Shown: one piece after another, positions 1 to 52,559 of the stretch | Layout of the letters: each line of letters begins with the position of its first letter | Numbering within the stretch: the stretch's first letter is position 1 | Origin: a virus | Taxonomy: Duplodnaviria; Caudoviricetes | Strand: one strand, 5' to 3' | IMG/VR virus record: IMGVR_UViG_3300032516_000038 | Location: 1 to 52,559 of that record | Length of the DNA stretch: 52,559 bases | Position numbers and translations under genes: made by a program | Notes under the pieces: generated by a model | Told to the model about the DNA's origin: nothing | The model's database searches: none | What the model saw: only the letters and a program-made list of their open reading frames with translations

Positions 1-127
1 CCAGGTTTCTCGTTGGCCTTTACACCCTCATCCTGAAGTTGAGTGTCTAGGTTATGCCAGATCCGAAGTGCCTCTCCATGGCCCCAGAACCTAGACAGGG
101 CCTTTACAGCACACCCATGCATGAAGC
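1..127. repeat. 127-bp terminal overlap (circular assembly), copy 1
   Basis: Identical to 52433-52559. 127 is a common assembler k-mer size, and an ORF reads across the junction. Confidence 0.95.
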
Positions 128-323
128 CTGTGATACCTTCAGTATCTGCCTCATGAGAGGTACTATCAGCGCAATCTGCTATGGTCTTTCCGGCAGCAAG
201 TTGGGCTTCCATGAGCTCGGCCCATCTCTCTCCATAGGTTGCCACAGCCTTGCTATAGGCATCTTTGCTGTTGATCCTGACATACTTCTGATACTCTAAT
301 CTCATTCCTCGCTTGATCCTCAT
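1..323 (-). CDS. Hypothetical phage protein spanning the circular junction (122 aa; 3' end at 52387-52432)
   Basis: Manual translation MRIKRGMRLEYQKY...ADTEGITGFMHGCAV...GAVLNPAILVVETKN*. AGGAGG RBS upstream. Missed by the ORF track because it crosses the ends. Confidence 0.8.
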   Translation of the reverse strand, partial: MRIKRGMRLEYQKYVRINSKDAYSKAVATYGERWAELMEAQLAAGKTIADCADSTSHEADTEGITGFMHGCAVKALSRFWGHGEALRIWHNLDTQLQDEGVKANEKP

Positions 324-336
324 GTCATTGTTCCTC

Positions 337-513
337 CTAATCCGAGTCCTTGATCCTTTCGATAGCGCTCTCCAGTCTCAGATAAAGCGCAGTCCCTGCT
401 TTCTTTGCGCCGTCGCTTGTGACGTAGTTCATGGTATGCTTGTAGTCCTGGTTCACTCTTTCAGCAGCCTCTACCAGTTCGATTAGGTCTCCCGTCTTTA
501 CTGTTGTACTCAA
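337..513 (-). CDS. Small hypothetical protein (58 aa)
   Basis: TTG start overlapping the upstream stop. The open frame fills the gap in the operon. Confidence 0.55.
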   Translation of the reverse strand: MSTTVKTGDLIELVEAAERVNQDYKHTMNYVTSDGAKKAGTALYLRLESAIERIKDSD

Positions 514-806
514 TCCTCAACAGCTCCTTTGTAGAATCCTTGAACTAGGTAGTCTAGTCTGTCTATATCAGCCTTCGCGTTGCCTAGGTCCTGTAAGGCG
601 TTTTCTACGTCGCTCTCGCCGTAGGGACAAGGTCTACCAAGTTTCTCGATGAACCTGTGGAACTTACCCATGAAGAATAGAACTGATTGGTAGAACTCTT
701 CGGTTTTCTTCAGGTGCTCTCTTTCTCTTTCCGCGTCTGGCATCTCTTCCATCTCCCTGATCTCCTTGAGTATAGCCTTGAACCTTGTCCTCTGCGCTTT
801 ATTCAC
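510..806 (-). CDS. Hypothetical protein
   Basis: Tightly packed minus-strand operon with a purine-rich RBS. Confidence 0.7.
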   Translation of the reverse strand: MNKAQRTRFKAILKEIREMEEMPDAEREREHLKKTEEFYQSVLFFMGKFHRFIEKLGRPCPYGESDVENALQDLGNAKADIDRLDYLVQGFYKGAVED

Positions 807-1172
807 CTATATCCCTCTCCCTCCACGCCTCCTTGATTTGATCTCTTTCTCGATGGCGTTTGTCAGGTCAGCGGCTATCCCTTCCGACTCTTCTTGGTAC
901 TTCATCTCTTCCTCGGCGACTACTCGAGCTTCCTCCTTTGTTACGTATCTGTAGGAGAGGTAGACGACCAGAGCTGGCTTCCCCCCACTCTCTACCTCAT
1001 GGTAGGAGAGCCCATTCCAGCCCGTCTCTACAAGGAAGCTGCTGATGGTCTCGATGTCGTCAGTCATAAACCCGAGCTCTTTGTGTGGTTCATCCTCGTA
1101 TAGAGGGAGCCACACCATTACCTTAACCCCGTTGTCTAGGATCCAGTAAAGACCGTTCTCACTTCTCTTCAT
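807..1172 (-). CDS. Hypothetical protein
   Basis: Operon packing; GGGGG RBS. Confidence 0.7.
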   Translation of the reverse strand: MKRSENGLYWILDNGVKVMVWLPLYEDEPHKELGFMTDDIETISSFLVETGWNGLSYHEVESGGKPALVVYLSYRYVTKEEARVVAEEEMKYQEESEGIAADLTNAIEKEIKSRRRGGRGI

Positions 1173-1383
1173 GTGTAATCCCCCTTCCTACTGATACCCT
1201 GGACTGAAAGTCCCTCACAGCATCTTCGATATCACCGAAGTAATGCCCCAGATTGAACTCCCCCTCAAGATCTATTCTCCATGTTACGAAAGTCTGAGCT
1301 CGTCCCTCCCAAAGACAGATCACGACGTTATCAATCTGCTTTAGGACCTTGACTCCTCGCTCCTCACAGTCTCCTTTATTCAC
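1159..1383 (-). CDS. Hypothetical protein
   Basis: Operon packing, GAGGAGG RBS, FVTW...GHYF motif. Confidence 0.7.
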   Translation of the reverse strand: MNKGDCEERGVKVLKQIDNVVICLWEGRAQTFVTWRIDLEGEFNLGHYFGDIEDAVRDFQSRVSVGRGITHEEK

Positions 1384-1520
1384 CTGTGGCCCTCCTCTCG
1401 GTAGTAATGACTGAGGAACCTAGCGAACGGCCAGATGATGAACTTTATGACAGCTATGAACACTAGTATTGACAATCCTATTGTGATGTAGTAGAGTACT
1501 TGGCCTTGGGCTACCTCCAT
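1380..1520 (-). CDS. Small single-TM membrane protein (46 aa)
   Basis: Manual translation MEVAQGQVLYYITIGLSILVFIAVIKFIIWPF...; AGGGGTG RBS. Confidence 0.55.
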   Translation of the reverse strand: MEVAQGQVLYYITIGLSILVFIAVIKFIIWPFARFLSHYYREEGHR

Positions 1521-1552
1521 TGTATCACCCCTTCGCCCCCTAGCGGGCTTGA

Positions 1553-1831
1553 TTAATCCTCTTCTCCTGTATTTTTGGGGGCACCAGTTTCAAGCGCTTC
1601 TCTCCTCTGCTTGTCAGCCCGTGCTTTTCCTCCTTTCGAGGATGCTCCGGCTCTGTTCACCGTCAAGTATCTATCTATGAGCTGTTGTGTGTGATAGGGT
1701 TTCTTTGCATACTTGAGCCAGTAGAATACTGTACTCTTAGGTATATCTAGTTGTTTTGCTATCTCGCGGACAGACTTCCCCTTTGTCAGAAGGTGGGTCA
1801 ACGTCGCTAACTGTGGGCTCCAATGAGTCAT
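1553..1831 (-). CDS. Helix-turn-helix DNA-binding protein
   Basis: GKSVREIAKQLDIPKSTVFYWLK is a typical HTH; GGAGG RBS. Confidence 0.75.
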   Translation of the reverse strand: MTHWSPQLATLTHLLTKGKSVREIAKQLDIPKSTVFYWLKYAKKPYHTQQLIDRYLTVNRAGASSKGGKARADKQRREALETGAPKNTGEED

Positions 1832-1890
1832 CCTTTGTCCTCCTTCTTAGGGGTGGTAAGACATGTGCTAGCCCTACCACCCCTAGTGGG

Positions 1891-2184
1891 TTAGTTGAGT
1901 TGTGCGCCTCTGGCAAGTTCAGCCATCATTCTTTTTCTCCGGAACGCTTCTATGTGTTCCTCGACCGGTGTGAGGTTTAGTATCAGAGCTGCTGCGAGTA
2001 CTGGATCAAATTCTTCGAGTGATATAGCTAGTTTTTTCATCTCTATCTCGTCGGTCTCGAGCACTTTTCCTATCTCTTCCATGTCCTTCTTGTAGAATGG
2101 GTATACCGCTTCGATGAAAACTACGAGCTGACAACGCCCATTCACAACGTTCTCGCATGTCTCTTCGCACGGCAGGGGCATCAT
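1891..2184 (-). CDS. Hypothetical protein
   Basis: GAGGAGG RBS; N-terminal Cys cluster. Confidence 0.65.
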   Translation of the reverse strand: MMPLPCEETCENVVNGRCQLVVFIEAVYPFYKKDMEEIGKVLETDEIEMKKLAISLEEFDPVLAAALILNLTPVEEHIEAFRRKRMMAELARGAQLN

Positions 2185-2206
2185 GGTCCCTCCTCTTCTG
2201 TGGTCC

Positions 2207-2356
2207 TTACTTCTTGGTTACAGGGTTGTCTTTCCACCATTGGCTTAACTTCTTAACCCTCTTCTCTTTCCGTCTCCGGTCCTGCCAGAGCCCTATAAGG
2301 GTGCCACATATTGTTCCAGCGAAGACGCTTATTGCTATAGCGAGGACTTCCTTCAT
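2207..2356 (-). CDS. Small single-TM membrane protein (49 aa)
   Basis: Manual translation MKEVLAIAISVFAGTICGTLIGLWQDRRRKEK...; GAGGAG RBS. Confidence 0.5.
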   Translation of the reverse strand: MKEVLAIAISVFAGTICGTLIGLWQDRRRKEKRVKKLSQWWKDNPVTKK

Positions 2357-2374
2357 CAGGCTTCTCCTCTCTTT

Positions 2375-2818
2375 TTACCTGTTGAGCTTAACATCTTCGT
2401 TTTTGGGGCTGAAGAGCTCGTCTAGAGCATCCTCTATGCCCCTCCAGAGTTGTTCTCTGTCACAGCCGGGGACTCTTGAGACTGACCAGACTACAGACAG
2501 TTGCTGGACCAACCCTTCCCGGATACCTATATCTGTCTCACCTTCGCGCACCTGCATGGCCACCCTGGTGATGGCATCTATGATATAGACTCGGATCATT
2601 GAGTTGATGAAGTCTGTTGGAGGGCACTCCTCGATAATCTCTAGGTCTGAGCCACCCTCCATACCCAGATCCGTGTCTATCCTCTGGATGACATCCATTG
2701 CTTCTCTTTCCCTGTGGCAGTTTAGGACTTCCATCACATACTTGCGGAATTCAGTCCTGATAGCCCATCTTGCCTTTCTTCTTGCCTCCCAAGCTTTCTT
2801 TTCGTCTATGGTGTTCAC
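2375..2818 (-). CDS. Hypothetical protein
   Basis: AGGAGG RBS; lies downstream of the promoter at 2899-2927. Confidence 0.7.
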   Translation of the reverse strand: MNTIDEKKAWEARRKARWAIRTEFRKYVMEVLNCHREREAMDVIQRIDTDLGMEGGSDLEIIEECPPTDFINSMIRVYIIDAITRVAMQVREGETDIGIREGLVQQLSVVWSVSRVPGCDREQLWRGIEDALDELFSPKNEDVKLNR

Positions 2819-2898
2819 CCTCCTTCATGTTTTCAAGCCTCGCCTGCTCTCCATAACCTCCTTCCCCAATCCCTATATTGCCTTGCTTGTCCAATTAC

Positions 2899-2927
2899 AT
2901 TATATCATTCCCCGAACCTTACGTCAA
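2899..2927 (-). promoter_or_regulatory. sigmaA/sigma70-type promoter
   Basis: TTGACG-17 nt-TATAAT with TG extension, intergenic. Confidence 0.85.
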
Positions 2928-2940
2928 CGCCTGTCCAACG

Positions 2941-3156
2941 TCATTTAGGGCCCTCCATTCCGTCGTCGTTGTCAGTCTCCTCGAACCTTTCGAGTTTGTC
3001 ATTGTTACATTCGTAGCACAAGATCGAAACGACCCGTATTACCCTTTCGGTCTCGTCATCGTAAAGACCACCTTCATCGATCTTTTGGAGTGCGATACAC
3101 TCCACGGTTCTTCTATAGAGTATCGCTCCACATTCCATACATCTCAGTATCTTCAA
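2941..3156 (-). CDS. Small zinc-ribbon protein
   Basis: CMEC...CYEC; GGAGG RBS. Confidence 0.6.
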   Translation of the reverse strand: MKILRCMECGAILYRRTVECIALQKIDEGGLYDDETERVIRVVSILCYECNNDKLERFEETDNDDGMEGPK

Positions 3157-3295
3157 GCCTTCTCACCCCTCCATCCTACTCTCATGACCAGGGCTGCAGT
3201 ACCCTGAAGAACCTGCTTCTGTTGCAGGGCCCACAGCCTGAGGATCCTTGAACTTCTGGATAGCTTACGCCAGTACCCTACTTTGACCTTCATGT

Positions 3296-3529
3296 TTACT
3301 TTCCCCCCTTGGTCTGAGTCCTCAGTTCTATCTTCCCCACCTCTAGTGCCTTTATGAGCTCGATGACAGCTTCAGACCAGACGATGATTTTCTGGATCTG
3401 GGTGCGTATGTAGGGGTCTGACATAGCCATTGAGGTACCGACTGCGTAGCTCCCTATGCGCCATTCGGCATCGTGGATCGCCGCTTCTAGCATCCGGATC
3501 TTCTCTTCTGTGGTTGCTGGTCCTGGCAT
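3296..3529 (-). CDS. Hypothetical protein
   Basis: GGAGG RBS; operon packing. Confidence 0.65.
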   Translation of the reverse strand: MPGPATTEEKIRMLEAAIHDAEWRIGSYAVGTSMAMSDPYIRTQIQKIIVWSEAVIELIKALEVGKIELRTQTKGGK

Positions 3530-3540
3530 GTATGTTCCTC

Positions 3541-3834
3541 CTAGATAGATCCGATGACTTGCTCGCCGAGCCCTAGAGACGTGAGGATGTCTTCCGCGGT
3601 CTGTAGGTCTATGCTGACCCTTTCGACCACGTCGCCTTCTGGGTCCTGAACACGAACACCGAAGTGGTACGGGTCATCACGTGTGTAGATGAAGGCCCAG
3701 CCTTCTACGGTGATGAATGTAAACTCAATTAGCCGGGCGTATGTGCATGGATAACCTCTCCACTTCGGGCTCGTGCCTTCGGTGTTGGTGTGTGTGCGGC
3801 CCTCATCGTCTATAGCCTTGCGGTCGTCTACCAT
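3541..3834 (-). CDS. Hypothetical protein
   Basis: GGAGGTG RBS. Confidence 0.65.
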   Translation of the reverse strand: MVDDRKAIDDEGRTHTNTEGTSPKWRGYPCTYARLIEFTFITVEGWAFIYTRDDPYHFGVRVQDPEGDVVERVSIDLQTAEDILTSLGLGEQVIGSI

Positions 3835-3866
3835 GTATGTTCACCTCCCTTCTGTGGATTGATTCC

Positions 3867-4271
3867 CTATGACATCTGACGATGGTAGTAGAGTTCCTTG
3901 AGCTCATTAATCACTGTTTCTTCTGCCAGGCTCCTGCCTGTCCAGTCCTTGAAGAGCCATTCGGTTAAGGTGTTCAGTTGGATGACGAGAGTGCGATGTG
4001 ATTGTGGGTTAGGTTGGCCAGGGAATGAATGGCCAGGATCTATGACCAGACATGCTGGGATGTTGAGGGGACTTGGCGCATCCTGCATCACGACAGCCTG
4101 GATGAGCCTCCCAGTTACCGCGAACTCACAGACCTGATAGTGACTGTCGCCCTTATCTCCATTACCCTCGCGGATGAGGAGATCTATCAGGACATAGAAG
4201 CAGCCCGGTGAGTAGTCGGGTATTATCAACTGCTGGGTGATAACATCCTCATGAGCTTGCATTGTGTTCAC
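3867..4271 (-). CDS. Hypothetical protein
   Basis: GGAGGTG RBS; true start probably the ATG at 4262. Confidence 0.65.
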   Translation of the reverse strand: MNTMQAHEDVITQQLIIPDYSPGCFYVLIDLLIREGNGDKGDSHYQVCEFAVTGRLIQAVVMQDAPSPLNIPACLVIDPGHSFPGQPNPQSHRTLVIQLNTLTEWLFKDWTGRSLAEETVINELKELYYHRQMS

Positions 4272-4296
4272 CTCCCTTCGTGGATTTCTAGGTTTC

Positions 4297-4461
4297 CTAG
4301 CTAGCGATCTCTGTCTTCTTCAGCTCCCTCATCTTCTGCTCGAAGGCTTCGTGTGTCTTCTGACACCTCCGGCATACGCCAACCTTCTTGCCATTGACCT
4401 CGATGATCTCAGCCGGAACCTTCTCCTTACCACAGTCAATACAACGACAGGTCTTTGCCAT
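4297..4461 (-). CDS. Small zinc-finger protein (54 aa)
   Basis: Manual translation MAKTCRCIDCGKEK...GVCRRCQK...; GAGG RBS. Confidence 0.6.
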   Translation of the reverse strand: MAKTCRCIDCGKEKVPAEIIEVNGKKVGVCRRCQKTHEAFEQKMRELKKTEIAS

Positions 4462-4555
4462 TCTCCGCATCCTCCTCTGTCTTGGTTCGACGGCTCTCCA
4501 GTCGTCCTAGAAGTCAGGGCTGTGAAGAACCCTTGAATCCTTAGAGCCTAGATGC

Positions 4556-5008
4556 TTAGTCTTCTACCGGGTATGAATACTTGCGATCCCGGATCCGTAG
4601 GTAGATTGCTTTTGCCATGGGTTCCAGGTTCAGTAGAGCCTCTACGATGATTGAAGGATATGCGATAGCATAATCCCCACTATCATCTTGGAGCCCGTAA
4701 TACTTGGCGTATTTCTGGAGTGATGTGGGACCGATGTAATCTCTGTCCTCGCCTACGTTGTAGATCTGATTTTCATCAAGTTCCTGTAAGTCAAACATCA
4801 GATCCAGGAACCTCATGGACGTAGGCAGTTCATCGGGGTTGTATGAGACACACCCGTGCTCCATATCAACCACGATAGAGAATTCATTCACCAGGGCCAG
4901 GAGTGTCTTGGGTTCCGAGTATGAATTGATAGTATATCCTCCGTCCCCCGTGCCCGGGATCTTTTCGAGCCCGGCCTGGAATTCCTTGAAGCTGATGGTC
5001 TTTCGCAT
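4556..5008 (-). CDS. Hypothetical protein
   Basis: AGGAGGT RBS. Confidence 0.7.
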   Translation of the reverse strand: MRKTISFKEFQAGLEKIPGTGDGGYTINSYSEPKTLLALVNEFSIVVDMEHGCVSYNPDELPTSMRFLDLMFDLQELDENQIYNVGEDRDYIGPTSLQKYAKYYGLQDDSGDYAIAYPSIIVEALLNLEPMAKAIYLRIRDRKYSYPVED

Positions 5009-5027
5009 CTTCTGTACCTCCTGTTTC

Positions 5028-5576
5028 TTAGTTCTTGGGCTCTACGAGTTCATTGATGGCTTCGAGTATCGAGCTGACGAAGCCGCTGGAGTAATCAATG
5101 TCATCATCACTCTGGATCAGGGCCAAGATGTATACTTGGGCATCGAATCCCTCAGCTGAGTCGAGTTCATCGAAGTCCCACGTTCCCACACGGCTCAGCA
5201 GGTCGAGGTAGTAGGGAAGCAAACGCATGTCAACCCAGAGGGCATCAACAAGTTCATGTGTAGCTTCCCTCGGGGTTTCGTCTTTCATGTCTATCCAGTG
5301 ATGTGTGATTGTCTTCCCACTGTGCTCCCGGAAGATACCTAGCCAGTCGAGAGCCCTAGAGGCTTCACCGATTATGCCTGTGATTTCGTCAACAGGGTTG
5401 GGGAGCTCACCTCGCCTATCGCCTTCTTTGTCAAACTCCCATCCTGTTGCCTTCTCCCAGACCCCGACGAGTTCCTGGATGTCGAAGCGTTTCCACTTCC
5501 CTCCATCCATGAAGTTCTTGGGGTCGTTGAACCTGGTTTCCATGTATTCCCTCGTGACCTTGCGGTATTCGTGCAT
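5028..5576 (-). CDS. Hypothetical acidic protein
   Basis: AGGAGG RBS; D/E-rich. Confidence 0.7.
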   Translation of the reverse strand: MHEYRKVTREYMETRFNDPKNFMDGGKWKRFDIQELVGVWEKATGWEFDKEGDRRGELPNPVDEITGIIGEASRALDWLGIFREHSGKTITHHWIDMKDETPREATHELVDALWVDMRLLPYYLDLLSRVGTWDFDELDSAEGFDAQVYILALIQSDDDIDYSSGFVSSILEAINELVEPKN

Positions 5577-5602
5577 CCTCTATTCCTCCTTGTGTTCTAG
5601 TC

Positions 5603-5812
5603 TTACTTGAGCCATCCGAGCTCGTAAGCCGCGTTATCAGCTTCCCTAAGAAGTTTCATTATCCGGGTAGCCTTTGACTCTCCGAGCTTGCAACTGTCGG
5701 CGAGGTATTCCCAGAGTTCATCGCCGCTTCCGTGCCCCCATTCTAGCAGGTCCCGGATGATCCCCGGGAAGTCTAGGTTCCTTTCCCAGAGTGGCTTCTT
5801 CTTCCTTGGCAT
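5603..5812 (-). CDS. Hypothetical protein
   Basis: AGGAGG RBS. Confidence 0.65.
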   Translation of the reverse strand: MPRKKKPLWERNLDFPGIIRDLLEWGHGSGDELWEYLADSCKLGESKATRIMKLLREADNAAYELGWLK

Positions 5813-5839
5813 CCTCGTAACCCTCCTTGTATTCGTCGT

Positions 5840-6121
5840 TCAAAGGCTCTTATCCTTGAGTATCTGAGGTAGCAGGTCCACGCGGAATGCAGCTTCGTTA
5901 GAGAATGTGGGCTCATCAGCCCCGTGTTCTATTTCATTGTAGAACACAGAGTCCCCTACTACCTCGTAGGTTTCCGGGTCCAGGGTTACGTCGAGTATCA
6001 TGGTGTTCTTCCTTCTGAGCACTAGCAACGTAGCCACCAGCTTACCATCCTCTGGGTTGATGGACATTGAGAGCTCCACCTTACTGACGTTCGGGTGTTT
6101 CACTAGGTCTGTGAGCTTCAT
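5840..6121 (-). CDS. Hypothetical protein
   Basis: GGGGG RBS; operon packing. Confidence 0.65.
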   Translation of the reverse strand: MKLTDLVKHPNVSKVELSMSINPEDGKLVATLLVLRRKNTMILDVTLDPETYEVVGDSVFYNEIEHGADEPTFSNEAAFRVDLLPQILKDKSL

Positions 6122-6157
6122 TCTTCTAACCCCCCTAGTTCTGGTGTTTCTTTGAAC

Positions 6158-6499
6158 CTAGGAAGCGTAGTCTATCACACCCGCAGAAGCCCAGGCATCA
6201 AGAGCCTCATCGTTGTAGTGAAGCTCTATGAGCCACTCGCAGATGTCGAGGTCCTGCCATGCATAGAGCTCGGGGTTGTTGACTACCTCGGTTATCAGTT
6301 GCATGAGGTTCTTGAACGTCTGGTGCTTGAGGGTTCTGATGTGAATTTTGACCTGAGCTTCAAGGGGTTTGTCATATTCAACCGTGAGTGTCAGGTGTTC
6401 CCCTTTGACTTCCACTACCATCCGCTGGTTCGGATCCCGAGTAGATTGTTTCTCGTTAGCCCGTTGGATTAGCAGCTCTAGATCCTCTTTGAGCTCCAT
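6158..6499 (-). CDS. Hypothetical protein
   Basis: AGGAGGT RBS. Confidence 0.7.
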   Translation of the reverse strand: MELKEDLELLIQRANEKQSTRDPNQRMVVEVKGEHLTLTVEYDKPLEAQVKIHIRTLKHQTFKNLMQLITEVVNNPELYAWQDLDICEWLIELHYNDEALDAWASAGVIDYAS

Positions 6500-6522
6500 T
6501 CTTCACAACCTCCTTAGATATG

Positions 6523-6990
6523 TCATTCTGGGAGCCTGTCTGTCACAACACAGGAGCCGACTGACCATCTTGTCCGTGGGCCTACAAGTTTCACCAGTCT
6601 TTGAGCCGCAGGCATTTCGAGTTGCATGACTGGTATATCCCTGTGGGCCTTGTCGAACCCTGTGATTGTCACAGTCTTAGGGATAAGACGACTCGGCCTT
6701 TCGGGCTTCCGCATACAGTCTTCACACGGAACCCTTGTGCTTCGATAGAACTCTAGCTGACCAAGGTTCAACAGACCCTTGATCCTCCGGTGTTCTTTGT
6801 CATGGAAGGCGTTTAGGAGCTCACCTTTTGACACATGCCTGCGTGTTTTGGCGCCGCAGTGTTTGCAGTGTTCTATAACCCAGAACTCTTTCTCTTCCGG
6901 GCCCTTGATAATCGTGGTTACTAGATCCTCGAGCTCTTCAAGCTCGGCCATCCATTCTGGGGTTGCCGGCTCTTTCTTCCTCGAACCCAT
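6523..6990 (-). CDS. Hypothetical protein with CxxC pairs (first gene of the early operon)
   Basis: CKHC...CEDC. Start revised to the ATG at 6990 behind a GGGGGTG RBS. Confidence 0.65.
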   Translation of the reverse strand: MGSRKKEPATPEWMAELEELEDLVTTIIKGPEEKEFWVIEHCKHCGAKTRRHVSKGELLNAFHDKEHRRIKGLLNLGQLEFYRSTRVPCEDCMRKPERPSRLIPKTVTITGFDKAHRDIPVMQLEMPAAQRLVKLVGPRTRWSVGSCVVTDRLPE

Positions 6991-7055
6991 TGTTTTCTCA
7001 CCCCCCTTCGTCGAAGCTCCAGAGCTCTTGTCCTTGCCATGCAATTGCTACTATC

Positions 7056-7064
7056 AGCATATCA
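7056..7064 (-). promoter_or_regulatory. Possible extended -10 promoter without a good -35
   Basis: TGaTATGCT about 65 nt upstream of the 6990 start; the -35 position reads TAGTAA. Confidence 0.4.
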
Positions 7065-7240
7065 AAACCCAATCACCTTTACTACTCCTTTAGAAACCCT
7101 ATTCTCCTTCCCTTTGGGTTCCCGATGATGAGAAACTCACGGATTCGTTCGGATTGTATGCCCTTACAGTTGGGCGGTTCACGGCTCACATCCTCGCGGC
7201 CCATTACAGCTGCCAGCCCATCATCCCTAGCAGGCGCTAG

Positions 7241-7614
7241 GATCTCAATCTCCAGAGAAGTTGGATCGGATCGGTGCTATGATCCACCATCCCAGGGATG
7301 GCTTTGACATATCGGATGAGATCCCGAAGATGCTCCAGTGGATCCTAGGTTCTGAGCTCAAAACTACCTATCCCCAGACTCAAGAACCCACATCCTCAAT
7401 CCACGGGGATGGGTTGAGGGCCCACATCCTCCATCTCCAGATGGGTTGGCTCGGATCGGAGCTCCAATCCTCCATCTCGAGAAGAGTTGGCTCGGATTAG
7501 AACCCTCGAGCTGAGATCCACAGGCTCTGGAAGAAGCTCCAGAGGATCATGGGCCCGGAGCTGAGATCCTCGAGGATCAGGGGAGCGCCGAGCTCAGATC
7601 CGCAGGACTCTAGA
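7241..7614. repeat. Non-coding GATC/palindrome-dense degenerate repeat array
   Basis: 12 GATC in 7241-7600. Units resembling ATCCTCCATCTCnAGAnGnGTTGGCTCGGAT at ~7241, 7392, 7426 and 7467; GAGCTSAGATCC at 7508, 7558 and 7590. Confidence 0.75.
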
Positions 7615-7716
7615 GGAAAAGACGAAGACTAGCATGGCGGGGTTGGTCAGGGATGACGGGGGATGGCATGGCGAGGCAGGGTTCGATGTCACGGCAGGCG
7701 GTTCTGGCCATGTGAC

Positions 7717-7758
7717 AAAAAAAAAGGCAAGGCTAGTCGTAAAGACCTAGCCTTGCCT
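7717..7758 (-). terminator. Rho-independent terminator after the two leader genes
   Basis: 12-bp stem AGGCAAGGCTAG/CTAGCCTTGCCT followed by a U-run on the minus strand. Confidence 0.9.
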
Positions 7759-7767
7759 GTGGACGGT

Positions 7768-8136
7768 CTACAGAAGACCGTCTTGACGTAGCCACGCGAC
7801 AAGCAGGAGCAGGTCGGAGTATATCTTCACAACAGACACTTGACCGTCTAGGACGGCGTTAGACGTTTCTGCTAGAATGACTGCTAGGTCAGTCTCGGTG
7901 TCGTCCAGGTCTTGAAGACGAATTCCGGTAGTCGGCCAATACATGGGTAGGCCGTCCGGCGGCCAGGTCTTTCCTTCGGCCAATTCCAGGTAGGAAGGAT
8001 GACCGTCCTTCCTAGTCTGGATAACCTGCGCCTGCGGGTAGTATCCTCGCCTTACGTCCTCCTCTGCGGCCATAGTCTCGGCCAGTCTGTTCCTCTCCGC
8101 TAAGACCATTTCATAAAACTTGTCCTTGACTGGCAT
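7768..8136 (-). CDS. Hypothetical protein (leader gene 2)
   Basis: AGAGGAGGT RBS; followed by a terminator. Confidence 0.75.
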   Translation of the reverse strand: MPVKDKFYEMVLAERNRLAETMAAEEDVRRGYYPQAQVIQTRKDGHPSYLELAEGKTWPPDGLPMYWPTTGIRLQDLDDTETDLAVILAETSNAVLDGQVSVVKIYSDLLLLVAWLRQDGLL

Positions 8137-8202
8137 TTCGTCTTACCTCCTCTTTGGTGGAGAGGAGGATGCCAGGGCATCCTCCCCTCCTCTAGCTAGT
8201 CC

Positions 8203-8547
8203 TTACGTGGGCAACCTATCAACGATTGCCCGACCGGAGGACATGCTGGCAACCTGCCTGAGAAGCCAGACCAGCATAGCCTTCGCTTCCTTCTCGTGCC
8301 AGTAATACTTGGTGTAGGTGCCGTCATTGTAGGCGGCATTCTTCCTCAACCTGGCACGTATCTGCTTGCCCGAGCAGCCAATAGCTGGCTCGTAACTCTT
8401 GACGGTGTAGACCTTCTGGCCTGCATCGTCTATGCCCGTGGCCTTGACCTTCGCCCAAATAGCAGCGAAGACCTTCTGCTCTTCAGTCTGTGGAACAGGC
8501 ATAGCCTGCGCTTGCGGTGTCTTCGGTGTCTTGTCCTCCTGTGCCAT
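8203..8547 (-). CDS. Putative small HTH-like DNA-binding protein (leader gene 1)
   Basis: AGAGGAGGT RBS. YTVKSYEPAIGCSGKQIRARLRK...DGTYTKYYW resembles the core of 29360-29962. Confidence 0.7.
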   Translation of the reverse strand: MAQEDKTPKTPQAQAMPVPQTEEQKVFAAIWAKVKATGIDDAGQKVYTVKSYEPAIGCSGKQIRARLRKNAAYNDGTYTKYYWHEKEAKAMLVWLLRQVASMSSGRAIVDRLPT

Positions 8548-8860
8548 TTCGTCTTTACCTCCTCTTTGTCCGTCTTGTCCCTGGCCAAGTCCGGTCTTGC
8601 AGCCTTACGCCGTAAGGCTTCCCTGCTCCTCCTCCTTTATCCTTCTTCCTGTCCATATTTATTTTCATTCACCTATCTAGCATGGGAAGGACCAGACCAG
8701 AGGACGGGAGCAGACACACACAACAGGAGCAGACCTGACCTAGCCATACGGCCAAACGACCCACCCCCTTGCACCCCGCAGGCTAGACGACGACAGCCAA
8801 TAATAACGAGTTGACTGGAGCTGATTTTCAAACTGTAAAAAGGATCCTTTTGGGATACCC

Positions 8861-8982
8861 TTAGATATGTCAAACCCCTATTTTTCAGAAAGCTTCGTGA
8901 TAAGACCCCTTCGACATGTCGAAATGTAACCAAACCTTGAGTTTTTAGGAGTTTAGGTTTAATACCCCTTAGATATGTCGAA
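8861..8982. promoter_or_regulatory. Three copies of a 14-bp pseudo-palindromic site TTNGAYATGTCNAA upstream of terS
   Basis: 8861 TTAGATATGTCAAA, 8910 TTCGACATGTCGAA (perfect palindrome) and 8969 TTAGATATGTCGAA; each is preceded by ACCC(C). Confidence 0.7.
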
Positions 8983-9028
8983 CTTGGACAGGTATAATGA
9001 CGAGTTTCAACCAATTTAGGAGAAAAGG

Positions 9029-9057
9029 TTGACGAGTTTTCAGTTATAATGTATAGT
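9029..9057 (+). promoter_or_regulatory. Candidate promoter for the packaging/structural operon
   Basis: TTGACG-17 nt-TATAGT; further TATAAT hexamers at 8993 and 9045. Confidence 0.5.
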
Positions 9058-9126
9058 TAGGGCACAGAGGCTTATGGTTTTTGGGCTCACAACCTGAAAA
9101 CCGAGCCTCTTTCCTGTGGAAAGGAG

Positions 9127-9609
9127 GTGAACTCGGAGATGCCTGCCTACTCAAAACTATCTCCTGAGGATGCAGCGGCCAAGAAATTCCGTTCCTCAAG
9201 TGGGCCCGGCAAGAAGCTTCAGAAACGTGAGCGCCTCGCCGCCATGAACCACTTCCTCCGGGCTTACGCTACCACAGGTTTACGTTACAAGGCGTCCCAC
9301 GAGGCTGGTGTTTCCTCTAAGACGATCCGTGACTGGGAGGTTAAGTACCCGAACTTCGCCGACAGGGTCCAAGACTGTGAGCTTATCTTTATTGAGGGGA
9401 TGGAAGTTATTGGGATCAGACGCGCCAAGAGAAAGTCTGATGCCCTCATGATTACTTTTCTCAAAGCTTACCATCCCAAGAAGTATAACCCGAAGCTTGA
9501 GGCAAAACTAGACGTAGGTGCGGCCTCAGTAACCGTAATCTTCTCTCCTGACGAGCTCTCAGACAGAGACACGGAGGCCTCAACTCGTGCCCCTAAGCCA
9601 AAGAGTTAA
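9127..9609 (+). CDS. terS: Terminase small subunit
   Basis: HTH (KASHEAGVSSKTIRDW) and SDALMITFLKAYHPKKY motif; directly upstream of and overlapping terL. Confidence 0.8.
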   Translation: MNSEMPAYSKLSPEDAAAKKFRSSSGPGKKLQKRERLAAMNHFLRAYATTGLRYKASHEAGVSSKTIRDWEVKYPNFADRVQDCELIFIEGMEVIGIRRAKRKSDALMITFLKAYHPKKYNPKLEAKLDVGAASVTVIFSPDELSDRDTEASTRAPKPKS

Positions 9610-11029
9610 GATAATCGGCCAAGGATACAAGCCTCTGGAGTGGCAGAGGAAGTTTCATCAGTCCAAGGCCCGGTTTAGAGCCGTAATCGGCGGCTTTGGC
9701 TGTGGAAAGACCCATCTAGGAGCTCGGGAAGCTCTAAAGATCACTCAATTATATCCCGGAAGCTACGGTTTGATAGGTAGATTGACTTCCACAGCTCTAA
9801 AAGACACAACCCAGAAGAAATTCTTCGAGGTCTTCCCGGCTGAGTTGATCCACCATTGGAATAAAACTGAAAACCACCTGTGGGTCAAGACAGGGGTCCC
9901 CGGCTTGTATTCTGAGATCGTCTTCCGTCACCTAGACGATCCTGGACAGTTCGGTTCGGCCGATCTTGACTGGTTCTGGATAGATGAAGCCCATGAACCT
10001 GATGGTTCAGAGGTCCCTGAGGATGTGTGGACTACACTGCAAGCTCGTATCCAACGTGGTAGTAGGGGCCCCTATGTTGGCTGGGTTACAAGCAACTCTG
10101 GAGGCAAGGACTGGATCTACAACTGGTTCTTTGATAACGAAGCCAAGATTGACCCTGACGAGTATTGGGGCATCACGGTTAGGAGTGAAGAGAATGCCCA
10201 GCACCTGGAACCCGGTTATCTCGAACGTCTCAACAAATTCCCCAAAGCCTGGGTGGCAAGGTTCCTGCACGCTTCTTTCGACGCATTTGAAGGTCAGATC
10301 TACACCCATTTCGACGAAAAAGTCCACGTAATTGACCGCCTTGCCCTACCTGAAGGCTGGAGGTTGTGGCCTGGAGAGGCCGGCTTCGACTTTGGTATCG
10401 CATCTCCTACTGTCGTAGCCTACTCACGGATTTCACCTGACGGTAGGATATACATAGTAGACGAGTTTTACGAGGCTGAAGCTAACGTAGCTAAAGTTGT
10501 GGCCCACATGCGTACCCGTGGGTACAGACGAGTCTGGGCCGACCCATCTACCAGACAAAGGGCCCTATCCCAGAGTGCGAATGGACAGGTCATCAAACTT
10601 ACTGTGGCAGACCACTTCGCTCGGTTCGGAGTTTCTCTGGACCCTGCACATAATGACTTGTCAGATGGTATAACAGCAGTTACGCAGGCGTTAATCCTTG
10701 ACCATACAGGCAAGCCGAAGTTGTATATTACTGATAATTGCACTAGACTAATTAAAAGTATCTCAAACTATCGCTGGATGGCCAGCAAGCCTGGCGAAGA
10801 GTTTAATGAAAAGCCATCTAAGAAGGACAACCATGGGGCTGATGCCATCCGTTATGTAGTAATATCTCAGCCTCTGTATCGTAGATTGAACCCGCTTCGT
10901 CCCGTTAGAAAGACAAAGGTATCTGGGTGGGATCCTGACAAAATGCATCCGAGTTATCTAGAAGATCTGGATGCAGAGAAGAACCCTGACCTTAAAGATT
11001 ACTTCATGGGAGTGAGTGATGACTGGTGA
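9587..11029 (+). CDS. terL: Terminase large subunit
   Basis: Walker A GGFGCGKT, Walker B WFWIDEA, nuclease motifs GFDFG and NHGADAIRY. Confidence 0.95.
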   Translation: MPLSQRVKIIGQGYKPLEWQRKFHQSKARFRAVIGGFGCGKTHLGAREALKITQLYPGSYGLIGRLTSTALKDTTQKKFFEVFPAELIHHWNKTENHLWVKTGVPGLYSEIVFRHLDDPGQFGSADLDWFWIDEAHEPDGSEVPEDVWTTLQARIQRGSRGPYVGWVTSNSGGKDWIYNWFFDNEAKIDPDEYWGITVRSEENAQHLEPGYLERLNKFPKAWVARFLHASFDAFEGQIYTHFDEKVHVIDRLALPEGWRLWPGEAGFDFGIASPTVVAYSRISPDGRIYIVDEFYEAEANVAKVVAHMRTRGYRRVWADPSTRQRALSQSANGQVIKLTVADHFARFGVSLDPAHNDLSDGITAVTQALILDHTGKPKLYITDNCTRLIKSISNYRWMASKPGEEFNEKPSKKDNHGADAIRYVVISQPLYRRLNPLRPVRKTKVSGWDPDKMHPSYLEDLDAEKNPDLKDYFMGVSDDW

Positions 11030-11277
11030 CGATGATAGTAAACCTTATCTTTATGTTCGCAGGCGCCATCTTAGTCCTGTGGGGATTCGATCGCGGGAGA
11101 GCAACTAACAGGGATGCTAAAGCTTTGCAAGAAGTAGCTTGGCCGTTTAGGAATAGGGATCGCGGTAAGTCGAGCTGGGACCCGACAGTAGAAACTCGTC
11201 CTATCGTTCCGAGGAGAGGCGAGGTACCAAAGGAAACACCTAATCCAGCAGACATTGGAATCCACGAGGAGTTTTAA
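11026..11277 (+). CDS. Small protein with N-terminal TM helix
   Basis: Hydrophobic N-terminus; coupled between terL and the portal. Confidence 0.65.
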   Translation: MTMIVNLIFMFAGAILVLWGFDRGRATNRDAKALQEVAWPFRNRDRGKSSWDPTVETRPIVPRRGEVPKETPNPADIGIHEEF

Positions 11278-11279
11278 CT

Positions 11280-13145
11280 ATGGCCTTCACCAAAGCAGAA
11301 GACTTCATAGAAGCCTACAAGGCATCCTGGGAACACAAGGAGTCTTTAGGCTTACATACGCAATGGCCCAGGGATGACAAATACTACAGAGGTATGATGA
11401 ATCCCTCTGAGGATGCGGACGACCCAGGGTCTAACACCAACATAATCCATCCCGCCATCGAAGGCCAGATAGCCGACCTCGTGGCCAACGGGCTTGACTT
11501 CGTGATGTCTGGCGAGGAACCTAGTGATCAACTCTTCTCGGGTACTATCTCAGATATAGTTCACTGGGTCCTTGACAAGAACAACATGCCTATCAAGCTC
11601 GACCGTTTCGAGCGCAGTAGGTTGAAGTTTGGGACCGCCGCTTGGAAAGTCTTCTACAACCCTTATGCTCTAGGTGGTCTAGGCAACATAGAAGTTCTTC
11701 CCCTCAATCCAGCCTACACTTTCTGGGATCCTAGAGTGTCAAGCATTGATGGTGTTCAGGATGGTGAGTTCGTCTTCGTCGCTACAAACCGCAGTCATGA
11801 GTACGTCAAGAGGCGGTTTGGGGTAGATCTTCAGGAAACGATGGGTGATGATAGCTACAATCCTCGGTTCTTCCAAGACGAGAACATGGGAGCTCTTAAT
11901 AACTGGATGAAGAGATCTTGTTTAATCTTGGAGTGCTGGGTCCGAGACGAAGATGGTGGCTTGAGGATCGCCCACGTTATGGCTGGAAAGAAACCTATGA
12001 TCCTCCGTGACACTCAGGAGATCTACCGTAAGAAAGCCACAACGTCAGAAGGCAAGAAGAAAAGAAGAAAGATCTATAAGTATGGACAGTTTCCACTCAT
12101 CCCTGTTCCCTGTTACTTCCGTGAAGGAGTCCTGTGGGGAGATGGGGACCCACACTTCCTGGAGCCGTCACAAGATCTCATCAATGACCTGGACGACCAG
12201 ATCCTAAGAAATGCCAGGCTCATGGGTAACTTGCAGATTGTGGTCAATAGGGCCTCTGGGATTAACTTGAAACTGTGGACTCCTACACCGGGGCTCATGA
12301 TCCCAGCTGCCAACCACGACGCATGGAGGCAGGTTCTTCCGCCTAACATGCCTTCCTACATCCTGAACCGTAGGAACGACGCTTTCCGTGAAGTGGAGAT
12401 GATTAGTAGCAGGCCGGACGTATTGCAGGGAAGACAGTCAGGGAGCGTTAGGGCCGCCTCTGCTATTATCGCCATGCAGGAGAGAGGTCTTGTCAAGTCC
12501 AACCACAAGAGATTGATGATGGAAGCCTCTTTCAACCTAGTAGTTGAACGGATCATCGAGCAGGTTAAAGAGTTCTTCGATGAAGAGAGAGCATTTCGTA
12601 TCCGCGGGGTCATAGATGACGGTACCCTGCATCGTTGGTTCAAGGGCACAGATCTCAGAAAGATACCGAGACACACTCCTTCCGTGAACGGGGATGGTAG
12701 TCTAGTTCCATTGATGGAGAATGGTAAGCCGGTAACTAAAGATGCCATGTTTGATATTCATGTCTCTGTAGGATCAGGGCTTCCAAGTAACAAGGCTTTC
12801 TTGTATCAAAGCCTAATAGAACTTACCGGCTCTATCATAACACCAGTAGAAGCCCGCGACATCCTGAGGAACCATATCAAGTGGCCCCTTCCCCTCAAGA
12901 GTGCAGAGCAGCTTCAGGCTGAGATGCAGAATGCTCAGAAGCCTCAGATGCCTCTGCCTCCACAGGAACAGGCTCCACAGCAGGGTATGCCACAGGGTCC
13001 GCCGCAGGGAGCGGCACCTGACTACAACCTACTATTTAGTAGTCTAGGTCCCGACTTCATGGGTAAACTAATGGCCATGTTGGGCGGGCAGTCAGGTGGG
13101 ACTCCTGGTGGGATGAACTCAGGGCTATCAGGCGTTACAGCTTAG
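11280..13145 (+). CDS. Portal protein (P22/podovirus-like)
   Basis: 621 aa following terL. N-terminal NIIHPAIEGQIA, FWDP, QDLINDL and SASAIIAMQE-like segments, plus a P/Q-rich tail. Confidence 0.85.
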   Translation: MAFTKAEDFIEAYKASWEHKESLGLHTQWPRDDKYYRGMMNPSEDADDPGSNTNIIHPAIEGQIADLVANGLDFVMSGEEPSDQLFSGTISDIVHWVLDKNNMPIKLDRFERSRLKFGTAAWKVFYNPYALGGLGNIEVLPLNPAYTFWDPRVSSIDGVQDGEFVFVATNRSHEYVKRRFGVDLQETMGDDSYNPRFFQDENMGALNNWMKRSCLILECWVRDEDGGLRIAHVMAGKKPMILRDTQEIYRKKATTSEGKKKRRKIYKYGQFPLIPVPCYFREGVLWGDGDPHFLEPSQDLINDLDDQILRNARLMGNLQIVVNRASGINLKLWTPTPGLMIPAANHDAWRQVLPPNMPSYILNRRNDAFREVEMISSRPDVLQGRQSGSVRAASAIIAMQERGLVKSNHKRLMMEASFNLVVERIIEQVKEFFDEERAFRIRGVIDDGTLHRWFKGTDLRKIPRHTPSVNGDGSLVPLMENGKPVTKDAMFDIHVSVGSGLPSNKAFLYQSLIELTGSIITPVEARDILRNHIKWPLPLKSAEQLQAEMQNAQKPQMPLPPQEQAPQQGMPQGPPQGAAPDYNLLFSSLGPDFMGKLMAMLGGQSGGTPGGMNSGLSGVTA

Positions 13146-13157
13146 GAGGAGTTACTA

Positions 13158-13484
13158 GTGCTCGCACCAGTAAAGATAACCGATATTCTGGAGATCACAG
13201 GTCCCTTACAGAAACCGCATGTAGGTCGCCAACTACTTTATGCGGCCAAGACTATCAATCCTAAGTATGTCAAGCACGCATTGAAATCTCATCTCTTGCA
13301 TCATGGGGATGTGTATGACAGGGTAATCTACTCTCCTACATGCCGGGCGTGTGAGAGAGTTGCTGTCGGAGATGTTAGGCTTAATGAACCTAAAGGCATG
13401 GTCACCTGCCCTATCTGTGGATATCACGGGGCACCGGGACCTCCGGTTTCTATGACGGCTTTAGGACTTAATCTACCAAGGTAA
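13158..13484 (+). CDS. Zinc-ribbon protein
   Basis: CRAC...CPICG; GGAGGAG RBS. Confidence 0.65.
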   Translation: MLAPVKITDILEITGPLQKPHVGRQLLYAAKTINPKYVKHALKSHLLHHGDVYDRVIYSPTCRACERVAVGDVRLNEPKGMVTCPICGYHGAPGPPVSMTALGLNLPR

Positions 13485-13492
13485 TCCCCTCT

Positions 13493-13552
13493 GCGGGTAG
13501 GACAAACCCGCTGACAACGCGGAAAGGCGCGATCTCGTCGGTAGTGCCGACG
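13493..13552 (+). promoter_or_regulatory. Structured 5' leader of the scaffold gene
   Basis: Hairpins GCGGGT/ACCCGC and CGTCGG/CCGACG, with a possible GAAA-loop hairpin between them, just before the AAGGAG RBS. Confidence 0.5.
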
Positions 13553-13573
13553 TAAAAAAAGGAGCTGAGACTA

Positions 13574-14317
13574 ATGGGCGACGAAGTTGTTGGGGGCCCA
13601 GGAGGAGTGGGTGGAGGGGGCGCTGCAGGGGGTAGCCCCGCCCCAGGTATCAGAGGTACGGATTACTTCCTCAAAGAAGATGTTGAGGGTATCGTTCGTG
13701 GCCGAGTGGGTGCGGATGAGGATTACACCCAGCTGGGGCGGAAGTTGATTGCTATGGCTCCAGGAATGGATGTGAAAGCAGCTCTAAAGCAGATGGACGA
13801 GGCAGACCAGAAACGTGATCTCACAAATAGATCCAGTCAGACTGGTATCCCTCTTAATCTTCTAGAAGAGTTCTCTGCGAGGGATGTCAGGATTAGTGAG
13901 AGCACGAGGTCTACAAGAGAGATTGACCACCGTACCACTGCCCTAGAGCTAAGGGATGATCCTCTATATGCTTCACTAAAAGATCCTCAGGTCTTGAGTG
14001 AAGTAATCCGAGAGGCGAACCGAGGCGGTTCCAGCTTGAGAGAGGCTTTCATGTTGAGCCAGGGAGAGAAAACCCTGCGCCAACTCCAAGCTGATATGCC
14101 TAGACTCATTGAGGCTAAAGTCCAGGAAAGGATGAACCTAGGCGGCATAGAAGGAGCTGGGGGAGAACTCCCAGCTGCTACTGTGACCCTGACAGCAACA
14201 CAAAAGAGTGCTGCTGGCTTCCTGGGCATGAGTGAAGGCGATTACATGAGGTATTCTAAAATCACGAACATCGAACAACACCAGGCTTTCATTGAGTCTC
14301 AGAAGGATAAGAAGTAA
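13574..14317 (+). CDS. Capsid scaffolding protein
   Basis: Position between portal and capsid genes; helical; C-terminal LTATQKSAAGFLGMSEGDY scaffold-type motif. Confidence 0.75.
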   Translation: MGDEVVGGPGGVGGGGAAGGSPAPGIRGTDYFLKEDVEGIVRGRVGADEDYTQLGRKLIAMAPGMDVKAALKQMDEADQKRDLTNRSSQTGIPLNLLEEFSARDVRISESTRSTREIDHRTTALELRDDPLYASLKDPQVLSEVIREANRGGSSLREAFMLSQGEKTLRQLQADMPRLIEAKVQERMNLGGIEGAGGELPAATVTLTATQKSAAGFLGMSEGDYMRYSKITNIEQHQAFIESQKDKK

Positions 14318-14332
14318 AGGAGGTGAAACACA

Positions 14333-14791
14333 GTGGCTGGATGGATGTATCGCAAGGCAAGAGGTAGAGTAGGGAGCGATCCCTCCGGCGAGTTCGTGCC
14401 CATCAATATCAACCAGACTATCGTTAAAGGTGATATAGTAGTCATCTCTGCCGGTATGGGTTCTAAAGCTGCGAACGCTCCTGGTTCTGGCACTATCATG
14501 GGGATCGCCTGCTCTGGTCTTGTTGTTGGTGGTACTCGCGATGCCGACGACAGGATTCAGGTGATCTATGCTGGTGGTGTCGAGTGGGAGGTCCCTGTCT
14601 GGCAGGGAGGCACTAAGAAAACCTTCGCTGCTACAGACATAGGGTCTGCGTTTGATATCAAGGCTGATACCCACTCCATCGATCCTGATACTACGTCCGC
14701 GTCCATGATCCTCGTGGGCTACGACAACACAAATAAGACAGCTCGTGTAGTGATTAAGGAAAGCGCCATAGCCCTCGGGCTAACAGGCTAA
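14333..14791 (+). CDS. Capsid cement/decoration protein
   Basis: Beta-rich with IVKGDIV motif; immediately upstream of the MCP. Confidence 0.65.
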   Translation: MAGWMYRKARGRVGSDPSGEFVPININQTIVKGDIVVISAGMGSKAANAPGSGTIMGIACSGLVVGGTRDADDRIQVIYAGGVEWEVPVWQGGTKKTFAATDIGSAFDIKADTHSIDPDTTSASMILVGYDNTNKTARVVIKESAIALGLTG

Positions 14792-14819
14792 CCTAGCAAC
14801 TAATGGGAGGTGAACACTA

Positions 14820-15737
14820 ATGGCAACCAATCCATTTATGACGAGTGAGAACTTCACAGAGCTGTTCGATCCCAAGTGGAACCAGATCTTCTTCATGACT
14901 TGGGCTTTGCTTCCCGAACAGTATAAGTCGTTCTGCACCGTCAAGAAGTCTGGCAAATACGCTGAGTACGATCACCACGTGGCTGATCTCGGTCAATGGG
15001 AAGAGAAGGCTCCATTGGCTGGGGTTAAGTATGAGGCTATCAACATGGGTATGCCTGTCACGTATCTCCACAAGGCATACGGCATGGGTGCTCAGGTCGA
15101 GAGAGAACTTGTCGATGACGCTATGTATGATGTGATCGGCAAGCTGCCGAAGGCCATGGCTCGTGGAGCTCAGGTCACGGTTGAAATAATCGCGGCTGAC
15201 GTGCTCAACCTAGCTTTCAGTCGCCTTGGGTATGACGGAGTACCTCTCTGCTCTGCTTCCCATCCGCTCTATGGAAACCTCGGCGGAACTGCTAGTAACC
15301 GTCTCACCGAGGAGTTGAGTCTCACCGGGCTGAAGAGTGCTATCAGTCTCGGCAGGGCTCAGGTCTCTGATGCGGGCCTTAAGGAGAGTGCCTTCCGTGG
15401 TCAGGTGGATCTCTACTTCCCCACCGGCCTAGAGTGGAAGGTTCTTGAGATGCTGGACACTCCCACCACCCCGTGGTCGAACGAGAACACGAAGAACGTA
15501 GTGGCTGGTAAGGTCCGTAACAGATACCCGCTTGACTACCTCACAGACGCAACCAACTGGTTCATCAAGGACACAGGTGCTATGGATGACACCATCGTGT
15601 TTTGGTGGAGGATACCTGTGGAGTCGAAGAAGACCCAGATCTTCGACGTGGGAACTTACAAGTGGGCTGGGTACGAAAGGTTCGGCGTTGGCCACTCTAA
15701 CTGGCGTGGCTGGGTTGGATCAGAGGTTGCTGGGTAG
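14820..15737 (+). CDS. Major capsid protein (Mu gpT-like, HK97 fold)
   Basis: YGMGAQVERELVDD, GYDGVPLCSASHP and RFGVGHSNWRG motifs; 305 aa. Confidence 0.85.
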   Translation: MATNPFMTSENFTELFDPKWNQIFFMTWALLPEQYKSFCTVKKSGKYAEYDHHVADLGQWEEKAPLAGVKYEAINMGMPVTYLHKAYGMGAQVERELVDDAMYDVIGKLPKAMARGAQVTVEIIAADVLNLAFSRLGYDGVPLCSASHPLYGNLGGTASNRLTEELSLTGLKSAISLGRAQVSDAGLKESAFRGQVDLYFPTGLEWKVLEMLDTPTTPWSNENTKNVVAGKVRNRYPLDYLTDATNWFIKDTGAMDDTIVFWWRIPVESKKTQIFDVGTYKWAGYERFGVGHSNWRGWVGSEVAG

Positions 15738-15751
15738 TTATCTCGGGGCCG

Positions 15752-15779
15752 GGGGCTAGGGCCTAAAAACTCTAGCCCC
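15752..15779 (+). terminator. Hairpin after the MCP (terminator or stabiliser)
   Basis: GGGGCTAGGG/CTCTAGCCCC stem with a weak U-tail. Confidence 0.45.
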
Positions 15780-15806
15780 TCCCTCTCAGGAAGGATGTGA
15801 TAACAA

Positions 15807-16679
15807 GTGGGTACTGATGCTCTATTCTCCAGGACTCAGAAGATCGTCAGTCAACATGGTCTGTGGGTAGGAGAACAAGACCATGAAGTAATGATTGTGG
15901 GACCTGACGGTGAACTCTACATCACCAACATAACATCTCTTCCTGTCCGGGTTGCGCCAGAGTCCGGTGTTAACTACCGTGGCTGGCACATAGACGGGCA
16001 AGATCTGTTCTTCATTGGTGGTGCTGGGACCAAGGGTCGGTTTATAGACATCGAGGCTGAGAGACCAGAAGGAGCTGATACTTCTGGTGACTGCTACGAT
16101 GATCTACTGAAACTAGCAGCCATAAACTCCTCGGAGTCAGTAGGGTATATTCTAAGGGCCCTCAACGGGAAGGTTACTAACTATGGTCTGCTAGGCATGA
16201 TTGAACACAACCTAGGTGTAAACAACAAGGGTGGTTCTACCGCTGCAACCGTCCGAGTTCTAACTCTTACAGCAGAGAACTATGGAACGGTCACTGATGA
16301 GTTCAGTGGACTAGACCTTGTTCTCAAAAACGAAGGCGCGGTAGCAACCCTCGAGTTCGGTATGCGGCTCCGTAACCTGAACGCCTCGCTAGGAACTTTC
16401 ATAACTTCAGGTTATGTGGTCGGAGATTCTGGAGCCAACATCGGCTGGGGTTACCCGTTCGACTGTAATGGTGCCACGGTTCAGAAGGCTGACTTCCGTG
16501 GCTCAACCGGCAACAGCTTCAAGTGGGCTGCTGCTGCGCCTAGTGGTACCGTCGCGGCACTACAGGGTGATATAGTTTACAATACTGGAGGAGCTTCTGG
16601 AGGATCCCCAGGCTGGCAGTGCACCACGGCTGGGACTCCCGGAACATGGAGGGCGTTGGCAGTCAATGCCTCGTCTTAG
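15807..16679 (+). CDS. Virion fibre/spike-like protein
   Basis: Gly/Asn/Thr-rich beta repeats; C-terminal GDIVYN..GWQCTTAGTPGTW motif of the kind found at fibre/tailspike ends. Confidence 0.55.
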   Translation: MGTDALFSRTQKIVSQHGLWVGEQDHEVMIVGPDGELYITNITSLPVRVAPESGVNYRGWHIDGQDLFFIGGAGTKGRFIDIEAERPEGADTSGDCYDDLLKLAAINSSESVGYILRALNGKVTNYGLLGMIEHNLGVNNKGGSTAATVRVLTLTAENYGTVTDEFSGLDLVLKNEGAVATLEFGMRLRNLNASLGTFITSGYVVGDSGANIGWGYPFDCNGATVQKADFRGSTGNSFKWAAAAPSGTVAALQGDIVYNTGGASGGSPGWQCTTAGTPGTWRALAVNASS

Positions 16680-16686
16680 CAAGGAG

Positions 16687-16845
16687 ATGATTCAAGCACG
16701 AATTGCGGCCCTCTCTCAAGAGCATCAAGTCGTCCTATCCCGCCTCAATTTCGTGACGGGGGCCATCCAGGAGAGTAATCGGTGGCTGATAGAGCTAGAG
16801 AAGAAGGAACCTAAGAAAGAGCCTGAAGAGACACCTAGCAGTTAA
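16687..16845 (+). CDS. Small coiled-coil protein, possible fibre chaperone (52 aa)
   Basis: Manual translation MIQARIAALSQEHQVVLSRLNFVTGAIQE...; AAGGAG RBS. Confidence 0.55.
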   Translation: MIQARIAALSQEHQVVLSRLNFVTGAIQESNRWLIELEKKEPKKEPEETPSS

Positions 16846-16849
16846 CCAG

Positions 16850-16888
16850 GGGGAGAGAGGTTGGGATGACGACCTGGCCTCTCTCCTT
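16850..16888 (+). terminator. Terminator-like hairpin
   Basis: GGAGAGAGGTTGGG/CCTGGCCTCTCTCC stem followed by TTT. Confidence 0.55.
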
Positions 16889-16905
16889 TAGGAAGGAGTG
16901 ACACT

Positions 16906-17241
16906 ATGATAGAGAGTATTCTCCAAGACAGAGAAGTTGTCAACTCTATACTCACAGTATCTACAAGTGGAGCTGCCGCGGTATTTGATATACACGCACT
17001 CGCAGACCACGTCGTGGTAATCCACTCAATCTCCTGCGGAGAAGTAGATGTAGGCACAGTTGCACAGACTCTAATCCAGATAGGAGAGGATACAGGTTTG
17101 GTTTCTGCGGGTAGGTTCAATAGTGGAGACAATCTTGGTGGAGTCTCTTTCCCTGTGAACACCAGGGTTCTTTTCACTACCACTCTTATATCTGGCAAGT
17201 TGGTTTGGCTCTGGGTGAGGTATTCTCTAAGGAGGGTTTAA
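16906..17241 (+). CDS. Virion structural protein (hypothetical)
   Basis: AAGGAG RBS; beta-rich; within the structural module. Confidence 0.6.
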   Translation: MIESILQDREVVNSILTVSTSGAAAVFDIHALADHVVVIHSISCGEVDVGTVAQTLIQIGEDTGLVSAGRFNSGDNLGGVSFPVNTRVLFTTTLISGKLVWLWVRYSLRRV

Positions 17242-17242
17242 T

Positions 17243-17443
17243 GTGAGTTTCAATCTCACAGGTAAGGTAAGTGTGACAGTTGAAGCTGTAAAGATTCTCA
17301 GAGATGGCACCCGGATAGACTTAGGTGTGATCTCTCGTAGCGAACAAGACCTCGGAAAAGAGGTGATTAGAATTGGTAGCCGCGATGGTACCGAACGCCG
17401 GGCTCACCGTAATCGCCGGAAGGATAAAGGGGACAGGGCTTGA
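17243..17443 (+). CDS. Small hypothetical protein
   Basis: AGGAGG RBS. Confidence 0.5.
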   Translation: MSFNLTGKVSVTVEAVKILRDGTRIDLGVISRSEQDLGKEVIRIGSRDGTERRAHRNRRKDKGDRA

Positions 17444-17750
17444 GCCACACCATATCGGCTGGGGTATAGGCACTACAGATCCTGCAGTTGGAAATAGCGG
17501 TCTAGAAAACGCTGCTGCTGAGGATCGTACTGAAGGTACTAGTTCTGTGGTGACTGTGACCACAGCCAGTGATACCTACCAGGTCACGGGTACTGTCACT
17601 ATAGTCACAGTTGGGAAGACCATTACAGAAGTTTGCTTGTTCAACGCGGCAACTGCTGGAGAGATATTGATAAGAGCTACTCATACACCCCAAGAATTAG
17701 GTGTGGGTGAGGGTATTGCATACACTATTAAAGTAACTGCTTTTAGGTAG
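17373..17750 (+). CDS. Virion structural protein (fibre-base-like domain)
   Basis: HIGWGIGTTDP...ITEVCLFNAATAG motif of the kind seen in tail-fibre N-terminal/baseplate-like domains. Confidence 0.6.
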   Translation: MVAAMVPNAGLTVIAGRIKGTGLEPHHIGWGIGTTDPAVGNSGLENAAAEDRTEGTSSVVTVTTASDTYQVTGTVTIVTVGKTITEVCLFNAATAGEILIRATHTPQELGVGEGIAYTIKVTAFR

Positions 17751-17754
17751 GCCC

Positions 17755-18975
17755 TTGGACCTTAACCTGCTTTCATATCGCCTGGCGAGGCGTACAGGTC
17801 TACCTTTTTGGCATGTGTCAGAGAAGGAAGCCTTGCATGCTCTTGGACCTAAAGCTGATAGGGCCCATGTCCACCTGGCGTCTGGCAAGTGGCAGCGCGT
17901 CCGCCACGTCTCGCGCGTCCGTCGGGGTGACAGGTGGGTGGACTCTTGGACGCAGGAGTGCGTCGCGCCACCGCCACTTCAGTTCGGCAGGGGGTTCGTT
18001 TTCGCGCCGCTCATGGCGGCGTCGAACTTGGACCCCGTGACGGCGGGGACCAACGACAACGACGTCCGTGCTTACGGTGCCAACTACACCACGGTACGCA
18101 ACGCGACTTCGGGAACCCTCAGTTCTATAAGTCTATCGTATTGGAGTGTCGGACAGTTCTGGAACGGGGTGACCTATGGCATCTACCGAGCGATGACCCC
18201 GTTTGACGCCACGGGTCTGCCCGATATCTGCGACATCGTGACGGCCCACATCCACCTAAACTGCACCGGACCTGTTAACTATTTCGGCGACACGGTCCAC
18301 CAGGTCTCCTATGACGGCAGCAACCCGATGGGCACCGCCGATTACAACAACTTCGGCGCGGTCTCGCGGGGCAGCGTGTCCATGGTGCCGACTGGGGCCT
18401 ACGTCCTTACGTTAACCGACTTCCAGGACATCTCGAGGACAGCCATCAGCTGTCTTGGATTCAAGGCAGGCAAGGACATAAGCGCGACCCCGCCGACCAG
18501 CACTGAGTACCTCATGATTACCTCCGCCAACGGCACGGACCCGGCGCTCAGGCCGGTGCTGGACATCTCTTATTCCACTACTGTTGAGATTACCATCTCA
18601 ACAACCTTTAAGGCTGGTACTACAATTTCTAGACTCACAAATCTTAATATCTCAACAACCTTCAAAACTAGTTCTACAGCCTCAGCTGGATATTTAAGGT
18701 TGATTTCTATAACTATCGAAGCAGTTGTGAAGTTCTCCAGTAGGATAAGTCGTTTAATTTTCCTCATTAGGGCTGCTGAGGTAAGATTTAGAACTTCTAT
18801 TGTTTCAGTTAAAGGTTTATGGATAAAGACAACTGACACAGAAAGCTCAATCGGGGAAGACACAGAACCAGTTTCAGGTTCTTGGACTAAAAAGGCAGAT
18901 GGAACTTCTGTTTGGGGCAAGAAGACAGATGGAACTTCTGCCTGGACTAAGAAAGAGGAAGGTGGTCCCTTCTAA
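17755..18975 (+). CDS. Virion appendage / receptor-binding-like protein (mosaic)
   Basis: Thr/Ser-rich, with a GC-rich central domain ending RPVLDISY; C-terminal ISTTFK and WxKK-DGTS repeats. Start codon uncertain. Confidence 0.55.
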   Translation: MDLNLLSYRLARRTGLPFWHVSEKEALHALGPKADRAHVHLASGKWQRVRHVSRVRRGDRWVDSWTQECVAPPPLQFGRGFVFAPLMAASNLDPVTAGTNDNDVRAYGANYTTVRNATSGTLSSISLSYWSVGQFWNGVTYGIYRAMTPFDATGLPDICDIVTAHIHLNCTGPVNYFGDTVHQVSYDGSNPMGTADYNNFGAVSRGSVSMVPTGAYVLTLTDFQDISRTAISCLGFKAGKDISATPPTSTEYLMITSANGTDPALRPVLDISYSTTVEITISTTFKAGTTISRLTNLNISTTFKTSSTASAGYLRLISITIEAVVKFSSRISRLIFLIRAAEVRFRTSIVSVKGLWIKTTDTESSIGEDTEPVSGSWTKKADGTSVWGKKTDGTSAWTKKEEGGPF

Positions 18976-19592
18976 TGGCTTCCTTAACTACTGAGGAAAT
19001 GAGACAGGCCGTGCTAGATCTGACGAGTGAAGTACTCACTCCTACTATTATGGACTCCTGGTTTGTCATGGGACTTCGTAGGATGACACCTTACATACGC
19101 AAAGAAGCTTGGTGGTATCATACAATAACCGCAGACGAGATTACTGCTGTCACCAAAAGATTCCTGCTACCCCCAGACTTCTACAAGCCTGTGGAAGTTA
19201 GTCTCATAAGGAGCACGTTTACTAGGTTTCTTCAGCCCAGAATACTTAATGATGAGTCTACTAATGGATACAGACTCTGGCGTAAAGAAATCCTTATCAA
19301 TAATACTCTCCTTCTGGCCGACCAGATAGACCTTTACTACTACGGACTCCCAACTATCGCCGATATACCAGAAGGTTTCGAGTGGGGCCTAGTTTCCTTT
19401 GCTGCTGCTAAATCCCAGCAGCGTGGTGAGGAACTTGACGAGAAGAGTGATTTCTACCGGGACTTCCTAGAAGTCCTTGCTGAACTTGACAAGTTCACAC
19501 TAGATATTAGCACAGGAGGAGATAATACTCCTGTGGCCATGACCCTAGTCAAATCTGATGTTGTAGATCCTGACGAGGAGACTGAAGTATGA
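18975..19592 (+). CDS. Head-tail adaptor protein
   Basis: FLLPPDF and DIPEGFEWGLVSFAAAK pattern; 205 aa; precedes the nozzle-like gene. Confidence 0.65.
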   Translation: MASLTTEEMRQAVLDLTSEVLTPTIMDSWFVMGLRRMTPYIRKEAWWYHTITADEITAVTKRFLLPPDFYKPVEVSLIRSTFTRFLQPRILNDESTNGYRLWRKEILINNTLLLADQIDLYYYGLPTIADIPEGFEWGLVSFAAAKSQQRGEELDEKSDFYRDFLEVLAELDKFTLDISTGGDNTPVAMTLVKSDVVDPDEETEV

Positions 19593-20980
19593 GTAAGGAT
19601 GACCTCACCAAAGATTTTGTGCTGGGCCTGGGTGTGGATACTTTCTCCCCAGCCAACACTGTTAAGAAGAATAGTAGTATCCTCAATCTCTGTGGGAGTA
19701 AGTTTCCCTGGAGTGAAACTCGTCCTGGAACAAGTTTACATAGTACCCTTCCCGGTTCTGGCACAGTTCATGGACTCTTTGTCTTTGGACACCCAAAGTC
19801 TGCGGTAACCCCAGTTTTGGTGGCTGGACGTGGTGGGATCACCTATGTTCATGCTGGCGACTCTTGGGCTGCTGTCTCTGGAGGGGGAAGCAAAAGCACT
19901 AGTGCGTATTGGGATGCAGTTAACTTTGGTAGTAGCCTAATCATTACTAATGGGTTCAATGTCCCATTCGACGTTCATGTGGATGCTACCTATCACTCTG
20001 TTCCATACAGCACAGCTCCCGTTGGTCCCTTCATTGTCGCGGATACCAACCGTATATTCATAGCTGCAGCTTTTCTTCTATCTTGGTGTATGATTAACAT
20101 TCCTACAGATTGGGCTTCTACTGGAGTAGATGGGGCTGGTTCTCAAACTTTGGCCCAGGACACAGATAAACCCATGATGGCTCTCTCTGACTATGGTGGG
20201 ATTATGGTTCATCGTGAAGATAGTATAGCTGAGATGATAGGGCTTCCTAACTCATCAAACGTCGCAATCCTAGAAGTACCCACATCTTTTGGCTGCATCG
20301 CCCAGCACTCCCTAGTTAGACATAGAGAGAAACAATACTTTTGGGGAAGAGAAGGTATAGCAGAAGTTCAAGTAGGACTTACTCCTTCTATTATCTCCCA
20401 GCCTGTGCAGTATTGGGTGGACCTAGTTAATCAAGATGCCACAGATAGGATCTGCGGTCATTTAGTCAACGACCGAGAACTGTGGATGGCTATTCCCACA
20501 GGAGTCTCAACGGTACCTGATACTATTTTGGTCTACGATACTCTTCTAGGAGAGTGGTATGTTTACGAGGGTATATGGCATCCTATATCCTTTATCCACT
20601 TTAACCACAAGGACTACATGTTGAGTAGTGACGGTAAGGTGTATGAGCTTAATTCTGGGGTTACTGATGATGGTACCGCAATAGCCTGGGAACTAGTCAC
20701 AGCAGCCCTTGAAAACCAGGGTGAGATGAAATTCAAGAGGGTCATCTTAGGCCCCGATGCTGGGCATTTTAACTTCCAGTATTCGCCCTCTGTGGATGAA
20801 GATGACTGGAGTACTGCTGTAGCTGTTACGGATGATAGTCATAGATTAAAGATCTCATTGCCACCTACTTCTGCTGATCTTGGGTATGGTGATTATTTTA
20901 GAATGAAGTTGTCAGGGACTGGAGTTGTAAGTATCCGAGGGGCTACTCTTAGATACCGAGTGAGGTCTATCAATGGCTGA
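19589..20980 (+). CDS. Tail nozzle / DNA-stabilisation protein (beta-propeller, P22 gp10-like)
   Basis: FGCIAQHSL, YFWGREGI, ISQPVQ and ILVYDTLLGEW motifs typical of podovirus nozzle proteins. Confidence 0.7.
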   Translation: MSKDDLTKDFVLGLGVDTFSPANTVKKNSSILNLCGSKFPWSETRPGTSLHSTLPGSGTVHGLFVFGHPKSAVTPVLVAGRGGITYVHAGDSWAAVSGGGSKSTSAYWDAVNFGSSLIITNGFNVPFDVHVDATYHSVPYSTAPVGPFIVADTNRIFIAAAFLLSWCMINIPTDWASTGVDGAGSQTLAQDTDKPMMALSDYGGIMVHREDSIAEMIGLPNSSNVAILEVPTSFGCIAQHSLVRHREKQYFWGREGIAEVQVGLTPSIISQPVQYWVDLVNQDATDRICGHLVNDRELWMAIPTGVSTVPDTILVYDTLLGEWYVYEGIWHPISFIHFNHKDYMLSSDGKVYELNSGVTDDGTAIAWELVTAALENQGEMKFKRVILGPDAGHFNFQYSPSVDEDDWSTAVAVTDDSHRLKISLPPTSADLGYGDYFRMKLSGTGVVSIRGATLRYRVRSING

Positions 20981-21956
20981 GTTCAAGGGTGTAACACTAC
21001 CAACAAAGGCTTCAACAGAAGATATTGTTAAAGCTTTTGGTGAGCTTCAATCACAATTGCGACGGACTTTTACTGGATTGAATGAGCAGAATGTGACTGA
21101 TCTCAAGACTAATAAAGGAGTAAAGCTTTTTGACCGTAGCATAGGAGGACTCCAGGCATGGCAGGATAGTCGGGTAGAAAACCTCGACAGCTCTGAAAGA
21201 CTAAAGCTTCAAATCTATCTTCCTGGAGGCACGAATAAGTTTAGATTAGACTCTATACTAGAGGCCAAACTTAGGATCCAGTTAGAATACTTCAGAGCTT
21301 GGTCTACATCATCGGCGGTAGGAGGTGCTTCGGCCCCAACTTCTGGCGCGTCCTCAGCGGCTGATACAGCAGCGGTCGCCGCCGGAACATCGGGGGCCGG
21401 AGGCACCGGGGCAACTGGCTCAGGTACTGCTAACTTGGGTGCAAACGGTACTGGGGCAACTGGCTCAGGTACTGCTCATGCTCACGCGACCAGCACTACA
21501 AGTGTGAATACCGGCGCCGCTGAACCTGCTGCTCATGTTCATACTTACGATAAAGTGGCAACACCAACCGGGAGTGAAGAGGCCCATACTCATACTGGGC
21601 CATCGCACGCGCATACCGACTCGGGTCACGCTCACACCGGACCTTCGCACGATCACAGTGTCCCGGGTCATGTTCATGGGATGCCTCATACTCACACAGT
21701 AGATATTGCTGACCACGAGCATGGAATAGTCTATGGGATCTATATCTCCGGCTACAAAGCTGCTGGAGTCAGAGTCTATATCAATACTGTGGATAGAACT
21801 GTGGCTCTGGGAGGACCTTTTGATACAAACCAGGATGGTCTTGATATTGCTCCATACCTAGCAGAAGGTTGGAATACAATTGAAATGAGTAGCAGTCAAC
21901 TTGGGAGAATAGATGCTGCTGTGTGGGTCGTACCGTTTCTTAGGATGGAGGAGTAA
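20973..21956 (+). CDS. Tail fibre/needle protein with HxH repeats
   Basis: Nine HxH motifs after Gly/Thr/Ser repeats. Confidence 0.7.
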   Translation: MAEFKGVTLPTKASTEDIVKAFGELQSQLRRTFTGLNEQNVTDLKTNKGVKLFDRSIGGLQAWQDSRVENLDSSERLKLQIYLPGGTNKFRLDSILEAKLRIQLEYFRAWSTSSAVGGASAPTSGASSAADTAAVAAGTSGAGGTGATGSGTANLGANGTGATGSGTAHAHATSTTSVNTGAAEPAAHVHTYDKVATPTGSEEAHTHTGPSHAHTDSGHAHTGPSHDHSVPGHVHGMPHTHTVDIADHEHGIVYGIYISGYKAAGVRVYINTVDRTVALGGPFDTNQDGLDIAPYLAEGWNTIEMSSSQLGRIDAAVWVVPFLRMEE

Positions 21957-21958
21957 GA

Positions 21959-22189
21959 GTGAAAAGAACAGTTCACTGGGATAAAATACACAAGAGGGTT
22001 GTTATCACTGAAGAGCGTGAAATTCCTGAAGATATTGACGCACTACGACGGGAGAGAGCTCAGATAGAACACGAGCTACTCCATGTAGAGGCTCAACAAA
22101 GGGATAATGCGGAGAGACAACACGCGCTTGCAGAACATAAAGGTGTTCTAGACAAAATTATCTCTACCCTAGAGGATGGAGGTAAATAA
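21959..22189 (+). CDS. Small coiled-coil protein (fibre chaperone-like)
   Basis: GGAGGAG RBS; heptad pattern. Confidence 0.6.
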   Translation: MKRTVHWDKIHKRVVITEEREIPEDIDALRRERAQIEHELLHVEAQQRDNAERQHALAEHKGVLDKIISTLEDGGK

Positions 22190-22191
22190 CC

Positions 22192-23778
22192 ATGTCCACT
22201 CCTGCTGTCTATCTAGGAGAATATGACCAGGAATATATAAAAGGTTATGTTGGTGATCTTTATCGGCGTCTGGGTGTGGCCTCCACAGTAGACGAGAAGA
22301 ACCGTATAATGGCAGAGATTAATAAGGTAGGTTCTGCTCAACCTTGGATCACAGAATGGAGTAACTCTATCGCGGGTGGTTTGTATAGTAGCAAGGGTGG
22401 AGTATCCCCAGGTACCGTAACTAACACGGGTACAGGTACTGGTGTTCTTGGTACCGGTTCTATTATACCTGGTGCCGGTGGAGCTGGTGTCGGTGGTGCA
22501 GGAGGTATGATGGGGTTCGGGAGTCCAGAGGCTTATGCTGCTGAGATCAAGAGGAAACAGGCTGCTGGTATCGCCTTTACTAACCCTACTGAAGCTCAAT
22601 CATTTATGTCTGCTAATCCTGGTCTGTTTGGTGGAGCTGCTGGAGGAGGAACTCCCGGAGGGGGAGCTCCTTCTCCCCCAATACTCCAGGGTACAGATCC
22701 TCTTAGTCAGGCTATCAATAAACTCCTTAGTCAATATCAAAGTGCTGTAGGTACTCCTTTTACCTATGACCCTCAAAGTGATCCTGCCTATCAGGCTGCC
22801 AGTAAACAAGCCGGGTATAATGCTAACCTGGCCACAGAGAATGCGGCAGCGGAACTGGCAGCTCGAGGGATCCTTCCTCAACCTGGTGGGGTCAGCACTA
22901 TGACTGGAGATAGAATGGCCAGTATCCAACAGGATTATTTCACCAATGCTTTAAGTTCTTTGATCCCCGGCTTAGAGTCAAATGCTTTCAACAAGAGACA
23001 GGCAGGCATCGGTGATCTCTCTTCGTTAATCAATACTCTTATGGGGCAACAAGCTACTCAAACTGGTCAAGCTAATACAGCATTCGACCAGGCCATGAGG
23101 GTTTGGGAGATGTCGGGTAAAGCTCCGGGTGGGATCCCTGGAGTCACACCAGGAACTTCCATGTTCACAACAGGTGCAGGTACCGAAGGAGCCTCAAACT
23201 TTAGAGACCTAATGCAGCTTTGGGAGGCCTTGGGTACTGCTCCAGCTGGAATTCCTGGTGTTGCGGAGGGTACTGCTTGGGGTGCCGGGTATAACCAACC
23301 TGTGGATCCTGCGCAACAGGCTACAATCACGAAACTTGCTGCTGATTATAAATTAGACTTGGTGAGTGCTGGAGAGTTGAATACTATCCTCAGTCAAACA
23401 ACCGCTGACGTTGCTAGAGCAACCTGGGTTGCGATGAAGAGTGATCCGACTTACAGGCCAAGTCAGGCTCTTATTAGCGCGGTAGAGAGAGCCATCAAGG
23501 ACAAGTGGCCTCAACAGGCTGCTGGAGATTATCCTGGAAGCGCATTCGCAACTGTTCCACCTAACCTTCTAGTTCAATTCTCCACTTGGAATAAGCAGAA
23601 GAGATTGGACGAGATCGTACGGATCTTACGTCTGCCGATTACTGCTACTATGACCGCGACACAAAAAGGAATGTATATCAAGAGTCGTCTTGGTGCGACT
23701 CCAGAAGAGGTCCAACAGGCTCTAAATATCATCGCTGGTACCACACGCCCGGTCTATCCTGGAACAGGTCCTAGGTAG
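22192..23778 (+). CDS. Internal virion/ejection protein
   Basis: G/A/Q-rich; FTYDPQSDPAYQ...AARG motif; position before the large internal protein. Confidence 0.65.
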   Translation: MSTPAVYLGEYDQEYIKGYVGDLYRRLGVASTVDEKNRIMAEINKVGSAQPWITEWSNSIAGGLYSSKGGVSPGTVTNTGTGTGVLGTGSIIPGAGGAGVGGAGGMMGFGSPEAYAAEIKRKQAAGIAFTNPTEAQSFMSANPGLFGGAAGGGTPGGGAPSPPILQGTDPLSQAINKLLSQYQSAVGTPFTYDPQSDPAYQAASKQAGYNANLATENAAAELAARGILPQPGGVSTMTGDRMASIQQDYFTNALSSLIPGLESNAFNKRQAGIGDLSSLINTLMGQQATQTGQANTAFDQAMRVWEMSGKAPGGIPGVTPGTSMFTTGAGTEGASNFRDLMQLWEALGTAPAGIPGVAEGTAWGAGYNQPVDPAQQATITKLAADYKLDLVSAGELNTILSQTTADVARATWVAMKSDPTYRPSQALISAVERAIKDKWPQQAAGDYPGSAFATVPPNLLVQFSTWNKQKRLDEIVRILRLPITATMTATQKGMYIKSRLGATPEEVQQALNIIAGTTRPVYPGTGPR

Positions 23779-23790
23779 GAGGTAGCCTAG

Positions 23791-26700
23791 ATGCCTAATA
23801 CTACTAACCCATATCTGCCTGGGTATCAACCACCAAAGAAAAAGACTACAGCCCAGACTGATTACCAGAGAGTACTTCAGGAGATAGCTAATGCTCAGGG
23901 GAGACTGGGTCAAGCTGGCCAAGCCCAAGCAGGCGAGCCTGCTCGGTCTCCTGGTTTCCTGGGTACTCTTTTTGATTTACTAAGTCGACCCATCCATGGG
24001 ATCAACACTATGCTCCAGGAGTTTGCAGACCCTAATGTTGGTTTTACTCCTGGAGTAAAAGACCCACTCAAAGCTTTTTGGAGAGGACTCTCGGGACAAG
24101 AGAAGACTTGGGGTAGAGATCTTGCTCGTAGTATGGGTATCAGTGATGAAGAAAGACTCTTCAAGCTAGGTCCCTGGGAACCCACTAAAGCCTCCCTCGC
24201 CGGTACCCTCATGGATGTTTTCAACCCACTAGATCCCCTTAACTGGATACTCCCGGGCGTGAGCAAAGCTCCTATAAAAGGAGCCGAGACAGCAGTGGAA
24301 GCCTTGACAAGAATACTCGGTGAGAAGGTAACTTCTAAGTTCTTCAAGGGCATGGCTCCAGATACTCTAGCTAAGCTTGCCAAACCTGCTTCTATAGGTG
24401 AGCTCCTACAGAAGTTCACAGCTTTTGCCTATGAACATAAACTTACAGATGATCCACAGAAAGTAGTAAAAGCTCTGACTGCGCTTGCCAGGAAACGTGG
24501 TTTTAATATCACAGATAAACTTTCACCTAGTGAGTTTAAGAGGCTTAGTCTAGGAATTCAAGTCCCTGGATTTAATAAGAAGATAGGAACTATCCCTCTT
24601 CTAGGTACTGAACACCTCGTGAAAGGTGTAGAGTGGGCTGGTGATAAGCTCACAGACATTCCTCTCATAGACCAGCTCCTCACCAAGTTCAGCACCAAGT
24701 ATGTTTCCAAGACTGTTCCCTCTAGCGTAGCCATGCGAGGGTTGGCTGGAGCCCCTATTATTAGTAGGCCTGGGGCTGATGTTATGCATGAGGTTGTAGA
24801 GGGACTTCAGGCTGCTGCCCGCACAGCTCGCATAAGGGCTACTACTGAAAGTGAACAGGCTCTTAGAGAGATATTCGAGGGTATGAGTTTACAAGAACGA
24901 AAGGATGTTAAACATGCAGTGGCCCTTGGGAAAGAAGCATCTTTCACATCAGAGCGCCTCCGCGATGCAGCTAAGGCTCTCAAGAAGTATTACGCCAGTA
25001 CCCTTAACTGGATGCGTGGTTTTGGTCTATCAATCAAGGAGATGGATCCGTATGTTCCTCTTGTAGTTACCGGGGGTAGGTTGAGAAAAGGTGAAGCTGC
25101 TGTTGTCAGGGCAGCCTTTGGGGGAGGACCTTTACCGAAGATTGATGATCTTGAACTTCATCGGACTGAAGAGTTCTTCGGTAAATTTGATCCACACCTA
25201 AAGAGAAGAACTACTCTGGCCAGAGCTGTGAGTCCCAGACAGGTAAATGAACTTCTTGGCCGAGAGTGGCTTGCTGAGGATCCCTTAGTCTCTGGTGTGA
25301 TCCGTGCCCGTCATGCTTCTATGGCCGAAGAGGTATCCAAGTTTATCTCTGTGGCGGTCGAGCAGTATGGCTTAGACTACAAAGCCATGATGAAGTGGTT
25401 CGGTAGTGAGGGCATGCCTCCCGGATATGTGGCGGTGCATATCAGACCTGGAGACTATAGACCTGAACTCAAGATCGTGGATGAACTTACACAAGGTCTC
25501 CTAGATAGTCCCGAACATACAATCAGGTTTATGCCTGAGGCTCTGGTGAATGCTTATAATGAATATGCTAAACTCTTCTTCAATGAGTTTCAACGTTCAA
25601 GCTTTGAGAAGCTTTTTAATGACGTGACTTCTTGGTTCCGGACCGTTGCTTACCTGTGGAACTGGGGCCATTACCCTAGAGACTTCTCGGGAAACGTAGA
25701 AATGGGTTGGCTAGGCGGTCTTAGGAACTTTACCAGATATCCTGAGGCCGGAACAAGACTCTGGAGAGGTATAAACTCTTGGGGTAGGTATGAAGATATT
25801 CATGCTTATGCAGAAATGATGATAGAGAAGATACCTGCAGGCTTGGGAGAACCAAGTTATCATACCCTCTATAGAGTGCCTTCTACTACTGAAGAGTTCA
25901 AACAAATGACCAGACCACCACGAAAGATGGGGAAGGGAGCTGCTCCAGTAATAGCGGAGACTACTGGAGATGCGTCTCGTCCTATAGGACTCTATACTAC
26001 TACAGGATATCCTCAAGGTGTAGATCCTAGAACACTTATGGAGACTCACGTAAAAGGTAATTTCCGTAAGTGGGCAAGTGATGTTGAAAAGGACGCAGAC
26101 ATAGAAGCAGCTTTTTCTGGTAGGTTCTCATCAGAGTTGAATGAACTAGGTTTTCGCAGCTGGAAGGATTTTGAGACGAACTACAAACTTCGGGCTACTG
26201 AGATTACAGAGTGGGACCAGGTAGTAAGACCTCTCCATGAACAAGGCTTAACTTCTATAGACTTGCCAGCCAAAGGAGAGACTGTTGGCGGTATTGCTCC
26301 AATGGGAGAATACCTCAAGACAGAGATAAAAGACACAAGAGCTGGCGTGGTTCAGATAGTTAAGATGGACAGAGAAGCTGGAGGACAGATACTTCTTATA
26401 GCCCCAGATATGATTACGCCTAGACAACTAGATAGCATAGTTAGGGCTCAAGCAGCCACTCGTGCTGGAGAAGTTCGTATCATATTGGCCAATAATAGAA
26501 AACTTGCTTTTCTACAAGGTGATCTTAAGGGTATCGTTGATCTTCCTGAGTGGGAACTCTTCCCTCTAGATACTCTTGAACAAATGCTCAAGAGACAAGT
26601 AGAGCCAATAGAAGCAGGTCTACACTTGAAACGAAAAGGTGGTGCAAGAGTTCTAGGGGCTAAGGCCACAGATGAGGCCATGAGCCTGGAACGTTCTGAT

Positions 26701-28050
26701 GGGACTAGGGCTCTCCTGGAGGCCAGAACTACTCAAGGTTCCCAGGTGGTATCTGAGCATCTACGGTCAGAGAAGTATGATGGTATCATCTTTGGGTCTT
26801 CCGCTGATAAGAGTCAAGATGTTTGTGTTTTTGAGCCGGGCTCAGTCAAGACTATTTCGAGAGCCATGAATGACCCGCAGTTTGGTAAGGGTGGTCAATG
26901 GAATAACCACATTCCAGTAAAAGGAGAAGATGGAGCTTATTCTCTTCTCGACAATATAACACTAGTCCATTATGCCCAGACTCATGGTATCACAGGCGTT
27001 GGTGCTGGAGCGGCAGAGTTTGTCCAAAGGACAACAGAAAAGGGCAATCGTCTTTCTAGGGCGTTAAATCGGTACACAGAAATCTCTGCAAAAGCTACAG
27101 TTACTGTGGATGATACGACTAGGTTCGCCGTCTTCATAGACAGGCTTTACAAGGGAGACACTCTTGCCCAAGCTGCTGCTCACACTAAATTGTTCCTCTT
27201 TGACTACTGGGATCTAACTCCTTTCGAGCGATATAGAATGAGACAGTTCATCCCATTCTATACCTGGCTTCGCAAGAACATACCACTCCAACTAACGCAG
27301 ATGGTCAAGCAACCTGGCAAGTTCGCTACCTTTGCCAAGATCCATGGTAACATTACCGAGCCCTATGATACAGAAGATGTGCCTAACTACCTAGAAGAGG
27401 CTGAAGCTATACTCCTCCGTGGTAGTGGTCCTGGTAAGGGTAAGTTTATGATACCATATCTCCCCTACCAAGACCTATCCAAGATACCCTCAAGCGTGAG
27501 CCAGGTCAGAGAACTTCTGGGTGCAGTAAACCCTCTTATCCGCTTCCTTCCTGAAACTCTACTAAACACTCAGTTCTTTAGTGGTAGACCACTTGAAAAC
27601 TACCCAGGTGAGACTACACCAATACCCTTCCTGGGACAGTTAGAAAAGCTCGGGATCAAGATGCCGGAGATGAATAAGAGATTCTTAGGTTACACCTGGG
27701 AGCAAATGCCATTCTTCAGAAACCTCGGTATAATGTCAGACCCAGAGAATCCCCGCTGGGCGACTAGGACGGGTAGCTTCTTTGGGCTTCCTCCTACCTA
27801 TGGAGAAGAACGAACAAACGTAACTGCAGCTTACGAGGAGAGAGATAGACTACGGGCTGTCATAAGGAAACTCCAAGACCTAGGGGTAGCTATAGAAGAC
27901 ACGGATGCAGTCAAGAAAGAAGCCTTTCTTAAACAGCTATCCGAGATGGGTATTAACCTTAGCCCTGACGCTGATCTCCAAGACCAGCCCACGGCTATCA
28001 GAAGGATAATCACCCTACTAAGAGAACGCAATAGAGGAGGAGGAGGGTAA
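23791..28050 (+). CDS. Large internal virion/ejection protein (polyvalent-protein-like)
   Basis: 1419 aa; C-terminal FDYWDLTPFER...IPFYTWLRKNIP and NPLIR..ETLLNTQFFSGRP (LPD38-like); no tape-measure or tail-tube genes seen. Confidence 0.7.
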   Translation: MPNTTNPYLPGYQPPKKKTTAQTDYQRVLQEIANAQGRLGQAGQAQAGEPARSPGFLGTLFDLLSRPIHGINTMLQEFADPNVGFTPGVKDPLKAFWRGLSGQEKTWGRDLARSMGISDEERLFKLGPWEPTKASLAGTLMDVFNPLDPLNWILPGVSKAPIKGAETAVEALTRILGEKVTSKFFKGMAPDTLAKLAKPASIGELLQKFTAFAYEHKLTDDPQKVVKALTALARKRGFNITDKLSPSEFKRLSLGIQVPGFNKKIGTIPLLGTEHLVKGVEWAGDKLTDIPLIDQLLTKFSTKYVSKTVPSSVAMRGLAGAPIISRPGADVMHEVVEGLQAAARTARIRATTESEQALREIFEGMSLQERKDVKHAVALGKEASFTSERLRDAAKALKKYYASTLNWMRGFGLSIKEMDPYVPLVVTGGRLRKGEAAVVRAAFGGGPLPKIDDLELHRTEEFFGKFDPHLKRRTTLARAVSPRQVNELLGREWLAEDPLVSGVIRARHASMAEEVSKFISVAVEQYGLDYKAMMKWFGSEGMPPGYVAVHIRPGDYRPELKIVDELTQGLLDSPEHTIRFMPEALVNAYNEYAKLFFNEFQRSSFEKLFNDVTSWFRTVAYLWNWGHYPRDFSGNVEMGWLGGLRNFTRYPEAGTRLWRGINSWGRYEDIHAYAEMMIEKIPAGLGEPSYHTLYRVPSTTEEFKQMTRPPRKMGKGAAPVIAETTGDASRPIGLYTTTGYPQGVDPRTLMETHVKGNFRKWASDVEKDADIEAAFSGRFSSELNELGFRSWKDFETNYKLRATEITEWDQVVRPLHEQGLTSIDLPAKGETVGGIAPMGEYLKTEIKDTRAGVVQIVKMDREAGGQILLIAPDMITPRQLDSIVRAQAATRAGEVRIILANNRKLAFLQGDLKGIVDLPEWELFPLDTLEQMLKRQVEPIEAGLHLKRKGGARVLGAKATDEAMSLERSDGTRALLEARTTQGSQVVSEHLRSEKYDGIIFGSSADKSQDVCVFEPGSVKTISRAMNDPQFGKGGQWNNHIPVKGEDGAYSLLDNITLVHYAQTHGITGVGAGAAEFVQRTTEKGNRLSRALNRYTEISAKATVTVDDTTRFAVFIDRLYKGDTLAQAAAHTKLFLFDYWDLTPFERYRMRQFIPFYTWLRKNIPLQLTQMVKQPGKFATFAKIHGNITEPYDTEDVPNYLEEAEAILLRGSGPGKGKFMIPYLPYQDLSKIPSSVSQVRELLGAVNPLIRFLPETLLNTQFFSGRPLENYPGETTPIPFLGQLEKLGIKMPEMNKRFLGYTWEQMPFFRNLGIMSDPENPRWATRTGSFFGLPPTYGEERTNVTAAYEERDRLRAVIRKLQDLGVAIEDTDAVKKEAFLKQLSEMGINLSPDADLQDQPTAIRRIITLLRERNRGGGG

Positions 28051-28265
28051 TGATAGAACAGTTCTGGGCTAACTTCGGTCTAGCTGGGTGTGTGATAGGT
28101 GCTTTGTTTTACATATGGCGTACTGACTTGAAGGCTCTGAGAATAGCCACAGGTCGGCTTGTTAGGCAAATGGACAGGCAGAACTTGATACTGGCAAAGG
28201 CTCTAAAGGTAGATATTCGTGAGATAGATAATGTGTTGACCAATGGAGGAGATCTCTTTGGATAA
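28050..28265 (+). CDS. Holin-like small membrane protein
   Basis: N-terminal TM (NFGLAGCVIGALFYIW) followed by a coiled coil; directly before the endolysin. Confidence 0.55.
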   Translation: MIEQFWANFGLAGCVIGALFYIWRTDLKALRIATGRLVRQMDRQNLILAKALKVDIREIDNVLTNGGDLFG

Positions 28266-28959
28266 GGTGAGCAAGATTTTAAGAGACTTGGTCCCTCTGG
28301 TAGAAGCTCTAGAGAATCCCACTCCACCTGTGGACCTAAACCCCAGTCATGTAACCGCTTTCCGACCTCTCTTTGGCTTTAGTATCTGCGTAGACGCGGG
28401 GCATGGAGGGAGAGATCCCGGAGCTGTAGACGGATTCGAGACTTCCCAACAGGATAAGATAGACACCTACGAGAAATACCTTAATTTAGAACTGGCTTTG
28501 ACTGTAGGTCGGATGCTAGAAGTTATAGGAGCCACAGTAGTCTACACCAGGAAGACGGACGTAGACCTCTGTGATGGTAGACCTCGTGTGAGTGCAGAGG
28601 ATCTAGGACGCCGTTGCAAGATCTCTGATAATGCGAAGTGTGACCTTTTCTTGAGTATACACCACAACTCTAGTGGTGATCTTAGTGCTCATGGGACCGA
28701 GACTTTTGTTTACAAGAAGGGGGGTAAGGCCGAGGTCTTTGCTAAGTCTGTCCAGGGGTGTATGGTTAAAGCCACAGGTTTAACAGACCGTGGAGTTAAA
28801 GAGGGTAACTTCATGGTTCTTCGAGAGACCATCGCACCTGCCATCTTAGTAGAGATAGCTTTTATCTCCAACGTCCAGGAGGAGATACTCTCCAATCAAC
28901 CAGACTGGAGGATGAAGGTAGCCCAGGCCATTGTGGATGGAGTCATGAAAGGGAGGTAA
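28243..28959 (+). CDS. Endolysin, N-acetylmuramoyl-L-alanine amidase (Amidase_3)
   Basis: DAGHGGRDPGA, EKYLNL, FLSIHHN and AILVEIAFISN zinc-amidase motifs. Confidence 0.95.
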   Translation: MEEISLDKVSKILRDLVPLVEALENPTPPVDLNPSHVTAFRPLFGFSICVDAGHGGRDPGAVDGFETSQQDKIDTYEKYLNLELALTVGRMLEVIGATVVYTRKTDVDLCDGRPRVSAEDLGRRCKISDNAKCDLFLSIHHNSSGDLSAHGTETFVYKKGGKAEVFAKSVQGCMVKATGLTDRGVKEGNFMVLRETIAPAILVEIAFISNVQEEILSNQPDWRMKVAQAIVDGVMKGR

Positions 28960-28964
28960 GAACT

Positions 28965-29303
28965 GTGGAAGATCTTATCGCTTTAATTGTTCTAGGAGCT
29001 ATAGTAGAGTGGGTGGTGTCTAAGACTCGCAAGTTTGTGGTCCTTCTAGTGACTGATCCCAAGAAGACTGAAATAGTAGTATGCATTCTCTCTATAATGA
29101 CTGGCGTCTACTATTCATTACAAACGGGGAGAAGCATCTTAATGTCAATGGGACTGTCAGTAAAATGGCCAGTAGCCGATATTCTAGTCACAGGTCTACT
29201 TGTGGGAGCTGCAGGCGGGGCCTGGCATGAATTGATCGCTATCTTGAAGGCTTACAAATTGGGACAGCAGATTAAGAATGATGGAGCATCTCCACCCCAG
29301 TAG
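28965..29303 (+). CDS. Holin
   Basis: Three hydrophobic segments; ILVTGLLVGAAGGAWHELI pattern; follows the endolysin. Confidence 0.7.
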   Translation: MEDLIALIVLGAIVEWVVSKTRKFVVLLVTDPKKTEIVVCILSIMTGVYYSLQTGRSILMSMGLSVKWPVADILVTGLLVGAAGGAWHELIAILKAYKLGQQIKNDGASPPQ

Positions 29304-29305
29304 AG

Positions 29306-29345
29306 AAAAAAAGAGGGCCCAACCTCGACCCAGGCTGGGCCCTCT
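29306..29345 (-). terminator. Terminator at the convergence of lysis and replication operons
   Basis: AGAGGGCCCAACCT/AGGCTGGGCCCTCT stem; the A7 run gives a U-tail on the minus strand. Confidence 0.8.
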
Positions 29346-29359
29346 GTCCTACCGTGTCT

Positions 29360-29962
29360 TTACTTCTTGCCCTTCTTGTGCTTCTTCTTGCCCTTCTTCT
29401 GTTCCTTCGGCTGCGCCTTCGGGACCACGTCTACAACCTTGGTCTTAGCTGCTACCTCTTTCTTGGCTTTCTTGGGTGAGTCCGCGACAGCCCGGCCAGA
29501 CCGGATGTAGTCACGGATCTTGTTGAGGATGGGCTCTCCTTCCATCCAGTAATACCGAGTGAAGGCGTTATCCGGATAGAACTTCGCCCTCAGGATTACC
29601 CTTAGGCTGCGAGGAGAGATACCCAGTTCAGTCCCGAGCTCCTTGGTCGTAATAGCTCCATCCGGGACGTCGAACTTCCGCTCCTTAGCAGCTTTCTTTT
29701 CTTTCTTTTCCTTCTTAGCCTTCTTCGGCTTCGGCTCTTCCTCTTCCTCTTCCTCTACGTCCTCATCCTCTTCGTCTTCAGTCTCCTCTTCCTCTTCTTC
29801 CTCCTCCTCTTCCTCTTCGTCTTCAGTCTCTTCGTCTTCCTCTTCGTCGTCCTCTTCCTCCTCGGGCTCCTCGTCGTCAGCTAGTTCGTCGAGGTTGTCG
29901 AGGTCATCCAGATCGACGTCGTCCTTCTCTTCGACTACGGGCGCTGCCTTCTTCTTAGCCAT
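29360..29962 (-). CDS. Acidic/lysine-rich protein with HTH-like domain
   Basis: ~65-residue D/E tract, K-rich flanks, ITTKELGTELGISPRSLRVILR core; GGAGGT RBS. Confidence 0.75.
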   Translation of the reverse strand: MAKKKAAPVVEEKDDVDLDDLDNLDELADDEEPEEEEDDEEEDEETEDEEEEEEEEEEEETEDEEDEDVEEEEEEEPKPKKAKKEKKEKKAAKERKFDVPDGAITTKELGTELGISPRSLRVILRAKFYPDNAFTRYYWMEGEPILNKIRDYIRSGRAVADSPKKAKKEVAAKTKVVDVVPKAQPKEQKKGKKKHKKGKK

Positions 29963-29975
29963 GTGATCTTACCTC

Positions 29976-30281
29976 CTAGTGTTTCTCGTCCTCATATTCA
30001 AGGACCACTTGCCCTGCTATCAAGCGGTCGACACTTTCTAGTATCACCTGGTCTCCCGCTTTCATTACCTCTCCGTAGGAAACCTCGTCTCCTAAGTCTG
30101 CAACACCAGCTCTAAGTAAGAGCCTTAAGACTAAGAGACTGGCCACTACGTGTTCATACACCAGGGCTGGGCCCTTGGTGTGGACTTCAATGAGCTTACT
30201 CGCCAGTTTCTTAACTCTCTCTCCCTCTCCTGCCCTGTGGACTTCTCCCATAGAGATTACCAAGAGAGCTTTTTCTCGCAT
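29976..30281 (-). CDS. Hypothetical protein (start possibly upstream at 30335)
   Basis: Operon packing; the frame is open from 30335. Confidence 0.6.
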   Translation of the reverse strand: MREKALLVISMGEVHRAGEGERVKKLASKLIEVHTKGPALVYEHVVASLLVLRLLLRAGVADLGDEVSYGEVMKAGDQVILESVDRLIAGQVVLEYEDEKH

Positions 30282-30339
30282 GGAAAGAAGGTCGGAGTCT
30301 GGTATGTTGCTTAGGTCTCCAGCTTCTGCTACGATGGTC

Positions 30340-30633
30340 TTACACCTCCAATAACCGTGAAGCTGCTTTCAGGGCCTCTCTCACGGACTCTACCTTACAG
30401 GCCACCCCTCCATTCTCCTTTATCTGTGAAATCACCTCTGCTTGAAGTGGGGTCAAGCCACGACGATTACCAGGTCTCTTCACTTCAAGGGCGATGAACT
30501 TACCGTTGACGCACCCGAGAAGGTCAGGAACACCTGCAGCCTGGTAGGGACCGCCATGCACTTTCATCCACCAACCTCCGACTTCACTTTCGAGAGCCTT
30601 GAGTATTTTCTTCGTGAGGACTGACTCTAGCAC
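30340..30633 (-). CDS. VRR-NUC domain nuclease / Holliday-junction resolvase-like
   Basis: E...GVPDLLGC..GKFIALEVKRP...TPLQ. Confidence 0.9.
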   Translation of the reverse strand: MLESVLTKKILKALESEVGGWWMKVHGGPYQAAGVPDLLGCVNGKFIALEVKRPGNRRGLTPLQAEVISQIKENGGVACKVESVREALKAASRLLEV

Positions 30634-31190
30634 TAAAAGTCATCCTCGTCTTCATCTTCATCCTCGTCTTCATCCTCATCCTCTTCATCCTCATCCTCTT
30701 CATCCTCATCTTCGTTGTCGTCAGGAGGAGGGACTCCCTTAGATTTCTTCTTACTTTTCGGCTGAGGAGTATCCTCTTCAACTTCAGGCTCACTATCAAC
30801 TTCTCCCTTAGTCTTGAAGAGGCGGAACTTGCGGATGTTGGCGAATGTCCTAGACCCATCTTTCGATGGAGTATGAACGATATCCGCCATGAATACACGA
30901 CCCACAAGTTTCTTAGGGTCTATTACCAAGTCCTGTGCAGCCGAGTCAGACACCTTAATTCCGAGACCCCTCAGGAAGCCCTTGATAATGAAGAAGTTCT
31001 GTGTCAAGGGTAACCTGATATAGTGAACGCCCTTGGAACCTCTAACGGCCTTCACCTTTACCTCGAACCTGTAGTCCTTTGATTTCCTGTCCTTTTCCAC
31101 CATGGAGAGGACCTTGAAGACGACATTACTAGCCTCATCAGCTAGATCTGCGTCTTTTGGGATGTGGATCTTTACTGCCTTCTCGCCCAT
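30633..31190 (-). CDS. Single-stranded DNA-binding protein (DUF669/gp2.5-like)
   Basis: OB-like core with an acidic tail ending in Phe; next to the Sak4-like ATPase. Start revised to the ATG at 31190 (AGGAGG). Confidence 0.7.
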   Translation of the reverse strand: MGEKAVKIHIPKDADLADEASNVVFKVLSMVEKDRKSKDYRFEVKVKAVRGSKGVHYIRLPLTQNFFIIKGFLRGLGIKVSDSAAQDLVIDPKKLVGRVFMADIVHTPSKDGSRTFANIRKFRLFKTKGEVDSEPEVEEDTPQPKSKKKSKGVPPPDDNEDEDEEDEDEEDEDEDEDEDEDEDDF

Positions 31191-32100
31191 CTGGATTATC
31201 CTCCTGTCCATATACAGCGTCCCACACCTTAGGGAATGTCGGCTTCTTCATTGGCATACCCTTAAGGCTGAACAGTCTATCCTTTGTCAGTATGTCCTCA
31301 CTAGGTGCAGCCGTGAGGTATTCCACAGTGATCTTATATTTCTTCCCCTCCTTTGTCCTCTTAGTTTTTGTCTTGAAGTACATTCTCGCTAGTATGTCCA
31401 CGGATCGAGCATACTGGCTTCGGATTACAGGTGGCAGCTCCGGGAAGATGGAGTAACCGGACTCATCATCTTCCTTAAGTTTCTCATGAGCCAACCAGAC
31501 TTGGTTGATAGGAAGTTCTGTCCAGGCGTCTAGCCAATACTTAAAGAGGATGCTTAGGTTATTCCACTTAGAACCCTCGAAACTAACGGTGTCCTTATCC
31601 ACATCTTCCATCCCAGCTAGGTCAAGTAGATACTTCTTCCCTAAGTCCACAAGACCTGTGGCTGTATCTAGGATCACTACTTTGTATGGACATTTTCCTC
31701 TACGTAGTGTCTTGTGGAGATACCAGTAGATGCGCTCCATGTCTCCCCAAGAGCGACATACAAAGACTGTCGCTTCGGTCTTTCTGAGTGTCAGGTGTCC
31801 TTTCTCTCCCATGTCTACTAGTAGAGCACTAGGGGCTGTCCCGGCGAACTTCGTCTTGCCTACCCCAGTTCTACCGAAGATCCCTATCCGAAGATACTTC
31901 GGAAGGTCTTTGACCTTGAAGAGTTCTTTCTCGATATCCTTGATGTTTATGTCAATAGGTCTAGGACCTATGAGATCCTTGATCTCTTCTTCTACTTCAT
32001 CTGTGTAAGTATCTTCAGCTTCCTCTACCAGAGGTAGTCCTTCTTTAGACTTCTTGCGCTTCTTCATCAAAGTCTCCTCTCTGCTCATATAGAGCTGCAA
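31138..32100 (-). CDS. Sak4-like / AAA_24 ATPase (recombinase)
   Basis: IFGRTGVGKTKFA, VVILDTAT, WLAHEK and TKDR. True start probably MKKRKK near 32067. Confidence 0.85.
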   Translation of the reverse strand: MQLYMSREETLMKKRKKSKEGLPLVEEAEDTYTDEVEEEIKDLIGPRPIDINIKDIEKELFKVKDLPKYLRIGIFGRTGVGKTKFAGTAPSALLVDMGEKGHLTLRKTEATVFVCRSWGDMERIYWYLHKTLRRGKCPYKVVILDTATGLVDLGKKYLLDLAGMEDVDKDTVSFEGSKWNNLSILFKYWLDAWTELPINQVWLAHEKLKEDDESGYSIFPELPPVIRSQYARSVDILARMYFKTKTKRTKEGKKYKITVEYLTAAPSEDILTKDRLFSLKGMPMKKPTFPKVWDAVYGQEDNPDGREGSKDPHPKRRRSS

Positions 32101-33064
32101 TTACTGAGTTTATGTCCTGGTCAAACAACTCAGCCATGCAAAGAGGATTCATCTTGCAGTCATTACAGAACCTCTCTTGGAGAGTCCTAGTAAAGTATGT
32201 GGTGTCTTTGATCCTCATAGCCCTAGTCGCGATCTCATACAGGATAGTCTTAGTCAGGCGGTCTGACGCAGGAACCTTGATCCGAGAGAAGAAGGGTCTT
32301 CCCTTTAGTCTCCGGATCTCTTTCTTGTAGTCCTTAGGATCAAACCCATACTTCTTACACGCCAGTAAGAAGGTGTATGGGTCTGTGTCAATACTCTTGG
32401 CTCTAGATAGGGCCTTACCGCTCTTGAGTAATACAGGTACTGCTGGAGGCTTACTACGGAGATAGTTGAACAAGACTCCATCTACGTCTCTCTTGTTGTG
32501 GAATATGAGAGACTTGACCATCAATGAGTAGATGATGCCCTGGATATCTCCGAACTTGACTTCTGACATAGGAGCTGTAGCACTCTTTGTACTCTTATGA
32601 TCCCAGACCCAGATGGTCTCTGTGGGCTTGTGCTCAAAAACGGCGTCTATCCTACCCCTAATGACTACTGGAGTGCCTGGAATTCTAGCACTGAACTTTC
32701 TCTCGATGATTGGCTTGCCCTCAGGATCACATACAAGTACCCACTCTGAGTCTAGTTCCCGGTAGCGATAGACATAACTCCTCATGGTACGGAATGTCTC
32801 TCCGGGAATGTCTCCCAGCACGACCTTTACTTCTTCACCTAGTTCGTCGAACTTCGCCTTATACTCTCGAAGGGGCCCCTTCCAGTCTTCGCCTGCGTAG
32901 AGAGCAGCGAGACATGCATGGAATAGGGTACCTCGTTCAAGAGGACCCACAAGAGTCTTTGGTTGAAGGTTCATTACACGAGTATAGAGATATAGTCTCT
33001 CACAAAAGGCAAAATCTCGTAGGCCTGAGGGAGAGACTCTGATAAGGTCTTCCCCTTGATCCAC
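32045..33064 (-). CDS. PD-(D/E)XK exonuclease (Cas4/RecB-like)
   Basis: SPSG..FAFC, RGTLFH, GRIDAV, WDHKS, Q..IY and C-terminal CNDC...C. Confidence 0.9.
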   Translation of the reverse strand: MDQGEDLIRVSPSGLRDFAFCERLYLYTRVMNLQPKTLVGPLERGTLFHACLAALYAGEDWKGPLREYKAKFDELGEEVKVVLGDIPGETFRTMRSYVYRYRELDSEWVLVCDPEGKPIIERKFSARIPGTPVVIRGRIDAVFEHKPTETIWVWDHKSTKSATAPMSEVKFGDIQGIIYSLMVKSLIFHNKRDVDGVLFNYLRSKPPAVPVLLKSGKALSRAKSIDTDPYTFLLACKKYGFDPKDYKKEIRRLKGRPFFSRIKVPASDRLTKTILYEIATRAMRIKDTTYFTRTLQERFCNDCKMNPLCMAELFDQDINSVIAALYEQRGDFDEEAQEV

Positions 33065-33098
33065 TAGTGGTTTCCCCCTTTTGCCTTGTCTTGCCTAT

Positions 33099-33127
33099 AT
33101 TTTATGTGACCTCGATCCACTTGTCAA
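33099..33127 (-). promoter_or_regulatory. sigmaA-type promoter
   Basis: TTGACA-17 nt-TAAAAT. Confidence 0.85.
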
Positions 33128-33140
33128 CGCCTTTCTAAAC

Positions 33141-33347
33141 CTAATTCTCCCTTACTACTTCTACTGTTCCCGCCCTTCGCTGGTTATCAAACAGTCCTTG
33201 AGCAAGTCCAACCTGTCGTTCGTATATCTCCTTAGCTGTGTTATGTGAGTAGTGTGGGTGACTGGTGAGGCTTATAATGCACTGTATGAGAACCTCTTCT
33301 TCTTGACTCTTATCAGGCTTTTCCATTAATGCTCTCCAGCTCATCAT
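33141..33347 (-). CDS. Hypothetical protein
   Basis: Coupled to the upstream gene by a TAATG overlap. Confidence 0.6.
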   Translation of the reverse strand: MMSWRALMEKPDKSQEEEVLIQCIISLTSHPHYSHNTAKEIYERQVGLAQGLFDNQRRAGTVEVVREN

Positions 33348-33595
33348 TATCCTTTTCCCCCTCGCCAGTTATCCGCGATCATCATCGAGAAGTTTGCGGT
33401 ATGGATTGCATTTGCAGTTGGGTCTTTACCCCCGCGGATATCGAGGGCTAATTCATAGACCCTATCCTGTAATGAACGGAGAAGACCTATCCGTTCAGAC
33501 TGGAGCCATCCATCTTTCCCATATTCACAATCATGTTCAGCCATCTTTTCTTCCATCTTCTCCGAGAACCACCTAATAGCAGATCTCACCACCAC
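33347..33595 (-). CDS. Small helical protein, possibly MazG-like fold
   Basis: FSEKMEEKM..GKDGW...ANFSMMIAD pattern; fold assignment tentative. Confidence 0.45.
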   Translation of the reverse strand: MVVRSAIRWFSEKMEEKMAEHDCEYGKDGWLQSERIGLLRSLQDRVYELALDIRGGKDPTANAIHTANFSMMIADNWRGGKG

Positions 33596-33843
33596 TTTTT
33601 CCCCCTTCCTCTTCCTCTTCCTCCTGACGGAAGACTTTTATGCCAGGGATGACCTCCGCCACAGAAGCTACATTGGTGACGGCCTTCTGCTATAGCTGAA
33701 CTGATAGAGACTGCTCCAAGATCTTCCGGTATACGGGTACATAGACGACTCACGTGGTACACCTTTCCATTCCCTTTAAGTGATATAAAAACTAGATCTC
33801 TTGGTCCAGATTCCACTCCGGTTCCCAATAGGAATCCCTCCAA
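33586..33843 (-). CDS. Ada-like metal-binding domain protein
   Basis: GKVYH...C...AIAEGRHQCSFC. Confidence 0.55.
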   Translation of the reverse strand: MEGFLLGTGVESGPRDLVFISLKGNGKVYHVSRLCTRIPEDLGAVSISSAIAEGRHQCSFCGGGHPWHKSLPSGGRGRGRGKKWW

Positions 33844-34079
33844 GCTGCCAGTATATATTCCTTCTCCTCTTCTTCCTTAACTATCTTCCGACGTTTGAGA
33901 TCACACATATACAGCGTACTCTCTGGGTCTCTCTCCAGAGCCTTTCTAAGCCCACCCCACGTAGCTCCAGAGTGTACCCCCATAGGGCCGATGACACACC
34001 AGATATAGCGAACTGGTTTAGGTAATCTACCCAAGTCTACTGCGTTCGGGATTTTTCCCAAGGCTGTAAGGACCCCCAA
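33792..34079 (-). CDS. Hypothetical protein
   Basis: Operon packing; start uncertain. Confidence 0.5.
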   Translation of the reverse strand: MGVLTALGKIPNAVDLGRLPKPVRYIWCVIGPMGVHSGATWGGLRKALERDPESTLYMCDLKRRKIVKEEEEKEYILAAWRDSYWEPEWNLDQEI

Positions 34080-36502
34080 TGTTTTCCGACTTTTATCTCA
34101 GTCACAATCGGTATGAAGAACCCCACCCCAAAGAGTTCATGCAGGGGGAGATTCTCTAGAACCTGTTTAATCCGTGGCACCCAGTAGTCTACGTGATCTT
34201 TTCTTATTGCCATAAGGAGAGCATCATGAATAATTGACAAGATCCTCATCGTCGGATGATACCTGTCAGGGAAGTCTCTATCGTGTTGTTCTTTAAGCTT
34301 AGAAGCTCCAAGGACTACAAAGTCTGTAGCTGTCCCTTGAACAGGAGCATTGATTGCCTGCCTTTGTGCTTCAGCTCTAACACCCCTATCAGGTGAATAA
34401 ATATCAGGTAGATGACGTATTCTACCTAAGATAGATCTAACATACCCTAACTTAGCTGCTACTTCCTTCTGTCTTTTATGCCAAGCCAGTAAGTCACGGT
34501 AGACTCCAAAGAACCTAGCCCTATACTCTTCAGCTTCTTCTTCTGTGAAGAAAGTTTCGAACTTAGTCAAAGCATATTCCTGAAAGCCCTTTGCACTCAT
34601 ACCATACAAGAAACCGAAGTTGACAGATTTAGCTTTTTTCCTCTGCTCCTTTGTAACCTTCTCTGCTGGTAATCCTAAAATAGACCTAGCTGTGGCCATG
34701 TGGATATCTTCACCAGAAAGAAAGGCCCTTATCATGTTCTTATCCCGTGCCATCTCCGCGGCAATCCTAAGCTCTATCTGGCTGAAGTCTGCTTCTACTA
34801 AGACCCACCCAGGTTCTGCTGTAATGATACCTCTGATCTTTGGATCTCTGGGTACCTGTTGTAGGTTAGGGTCATTACTTGAGAACCTACCAGTGACCAC
34901 TCGAGCTATCCTATACTTCGGATACATTCTGTTATTAGGTTTAATCTTGTCTTTCCATCCATCAAGAAAGAAACTCAGACTATGCTTGAACCCTCGAAAC
35001 TCCATGAGTAGTTCAATGAGTTGATGTTCATCACGAAGACGGATTAATGCTTTCTCGCTAGTACTCGGGGCACCCTTAGGAGTCTTTATTTCCACAGGGA
35101 GTCCAAGACCTTCTTCGCTATAGAGGATATTGGCTACCTGTTTAGGTGAACCCCAATTCACTACTTCAATACCCTGGAGTTCTCTAAAGGACTCAGGTAG
35201 AAGCCCATTCATCTTCTCGGTGACTGCTTCCATAGCTTTCCTGACCTTTATTCGAGCCTTGACTAGCCTTTTTGGTCCTATCTGAACCCCATTGGTTTCC
35301 ATGTCAGTTGCCAGCATTATCCCAGGCATTGAGATATGCTTGGCCAGGGCGGTTAGTCTAACATCTTCTCTAAGTTTTTTATTCATAGGCCCATAGAGAG
35401 ACCTAGTGTAGATAGCATCTTTGGCATTGTGCCTCATAAGGCGTCCTAGAGGGAAGTCCTTATTGAAGTTCTTGGAGTCATCTTTGTAGTTAGAAACACC
35501 TAGAAAGAGTTGCACTAGAAACTCTAGGTTGTGAGGCATGTTCTCGTCAAGCAAGTAACCTACAACCATGGTGTCGAAGTATATCTTTGGTACCCAAATC
35601 CCTGCAAGCAATCGGAGCCACACTAGGTCAAACTGACCGTTCTGGGTAACCCACCTTACCTTCGGGTCTTCTAGTATAGGTCTTAGAGCATCATACACTA
35701 TATTAGCTTTATGTTCCCATGGACTCTTGTGGTGCTCTAGAGGAATCACCCAGGCATGTCCTTCTTTGTCTGATAGAGCTATACAGTATATGGCAGAGTC
35801 AGGAGTTCTAGGGTCTAGGCCTGAAGTCTCTAGGTCAAGAGAGATCAGGTTAGATCCTTTAAGTGCTTTGACACACTCCTCGAGTGCATCTTCATCCCAT
35901 ACCCTTGTCATGGTCTTCTTGTATGATACAACGGGGTCTGGTGTTCCTTGGACAAGGCGGAAGAACTTGGTGATGTCCATCTCAACTAGGATAAGGTTCT
36001 TAGGATTGTAGAGTAGAGAGGCTGGATGAAGTGTGGCTATGACTGTCATACCATTGAGTTTCTGGATCTTTCCCCGCTCCTTGGTGATAGACGAATGGCC
36101 TCTACCTAAGAAACTCATAAGAGCAAACCTACCAAGGAGTAAAACATACTTCGGCTTGACTAACTCTATCTCTGCTTGAAGGTAACGACTGCAAGCTTTG
36201 ATCTCTTTGTTGGTCGGATCACGATTTTCAGGAGGTCTACACTTAACCACATTGGTGATATAAACCTCGTCTCGGGTAACCCCCATGCTAGAGAACGCCT
36301 GGTCTAAGATCTTACCCGCGGATCCACTGAATGGTTTCTCTATCTCATCTTCACGTTTACCTGGAGCCTCTCCAATGACCATGACCTCACACGGTACCGG
36401 TCCTCTGCCTATCAGGCATACACATTGAGCAGTTTCACCGAGTACACAGTCATCACAGTCCGGGTTTCTGAGTGTGAGCCACGCCCTGGTCAGGGTACTC
36501 AA
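34037..36502 (-). CDS. polA: Family A DNA polymerase with N-terminal family-4 uracil-DNA glycosylase domain and 3'-5' exonuclease
   Basis: UDG: CxxC, GEAPG, TNVVKCRPP, HPA. Exo: DLETSG, NGQFD. Pol: ADFSQIELR, KSVNFGFLYG, IHD. Confidence 0.95.
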   Translation of the reverse strand: MSTLTRAWLTLRNPDCDDCVLGETAQCVCLIGRGPVPCEVMVIGEAPGKREDEIEKPFSGSAGKILDQAFSSMGVTRDEVYITNVVKCRPPENRDPTNKEIKACSRYLQAEIELVKPKYVLLLGRFALMSFLGRGHSSITKERGKIQKLNGMTVIATLHPASLLYNPKNLILVEMDITKFFRLVQGTPDPVVSYKKTMTRVWDEDALEECVKALKGSNLISLDLETSGLDPRTPDSAIYCIALSDKEGHAWVIPLEHHKSPWEHKANIVYDALRPILEDPKVRWVTQNGQFDLVWLRLLAGIWVPKIYFDTMVVGYLLDENMPHNLEFLVQLFLGVSNYKDDSKNFNKDFPLGRLMRHNAKDAIYTRSLYGPMNKKLREDVRLTALAKHISMPGIMLATDMETNGVQIGPKRLVKARIKVRKAMEAVTEKMNGLLPESFRELQGIEVVNWGSPKQVANILYSEEGLGLPVEIKTPKGAPSTSEKALIRLRDEHQLIELLMEFRGFKHSLSFFLDGWKDKIKPNNRMYPKYRIARVVTGRFSSNDPNLQQVPRDPKIRGIITAEPGWVLVEADFSQIELRIAAEMARDKNMIRAFLSGEDIHMATARSILGLPAEKVTKEQRKKAKSVNFGFLYGMSAKGFQEYALTKFETFFTEEEAEEYRARFFGVYRDLLAWHKRQKEVAAKLGYVRSILGRIRHLPDIYSPDRGVRAEAQRQAINAPVQGTATDFVVLGASKLKEQHDRDFPDRYHPTMRILSIIHDALLMAIRKDHVDYWVPRIKQVLENLPLHELFGVGFFIPIVTEIKVGKHWGSLQPWEKSRTQ

Positions 36503-36917
36503 AGGCTACCTTGGCCTCCTCTAAAAGAGTATAACTAGGTGTCCAAGACGAGTAGGAGCCCATAGCTCCAGGAGGTATGACCACCCTTACTATTCCCGCA
36601 TTGATGATTAGTTTGATACAGGTAGGGCAGGGAACATGGGTGCAGTAGAGACTAGCCCCTTTCGTGGACAATCCTTCTTTGGCTGCAAAGGCTATCGCAT
36701 TGGCCTCGGCGTGGGATGTGCGAACACAATGGTCATTCTCTATCTGACAACCTACGTCGAGACAATGGGGCATACCAGAGGGTGACCCATTGTAGCCCGT
36801 GGAGATGACGTGGCTGTCTCTAGCTATTACAGCTCCTACGTAGGCCTTATCACAGGTGCCTCTTGTAGCAAATACTCGGGCAACTTCCATCAGAATATGA
36901 TCCCTGGTAGGTCTCAC
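36453..36917 (-). CDS. dCMP deaminase (ComEB-like)
   Basis: TGYNG, HAEANA and PCPTC. Start revised to the GTG at 36917, given the AGAGGAGG RBS and a promoter just upstream. Confidence 0.93.
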   Translation of the reverse strand: MRPTRDHILMEVARVFATRGTCDKAYVGAVIARDSHVISTGYNGSPSGMPHCLDVGCQIENDHCVRTSHAEANAIAFAAKEGLSTKGASLYCTHVPCPTCIKLIINAGIVRVVIPPGAMGSYSSWTPSYTLLEEAKVAFEYPDQGVAHTQKPGL

Positions 36918-36939
36918 TTGCACTCCTCCTCTTACATCT

Positions 36940-36968
36940 ATTATACCATACCGGGTTAGTCTTGTCAA
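36940..36968 (-). promoter_or_regulatory. sigmaA-type promoter for dCMP deaminase and polymerase
   Basis: TTGACA-17 nt-TATAAT with TG extension. Confidence 0.9.
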
Positions 36969-36970
36969 AC

Positions 36971-37405
36971 CTAATGTATCGTTCCTCGAAACACGAACTC
37001 GGGACCTGTATCTCTTAACTTGTAAGTTATCTTCCCACCACCCCACTCCTCCCTGTGGTCTTTGATAACCTTTCTCGCAAGTACCTTAGCTCCCTCTTTA
37101 TTAAGAGCATATAAGCTCCCGAACCAGAGATACCTACCACCCTCAAACCTGATATTCACCACGAAGTTATTCATGATGGTTCTATCAGAGATCTCGTCAC
37201 GCTGGTCTTCTTCTCCGATGAGATTCTGTGGTAATCCATTTGAGAGTAATATCCAGCTTTTAGTCACTCGTTCAACGGCGAAGTAGTAAGGACGTGGATC
37301 ACCTGGACCTCTCTCCTCTTGTTTCAGTCTTTCGATAAGCTCCTGCATCGCTATAGTCCCCGGAAGTCTAAGATATACCTTCACTTTAGAACACTCCTTC
37401 AGCAT
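36971..37405 (-). CDS. Hypothetical protein
   Basis: Operon packing inside the nucleotide-metabolism cluster. Confidence 0.6.
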   Translation of the reverse strand: MLKECSKVKVYLRLPGTIAMQELIERLKQEERGPGDPRPYYFAVERVTKSWILLSNGLPQNLIGEEDQRDEISDRTIMNNFVVNIRFEGGRYLWFGSLYALNKEGAKVLARKVIKDHREEWGGGKITYKLRDTGPEFVFRGTIH

Positions 37406-38078
37406 CCTTCTTGAACATATGAAGCGACCCTATCCAATGAGTGAAGTTTCCCACAGGAAGATCTGCTTCGTTTGCCACATAGCGGAGAAGTTTCATGGCC
37501 ATCCAGATGTCGTTCTCGAAGTGGGTTACTAGATCTGCCGAGCGTTGTAGGTAGGTCATATGGAGTTCCCCATCTCTCAGGATAAACCAATAACCTAGAG
37601 AGCAGGGAATTCTATTGTAACCTCCCATAGATAAAACATCTTCAATAGGATTCCATACACTCATGAATAACTGTCGAGACTCCGGCCGAAGTCGAAGCTC
37701 TTTTATTACATCTCCAGCACTGTGGTGATAAAACCTATCAGCGTAGGTGTAAGAGAACTTACCATGCAACCTAAGGAATTGTCTCCAGACTTCTTTACGA
37801 AGTTTCCATGCCTCACCCGGGTTTGGTGGTTTTACTCCCTTTAGACCCACCACTCTCTCTTGCCACTCTGCGTCAGCCCAAGGTTGAGTGGGATGAAGGT
37901 CACCAAGCATAGCACCTGTTACCGTGTATATGTAGTTTTGAAGTTCTAAAGTGTCATAGTTAGGATCATCCCTTACTACCACATCTTGGTATGTGTCGGG
38001 ATGGACTCTGATACCCATCTCGGCTACATCACGTTTGATCTCAGAGAGAGCCTCTCCAAAGTTATTATAGATCCTCAT
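37386..38078 (-). CDS. Thymidylate-synthase-fold enzyme, dCMP-(hydroxy)methylase-like
   Basis: SRQ, RIPC (catalytic Cys), QRSADLVTHFEND and IGSLHMF; Asp at the position of E. coli ThyA N177. Confidence 0.85.
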   Translation of the reverse strand: MRIYNNFGEALSEIKRDVAEMGIRVHPDTYQDVVVRDDPNYDTLELQNYIYTVTGAMLGDLHPTQPWADAEWQERVVGLKGVKPPNPGEAWKLRKEVWRQFLRLHGKFSYTYADRFYHHSAGDVIKELRLRPESRQLFMSVWNPIEDVLSMGGYNRIPCSLGYWFILRDGELHMTYLQRSADLVTHFENDIWMAMKLLRYVANEADLPVGNFTHWIGSLHMFKKDAEGVF

Positions 38079-38292
38079 CTCGTCTACCTCCCTTGACTAA
38101 TCCTACAACCCATGTCTGGCCTTTCTTGTCAGACACCTGTTTAGTTTCGATCACAATGCAGTTGGCCATGCGTCCAGAACACGTAGCTTCGAAATACTCA
38201 AGGGCTTCCCTGTAACTCCTAGCCGCGCACTTACAGTGTTGCCTGCAGGCTCCTGTCCGATCGATCCCCGTAAATAGATAGTGGGTCGCCAC
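38065..38292 (-). CDS. Small Cys-rich protein between the two TS-fold genes
   Basis: CRQHCKC...C...C; AGGAGG RBS. Confidence 0.6.
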   Translation of the reverse strand: MATHYLFTGIDRTGACRQHCKCAARSYREALEYFEATCSGRMANCIVIETKQVSDKKGQTWVVGLVKGGRRDEDL

Positions 38293-38304
38293 TACATTTC
38301 CTCC

Positions 38305-39195
38305 TTATCTAAACCCTTTTCGTTCAAAGTAACCTTTCTCAAAATCAGCCATGTCTACATACGGCAAGCTTAGGTCCTTAGTAGCAGGATGATTACTGCC
38401 TATAGCTTCCTCTCCTCTCGCCATCTTGTAAGCTTTAGTAGCCCTTCGCTGAGTCTTGAAGCTTTGATACTTAGGGTCTGGAGCGGCAAAAGAATCTCCA
38501 TACCTTTTAAGAGCCTTGTCCTGCCACTTAGTGAATACCTTAGTTCCTTCTTCACGAGCTTTCAGTAGTCTCTGGATCTCTTCTTCCCCATGGGCTAGGA
38601 AGAGATAGAGAGGAGTCGTGACCATCCCCTGAAACATAGAGGAGGAATTCCAGTAGACTCTAACATCACTAACCCTGAAACCCAAGAAACTTCCCACAGT
38701 CTTGAGAAAGACATGGGCGAAGATAAGGTCTACACCCCAGCGGGAAGTAACCTCATTAGCCCGGGTGAATACTTCTGCCTCCCACCCCTGACTTCTAGAG
38801 AACCTGACACAGATAGCTAGGAGACAAGCCCCAAGCCTACTATCTCTAACCTTGAAAGGCATAGCAATATCGGGCACATACTGCTTGCCTCTCTTACCTT
38901 GTCTGAAGTATTGGAGTCTGTGGATAAACTTTACGAATTCCACAGGGTCGAAGTAGAGTCGCATGAGCATACTCCACTTGGTCTTCGTATATCCGAAGTC
39001 TAGTAGTTCCATCGCTGTCTCTGCAGTTTCTGATACGATAGTGTTGTGGAAGCTATGAAGAGATACCCCAGGTCTCTGGAAGTTAACTGGACTAGGTTCC
39101 CCATACCTCGCCAGGGACTCTTCATCGTGAAAGAACATGCGATCATTTGTTTTCTTCCATACTTCATCTAGGTCTTGCCCTTTCACATAAAGCAC
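38305..39195 (-). CDS. Divergent second thymidylate-synthase-fold protein
   Basis: GACLLAICVRF...FTRANEVTSRWGVD aligns by spacing with PC...R...QRSxD-x7-D. Confidence 0.55.
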   Translation of the reverse strand: MLYVKGQDLDEVWKKTNDRMFFHDEESLARYGEPSPVNFQRPGVSLHSFHNTIVSETAETAMELLDFGYTKTKWSMLMRLYFDPVEFVKFIHRLQYFRQGKRGKQYVPDIAMPFKVRDSRLGACLLAICVRFSRSQGWEAEVFTRANEVTSRWGVDLIFAHVFLKTVGSFLGFRVSDVRVYWNSSSMFQGMVTTPLYLFLAHGEEEIQRLLKAREEGTKVFTKWQDKALKRYGDSFAAPDPKYQSFKTQRRATKAYKMARGEEAIGSNHPATKDLSLPYVDMADFEKGYFERKGFR

Positions 39196-39639
39196 TTAGT
39201 ACCCACTCCTCTGGCGGAATCGGTTTACTTGACCCTTTTGGGTATACATCTGCCATATCCACGAGGCAATCTCTTCAGGTGTATGAGTATCTTGGAAGGG
39301 AAGAAGAAGATGCCTCAAATAGAAATGGAACCCATCTATGATCTCTTCCCAGTAATGTTGTTCATCCGTCAGCATATGGGTAGCTTTCCAAGGCTTGTTC
39401 TTGAGGCTGTTGTTAGCCTCTCCCAACTCGTCGGTGATACGACCAACAGACTCTTTCAGGTACCTTTGCCACTCTAGGTCGTCTATGTCAAAGAGCCGGG
39501 CAGGTCTAGGGTGTCCATTCTTGGCTTCAATCTTATGATACTTACTCTCCAGATCCCACTGGAAGCGGAGTATCTCCACCAGCGTGTCCTGACCCGGCTC
39601 CAGTTTCAGAGGAACCATATCCGATACGTTGACCATCAC
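39196..39639 (-). CDS. All-alpha dNTP pyrophosphatase (dimeric dUTPase / T4 gp56 dCTPase-like)
   Basis: DELGEA...KPWK...EEIIDGFHF. Confidence 0.8.
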   Translation of the reverse strand: MMVNVSDMVPLKLEPGQDTLVEILRFQWDLESKYHKIEAKNGHPRPARLFDIDDLEWQRYLKESVGRITDELGEANNSLKNKPWKATHMLTDEQHYWEEIIDGFHFYLRHLLLPFQDTHTPEEIASWIWQMYTQKGQVNRFRQRSGY

Positions 39640-40243
39640 GGCTCATCTCCCTCGAGATATCTCTGGCCTTCCGCATGTAGTCAGCTCGACGCTCGTATAT
39701 TTCTCTCCCTATAGAGAGATACTGCTTGAGATGATATACGATACCATCGAACTGCTGCTTCTGGAGTGGAGGAGATTGGTCAATATCCCATGAGTAAACC
39801 ATGCCGTCCCAGAAGTAATCTTCATACTTCCTCATTTCCTCGTGATATAAGAGCCTTGCCTTGAGTACGACGTTTATGTCAAACTGATGCTCACTTGCAA
39901 GAAACGTCTGACTGAGTTTATCGGAAGACCTACTACAGAGGATCATGAATGGCCGATGGTCTTTAAGACCCTCCATGATGGCCTGGAGTTCACCGTCTGT
40001 AAAGTAACTATCAGGCCTCCCTGTGGCTCTATTGTAAACTATTTCAGAGAATAAGATGCGGTCGTAGATGTTGTAGAGGGTTTCATGTGGCCTTTTCACG
40101 AGGAACTCATCGGCTATCTTTACTACCATCTCACGACAGTGCCCGGGAGACCTACCCTGATACACTAAGTCTGGGATCTCCTCTGTCAGTCTCCGAACCA
40201 GAGAAGTCTTACCTGTGTTGTCAGTTCCCTCAACGATTATCAC
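39542..40243 (-). CDS. Deoxynucleoside monophosphate kinase (thymidylate-kinase-like)
   Basis: IIVEGTDNTGKTS P-loop; IYDR..FSEIVY. Confidence 0.85.
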   Translation of the reverse strand: MIIVEGTDNTGKTSLVRRLTEEIPDLVYQGRSPGHCREMVVKIADEFLVKRPHETLYNIYDRILFSEIVYNRATGRPDSYFTDGELQAIMEGLKDHRPFMILCSRSSDKLSQTFLASEHQFDINVVLKARLLYHEEMRKYEDYFWDGMVYSWDIDQSPPLQKQQFDGIVYHLKQYLSIGREIYERRADYMRKARDISREMSRDGQRIGYGSSETGAGSGHAGGDTPLPVGSGE

Positions 40244-40247
40244 CCTG

Positions 40248-40628
40248 CTATTCCTCCTTCTTAGGACTCATGGTATCTTCTAGATTGAACTCACTCTCAA
40301 ACCCTGTCTTGAGACGAAGCTTGAACCTACCTTCTCCTGTAGCCTCTGAGTCTATGATAGCCTTGAAGTTACCAGGAACTATCCTTCCTTGTATCCAGAG
40401 CTCCAGAGTCTTTCCATCCTTACTTTCTTTCACTTCCCAGCGTCTATGTGCATCCCCCCATGACAGGCTAGCCACATAGTGTAACCCGTAGCCTCCAATC
40501 ACACTACTTATAATGATTACCAGTTCCTGCGGACCGAGGAATACCAGGCATAAACCAATCACGCCAACTATCAAGGACCAGATCGGAAAGGTTTTGCTTC
40601 GCAGCAAGTGCTTGATAAACTCTATCAT
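40248..40628 (-). CDS. Membrane protein (2 TM)
   Basis: Two N-terminal hydrophobic helices. Confidence 0.55.
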   Translation of the reverse strand: MIEFIKHLLRSKTFPIWSLIVGVIGLCLVFLGPQELVIIISSVIGGYGLHYVASLSWGDAHRRWEVKESKDGKTLELWIQGRIVPGNFKAIIDSEATGEGRFKLRLKTGFESEFNLEDTMSPKKEE

Positions 40629-41985
40629 CTACGGTACCCCTCCCTACTAAGTGCAGATATGTAACCTTCTGCGTTTGCCCGTGCCTATGGATGCGATCAC
40701 AGCTCTGGATGTAGTGATCTAACCTATAGTCTACACTCTGGAAAATCATTGTAGACGCAGCGGTTAGGTCAATACCAAGAGCTGAGGCGATCTGGATAAT
40801 CATAATCTGATACCTCGGGTTGCTCTGGAATACTTTCCTTTTCTTGTCCCTAAGTTCACCAGGGACATCCCCATAGATCGTGAGGACCTCCATACTCTTA
40901 GCCCTAAACCTCTTCCTGAGTTCCATGAGTTCCCACAGGAATGTGCATACTATAACCACTTTCTGTCCGTTCTCCACCAAGTCACCAACTAGTTCAACAC
41001 TAGCGTCTAGTTTCTCACTCCCCACTTGGTGGATAGTACCCATTACGTCCTTGACAAAACCACTAGTGATCTGCTGGAGCCTCATAAGTTGAGTTAAGAC
41101 TATCTGACCTATAGCTACCTTGTCCTTCTGGCTTTCCTCAATGTATGCTATGGCATCCCGGGCCATCTCGTCGTAGATTCTTCTAGTAGAAGGTAACAAG
41201 TCAATGGGGATATACTGATAGACCTTTTCAGGTAGTTTAAGAGCCTTCTCTTTTGTGATCCGAAAGATGAGAGGTTCTATCTTCTTCCTGAGCTGCTTAC
41301 TATTCCTGAACCCTAGTATCTCTTTACCTAGATAGCCACCAAAGATTGCGTATGTGTGTCGGAAGAAAGTCCACGAAGTTCCGAAGATACTTTCATCATA
41401 GAACTTGAATGGAGAGAAGTGATCTAGTTGGTTCTTAGGTTGAGGTGTACCAGAGAGACCTATACGGAATTGGGCCATGTGTCTGAGTTCATGACACAAC
41501 CTAGATCTCTTGGCCTTGTAAGACTTGATATAATGAACTTCATCTACCATGACTCCCTGTGGTTCCCAGTCAATCAAGTCTCCCATTAAGAGGATGGCAG
41601 ACTCGTAGTTGACTAGGATCCAGGTAAGTTTAAGTTCAGGTTCAGGTGCTGCCGCGATGGCTACTAGTTGTGCCTCTCGTTGACGAGTTGTCCCAGTTAA
41701 CCTGTGGACAACGTAAGGAATATTCTCAGGAGTATGTTTGGCTATCTCATCTTCCCATACACCTAGAGGCGTGATAGGGGCTATTACCAGGATGCGGTAC
41801 CAACCGTGTTTGAGGAACATGATACAGGCTGCGTCTATGGCTACCTTAGTCTTGCCTGTGCCCGGGTCTAGGTATAGACCAAACCCCCCATTACGAGCGA
41901 GGGCCCCCATACATTTCTTTAGGGCCCTTCGCTGGAAGGGATAGGGCTTAGTCTTATACCTATATTTAATCGCTTTCCCCTTCAA
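40504..41985 (-). CDS. SNF2-family helicase
   Basis: PFQ, DPGTGKT, VDEVHYIK, LSGTP and QSCDRIHRHGQ. Confidence 0.93.
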   Translation of the reverse strand: MKGKAIKYRYKTKPYPFQRRALKKCMGALARNGGFGLYLDPGTGKTKVAIDAACIMFLKHGWYRILVIAPITPLGVWEDEIAKHTPENIPYVVHRLTGTTRQREAQLVAIAAAPEPELKLTWILVNYESAILLMGDLIDWEPQGVMVDEVHYIKSYKAKRSRLCHELRHMAQFRIGLSGTPQPKNQLDHFSPFKFYDESIFGTSWTFFRHTYAIFGGYLGKEILGFRNSKQLRKKIEPLIFRITKEKALKLPEKVYQYIPIDLLPSTRRIYDEMARDAIAYIEESQKDKVAIGQIVLTQLMRLQQITSGFVKDVMGTIHQVGSEKLDASVELVGDLVENGQKVVIVCTFLWELMELRKRFRAKSMEVLTIYGDVPGELRDKKRKVFQSNPRYQIMIIQIASALGIDLTAASTMIFQSVDYRLDHYIQSCDRIHRHGQTQKVTYLHLVGRGTVDDRVYQALAAKQNLSDLVLDSWRDWFMPGIPRSAGTGNHYK

Positions 41986-42172
41986 CTCTAACCCGCCTTT
42001 CCATAGGCCGTGAAATGATTGAGACGAGATATTCCTGACCCATTATTTCAACTCGTATGTCGTTTGGTTTCATAGCCTCTCGGAAGATGATACCATACCC
42101 ATTGCGTTCAGAATCTTTCCTAGCTTCAAGTATCTTGACGACAAGTCTCTCAACATAAGTTGGTGTTATCAA
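41966..42172 (-). CDS. Hypothetical protein
   Basis: Operon packing. Confidence 0.55.
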   Translation of the reverse strand: MITPTYVERLVVKILEARKDSERNGYGIIFREAMKPNDIRVEIMGQEYLVSIISRPMERRVRVEGESD

Positions 42173-42648
42173 CTCCGTTTCCTCCTCACAACTTTCTTTC
42201 TAGAGACTCGTCCGACTCTTTCTGAAGACCACAGGTGAGCCTGTGGATTATGTATCCTGACATTAAACTCGGCAGTGGTTATAGTACACGCGGGGCATCT
42301 GAGTACCTCGAACATTCTGTCCCAATAGAAAAGCCTCACTCTAACACAGTAAGGACACCACAGAGTATCTTGTGTGAGTTCATGTAAGACCCTCTTAGGT
42401 GGGGGGTAAGCTTTAGTAACAGATATAAGTTCTACTATAAGTCCAGGAACTTTAGCATACTTCTTCTTCATTTTCTTAGCAAAAGCTACAGCCCCAGACT
42501 CTTTAGGTGTATCACCTACGAACTTGTAAAGCCGACTCTGCCTGGGCGTTCTGACACTTACGCCCCACTTCATTTGTAAGTTCTCACAATCCGTGCTCGG
42601 ATGGCCCTCAATGACTCTTTCACCTGACTGGCCTCTTCTCCTCGCCAA
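42169..42648 (-). CDS. Zinc-ribbon protein
   Basis: WCPYC...RCPAC. True start may be the ATG at 42573. Confidence 0.65.
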   Translation of the reverse strand: MARRRGQSGERVIEGHPSTDCENLQMKWGVSVRTPRQSRLYKFVGDTPKESGAVAFAKKMKKKYAKVPGLIVELISVTKAYPPPKRVLHELTQDTLWCPYCVRVRLFYWDRMFEVLRCPACTITTAEFNVRIHNPQAHLWSSERVGRVSRKKVVRRKRS

Positions 42649-42815
42649 TGTGAAAGATTGCTTAGGACATAGAGAATCTGGACTGACAGAGCTTCTCCTG
42701 AGACACAGGGTAGGAGATGAGCGTATGCCTTAGCGTACTTACTCGGGCAGTTGTCCATTATCTTCTGGCAACATTCTTCTAGTAATAGGTGCGCCATCCT
42801 TCTCCGCCTCCCCAA
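42570..42815 (-). CDS. Hypothetical protein
   Basis: YAKAY...QILYVLSNLSHWRGEEA..VK motif; GGAGG RBS. Confidence 0.6.
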   Translation of the reverse strand: MGRRRRMAHLLLEECCQKIMDNCPSKYAKAYAHLLPCVSGEALSVQILYVLSNLSHWRGEEASQVKESLRAIRARIVRTYK

Positions 42816-43161
42816 AGACGACCTTTCTGGTTACAGGACCGAATCTTTCTATGATCCTCTGACGATACACAGGACCTCCTGGGCTCTCTAGGTCCTTTAT
42901 GAAGCCATCTAGGACTTCAGGAATTTGATGAGCTGCTTCCAGGTGTAGGTCTATGGGCCATATAGGAGAGGTAGCGAGAGTTACAACGATTAGGTTAAAA
43001 TCTATAGAGCCATCATCGTTCTTTTCCATCGAAGGTGCAAGAGTGCATCTAGGATTAACTATCCCCATCAGTTCTTGAACCCTACTAATCTGGGACATTA
43101 TCAAAGCTTTAAGACCTTCCATGTCTACTGGCACATCGTCAGCTCCTCTCATAAAGAACAT
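42739..43161 (-). CDS. Hypothetical protein
   Basis: True start probably the GTG near 43134 behind GAGGAG. Confidence 0.6.
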   Translation of the reverse strand: MFFMRGADDVPVDMEGLKALIMSQISRVQELMGIVNPRCTLAPSMEKNDDGSIDFNLIVVTLATSPIWPIDLHLEAAHQIPEVLDGFIKDLESPGGPVYRQRIIERFGPVTRKVVFGEAEKDGAPITRRMLPEDNGQLPE

Positions 43162-43242
43162 GGGTAGCTAGTGATCCCGGGCCGTTGATCCACGGCTGCT
43201 CCGGACGGGGAAGAGGAGGAGACCCCGCTCACTAGCTACCCA
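43161..43242 (-). ncRNA. Candidate structured RNA (three-way junction with anti-SD loop)
   Basis: Perfect 14-bp closing stem plus two internal hairpins; intergenic. Confidence 0.55.
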
Positions 43243-43247
43243 CAGGT

Positions 43248-43622
43248 TCATCGTCTTAAATTAGGTTTCTTTATCCTACGAGCTAACCTAGAGATTGCAT
43301 CTCGTGTGCATATGTGGCTTCCGTAGCTACTCTGATTAGCTAAAGCCCCCTCTTCGTGGTTGAAGTGGTAGCTTCGGAACTCTTCTAGGTTCCTAAAGTT
43401 GTGGACTATCTCCATGTAATCCGCAGGTACGTTGATTGAGATGATGACTCCATACCTGAACATATCGAGAGGAAACCTAAGCTCTCCAGTCTCAGGGTTT
43501 CCATAGTTGAATGTGATTTTCTTTACATCTGCTTCGCCTAGCGTGAGCTCGACTGCCTCCCCTAGCATGAATGAGACACCATTGAAACGAAACCCCTGGC
43601 TTGGGCTGTAAACTCTATTCAA
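43248..43622 (-). CDS. Hypothetical protein
   Basis: GGAGG RBS; downstream of a promoter. Confidence 0.65.
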   Translation of the reverse strand: MNRVYSPSQGFRFNGVSFMLGEAVELTLGEADVKKITFNYGNPETGELRFPLDMFRYGVIISINVPADYMEIVHNFRNLEEFRSYHFNHEEGALANQSSYGSHICTRDAISRLARRIKKPNLRR

Positions 43623-43677
43623 GGATCCTCCCCCTAAGCACCTGCTACATGCCTATTTAGACTAGTCCTATACATAT

Positions 43678-43706
43678 ATTATAAGACATCCGCAAACCTT
43701 TGTCAA
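43678..43706 (-). promoter_or_regulatory. sigmaA-type promoter
   Basis: TTGACA-17 nt-TATAAT. Confidence 0.9.
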
Positions 43707-43936
43707 CGCCTATTTTTTACGTCGGGACCGGAGCAATCTTTCCACGTTAAAGTCGAGGGAGGTGGTTTTCTTCCATACCGTTTGAGTAGTAAGACGAACG
43801 GTGTCCAGTGATGACCCCTGAAATAGAACCTTTCGGCGATGAAGTACTTCCCTGCAGCGTGAGTCCAACGCCCGAAACTGATTGAGATCATTCTAATTTC
43901 TCCTACCTCATACATCCTATACTTCCTCATGTTCAT
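43703..43936 (-). CDS. Hypothetical protein
   Basis: ATGA coupling; GGAGG RBS. Confidence 0.55.
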   Translation of the reverse strand: MNMRKYRMYEVGEIRMISISFGRWTHAAGKYFIAERFYFRGHHWTPFVLLLKRYGRKPPPSTLTWKDCSGPDVKNRR

Positions 43937-44208
43937 CCTCCCATTCTTTTGAACTTTCTAGGATATTCAGTTGTTGGTTTAACTTCTACTGTGACCTCAA
44001 AGTCTGAGAGGCATGTAGAACTGTCCTCTACCTCTGGTAGTAGATAGTCAGGATAAAACCTATAGAGTAGGTGATAAGCGATTGACTTGTCGTAGCGGGT
44101 AGGTGGCTTGCCCATCAGACGGGTAAAATCTTCTCGAGTTACGTCAAAACATAAAGATTCCCAATCACCTGAGGAAATTCCACGAAACTTAGTAATCTTG
44201 CTAGTCAT
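43933..44208 (-). CDS. Hypothetical protein
   Basis: AGGAGG RBS; operon packing. Confidence 0.65.
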   Translation of the reverse strand: MTSKITKFRGISSGDWESLCFDVTREDFTRLMGKPPTRYDKSIAYHLLYRFYPDYLLPEVEDSSTCLSDFEVTVEVKPTTEYPRKFKRMGG

Positions 44209-44452
44209 CTCTCTTCCCCTCCTTCAACCAGAGCTTTACTGGCCCGTCAACAGGCGTACCAGAGAACTGGATACGTCTGTGGTCAGTCATAATCGCACGC
44301 CACAGGCCGAGATAACTTATGAGACGACGCCGTGACATCTCCATGAAGTCCGAGGCTGTCTCACGACTCACCGCCCCGTCTCTGTGGAGCAAGACACGGA
44401 TGTTTGAGGCATCGATCTTAGCCCTCTCTGTAGCCATATATGATAGGCTCAA
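44201..44452 (-). CDS. Hypothetical protein
   Basis: Operon packing. Confidence 0.55.
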   Translation of the reverse strand: MSLSYMATERAKIDASNIRVLLHRDGAVSRETASDFMEMSRRRLISYLGLWRAIMTDHRRIQFSGTPVDGPVKLWLKEGKRDD

Positions 44453-44625
44453 GGGTCACTCTTGGAAATACGGGTGATCAGATACACGAACGTAACCCCA
44501 AAGGCGATAACCCCTGGTTCAAAGTATTGAATTAACCCTGTGACCATCAGTCCAACAGCAAAGCTTATGATAAGCGAGAAGACTATCCGCAAGATGATAA
44601 CCAGGATCTCTTTAGCCGTTGTCAT
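44449..44625 (-). CDS. Small membrane protein (58 aa)
   Basis: Manual translation MTTAKEILVIILRIVFSLIISFAVGLMVTGLIQYFEPGVIAFGVTFVYLI...; ATGA coupling. Confidence 0.6.
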   Translation of the reverse strand: MTTAKEILVIILRIVFSLIISFAVGLMVTGLIQYFEPGVIAFGVTFVYLITRISKSDP

Positions 44626-44795
44626 TGTTTCCCGTACCTCCGTTTATCCGCTGCTATCGAACGCTTATGACGATATCTCTGGAGCTGCCACCAGATCTCC
44701 CTACCCGGATTGATACCATTAGCCATCAAGAATGAGATGATGATGCAAACACAGGCCACTCCAAGGTAAAACCAGAACAGCGGTGTTGGTGTCAT
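44622..44795 (-). CDS. Small membrane protein
   Basis: MTPTPLFWFYLGVACVCIIISFLMA; ATGA coupling. Confidence 0.6.
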   Translation of the reverse strand: MTPTPLFWFYLGVACVCIIISFLMANGINPGREIWWQLQRYRHKRSIAADKRRYGKQ

Positions 44796-44971
44796 TTCTT
44801 CTTCCTCCAAGCGATGATAATCGTGTCGAGATTAAGACCCACGACAATCAAACTGACCATAGCCCACCAAGGATGTCCAGTGAACAGGTTGCTCAAGAAC
44901 ATCCCAACACCGTAGATTACTCCAATAGACCCGACTGTGATGGCCCCAGCTCTGAAATATCTATTCTTCAT
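44792..44971 (-). CDS. Small membrane protein (59 aa)
   Basis: Manual translation MKNRYFRAGAITVGSIGVIYGVGMFL...WWAMVSLIVVGLNLDTIIIAWRKKK. Confidence 0.6.
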   Translation of the reverse strand: MKNRYFRAGAITVGSIGVIYGVGMFLSNLFTGHPWWAMVSLIVVGLNLDTIIIAWRKKK

Positions 44972-44977
44972 CAGAGC

Positions 44978-45166
44978 TTATTCCCCTTCCTCGGCGAATT
45001 CCCTCTTGAGTCGGTAGTACTCATCAGGGTCAGAGTATTCGCCTACCATGACACTCTCAGTGAGCCCGCACAATCGGCAGATACGGCTTTGTTTGGGTGG
45101 GAAGCTCGCGAGAATGGTATTCGCATAGCACCAGTCGTGCTCGCAACTTAGGATAGGCTCAGTCAT
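44978..45166 (-). CDS. Small Cys/His zinc-binding protein
   Basis: CEHDW...RICRLCG. Confidence 0.6.
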   Translation of the reverse strand: MTEPILSCEHDWCYANTILASFPPKQSRICRLCGLTESVMVGEYSDPDEYYRLKREFAEEGE

Positions 45167-45414
45167 TCTTTCACCACCTTCTTAGGGCGTCCAGGACGTA
45201 GCCTCGGCGTAAGCGTTAAACGATGTTCCCTCTGATGTTCTTCAAGTTCAGCTTGTAACTCCTTGACTCGAGCTTCATAGTGGTTAAGAAGGCTGTCATT
45301 TTTATCTCTAAGAAGATGAGGATAGGCAAAGATGTGCCGCCCAGCACGCCACTCTATCTGCCTAATCTGAAACTGTAATCTTTGGATCCTGGTAAGCCGC
45401 TCTTTCTTATCCAT
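45163..45414 (-). CDS. Hypothetical basic coiled-coil protein
   Basis: Operon packing; C-terminal PGRPKK. Confidence 0.6.
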   Translation of the reverse strand: MDKKERLTRIQRLQFQIRQIEWRAGRHIFAYPHLLRDKNDSLLNHYEARVKELQAELEEHQREHRLTLTPRLRPGRPKKVVKE

Positions 45415-45622
45415 TCTTCATCTTCTCCTCTCTATCACGGTCTGCCACCATATACATCGCCTGGATACCTATGAAAGCTGCCCAGAGAGAGATCCCATGG
45501 ACTGTTGGCCAGAACGCATCCCAGAAACTTTGCGGGAAGGCATGGTCTGCGAAAGCAAGCGCGGGCCACAGGATACACCAGGCGATCCAGGTAAACGCAG
45601 CTCGTATAATCCTACCCCGCAT
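45407..45622 (-). CDS. Small membrane protein (2 TM)
   Basis: Trp-rich hydrophobic segments; AAGGAG RBS. Confidence 0.6.
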   Translation of the reverse strand: MRGRIIRAAFTWIAWCILWPALAFADHAFPQSFWDAFWPTVHGISLWAAFIGIQAMYMVADRDREEKMKNG

Positions 45623-45628
45623 TACTCT

Positions 45629-46012
45629 TCACTCCTTCGGGTTACGCAGGGCCTCAACAGCCTTTTCTATCAGGCCCATGTTGTTGCTCATCTGGAGAAG
45701 GTACTCAGAAACGAGGTCATCTGGGAGGAAGAACCCGTCTGCGGTGGGACCGATATAAGCTGTTCGCCCATGGGCAGCTTCCCACTCAGTCTCCTTGGTC
45801 TTAAAGACCCGATGACTGAGTCCAGGCTTCTTGCCCATGTTCGTGCACTCCACCCGGAGTTCGTAAGCCTCTGAAATCTGGATGGCCAAGATGGGAACGA
45901 ACCGGATCACCTTACCCTTAGCTGTCGTCTTCTCTTGGATCGCGATCTTTTCCTGCTTCTCCTTTGCCACTATAAGCCACATCCTCTCGCTTGCTAGTGT
46001 CTTGCCTATCAA
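45629..46012 (-). CDS. Hypothetical protein
   Basis: Downstream of a promoter; true start probably ~30-45 nt further in. Confidence 0.6.
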   Translation of the reverse strand: MIGKTLASERMWLIVAKEKQEKIAIQEKTTAKGKVIRFVPILAIQISEAYELRVECTNMGKKPGLSHRVFKTKETEWEAAHGRTAYIGPTADGFFLPDDLVSEYLLQMSNNMGLIEKAVEALRNPKE

Positions 46013-46016
46013 TTAC

Positions 46017-46045
46017 ATTTTACATAAACCTAATCCTTATGTCAA
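46017..46045 (-). promoter_or_regulatory. sigmaA-type promoter
   Basis: TTGACA-17 nt-TAAAAT. Confidence 0.8.
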
Positions 46046-46716
46046 CTCACATTCTCCTGACCTAGCAAACCAATTCTCAGAGTGTGAAGGGCCTCTTTCA
46101 AGAGTCGAGATACATGACTTTGACTAATTCCTAGAGTTAAACCAACTTTTGTTTGATTCCCATCCTTAAGGTAGTATTCTTCAACAAGGTAACGTTCACG
46201 TTCAGGTAACTCCTCTATCAACGCCAACATCCTTTCTATGTCGAGCCCTGTATCAAAATCCACGGTGTAGGGTATTGTCTCTCCCAGTAACAGGGGACGG
46301 CGCCCGTTACTTCGTTGTTGATTGATAACAGGTTCATCTATGGAGAACCAAGACAGACTACCCGTGTGCTTTTCTAGACCAACATCGCGTATTACGTGGC
46401 CGAGATCATTATCCAGGACTATACCGTAGAAGGTGATAAACGCACTTTTACTGACATCATAATCCCTAACAGCATCCATAAAGGCTATACCTAATACACC
46501 CTCGGGATCATCGAAATGGTAAGACCTGCGTACTGGGTATGGAGCATTGTTTCTCCAGCTCCAGAATTTCCTATAGCTGAACTTCTTCATTCCCTCCCAC
46601 AACTTCACCAACGCTTCCTCTGAACCCCCCTGAGCCAGCACAGCTAACTCATTCATCCGCCTGGTGTTTGCTTCTCTCGTAGCTTTGTCCACTCGAACCT
46701 GCCTCCTCTTCCCCAC
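46042..46716 (-). CDS. RNA polymerase sigma-70-family factor (sporulation-sigma-like)
   Basis: Region 2 DAVRDYDVSKSAFITF; region 4 LPERER...QTKVGLTLGISQSHVSRL. Confidence 0.88.
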   Translation of the reverse strand: MGKRRQVRVDKATREANTRRMNELAVLAQGGSEEALVKLWEGMKKFSYRKFWSWRNNAPYPVRRSYHFDDPEGVLGIAFMDAVRDYDVSKSAFITFYGIVLDNDLGHVIRDVGLEKHTGSLSWFSIDEPVINQQRSNGRRPLLLGETIPYTVDFDTGLDIERMLALIEELPERERYLVEEYYLKDGNQTKVGLTLGISQSHVSRLLKEALHTLRIGLLGQENVS

Positions 46717-46745
46717 ATACTAGTCATTTCTTCCTTTCCATGTCA

Positions 46746-46810
46746 ATTTTACCATGCAAGAAACCATTTGTCAACCCCTTATTGACAACAGTTTCAACGT
46801 ATGGTAAAAT
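46746..46810. promoter_or_regulatory. Back-to-back divergent sigmaA promoters
   Basis: Minus: TTGACA(46774)-17-TAAAAT. Plus: TTGACA(46782)-17-TAAAAT. Both have a TG extension. Confidence 0.9.
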
Positions 46811-46837
46811 GATAGTAACACATACAAAATGTGATCT

Positions 46838-47077
46838 TTGAGAGGAGCACCGCCCCCTTTGTCTACAGCCGACTACACTTCAGAAGCCATCCTACAAGCG
46901 GTCAAGGAAACCACTAAATCTATCAATGAGATGATGAGTCTCTATGGTGTTAGTTACCATCAGGTACTCTATCAGATATATCGTAGTAGGATTAAGGCTG
47001 TCAAGGTAGGTCCTACCTGGCGTATCTTGCCTCCATTCCCTCTGACATGGAAGGATGTAACTAAGCTCGAGGCCTAA
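46838..47077 (+). CDS. Excisionase/MerR-like HTH DNA-binding protein
   Basis: SINEMMSLYGVSYHQVLYQI...IKAVKVGPTWRI (HTH_17-like). Confidence 0.75.
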   Translation: MRGAPPPLSTADYTSEAILQAVKETTKSINEMMSLYGVSYHQVLYQIYRSRIKAVKVGPTWRILPPFPLTWKDVTKLEA

Positions 47078-47081
47078 CCTG

Positions 47082-49022
47082 ATGACAACCCCTGACGGGA
47101 TTAACATCCTATTCAGAACGTGGGGTACTCAACGCGGTTGGGTTTCTGTGCCCGCCAAGCAGGGAAAGAAGTGGTTTGAAAAAATCTTTGAGTGGCCCAC
47201 AGGAAAAGAAGAACTCATAAAGTGGGTAGAAGAGTGCATAGCAGAGAAGAGGGATATCTATTGGTGTCCAACGCCTCTGACGGGACCCAAAAGAATAAAA
47301 GAAAACATCCCCATTGTGTCCGTTCTGTATGCGGACCTGGACCTGGCCCCTGTTTCGGGCATGCCTGTGAAGCCATCAGTTTTATGGCAGAGTTCCCCTG
47401 GGAGACATCAGTGCTTGTGGTATTTGAGGGAACCTACCAATTCTACAACCGCAGAAAAACTGAACAAGTCCTTGAGTTATGCAAGTCAAGCCGACAAAGG
47501 CGGATGGGATCTTACGCAAGTGCTGAGGATCCCTGGCACCACCAACTACAAATACGATCCACCAGCTCCGGGAAAGGTATCGTATGTCACATCGCGAACA
47601 TACACGAGAAAGCACCTCCGCACCTCTATGAGTGCTATGTCTGGGACGGATGCCCCAAACCTAAACTCGGCTACAACGACCGGTGGCGAGAGTGACGAAC
47701 TAGAAGTTAACTGGACTCTCACATGGCAGCAGGCCCTTGAACCATATATGGGGAAGCTGAAACGTAAAGCACTAGAATTACTACAGACACAGAACGTAGA
47801 GATAGGCGAGAGATCAGACAAGTTATGGGAGCTGGGTAGTCTCCTACTAGAAGCCGGAGTACCTCGTGAAGATGTCTGTGCTGCACTAGCAGATAGCCCG
47901 TGGAACAAATTCAAGGGCCGGAGAGATGAGCACCACAGGATAATAGCAGGCGTGTTAAAAGTACCCGAGCCTGTAACGATACAAATTAATAGAACTCTTG
48001 GGCGTTCATCTTGGGTAAGGTATGGCGAATTACTGGCTGACCCTGACCCGCAACCGGGATGGATGATTAGGGAAATCTGGCAAAGGAACTCACATGGTAT
48101 GTTAGCAGGGGAACCCAAGACCTACAAGTCAATGCTCTCCACAGAATTAGCTATCTCCGTAGCCGGTGGTGTGCCCTTCTTAGGGCAGTATAAAGTAGAC
48201 TCTACTGGCCCTGTCCTCGTGGTACAAGAAGAGAACGCACCATGGATTGTCCAAGACAGGCTCTTGAAAATATCAACAGCTAGAGGATTGAACGACCACG
48301 GATATTGGATGGACATTAAGGGGAGGATGCACCTTAAGCTACCAGCAGATCTACCTATCTTTTTCCTCAATAACCTCGGCTTTGACCTGACAAGCACAGA
48401 AGACCAGGACTTCCTAGAAAGTTCAGTAGCCGAGTTCAGGCCAAAGCTCATCATCCTCGACCCCCTCAACTGGATGCTCGGTGATAAAGACGACAACAAC
48501 GCCCGGGATCTACGACCCGTGCTTATGTGGCTTATGAAACTCAAGTTTCAATACGACACCAGCGTCCTAGTGATCCATCATTGGAACAAAGGCGGTAAGA
48601 GCGAACGAGGCGGGCAGCGTATGCTAGGCTCTGGTACTCTACATGCGTGGGTAGAGTCCGCTATGTATACTAAAGTAGTAGATGAGAGGGCCCATAAGAT
48701 TTCTGTGGAGCGTGAATTTAGAGCGTATCCCAAACGACCTGATCTCCAAATCCAATTCGAGATGGAAGATCCCGGTAATCTAGGCTATGAAGTATTCACA
48801 GAGGAGATGATGGCGAACCAGAATATGGAGGATATTGTAGAGATTGTCAAGAACTCAGGCGGTAAGACTGTAGACGAACTACTAGCCGAAACAGGAATGA
48901 GCAGGCAGTCTATGAGGACGAGATTGGATGAAGCTGTTAACAAGGGCCTCATAGGCAGAATAGGAGGAGGCAGGGGTAGGGGTAAGAAAGCTCTTTACAC
49001 TGGGATGGAGGAACCGAAATGA
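47082..49022 (+). CDS. Primase-helicase (RepB-like primase + AAA_25/RecA-like helicase + C-terminal wHTH)
   Basis: LYADLD, SSPGRHQCLW and VLRIPGTTNYK; AGEPKTYKS, LIILDP and VIHHWNK. Confidence 0.9.
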   Translation: MTTPDGINILFRTWGTQRGWVSVPAKQGKKWFEKIFEWPTGKEELIKWVEECIAEKRDIYWCPTPLTGPKRIKENIPIVSVLYADLDLAPVSGMPVKPSVLWQSSPGRHQCLWYLREPTNSTTAEKLNKSLSYASQADKGGWDLTQVLRIPGTTNYKYDPPAPGKVSYVTSRTYTRKHLRTSMSAMSGTDAPNLNSATTTGGESDELEVNWTLTWQQALEPYMGKLKRKALELLQTQNVEIGERSDKLWELGSLLLEAGVPREDVCAALADSPWNKFKGRRDEHHRIIAGVLKVPEPVTIQINRTLGRSSWVRYGELLADPDPQPGWMIREIWQRNSHGMLAGEPKTYKSMLSTELAISVAGGVPFLGQYKVDSTGPVLVVQEENAPWIVQDRLLKISTARGLNDHGYWMDIKGRMHLKLPADLPIFFLNNLGFDLTSTEDQDFLESSVAEFRPKLIILDPLNWMLGDKDDNNARDLRPVLMWLMKLKFQYDTSVLVIHHWNKGGKSERGGQRMLGSGTLHAWVESAMYTKVVDERAHKISVEREFRAYPKRPDLQIQFEMEDPGNLGYEVFTEEMMANQNMEDIVEIVKNSGGKTVDELLAETGMSRQSMRTRLDEAVNKGLIGRIGGGRGRGKKALYTGMEEPK

Positions 49023-49348
49023 AGATGGTAGCAACTATTCAGTTCTTGCTAGAAATTGAGGCTATCGAGCATGGCCGTGTGGGTGAACGACTTGCAGAAG
49101 AAGGATTGGCGAGACAACTTGACTGTGTTCTTGCAGATCTTCGTAATTTGTGGATGGTTAGAGAACCCAAGATACTCCGCTCGTATATCGTCACCTCAGA
49201 GGATGAAGATGCAGACAAGAAGCTGAAAGAAGAACTGGCCCAAGTACACCACGACATAGAAGTTCATGAGGAAGCTCTACGTATTCTCGTAAAGTATGGA
49301 TTTGGGTTTATCAATATGAACACCCCGCTGGGAGGGGAACCAAAATGA
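49019..49348 (+). CDS. Hypothetical protein
   Basis: ATGA coupling; GGAGG RBS. Confidence 0.65.
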   Translation: MKMVATIQFLLEIEAIEHGRVGERLAEEGLARQLDCVLADLRNLWMVREPKILRSYIVTSEDEDADKKLKEELAQVHHDIEVHEEALRILVKYGFGFINMNTPLGGEPK

Positions 49349-49500
49349 AGGAGGAAGATAACCTGAGAGTTCTACTCAAAGTTCCGGCATTGATTATTGA
49401 AGAAAAGCCGGTGTTTACAATAGAAGATAAAGCTGTCAAGCAGCTCGCTCAGATGTTGAGGACCTTGTTCAAGAAACTTAAGGAGGGGGAACCAAAGTGA
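49345..49500 (+). CDS. Small hypothetical protein (51 aa)
   Basis: Manual translation MKEEDNLRVLLKVPAL...FKKLKEGEPK; ATGA/GTGA coupling on both sides. Confidence 0.55.
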   Translation: MKEEDNLRVLLKVPALIIEEKPVFTIEDKAVKQLAQMLRTLFKKLKEGEPK

Positions 49501-50057
49501 ACGACAAAGGCCAGTTGTATTCTATCAAAGCCCGGCAGTTGAAGAGGTATGCACGAGAGAATATCCACAACACTGAACTGAGGGAATGGGCTATCGCCTC
49601 GATCGGTACCCTGCCGAGGGCCATCTTCGAACGAGATCTCAGTGAGGGCCCCCTACAGTACCAGAAAGCAGGGGGTTTAATCAACCACCTACTCGCCACA
49701 GGTAGTCTAGCGGCTACGTTCGCGGAATGTATCGCCCCCGAAGACAAGGTCCTAAGGGATCTCTGTCTAACCGCTGGCATAATGCATGACATATTCGTCT
49801 TCGGAACTAAAGGGACGAGCGAGGGACCTCAGGAGAACCACCCCTTGTATGTAGGACAGTATCTTGGCAAAGGTGAGGTCCCGGTCTACGTATCAGCAGT
49901 TCTCGGGATTGTGGCCGTACACGAGGGAGTAGACGGCCCTATCGAGACCAAGACGAGGAGTAGGACCATGGCGGGTATCATCGTCCATCTTGCGGATCGG
50001 GCCACCATGCGTCCTTGGATCGAGATAGATGTGCCGATGTTGAGAGGAGCAAAGTAA
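49497..50057 (+). CDS. HD-domain phosphohydrolase
   Basis: GGLINH...GIMHDI...VH...HLAD. Confidence 0.8.
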   Translation: MNDKGQLYSIKARQLKRYARENIHNTELREWAIASIGTLPRAIFERDLSEGPLQYQKAGGLINHLLATGSLAATFAECIAPEDKVLRDLCLTAGIMHDIFVFGTKGTSEGPQENHPLYVGQYLGKGEVPVYVSAVLGIVAVHEGVDGPIETKTRSRTMAGIIVHLADRATMRPWIEIDVPMLRGAK

Positions 50058-50236
50058 TGTTCCTTCTATTCTGGGGAATAGTTCTTCTGACATTCCTGGT
50101 AGCCCTTATGTGGTGGAAGGGTGGGCTCCATAGTAGTATCTGCAATACCTGTGCTTATCGGAAGAAGACCTGTCAACTCAAGTTCAAGGGCAAGGTAAAA
50201 GAGTGTCTATTCTATAAAGTGATGGAGATGAGGTAA
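50057..50236 (+). CDS. TM + Cys4 small protein, paralog 1
   Basis: Start revised to the ATG at 50057; TM helix then CNTC..C..C..Y. Confidence 0.65.
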   Translation: MFLLFWGIVLLTFLVALMWWKGGLHSSICNTCAYRKKTCQLKFKGKVKECLFYKVMEMR

Positions 50237-50421
50237 TGACACCCCTACTAAAGTGGTGCACAGCGGTACCCATAATAATCTTCATACTGTGGGTAATCAT
50301 ATGCACAGGCTGGAAGCTTTACAGTCTCTGTCACACATGCTACAGGCGTGGAGCCTGTAGGTTCCAGGTCAAAGGTAAGAGAGTACGGGACTGTAAATCT
50401 TACTGGGAGGGGTGGAGGTAA
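50236..50421 (+). CDS. TM + Cys4 small protein, paralog 2
   Basis: TM helix then CHTC..C..C..Y; TAATG coupling. Confidence 0.65.
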   Translation: MTPLLKWCTAVPIIIFILWVIICTGWKLYSLCHTCYRRGACRFQVKGKRVRDCKSYWEGWR

Positions 50422-50600
50422 TGACACCGCTCAGGATCAAAGCGTTAATCCTGACAATCATCGTTATATGTATCCTCATATACACTTACTGGGTGGATAA
50501 GGACCTCTGCCCTAAATGCGCTTACATCCACTGTCTCAGGAGAACGAGTGAGAGGAAGACCAAGTGCTCAGCCTACATCAACAACAGGGGGAAGAGATAA
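50421..50600 (+). CDS. TM + Cys4 small protein, paralog 3
   Basis: TM helix then CPKC..C..C..Y; TAATG coupling. Confidence 0.65.
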   Translation: MTPLRIKALILTIIVICILIYTYWVDKDLCPKCAYIHCLRRTSERKTKCSAYINNRGKR

Positions 50601-51079
50601 TGCCAACCCTTAGAGAGATACAAGAAGAACAGAAGCCCTGGACCCTGCACAATTTCCCCAACAGGAAAAGCCATACCCCTCTGCTCGGCGCTGTTGAGGA
50701 GCTTGGTGAGTTAGCGAGGGCCTATATCAAAGCAGAGACGGGCATCAGGGGTTCAGAGATCGAACACATGGCGAAGAAGAAAGACGCCATAGGTGATATA
50801 GTTCTCTTCTTGTCAGACTACTGCACAGCTGAGGGCTTTGATCTCCAGGAGTGTGTCGAAGAAACATGGGCTATAGTAAAGCAGCGTGACTGGAAAAAGT
50901 ATCCTCTCACAGGAAGACCAGGAAAGCTAAACCAGTTCATGTTTGACTATAATAGTGTCACCCCACTTGAGGAGTGGGCCCGTAAGCAAAGAGAGGAGAT
51001 GCTTAAAGTTGACGGACTGGGAGACGATAAGCCTGGACCCACAGGAGATCGAACTGAGGATCCCCTGGGAACTCCATGA
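50600..51079 (+). CDS. MazG-like nucleotide pyrophosphohydrolase
   Basis: EELGELA...DAIGDIV. Start revised to the ATG at 50600. Confidence 0.85.
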   Translation: MPTLREIQEEQKPWTLHNFPNRKSHTPLLGAVEELGELARAYIKAETGIRGSEIEHMAKKKDAIGDIVLFLSDYCTAEGFDLQECVEETWAIVKQRDWKKYPLTGRPGKLNQFMFDYNSVTPLEEWARKQREEMLKVDGLGDDKPGPTGDRTEDPLGTP

Positions 51080-51253
51080 AAGTAAGAAGTGGGTTGGATT
51101 TTACCCGGTACACGTGACAAGATTGATGGACGAATGTAAGTTTAGAGGAATACCGCGGGTTATCATTGATGAAGGAGGTCATAGGTTTTTATTTTTCAAG
51201 GGTTTTCGTTTAGGTATGGTGAATTATGAGGCCCTCTACACGAGGTCACCAGA

Positions 51254-51526
51254 ATGAAACTACACGTGATGGGAGCCCTGAAACTAAAGACTGAACCTGA
51301 AGCCTCGACAGTTCAAACCGACTGGGTTGTAGTCACAGAGAAGATGCTGGTAGAAGCCGATGAACCAGTCAGGAGATGGCCGAAATTCTGTGAGGGTCCA
51401 TCAGGTAAACATTATGTGTTTAAGTATACACCAATGTTTTGGTTAGGGCCAGAGTACGAGTTCGTTCACTATTCATACTACGAGGAGGTCCCTATCAATG
51501 CCGCGATGGGAACTGAGCCACAGTGA
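51254..51526 (+). CDS. Hypothetical protein
   Basis: GAGGT RBS; ATGA coupling. Confidence 0.55.
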   Translation: MKLHVMGALKLKTEPEASTVQTDWVVVTEKMLVEADEPVRRWPKFCEGPSGKHYVFKYTPMFWLGPEYEFVHYSYYEEVPINAAMGTEPQ

Positions 51527-51791
51527 AAAGAGTGCCCGAGTACTTGGTATACTACGTGAGAACCCAGGGATTACTATCGCAGAACTGGGAAATAAGTGTG
51601 GGTATGGGAAGCAGAGAATGCGGAATACAGTAATCTTACTTCTAGAGAGTGGGCTTATCCGGCGGGAAGAGGTATGGAAAATCCACGAGGAGGGTAGGGG
51701 GAGAGGAAGTCAGGGCCGTAATATCTATAAATACTATCTCGCTTCGATATGGGGTATGGGAGCCGTAGAGTCTCTTGCGAGTCCTGAGTAG
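51498..51791 (+). CDS. Winged-helix DNA-binding protein
   Basis: VLGILRENPGITIAELGNKCG...LLESGLIRR; GAGGAGG RBS. Confidence 0.75.
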   Translation: MPRWELSHSEKSARVLGILRENPGITIAELGNKCGYGKQRMRNTVILLLESGLIRREEVWKIHEEGRGRGSQGRNIYKYYLASIWGMGAVESLASPE

Positions 51792-51822
51792 GGAGTCGAG
51801 TAGGGTGATGAATAAGGAGATA

Positions 51823-52160
51823 AAAATGGTTATTGAGGGAGGGGCAGCTGGCAACGCAAAAAATAAAATGGTTACGTCTGTCTTCTAAGACGTAACCATT
51901 TTATTTTGTGGTGCCGAGCCGGGAGGTTATGGGATATAAATGGTTAGAAAATGGTTAAGTGAGGAGGAATGGCAAAATGACGAAACGTATACGGGGCAAG
52001 ACTGTGAGGACCTCTGATGAAAAAGAAAATGGTTACAAAATGGTTACTATTCGTACCCTTGGACAGGCAGGGATGCAAAAAAGTACCCGTGAGGACCCTA
52101 AAAAGATACCAAAATGGCATCAAAAAGATGGCAAACCTAAAATCGTTAAAAAAATGGTAG
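51823..52160. repeat. AAATGGTTA iteron-like repeats with a perfect 20-bp inverted repeat (candidate origin)
   Basis: Direct copies near 51824, 51866, 51938, 51949, 52027 and 52038; inverted arms 51860-51879 and 51888-51907. Confidence 0.7.
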
Positions 52161-52432
52161 CAGGGGGTGGGATCAAAGGGATGGTTGAAAACCCTATTAC
52201 CTCCTTTGATATGTCAAATATCATGCTAGAGGATGGTCCAAACAATCCTTATGGTGTGGACGAGGATATCTATGAGGTGTTTATGTCCGAGCAGAAGAGA
52301 GGCAGTCATAAAGGTAGTTCAAAGAAAGGAAAGGGAGCTCGGCGTAAGAAGGGCACCAAGCTCCCTGTGGAACCATGGTCGGGGTATTAGTTCTTCGTCT
52401 CTACGACGAGTATAGCTGGGTTGAGTACAGCA

Positions 52433-52559
52433 CCAGGTTTCTCGTTGGCCTTTACACCCTCATCCTGAAGTTGAGTGTCTAGGTTATGCCAGATCCGAAG
52501 TGCCTCTCCATGGCCCCAGAACCTAGACAGGGCCTTTACAGCACACCCATGCATGAAGC
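52433..52559. repeat. 127-bp terminal overlap, copy 2
   Basis: Identical to 1-127. Confidence 0.95.

Follow-up and report, generated by a model that had tools for sequence, protein, structure and literature searches.

A GATC-rich array of direct repeats in a non-coding gap of an uncultured phage genome is, as judged by its conservation, a real and selected cis-element, since its position, orientation and repeat core are kept across distant relatives. On the same sequence grounds, it is very probably a candidate protein-loading site, one of the roles that an earlier sequence-only reading had suggested for it. Large non-coding gaps are rare in phage genomes, and here one of them holds an array that is retained at 30-50% protein identity. 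Together with the small protein encoded by ORF A, or with the paralogue of this protein, the array offers a concrete candidate pair for a control point in a phage group without a cultured member.

Genome and setting

The window, i.e. the whole 52.6-kb stretch of DNA that was analysed, is a complete phage genome derived from metagenomes, with a 127-bp repeat at its ends, 127 bp being a usual word length of assemblers. The five sequencing runs carrying the phage are all sediment-metagenome DNA kept as contigs, with no RNA run among them and without any reported starts, ends or joints, and a nucleotide search of positions 6500-9200 against 50,697 phage records gave no match. The structural genes are podovirus-like (P22-like portal, SU10-type adaptor), and the large terminase shares 30% identity with that of the closest cultured phage, Paenibacillus phage API480. 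Replication genes comprise PolA, a SNF2-type helicase and a primase/AAA_25 protein with a MarR_2-like C-terminus (E 3.3e-4); the primase-helicase gene (47082-49022) has a C-terminal winged-helix stretch. A possible set of thymidine-modification genes is also present, and no match to the Dam-type methylase families PF02086, PF01555 and PF05869 was obtained in the complete phage genome. The two largest non-coding gaps of the genome border a leftward two-gene operon beside terS, and the array occupies one of them (Table 1).

Table 1. Coordinates of the features around the array and of the ORF A paralogue in the window.
Feature	Position	Strand	Details
First gene past the array	6523..6993	-	156 aa from ATG at 6993, CxxC...CxxC, no family match
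GATC-rich repeat array, non-coding gap	7237..7650	-	12 GATC at 7241-7600
Repeat core 3	7260..7271	-	ATCCGATCCAAC, then TTCTCTGGAGATTGAGAT
Repeat core 2	7445..7456	-	ATCCGAGCCAAC, then CCATCTGGAGATGGAGGAT
Repeat core 1	7486..7497	-	ATCCGAGCCAAC, then TCTTCTCGAGATGGAGGAT
Three GGATCTSAGCTC units	7508-7519, 7558-7569, 7590-7601 (span 7508..7601)	-
Perfect 14-nt palindrome	7565-7578	-	GATCCTCGAGGATC
Intrinsic terminator of the two-gene operon	about 7716..7758	-	12-bp perfect stem, U9 tail; -23.4 kcal/mol, z -4.8
ORF B	7768..8136	-	122 aa, acidic (pI 4.5), near-orphan
Intergenic hairpin, no U tract	8159..8190	-	-30.2 kcal/mol, z -3.1
ORF A	8203..8547	-	114 aa, basic (pI 9.6), unnamed family, helix-turn-helix-like core
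Divergent non-coding control region, ORF A / terS	8548..9126	.	579 nt, terS on the opposite strand
Three 18-nt repeats before terS	8858-8875, 8907-8924, 8966-8983		include palindrome TTCGACATGTCGAA
terS (small terminase subunit)	9127..9609	+	phrog_4044, 2.9e-17
Large terminase subunit	9587-11029		downstream of terS; phrog_2, 4.1e-31
ORF A paralogue	29360..29962	-	200 aa, poly-acidic N-terminal tail, same helix-turn-helix-like core; E 8.7e-9

The array in distant relatives

Five loci are known in which an ORF A gene comes with its downstream DNA, namely the window and the loci L006, L007, L008 and L009, whose homologues share 29-52% identity with the window protein. In the distant relatives L006, L007 and L008, the ORF A homologue is followed by one or two small genes, an intrinsic terminator and a GATC-rich array of direct repeats. 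A core, GGATCGATCCAAC, is common to these three of the four relatives, as two to five direct copies that share their strand with the gene of the homologue and are irregularly spaced (25-122 nt). Across 14 aligned units from four phages, the columns GA.CCA.C are invariant. The densest GATC cluster lies directly past the small operon in all four relatives, with 55.9, 54.2, 29.2 and 35.5 GATC per kb in the arrays of L006 to L009 against 3.9, 4.8, 5.3 and 6.5 in the respective loci (window, 29.0 against 4.8), and in L007 all nine GATC sites of the contig fall inside the array. The arrays are also G+C-rich islands (51-55% vs 42-49%). L009 is the weaker case: its cluster is built from a different repeat without the CCAAC core, it overlaps a 120-aa reading frame on the opposite strand, and terS is not the upstream neighbour of the operon. 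The same contig carries CGGATCAGAGCTCGG, which is nearly identical to the palindrome GATCCTCGAGGATC of the window. The absence of the pattern from related phages, which would have refuted the sequence-only reading, was thus not observed, with repeat core and post-terminator position in three of four relatives and a GATC cluster of another form in the fourth.

In L006, L007 and L008 the array is bordered on one side by a terminator hairpin followed by a T-run and on the other by an extended -10 sigma-70 promoter, so the DNA in between is probably not transcribed, and in L006 and L007 a short A+T-rich stretch lies past the array. The gene beyond the array varies, being a paralogue of ORF A in L006 and L007 and other genes in L008 and the window. 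In the window, L002, L006 and L008, transcription leading away from terS meets the ORF A gene first, and a lone GGATC site occurs in the divergent region before it in the window (GATC at 8843), L006 (4609) and L008 (438). No array was seen in L002-L005, which are related by their large terminase; upstream of the gene, the L002 and L003 sequences run out within 2.4 and 1.6 kb, and L004 and L005 are too distant. Searching the whole records L002, L003 and L006 for GATCCAAC returned only single matches outside the L006 array.

Anatomy of the array

Read on the minus strand, the array of the window contains three ATCCGAKCCAAC cores, each followed by YCWTCT..GAGAT, together with two degenerate cores and three GGATCTSAGCTC units, every unit lying on the same strand as the flanking genes. 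None of these motifs has another copy in the 52.6-kb genome, i.e. the array is a single-copy element. By eye, core 2 agrees with one unit of L007 at 13 of 14 positions. The units of the window are tandem GGMTC-GGATY words and those of the relatives have the palindrome GGATCGATCC, so the mode of binding may differ between them.

With 12 GATC in 380 nt the array is the genome maximum (99th percentile, 6), and GGATC/GATCC words were observed 13 times against 1.24 expected. On the reading preferred below, the abundance of GATC and palindromes simply follows from the GGATC half-site and from the GAGCTC and CTCGAG words within the units, and does not reflect Dam or restriction biology. A hot-spot of this kind may merely accompany a repeated binding site, which calls for caution before it is read in terms of Dam or restriction. 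The restriction decoy proposed earlier makes little sense here, because GATC is not avoided by the genome as a whole (4.8 per kb) and a Dam-type methylase is not detectable.

The minus strand of 7200-7720 folds at -220.1 kcal/mol (z -3.56; as stable in 0 of 100 shuffles) and the plus strand at z -1.59. Rfam 15 gave nothing over the array, its sole row in 6800-9300 being sok before terS at chance level (E 0.92). DnaA boxes, searched by eye, were limited to 7-of-9 look-alikes in the window, with none in the cores of the relatives, and no A+T-rich unwinding region is visible adjoining the window array.

The operon and its promoters

The leaders of the two genes (7768-8136 and 8203-8547, minus strand) are identical at 22 of 23 positions as read by eye, and AAGAGGAGGTAA has two matches in the genome, both in these leaders. 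The operon combines a conserved gene for a predicted DNA-binding protein, ORF A, with a variable small acidic cargo gene, ORF B. One homologue of ORF B (50% identity) was found, on a 555-nt contig, and the protein has no PHROG match and no Pfam match above threshold. Its structural model (mean pLDDT 46.6) is too poor for a structure search, and its Atlas matches score about 0.80, which is the noise level. The second genes in the operons of the relatives are likewise small, variable and, by eye, acidic, and neither these cargo genes nor ORF B match any known family.

The sigma-70-like promoters in the divergent control region point to terS, and no canonical extended -10 promoter was found for the leftward operon of the window. 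Canonical ones exist elsewhere in the genome (46.75-46.81 kb, 43.7 kb, 36.9 kb and 2.9 kb), and the divergent pair at 46746-46810 adjoins a sigma-factor gene. The operons of L006, L008 and L009 have a strong TTGACA/extended -10 promoter. Between the window array and the next gene there is no canonical promoter either, the sole match being a weak one (9 of 12) at 7248-7220, so a simple operator-promoter picture is not visible.

The ORF A family

An all-against-all HMMER search combined with a profile search placed ORF A in a family of 17 members (the window protein and 16 others), which share the stretch TTKE.A..LG..GKQLRR.LR followed by YNDG.YT.Y.W, where the motif NDG.YT.Y.W is invariant. Four long proteins among the first family matches, three of them repeat-rich, were judged spurious. 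Used alone, ORF A retrieved only itself from a set of 5.8 billion proteins, and the family profile found no relative in bacterial and archaeal genomes. None of the 17 proteins has a name or a precomputed Pfam domain, and ORF A has no PHROG match and no Pfam match above threshold. Its weak Pfam matches are all to helix-turn-helix families and all under the curated thresholds: FaeA in 7 of the 17 members (best E 9.3e-4), HTH_Crp_2 and HTH_24 in 4 each, and HTH_20 and MerR_1 in 3 each. The best solved-structure match is the helix-turn-helix-like stretch of 2x48 (E 0.0058), and the structural neighbours in the Atlas belong to MerR_1, P22_AR_N and Bro-N clusters (TM 0.40-0.45 by query). The ORF A model (mean pLDDT 69) yielded a best E of 0.6 in Foldseek against the PDB, and in VIA a best Z of 5.5 to unrelated helical proteins. 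ORF A looks like a basic helix-turn-helix DNA-binding protein. The paralogue in the window shares 43% identity over 53 aa with the product of L006 6162-6581, and in L006 and L007 its orthologue lies directly past the array.

The sequence-only reading had cast both ORFs as protective or entry proteins with possible anti-restriction activity. For ORF A, the resemblance to a basic DNA-binding protein points elsewhere; ORF B is acidic but has no recognisable fold or family, its poor model giving no view on a DNA-mimic fold of the Ocr or ArdA type, and anti-restriction activity is without support. No homologues of the T5 pre-early proteins A1, A2 and Dmp were found by PHROG or Pfam for ORF A or ORF B.

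Composition of the operon block

The counts given by the sequence-only reading proved correct on recounting. Positions 7621-8820 contain no GATC, 72 GAC/GTC trinucleotides and four hexamer palindromes (TGGCCA twice, GAATTC and TAGCTA), against 12 GATC, 3 GAC/GTC and 11 palindromes at 7241-7620 (GGATCC, CCTAGG, GAGCTC x3, CTCGAG x3, GGGCCC x2, TCTAGA); extending the latter to 7081-7620 brings one extra palindrome, CAGCTG. The switch near 7620 is indeed abrupt, the final GATC lying at 7597. The only GATC between 7598 and 9323 is that at 8843, within GGATCC. About 19 palindromes had been expected by chance for the block, a value that applies to random sequence but not to this genome, whose own mean is 11.9 per 1200 nt (521 hexamer palindromes genome-wide, where random sequence would give 821). 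After dinucleotide shuffling, the block contained 16.4 +/- 3.8 palindromes, with four or fewer in 0 of 1000 shuffles.

The longest GATC gaps in the genome measure 1000, 1112, 1180, 1236, 1246 (the operon block) and 1494 nt. Windows of 1200 nt without GATC number 385 of 51,360 and fall at three loci, and those with at most four hexamer palindromes number 488 of 51,360, in four regions. The presumed rarity of a GATC-free 1.2-kb stretch therefore does not hold by itself, but it does hold jointly with palindrome poverty: GATC-free windows with at most six palindromes occur in the operon block only (49 windows; post hoc test). The poverty of the operon in GATC and palindromes is real, within the lowest 1% of windows and jointly unique, although each property alone recurs elsewhere.

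The block is also the only place in the genome with at least 70 GAC/GTC per 1200 nt. Per kb, these trinucleotides reach 78.6 in ORF B (16 of 29 in frame 0), 37.7 in ORF A and 61-66 in the non-coding flanks, compared with a gene median of 29.1. Its GC content is 55% vs 49% for the genome, with ATC depleted and GAC, GCC and ACG enriched. Among the relatives, operon palindromes per kb against the locus mean are 9.6/13.5, 8.3/14.9 and 3.1/12.6 in three cases and 13.7/11.3 in L009.

Proposed explanation

Our preferred reading, held tentatively, is that the array marks an operon boundary with repeats to which proteins bind, probably those of the ORF A family. It would represent lineage-specific repeated binding sites that fill the space from the small operon's terminator to the leftward operon beyond, with a small winged-helix-like protein, either ORF A or its paralogue, as the likeliest ligand. 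Binding might set up a nucleoprotein boundary and repress or activate transcription into the block of small genes running from 6993 down to 337. We infer all three steps, namely that ORF A binds DNA, that it binds the array and that it controls transcription. Repeat arrays bound by an initiator or a regulator are known as iterons and autoregulatory operator arrays. The present array resembles them in that units of 12-30 nt recur in direct orientation on one strand of a non-coding gap beside a promoter, in that the array is single-copy, and in its linkage to a gene for a predicted small DNA-binding protein. The irregular spacing differs, and neither the unit (GGATCGATCCAAC / ATCCGAKCCAAC) nor the protein family linked to it has been described. 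In anti-CRISPR/Aca operons, the helix-turn-helix regulator is conserved and stands beside small acidic cargo genes that vary. The operon described here similarly joins a helix-turn-helix-like gene to small variable acidic genes, with its own promoter and terminator, but the regulator gene comes first instead of last and the array lies past the operon instead of at its promoter.

Alternatives to a regulatory binding array

A replication origin, with the direct repeats as iterons for a phage initiator such as the primase-helicase and the adjoining promoter supplying transcriptional activation, seems unlikely. The few direct copies on one strand, spaced 25-122 nt apart in a G+C-rich island, the short A+T-rich stretch and strong promoter past the array in relatives, the phage's own replication set and the single-copy nature of the array are all consistent with an origin. 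Against this, the window array adjoins no A+T-rich unwinding region, the primase gene is 39 kb away, and the short contigs L007-L009 link the array to the ORF A gene and to no replication gene; the turning points of GC skew follow gene orientation and are therefore uninformative. A pac-type or concatemer-junction element for the terminase, possibly governed by GATC methylation as in P1, is improbable. The array lies 1.5 kb from terS, a linkage kept in the window, L006 and L008, and there is a precedent in P1 pac, which has seven TGATCA/G hexamers and is cleaved under the control of their Dam methylation (PMC10028697). Both are clusters of short GATC-containing repeats linked to packaging genes, but P1 pac is located inside the small-terminase gene pacA and is Dam-dependent (PMC10028697), whereas the window array lies past two genes and a terminator, with no methylase gene found. 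Moreover, the three 18-nt repeats directly before terS are better candidates, two to three genes and a terminator separate terS from the array, the L009 cluster has no terS beside it, and contigs of several runs and of the relatives run straight through the array. A structured non-coding RNA or long 5' leader on the minus strand is very unlikely: the stronger fold of that strand speaks for it, yet internal repeats may by themselves make a sequence fold more stably than its shuffles, the units are direct repeats whose palindromes are short and local, Rfam had no match, and the relatives' arrays lie between a terminator and a promoter. Least probable of all, perhaps, is a functionless, recently acquired cassette with decaying tandem duplications, as might be suspected from the composition of the block, which is unlike that of the genome, and from the near-orphan ORF B; the ORF A gene and the array nevertheless keep position, orientation and core at 29-52% protein identity.

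The staged entry envisaged by the sequence-only reading, in which the genome would end between ORF A and terS and the DNA from 8.8 to 7.6 kb would enter first, is improbable as a whole. The operon would then hold site-poor early protective genes, and terminator and array would act as an entry pause or hand-over, as in T5 or T7. In its favour, no other 1.2 kb of the genome is as poor in GATC and palindromes taken together as the operon, whose palindrome density is below the locus mean in three of four relatives, and L006, L008 and L009 have strong operon promoters. The genes would also point in the direction of entry, provided that packaging begins at terS and that the DNA packaged last is the first to enter. 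ORF B, like the second genes in the operons of the relatives, is small, variable and acidic (by eye in the relatives), as are many early anti-defence proteins. On the other hand, GATC-free stretches recur at three loci and palindrome-poor ones in four regions, and the trend in the relatives is weak and rests on small numbers, as palindrome-rich intergenic DNA raises the means of the short loci. ORF A resembles a regulator, L009 has the operon and a GATC cluster without terS upstream, strong canonical promoters exist elsewhere in the window but none was found for its leftward operon, and possible thymidine modification would reduce the need to avoid sites. In T7, the first early gene is that of Ocr, an acidic DNA mimic, and entry is driven by transcription. 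The resemblance to T7 is that the early genes lead off from a putative end and that a strong terminator follows them, but the first gene of the window encodes a basic, DNA-binding-like protein and no acidic DNA mimic. In T5-like phages, restriction sensitivity depends on sites in the first-entering region (PMC10644984). First-step transfer in T5/BF23 likewise involves a short leading gene set, perhaps comparable in its scarcity of restriction sites, and then, ahead of the genes that follow, a non-coding stretch with the injection stop signal that is rich in repeats. In T5 the region spans about 9.7 kb within a long terminal repeat and holds many pre-early genes (PMC10644984), against only two genes (0.8 kb) in the window, which lacks a long terminal repeat and has structural genes of podovirus type.

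There is also a slight chance that this uncultured podovirus-like clade has a miniature two-step start, with a restriction-site-poor operon and the array as a checkpoint awaiting a DNA-binding protein. The very short first operon, with a strong terminator behind it, would contain the gene for a single DNA-binding protein and an exchangeable gene for an acidic cargo, and DNA entry or transcription would stall at the array until the newly made protein loads. This would amount to first-step transfer of the T5 kind on a scale of about 1 kb, in a virion of unrelated type. If the array were an origin or an entry checkpoint, it would provide a sequence marker for such sites in metagenomic phages.

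Further observations

A pattern of two spaced cores, scanned for in viral contigs, matched the L006 contig once more and otherwise L011, which was rejected as a chance match in a coding peptide repeat. Tandem promoters inside the units (sigma-70 or ECF spacing) were discarded on reading the units, the spacings being a misfit. The higher depth of the array piece in run X3 was dropped as evidence, depth being one figure per contig. That run (record 12) contains a strain variant roughly 88% identical to the window, for which a partial list of changes is available that is full for 7295-7489 only; there, the variant has 21 substitutions and 5 indels, and, as read by eye, core 2 and its flank (7426-7457) are free of these changes, as is 7474-7489.

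Conservation of the array

ORF A and ORF B form the leftward operon, and the GATC-rich stretch past its terminator is, judged by comparison with related loci, a set of repeats that is conserved, keeps one orientation and occurs once in the genome. Its enriched word is not GATC as such but the asymmetric GGATC/GATCC (13 occurrences vs 1.24 expected), and its units were read in the sense direction of the genes on either side, along the minus strand. A search of the whole genome for the array motifs found no occurrence outside the array, the gap that holds it contains no convincing reading frame, and operon and array alike drew no match from PHROGs or Rfam. When folded as RNA, the array is more stable than shuffled sequences on the minus strand (z -3.56) but not on the plus strand (z -1.59).

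Features of the window, from gene calling, PHROGs, Pfam and motif reading
Feature	Position	Strand	Remarks
Small genes, function unassigned	7044 down to 337	-	gene calling
First non-coding gap	6994-7767		between minus-strand genes
Units with core ATCCGAKCCAAC, then YCWTCT.GAGAT.GAG (three)	plus-strand starts 7486, 7445, 7260	-	array
Degenerate copies of the ATCCGAKCCAAC unit (two)		-	in array gap
GGATCTSAGCTC units (three)	7508, 7558, 7590	-	array
Perfect 14-nt palindrome	7565-7578		in array
ORF B	7768-8136	-	
ORF A	8203-8547	-	
Second non-coding gap	8548-9126		between ORF A and terS
18-nt repeats, CCCTTAGATATGTCRAAC type (three)	8858-8983		directly before terS; spacings 49 and 59 nt
terS, terL, P22-like portal, capsid protein, SU10-type adaptor, further structural genes	up to 29303	+	PHROGs/Pfam
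ORF A paralogue	29360-29962	-	~60 mostly Asp/Glu residues, Lys-rich stretch, helix-turn-helix-like core as in ORF A
Replication and nucleotide-metabolism block	46716 down to 29360	-	PolA, dCMP deaminase, thymidylate-synthase-like protein, SNF2-type helicase, sigma factor
Near-consensus promoters beside sigma-factor gene	46746-46774; 46782-46810	-; +	
Block with primase-helicase	46838-52390	+	

A word-based search with ORF A matched only ORF A itself; an exhaustive HMMER search added two small relatives, and a profile of the three yielded a family of 17 proteins (73-114 aa, core TTKE.A..LG..GKQLRR.LR then YNDG.YT.Y.W), all of them unnamed and lacking a precomputed Pfam domain. Scanning DNA collections with the family profile gave four loci with flanks, one on a viral contig (L006) and three on metagenome contigs (L007, L008 and L009). 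The gene order of the window is repeated in L006, L007 and L008, and the search for the same pattern in relatives, which the sequence-only reading had proposed, found an array after the small operon in all three. In L006 and L008, terS and terL are divergent from the operon and the ORF-A homologue lies under a strong promoter (TTGACA + extended -10); the L007 contig begins about 150 nt before the homologous gene. In each of the three, the homologue precedes one or two small genes and a hairpin with a T-run; then come 2-5 copies, in direct orientation, of a unit whose core is GGATCGATCCAAC, followed by a promoter (conserved between L006 and L007) and the next gene. GATC densities per kb in the array vs the whole locus are 55.9/3.9 in L006, 54.2/4.8 in L007, where all nine GATC of the contig fall inside the array, 29.2/5.3 in L008 and 29.0/4.8 in the window. 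Across an alignment of 14 units from four phages the GA.CCA.C columns are invariant, and one window unit equals an L007 unit at 13 of 14 positions by reading.

L009, whose ORF-A homologue is only 29% identical to the window protein, lends weak support to a conserved array. Its densest GATC cluster also lies past the small operon (35.5 vs 6.5 per kb) and it carries the word CGGATCAGAGCTCGG, almost identical to a window unit; the cluster is without the CCAAC core and is overlapped by a 120-aa frame on the opposite strand, and the upstream neighbour is not terS. In L002, a further related locus, the family member leads the genes that are read away from terS, and the contig stops 13 nt past the second gene, so that the array position falls off the record.

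A close strain variant on contigs of the metagenome run X3 is ~88% identical over 7264-7519, with 25 substitutions and 5 indels. Within the fully listed part (7295-7489), all 21 substitutions and all 5 indels spare both core 2 with its flank (7426-7457) and 7474-7489, with positions assigned by reading and four substitutions near the contig ends absent from the list. This pattern fits selection on the array cores.

The operon and its proteins

The hints to the function of ORF A, a basic protein (pI 9.6), are all weak and agree in direction: it looks like a helix-turn-helix, regulator-like protein. Sub-threshold Pfam matches in its family are all of the helix-turn-helix type (FaeA in 7 of the 17 members; HTH_Crp_2, HTH_24, HTH_20 and MerR_1 in 3-4 each), among solved structures 2x48 matches best, along a helix-turn-helix-like stretch (E 0.0058), and Atlas structure neighbours belong to MerR_1, P22_AR_N and Bro-N clusters (TM 0.40-0.45 by query). 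Foldseek and VIA searches with the predicted model gave no clear match. The orthologue of the ORF A paralogue is the gene directly after the array in L006 and L007. ORF B is acidic (pI 4.5) and found no family match; its one homologue, encoded on a contig of 555 nt, is 50% identical. The predicted model of ORF B was too poor to use.

The second-position genes of the operon vary among relatives. An operon gene of L008 (1170-1364) is homologous to window 5603-5812 (-) with 36% identity (E 3e-10), the L008 copy lying before the array, inside the ORF-A operon, and the window copy beyond it. By this homology, genes have crossed the array in the course of evolution; with the second genes also variable, the ORF-A gene and the array are fixed, and the cargo around them is mobile. 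In the window, 6523-6993 (-) is the first gene past the array; its product, basic and 156 aa long, has two zinc-ribbon-like CxxC pairs and matched no family.

Near-identical gene leaders and a strong closing terminator had been noticed by eye, and both were found: the leaders of ORF A and ORF B agree at 22 of 23 positions by reading, their common 12-nt core occurring nowhere else in the genome, and the terminator is a 12-bp hairpin with a U9 tail (-23.4 kcal/mol, z -4.8). Another strong hairpin, lacking a U tract, lies between the two genes (8159-8190, -; -30.2 kcal/mol) and could act in processing, in stability or as a partial terminator.

Composition of the operon block

Recounting reproduced the reported contrast between 7621-8820 (0 GATC, 4 hexamer palindromes, 72 GAC/GTC) and 7241-7620 (12, 11 and 3, respectively). 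Twelve GATC per 380 nt is the genome maximum (99th percentile, 6). Of gaps of at least 1180 nt without GATC, a Poisson model predicts 0.88 and the genome has four, that of the operon among them; three loci have GATC-free 1200-nt windows, and four genome regions have such windows with at most four palindromes, GATC aside. Windows both GATC-free and with at most six palindromes are confined to the block (49 of 51,360, a post hoc test), whereas each depletion alone recurs elsewhere. Palindromes are avoided genome-wide (521 observed vs 821 expected for random sequence), which lowers the proper expectation for the block from the ~19 first assumed to about 12; shuffling the block gave 16.4 +/- 3.8, with four or fewer in 0 of 1000 shuffles. 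GAC/GTC density is the genome maximum, yet uneven along the block (per kb, 78.6 in ORF B, 37.7 in ORF A, 61-66 in the non-coding flanks), and over half of the occurrences in ORF B are in-frame Asp or Val codons; we read the excess as local composition and no signal. Long GATC-free gaps outnumber the Poisson prediction and GATC is clumped genome-wide, with further gaps at 17523-19017 (1494 nt), 29965-31145 (1180), 41617-42853 (1236) and 51059-52171 (1112).

Possible roles of the array

Arrays of repeats next to genes for small DNA-binding proteins are an already known kind of element; judging from databases only, neither this repeat unit nor the ORF-A family has, to our knowledge, been described in print. 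The array sits in DNA predicted to be untranscribed wherever terminator and promoter are readable, and short contigs, too, keep it beside the ORF-A gene. Most simply, it would be a protein-binding array, an account that we put somewhat short of an even chance; the ORF-A family is the most likely ligand, and the site of action would be the border where the short first operon gives way to the next block. The main rival is a replication origin made of initiator-binding repeats. A replisome of the phage's own and a winged-helix-like tail on its primase-helicase favour it, but no A+T-rich element adjoins the array of the window, and we regard an origin as rather unlikely. A packaging site seems improbable, given that the 18-nt repeats before terS are better candidates and that the genome, when searched, encodes no Dam-type methylase. 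The GATC-rich pac site of P1 lies inside pacA (PMC10028697), unlike the array.

Staged injection, in which the operon enters first and the array acts as a pause signal, restriction decoy or protein-loading site, was the proposal of the sequence-only reading. The layout is compatible: the genes of the site-poor operon run away from terS, and palindrome density is lower in the homologous operon in three of four relatives, although intergenic DNA rich in palindromes inflates their means. Restriction sensitivity of T5-like phages is decided by sites in the part of the genome that enters first (PMC10644984). Compatibility aside, the analysis found no positive support. The regulator-like appearance of ORF A and the recurrence of each depletion elsewhere argue against staged injection, as does a promoter scan that placed canonical extended -10 promoters at 46746-46810, 43.7 kb, 36.9 kb and 2.9 kb and none before the leftward operon. 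We consider staged injection a long shot, and its bolder checkpoint version longer still.

Genome layout and further elements

The record of 52,559 bases is the whole virus record (completeness rating 100%), and its 127-bp end repeat has a usual assembler word length, so the record is circular on paper and its ends are uninformative on physical ends. A nucleotide-level search of 50,697 phage records with 6500-9200 found no match, and the nearest cultured large terminase, that of Paenibacillus phage API480, is only 30% identical.

The 18-nt repeats before terS are candidate operators or binding sites for terminase. A perfect 14-nt palindrome lies in the middle copy, and the third copy extends over the -35 of a sigma-70-like promoter. 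Copies with 3 mismatches are found at 52205-52218 and, within the array, at 7303-7316.

Window 36453-40243 and 50564-51079 encode a dCMP deaminase, a short thymidylate-synthase-like protein (match limited to its C-terminal part), a kinase-like protein and a MazG-like pyrophosphatase. Together these genes could serve thymidine or other base modification of phage DNA, which, if true, would alter the reading of the restriction-site statistics. Tandem 6-45-nt repeats (CTCTTC and TCATCC types) at 29722-29864 and 30640-30713 encode poly-acidic tracts in minus-strand genes. The sigma-factor gene (46042-46716, -) adjoins a divergent near-consensus promoter pair (TTGACA + extended -10), and 46042-46810 is likely an early control region, far from the array.
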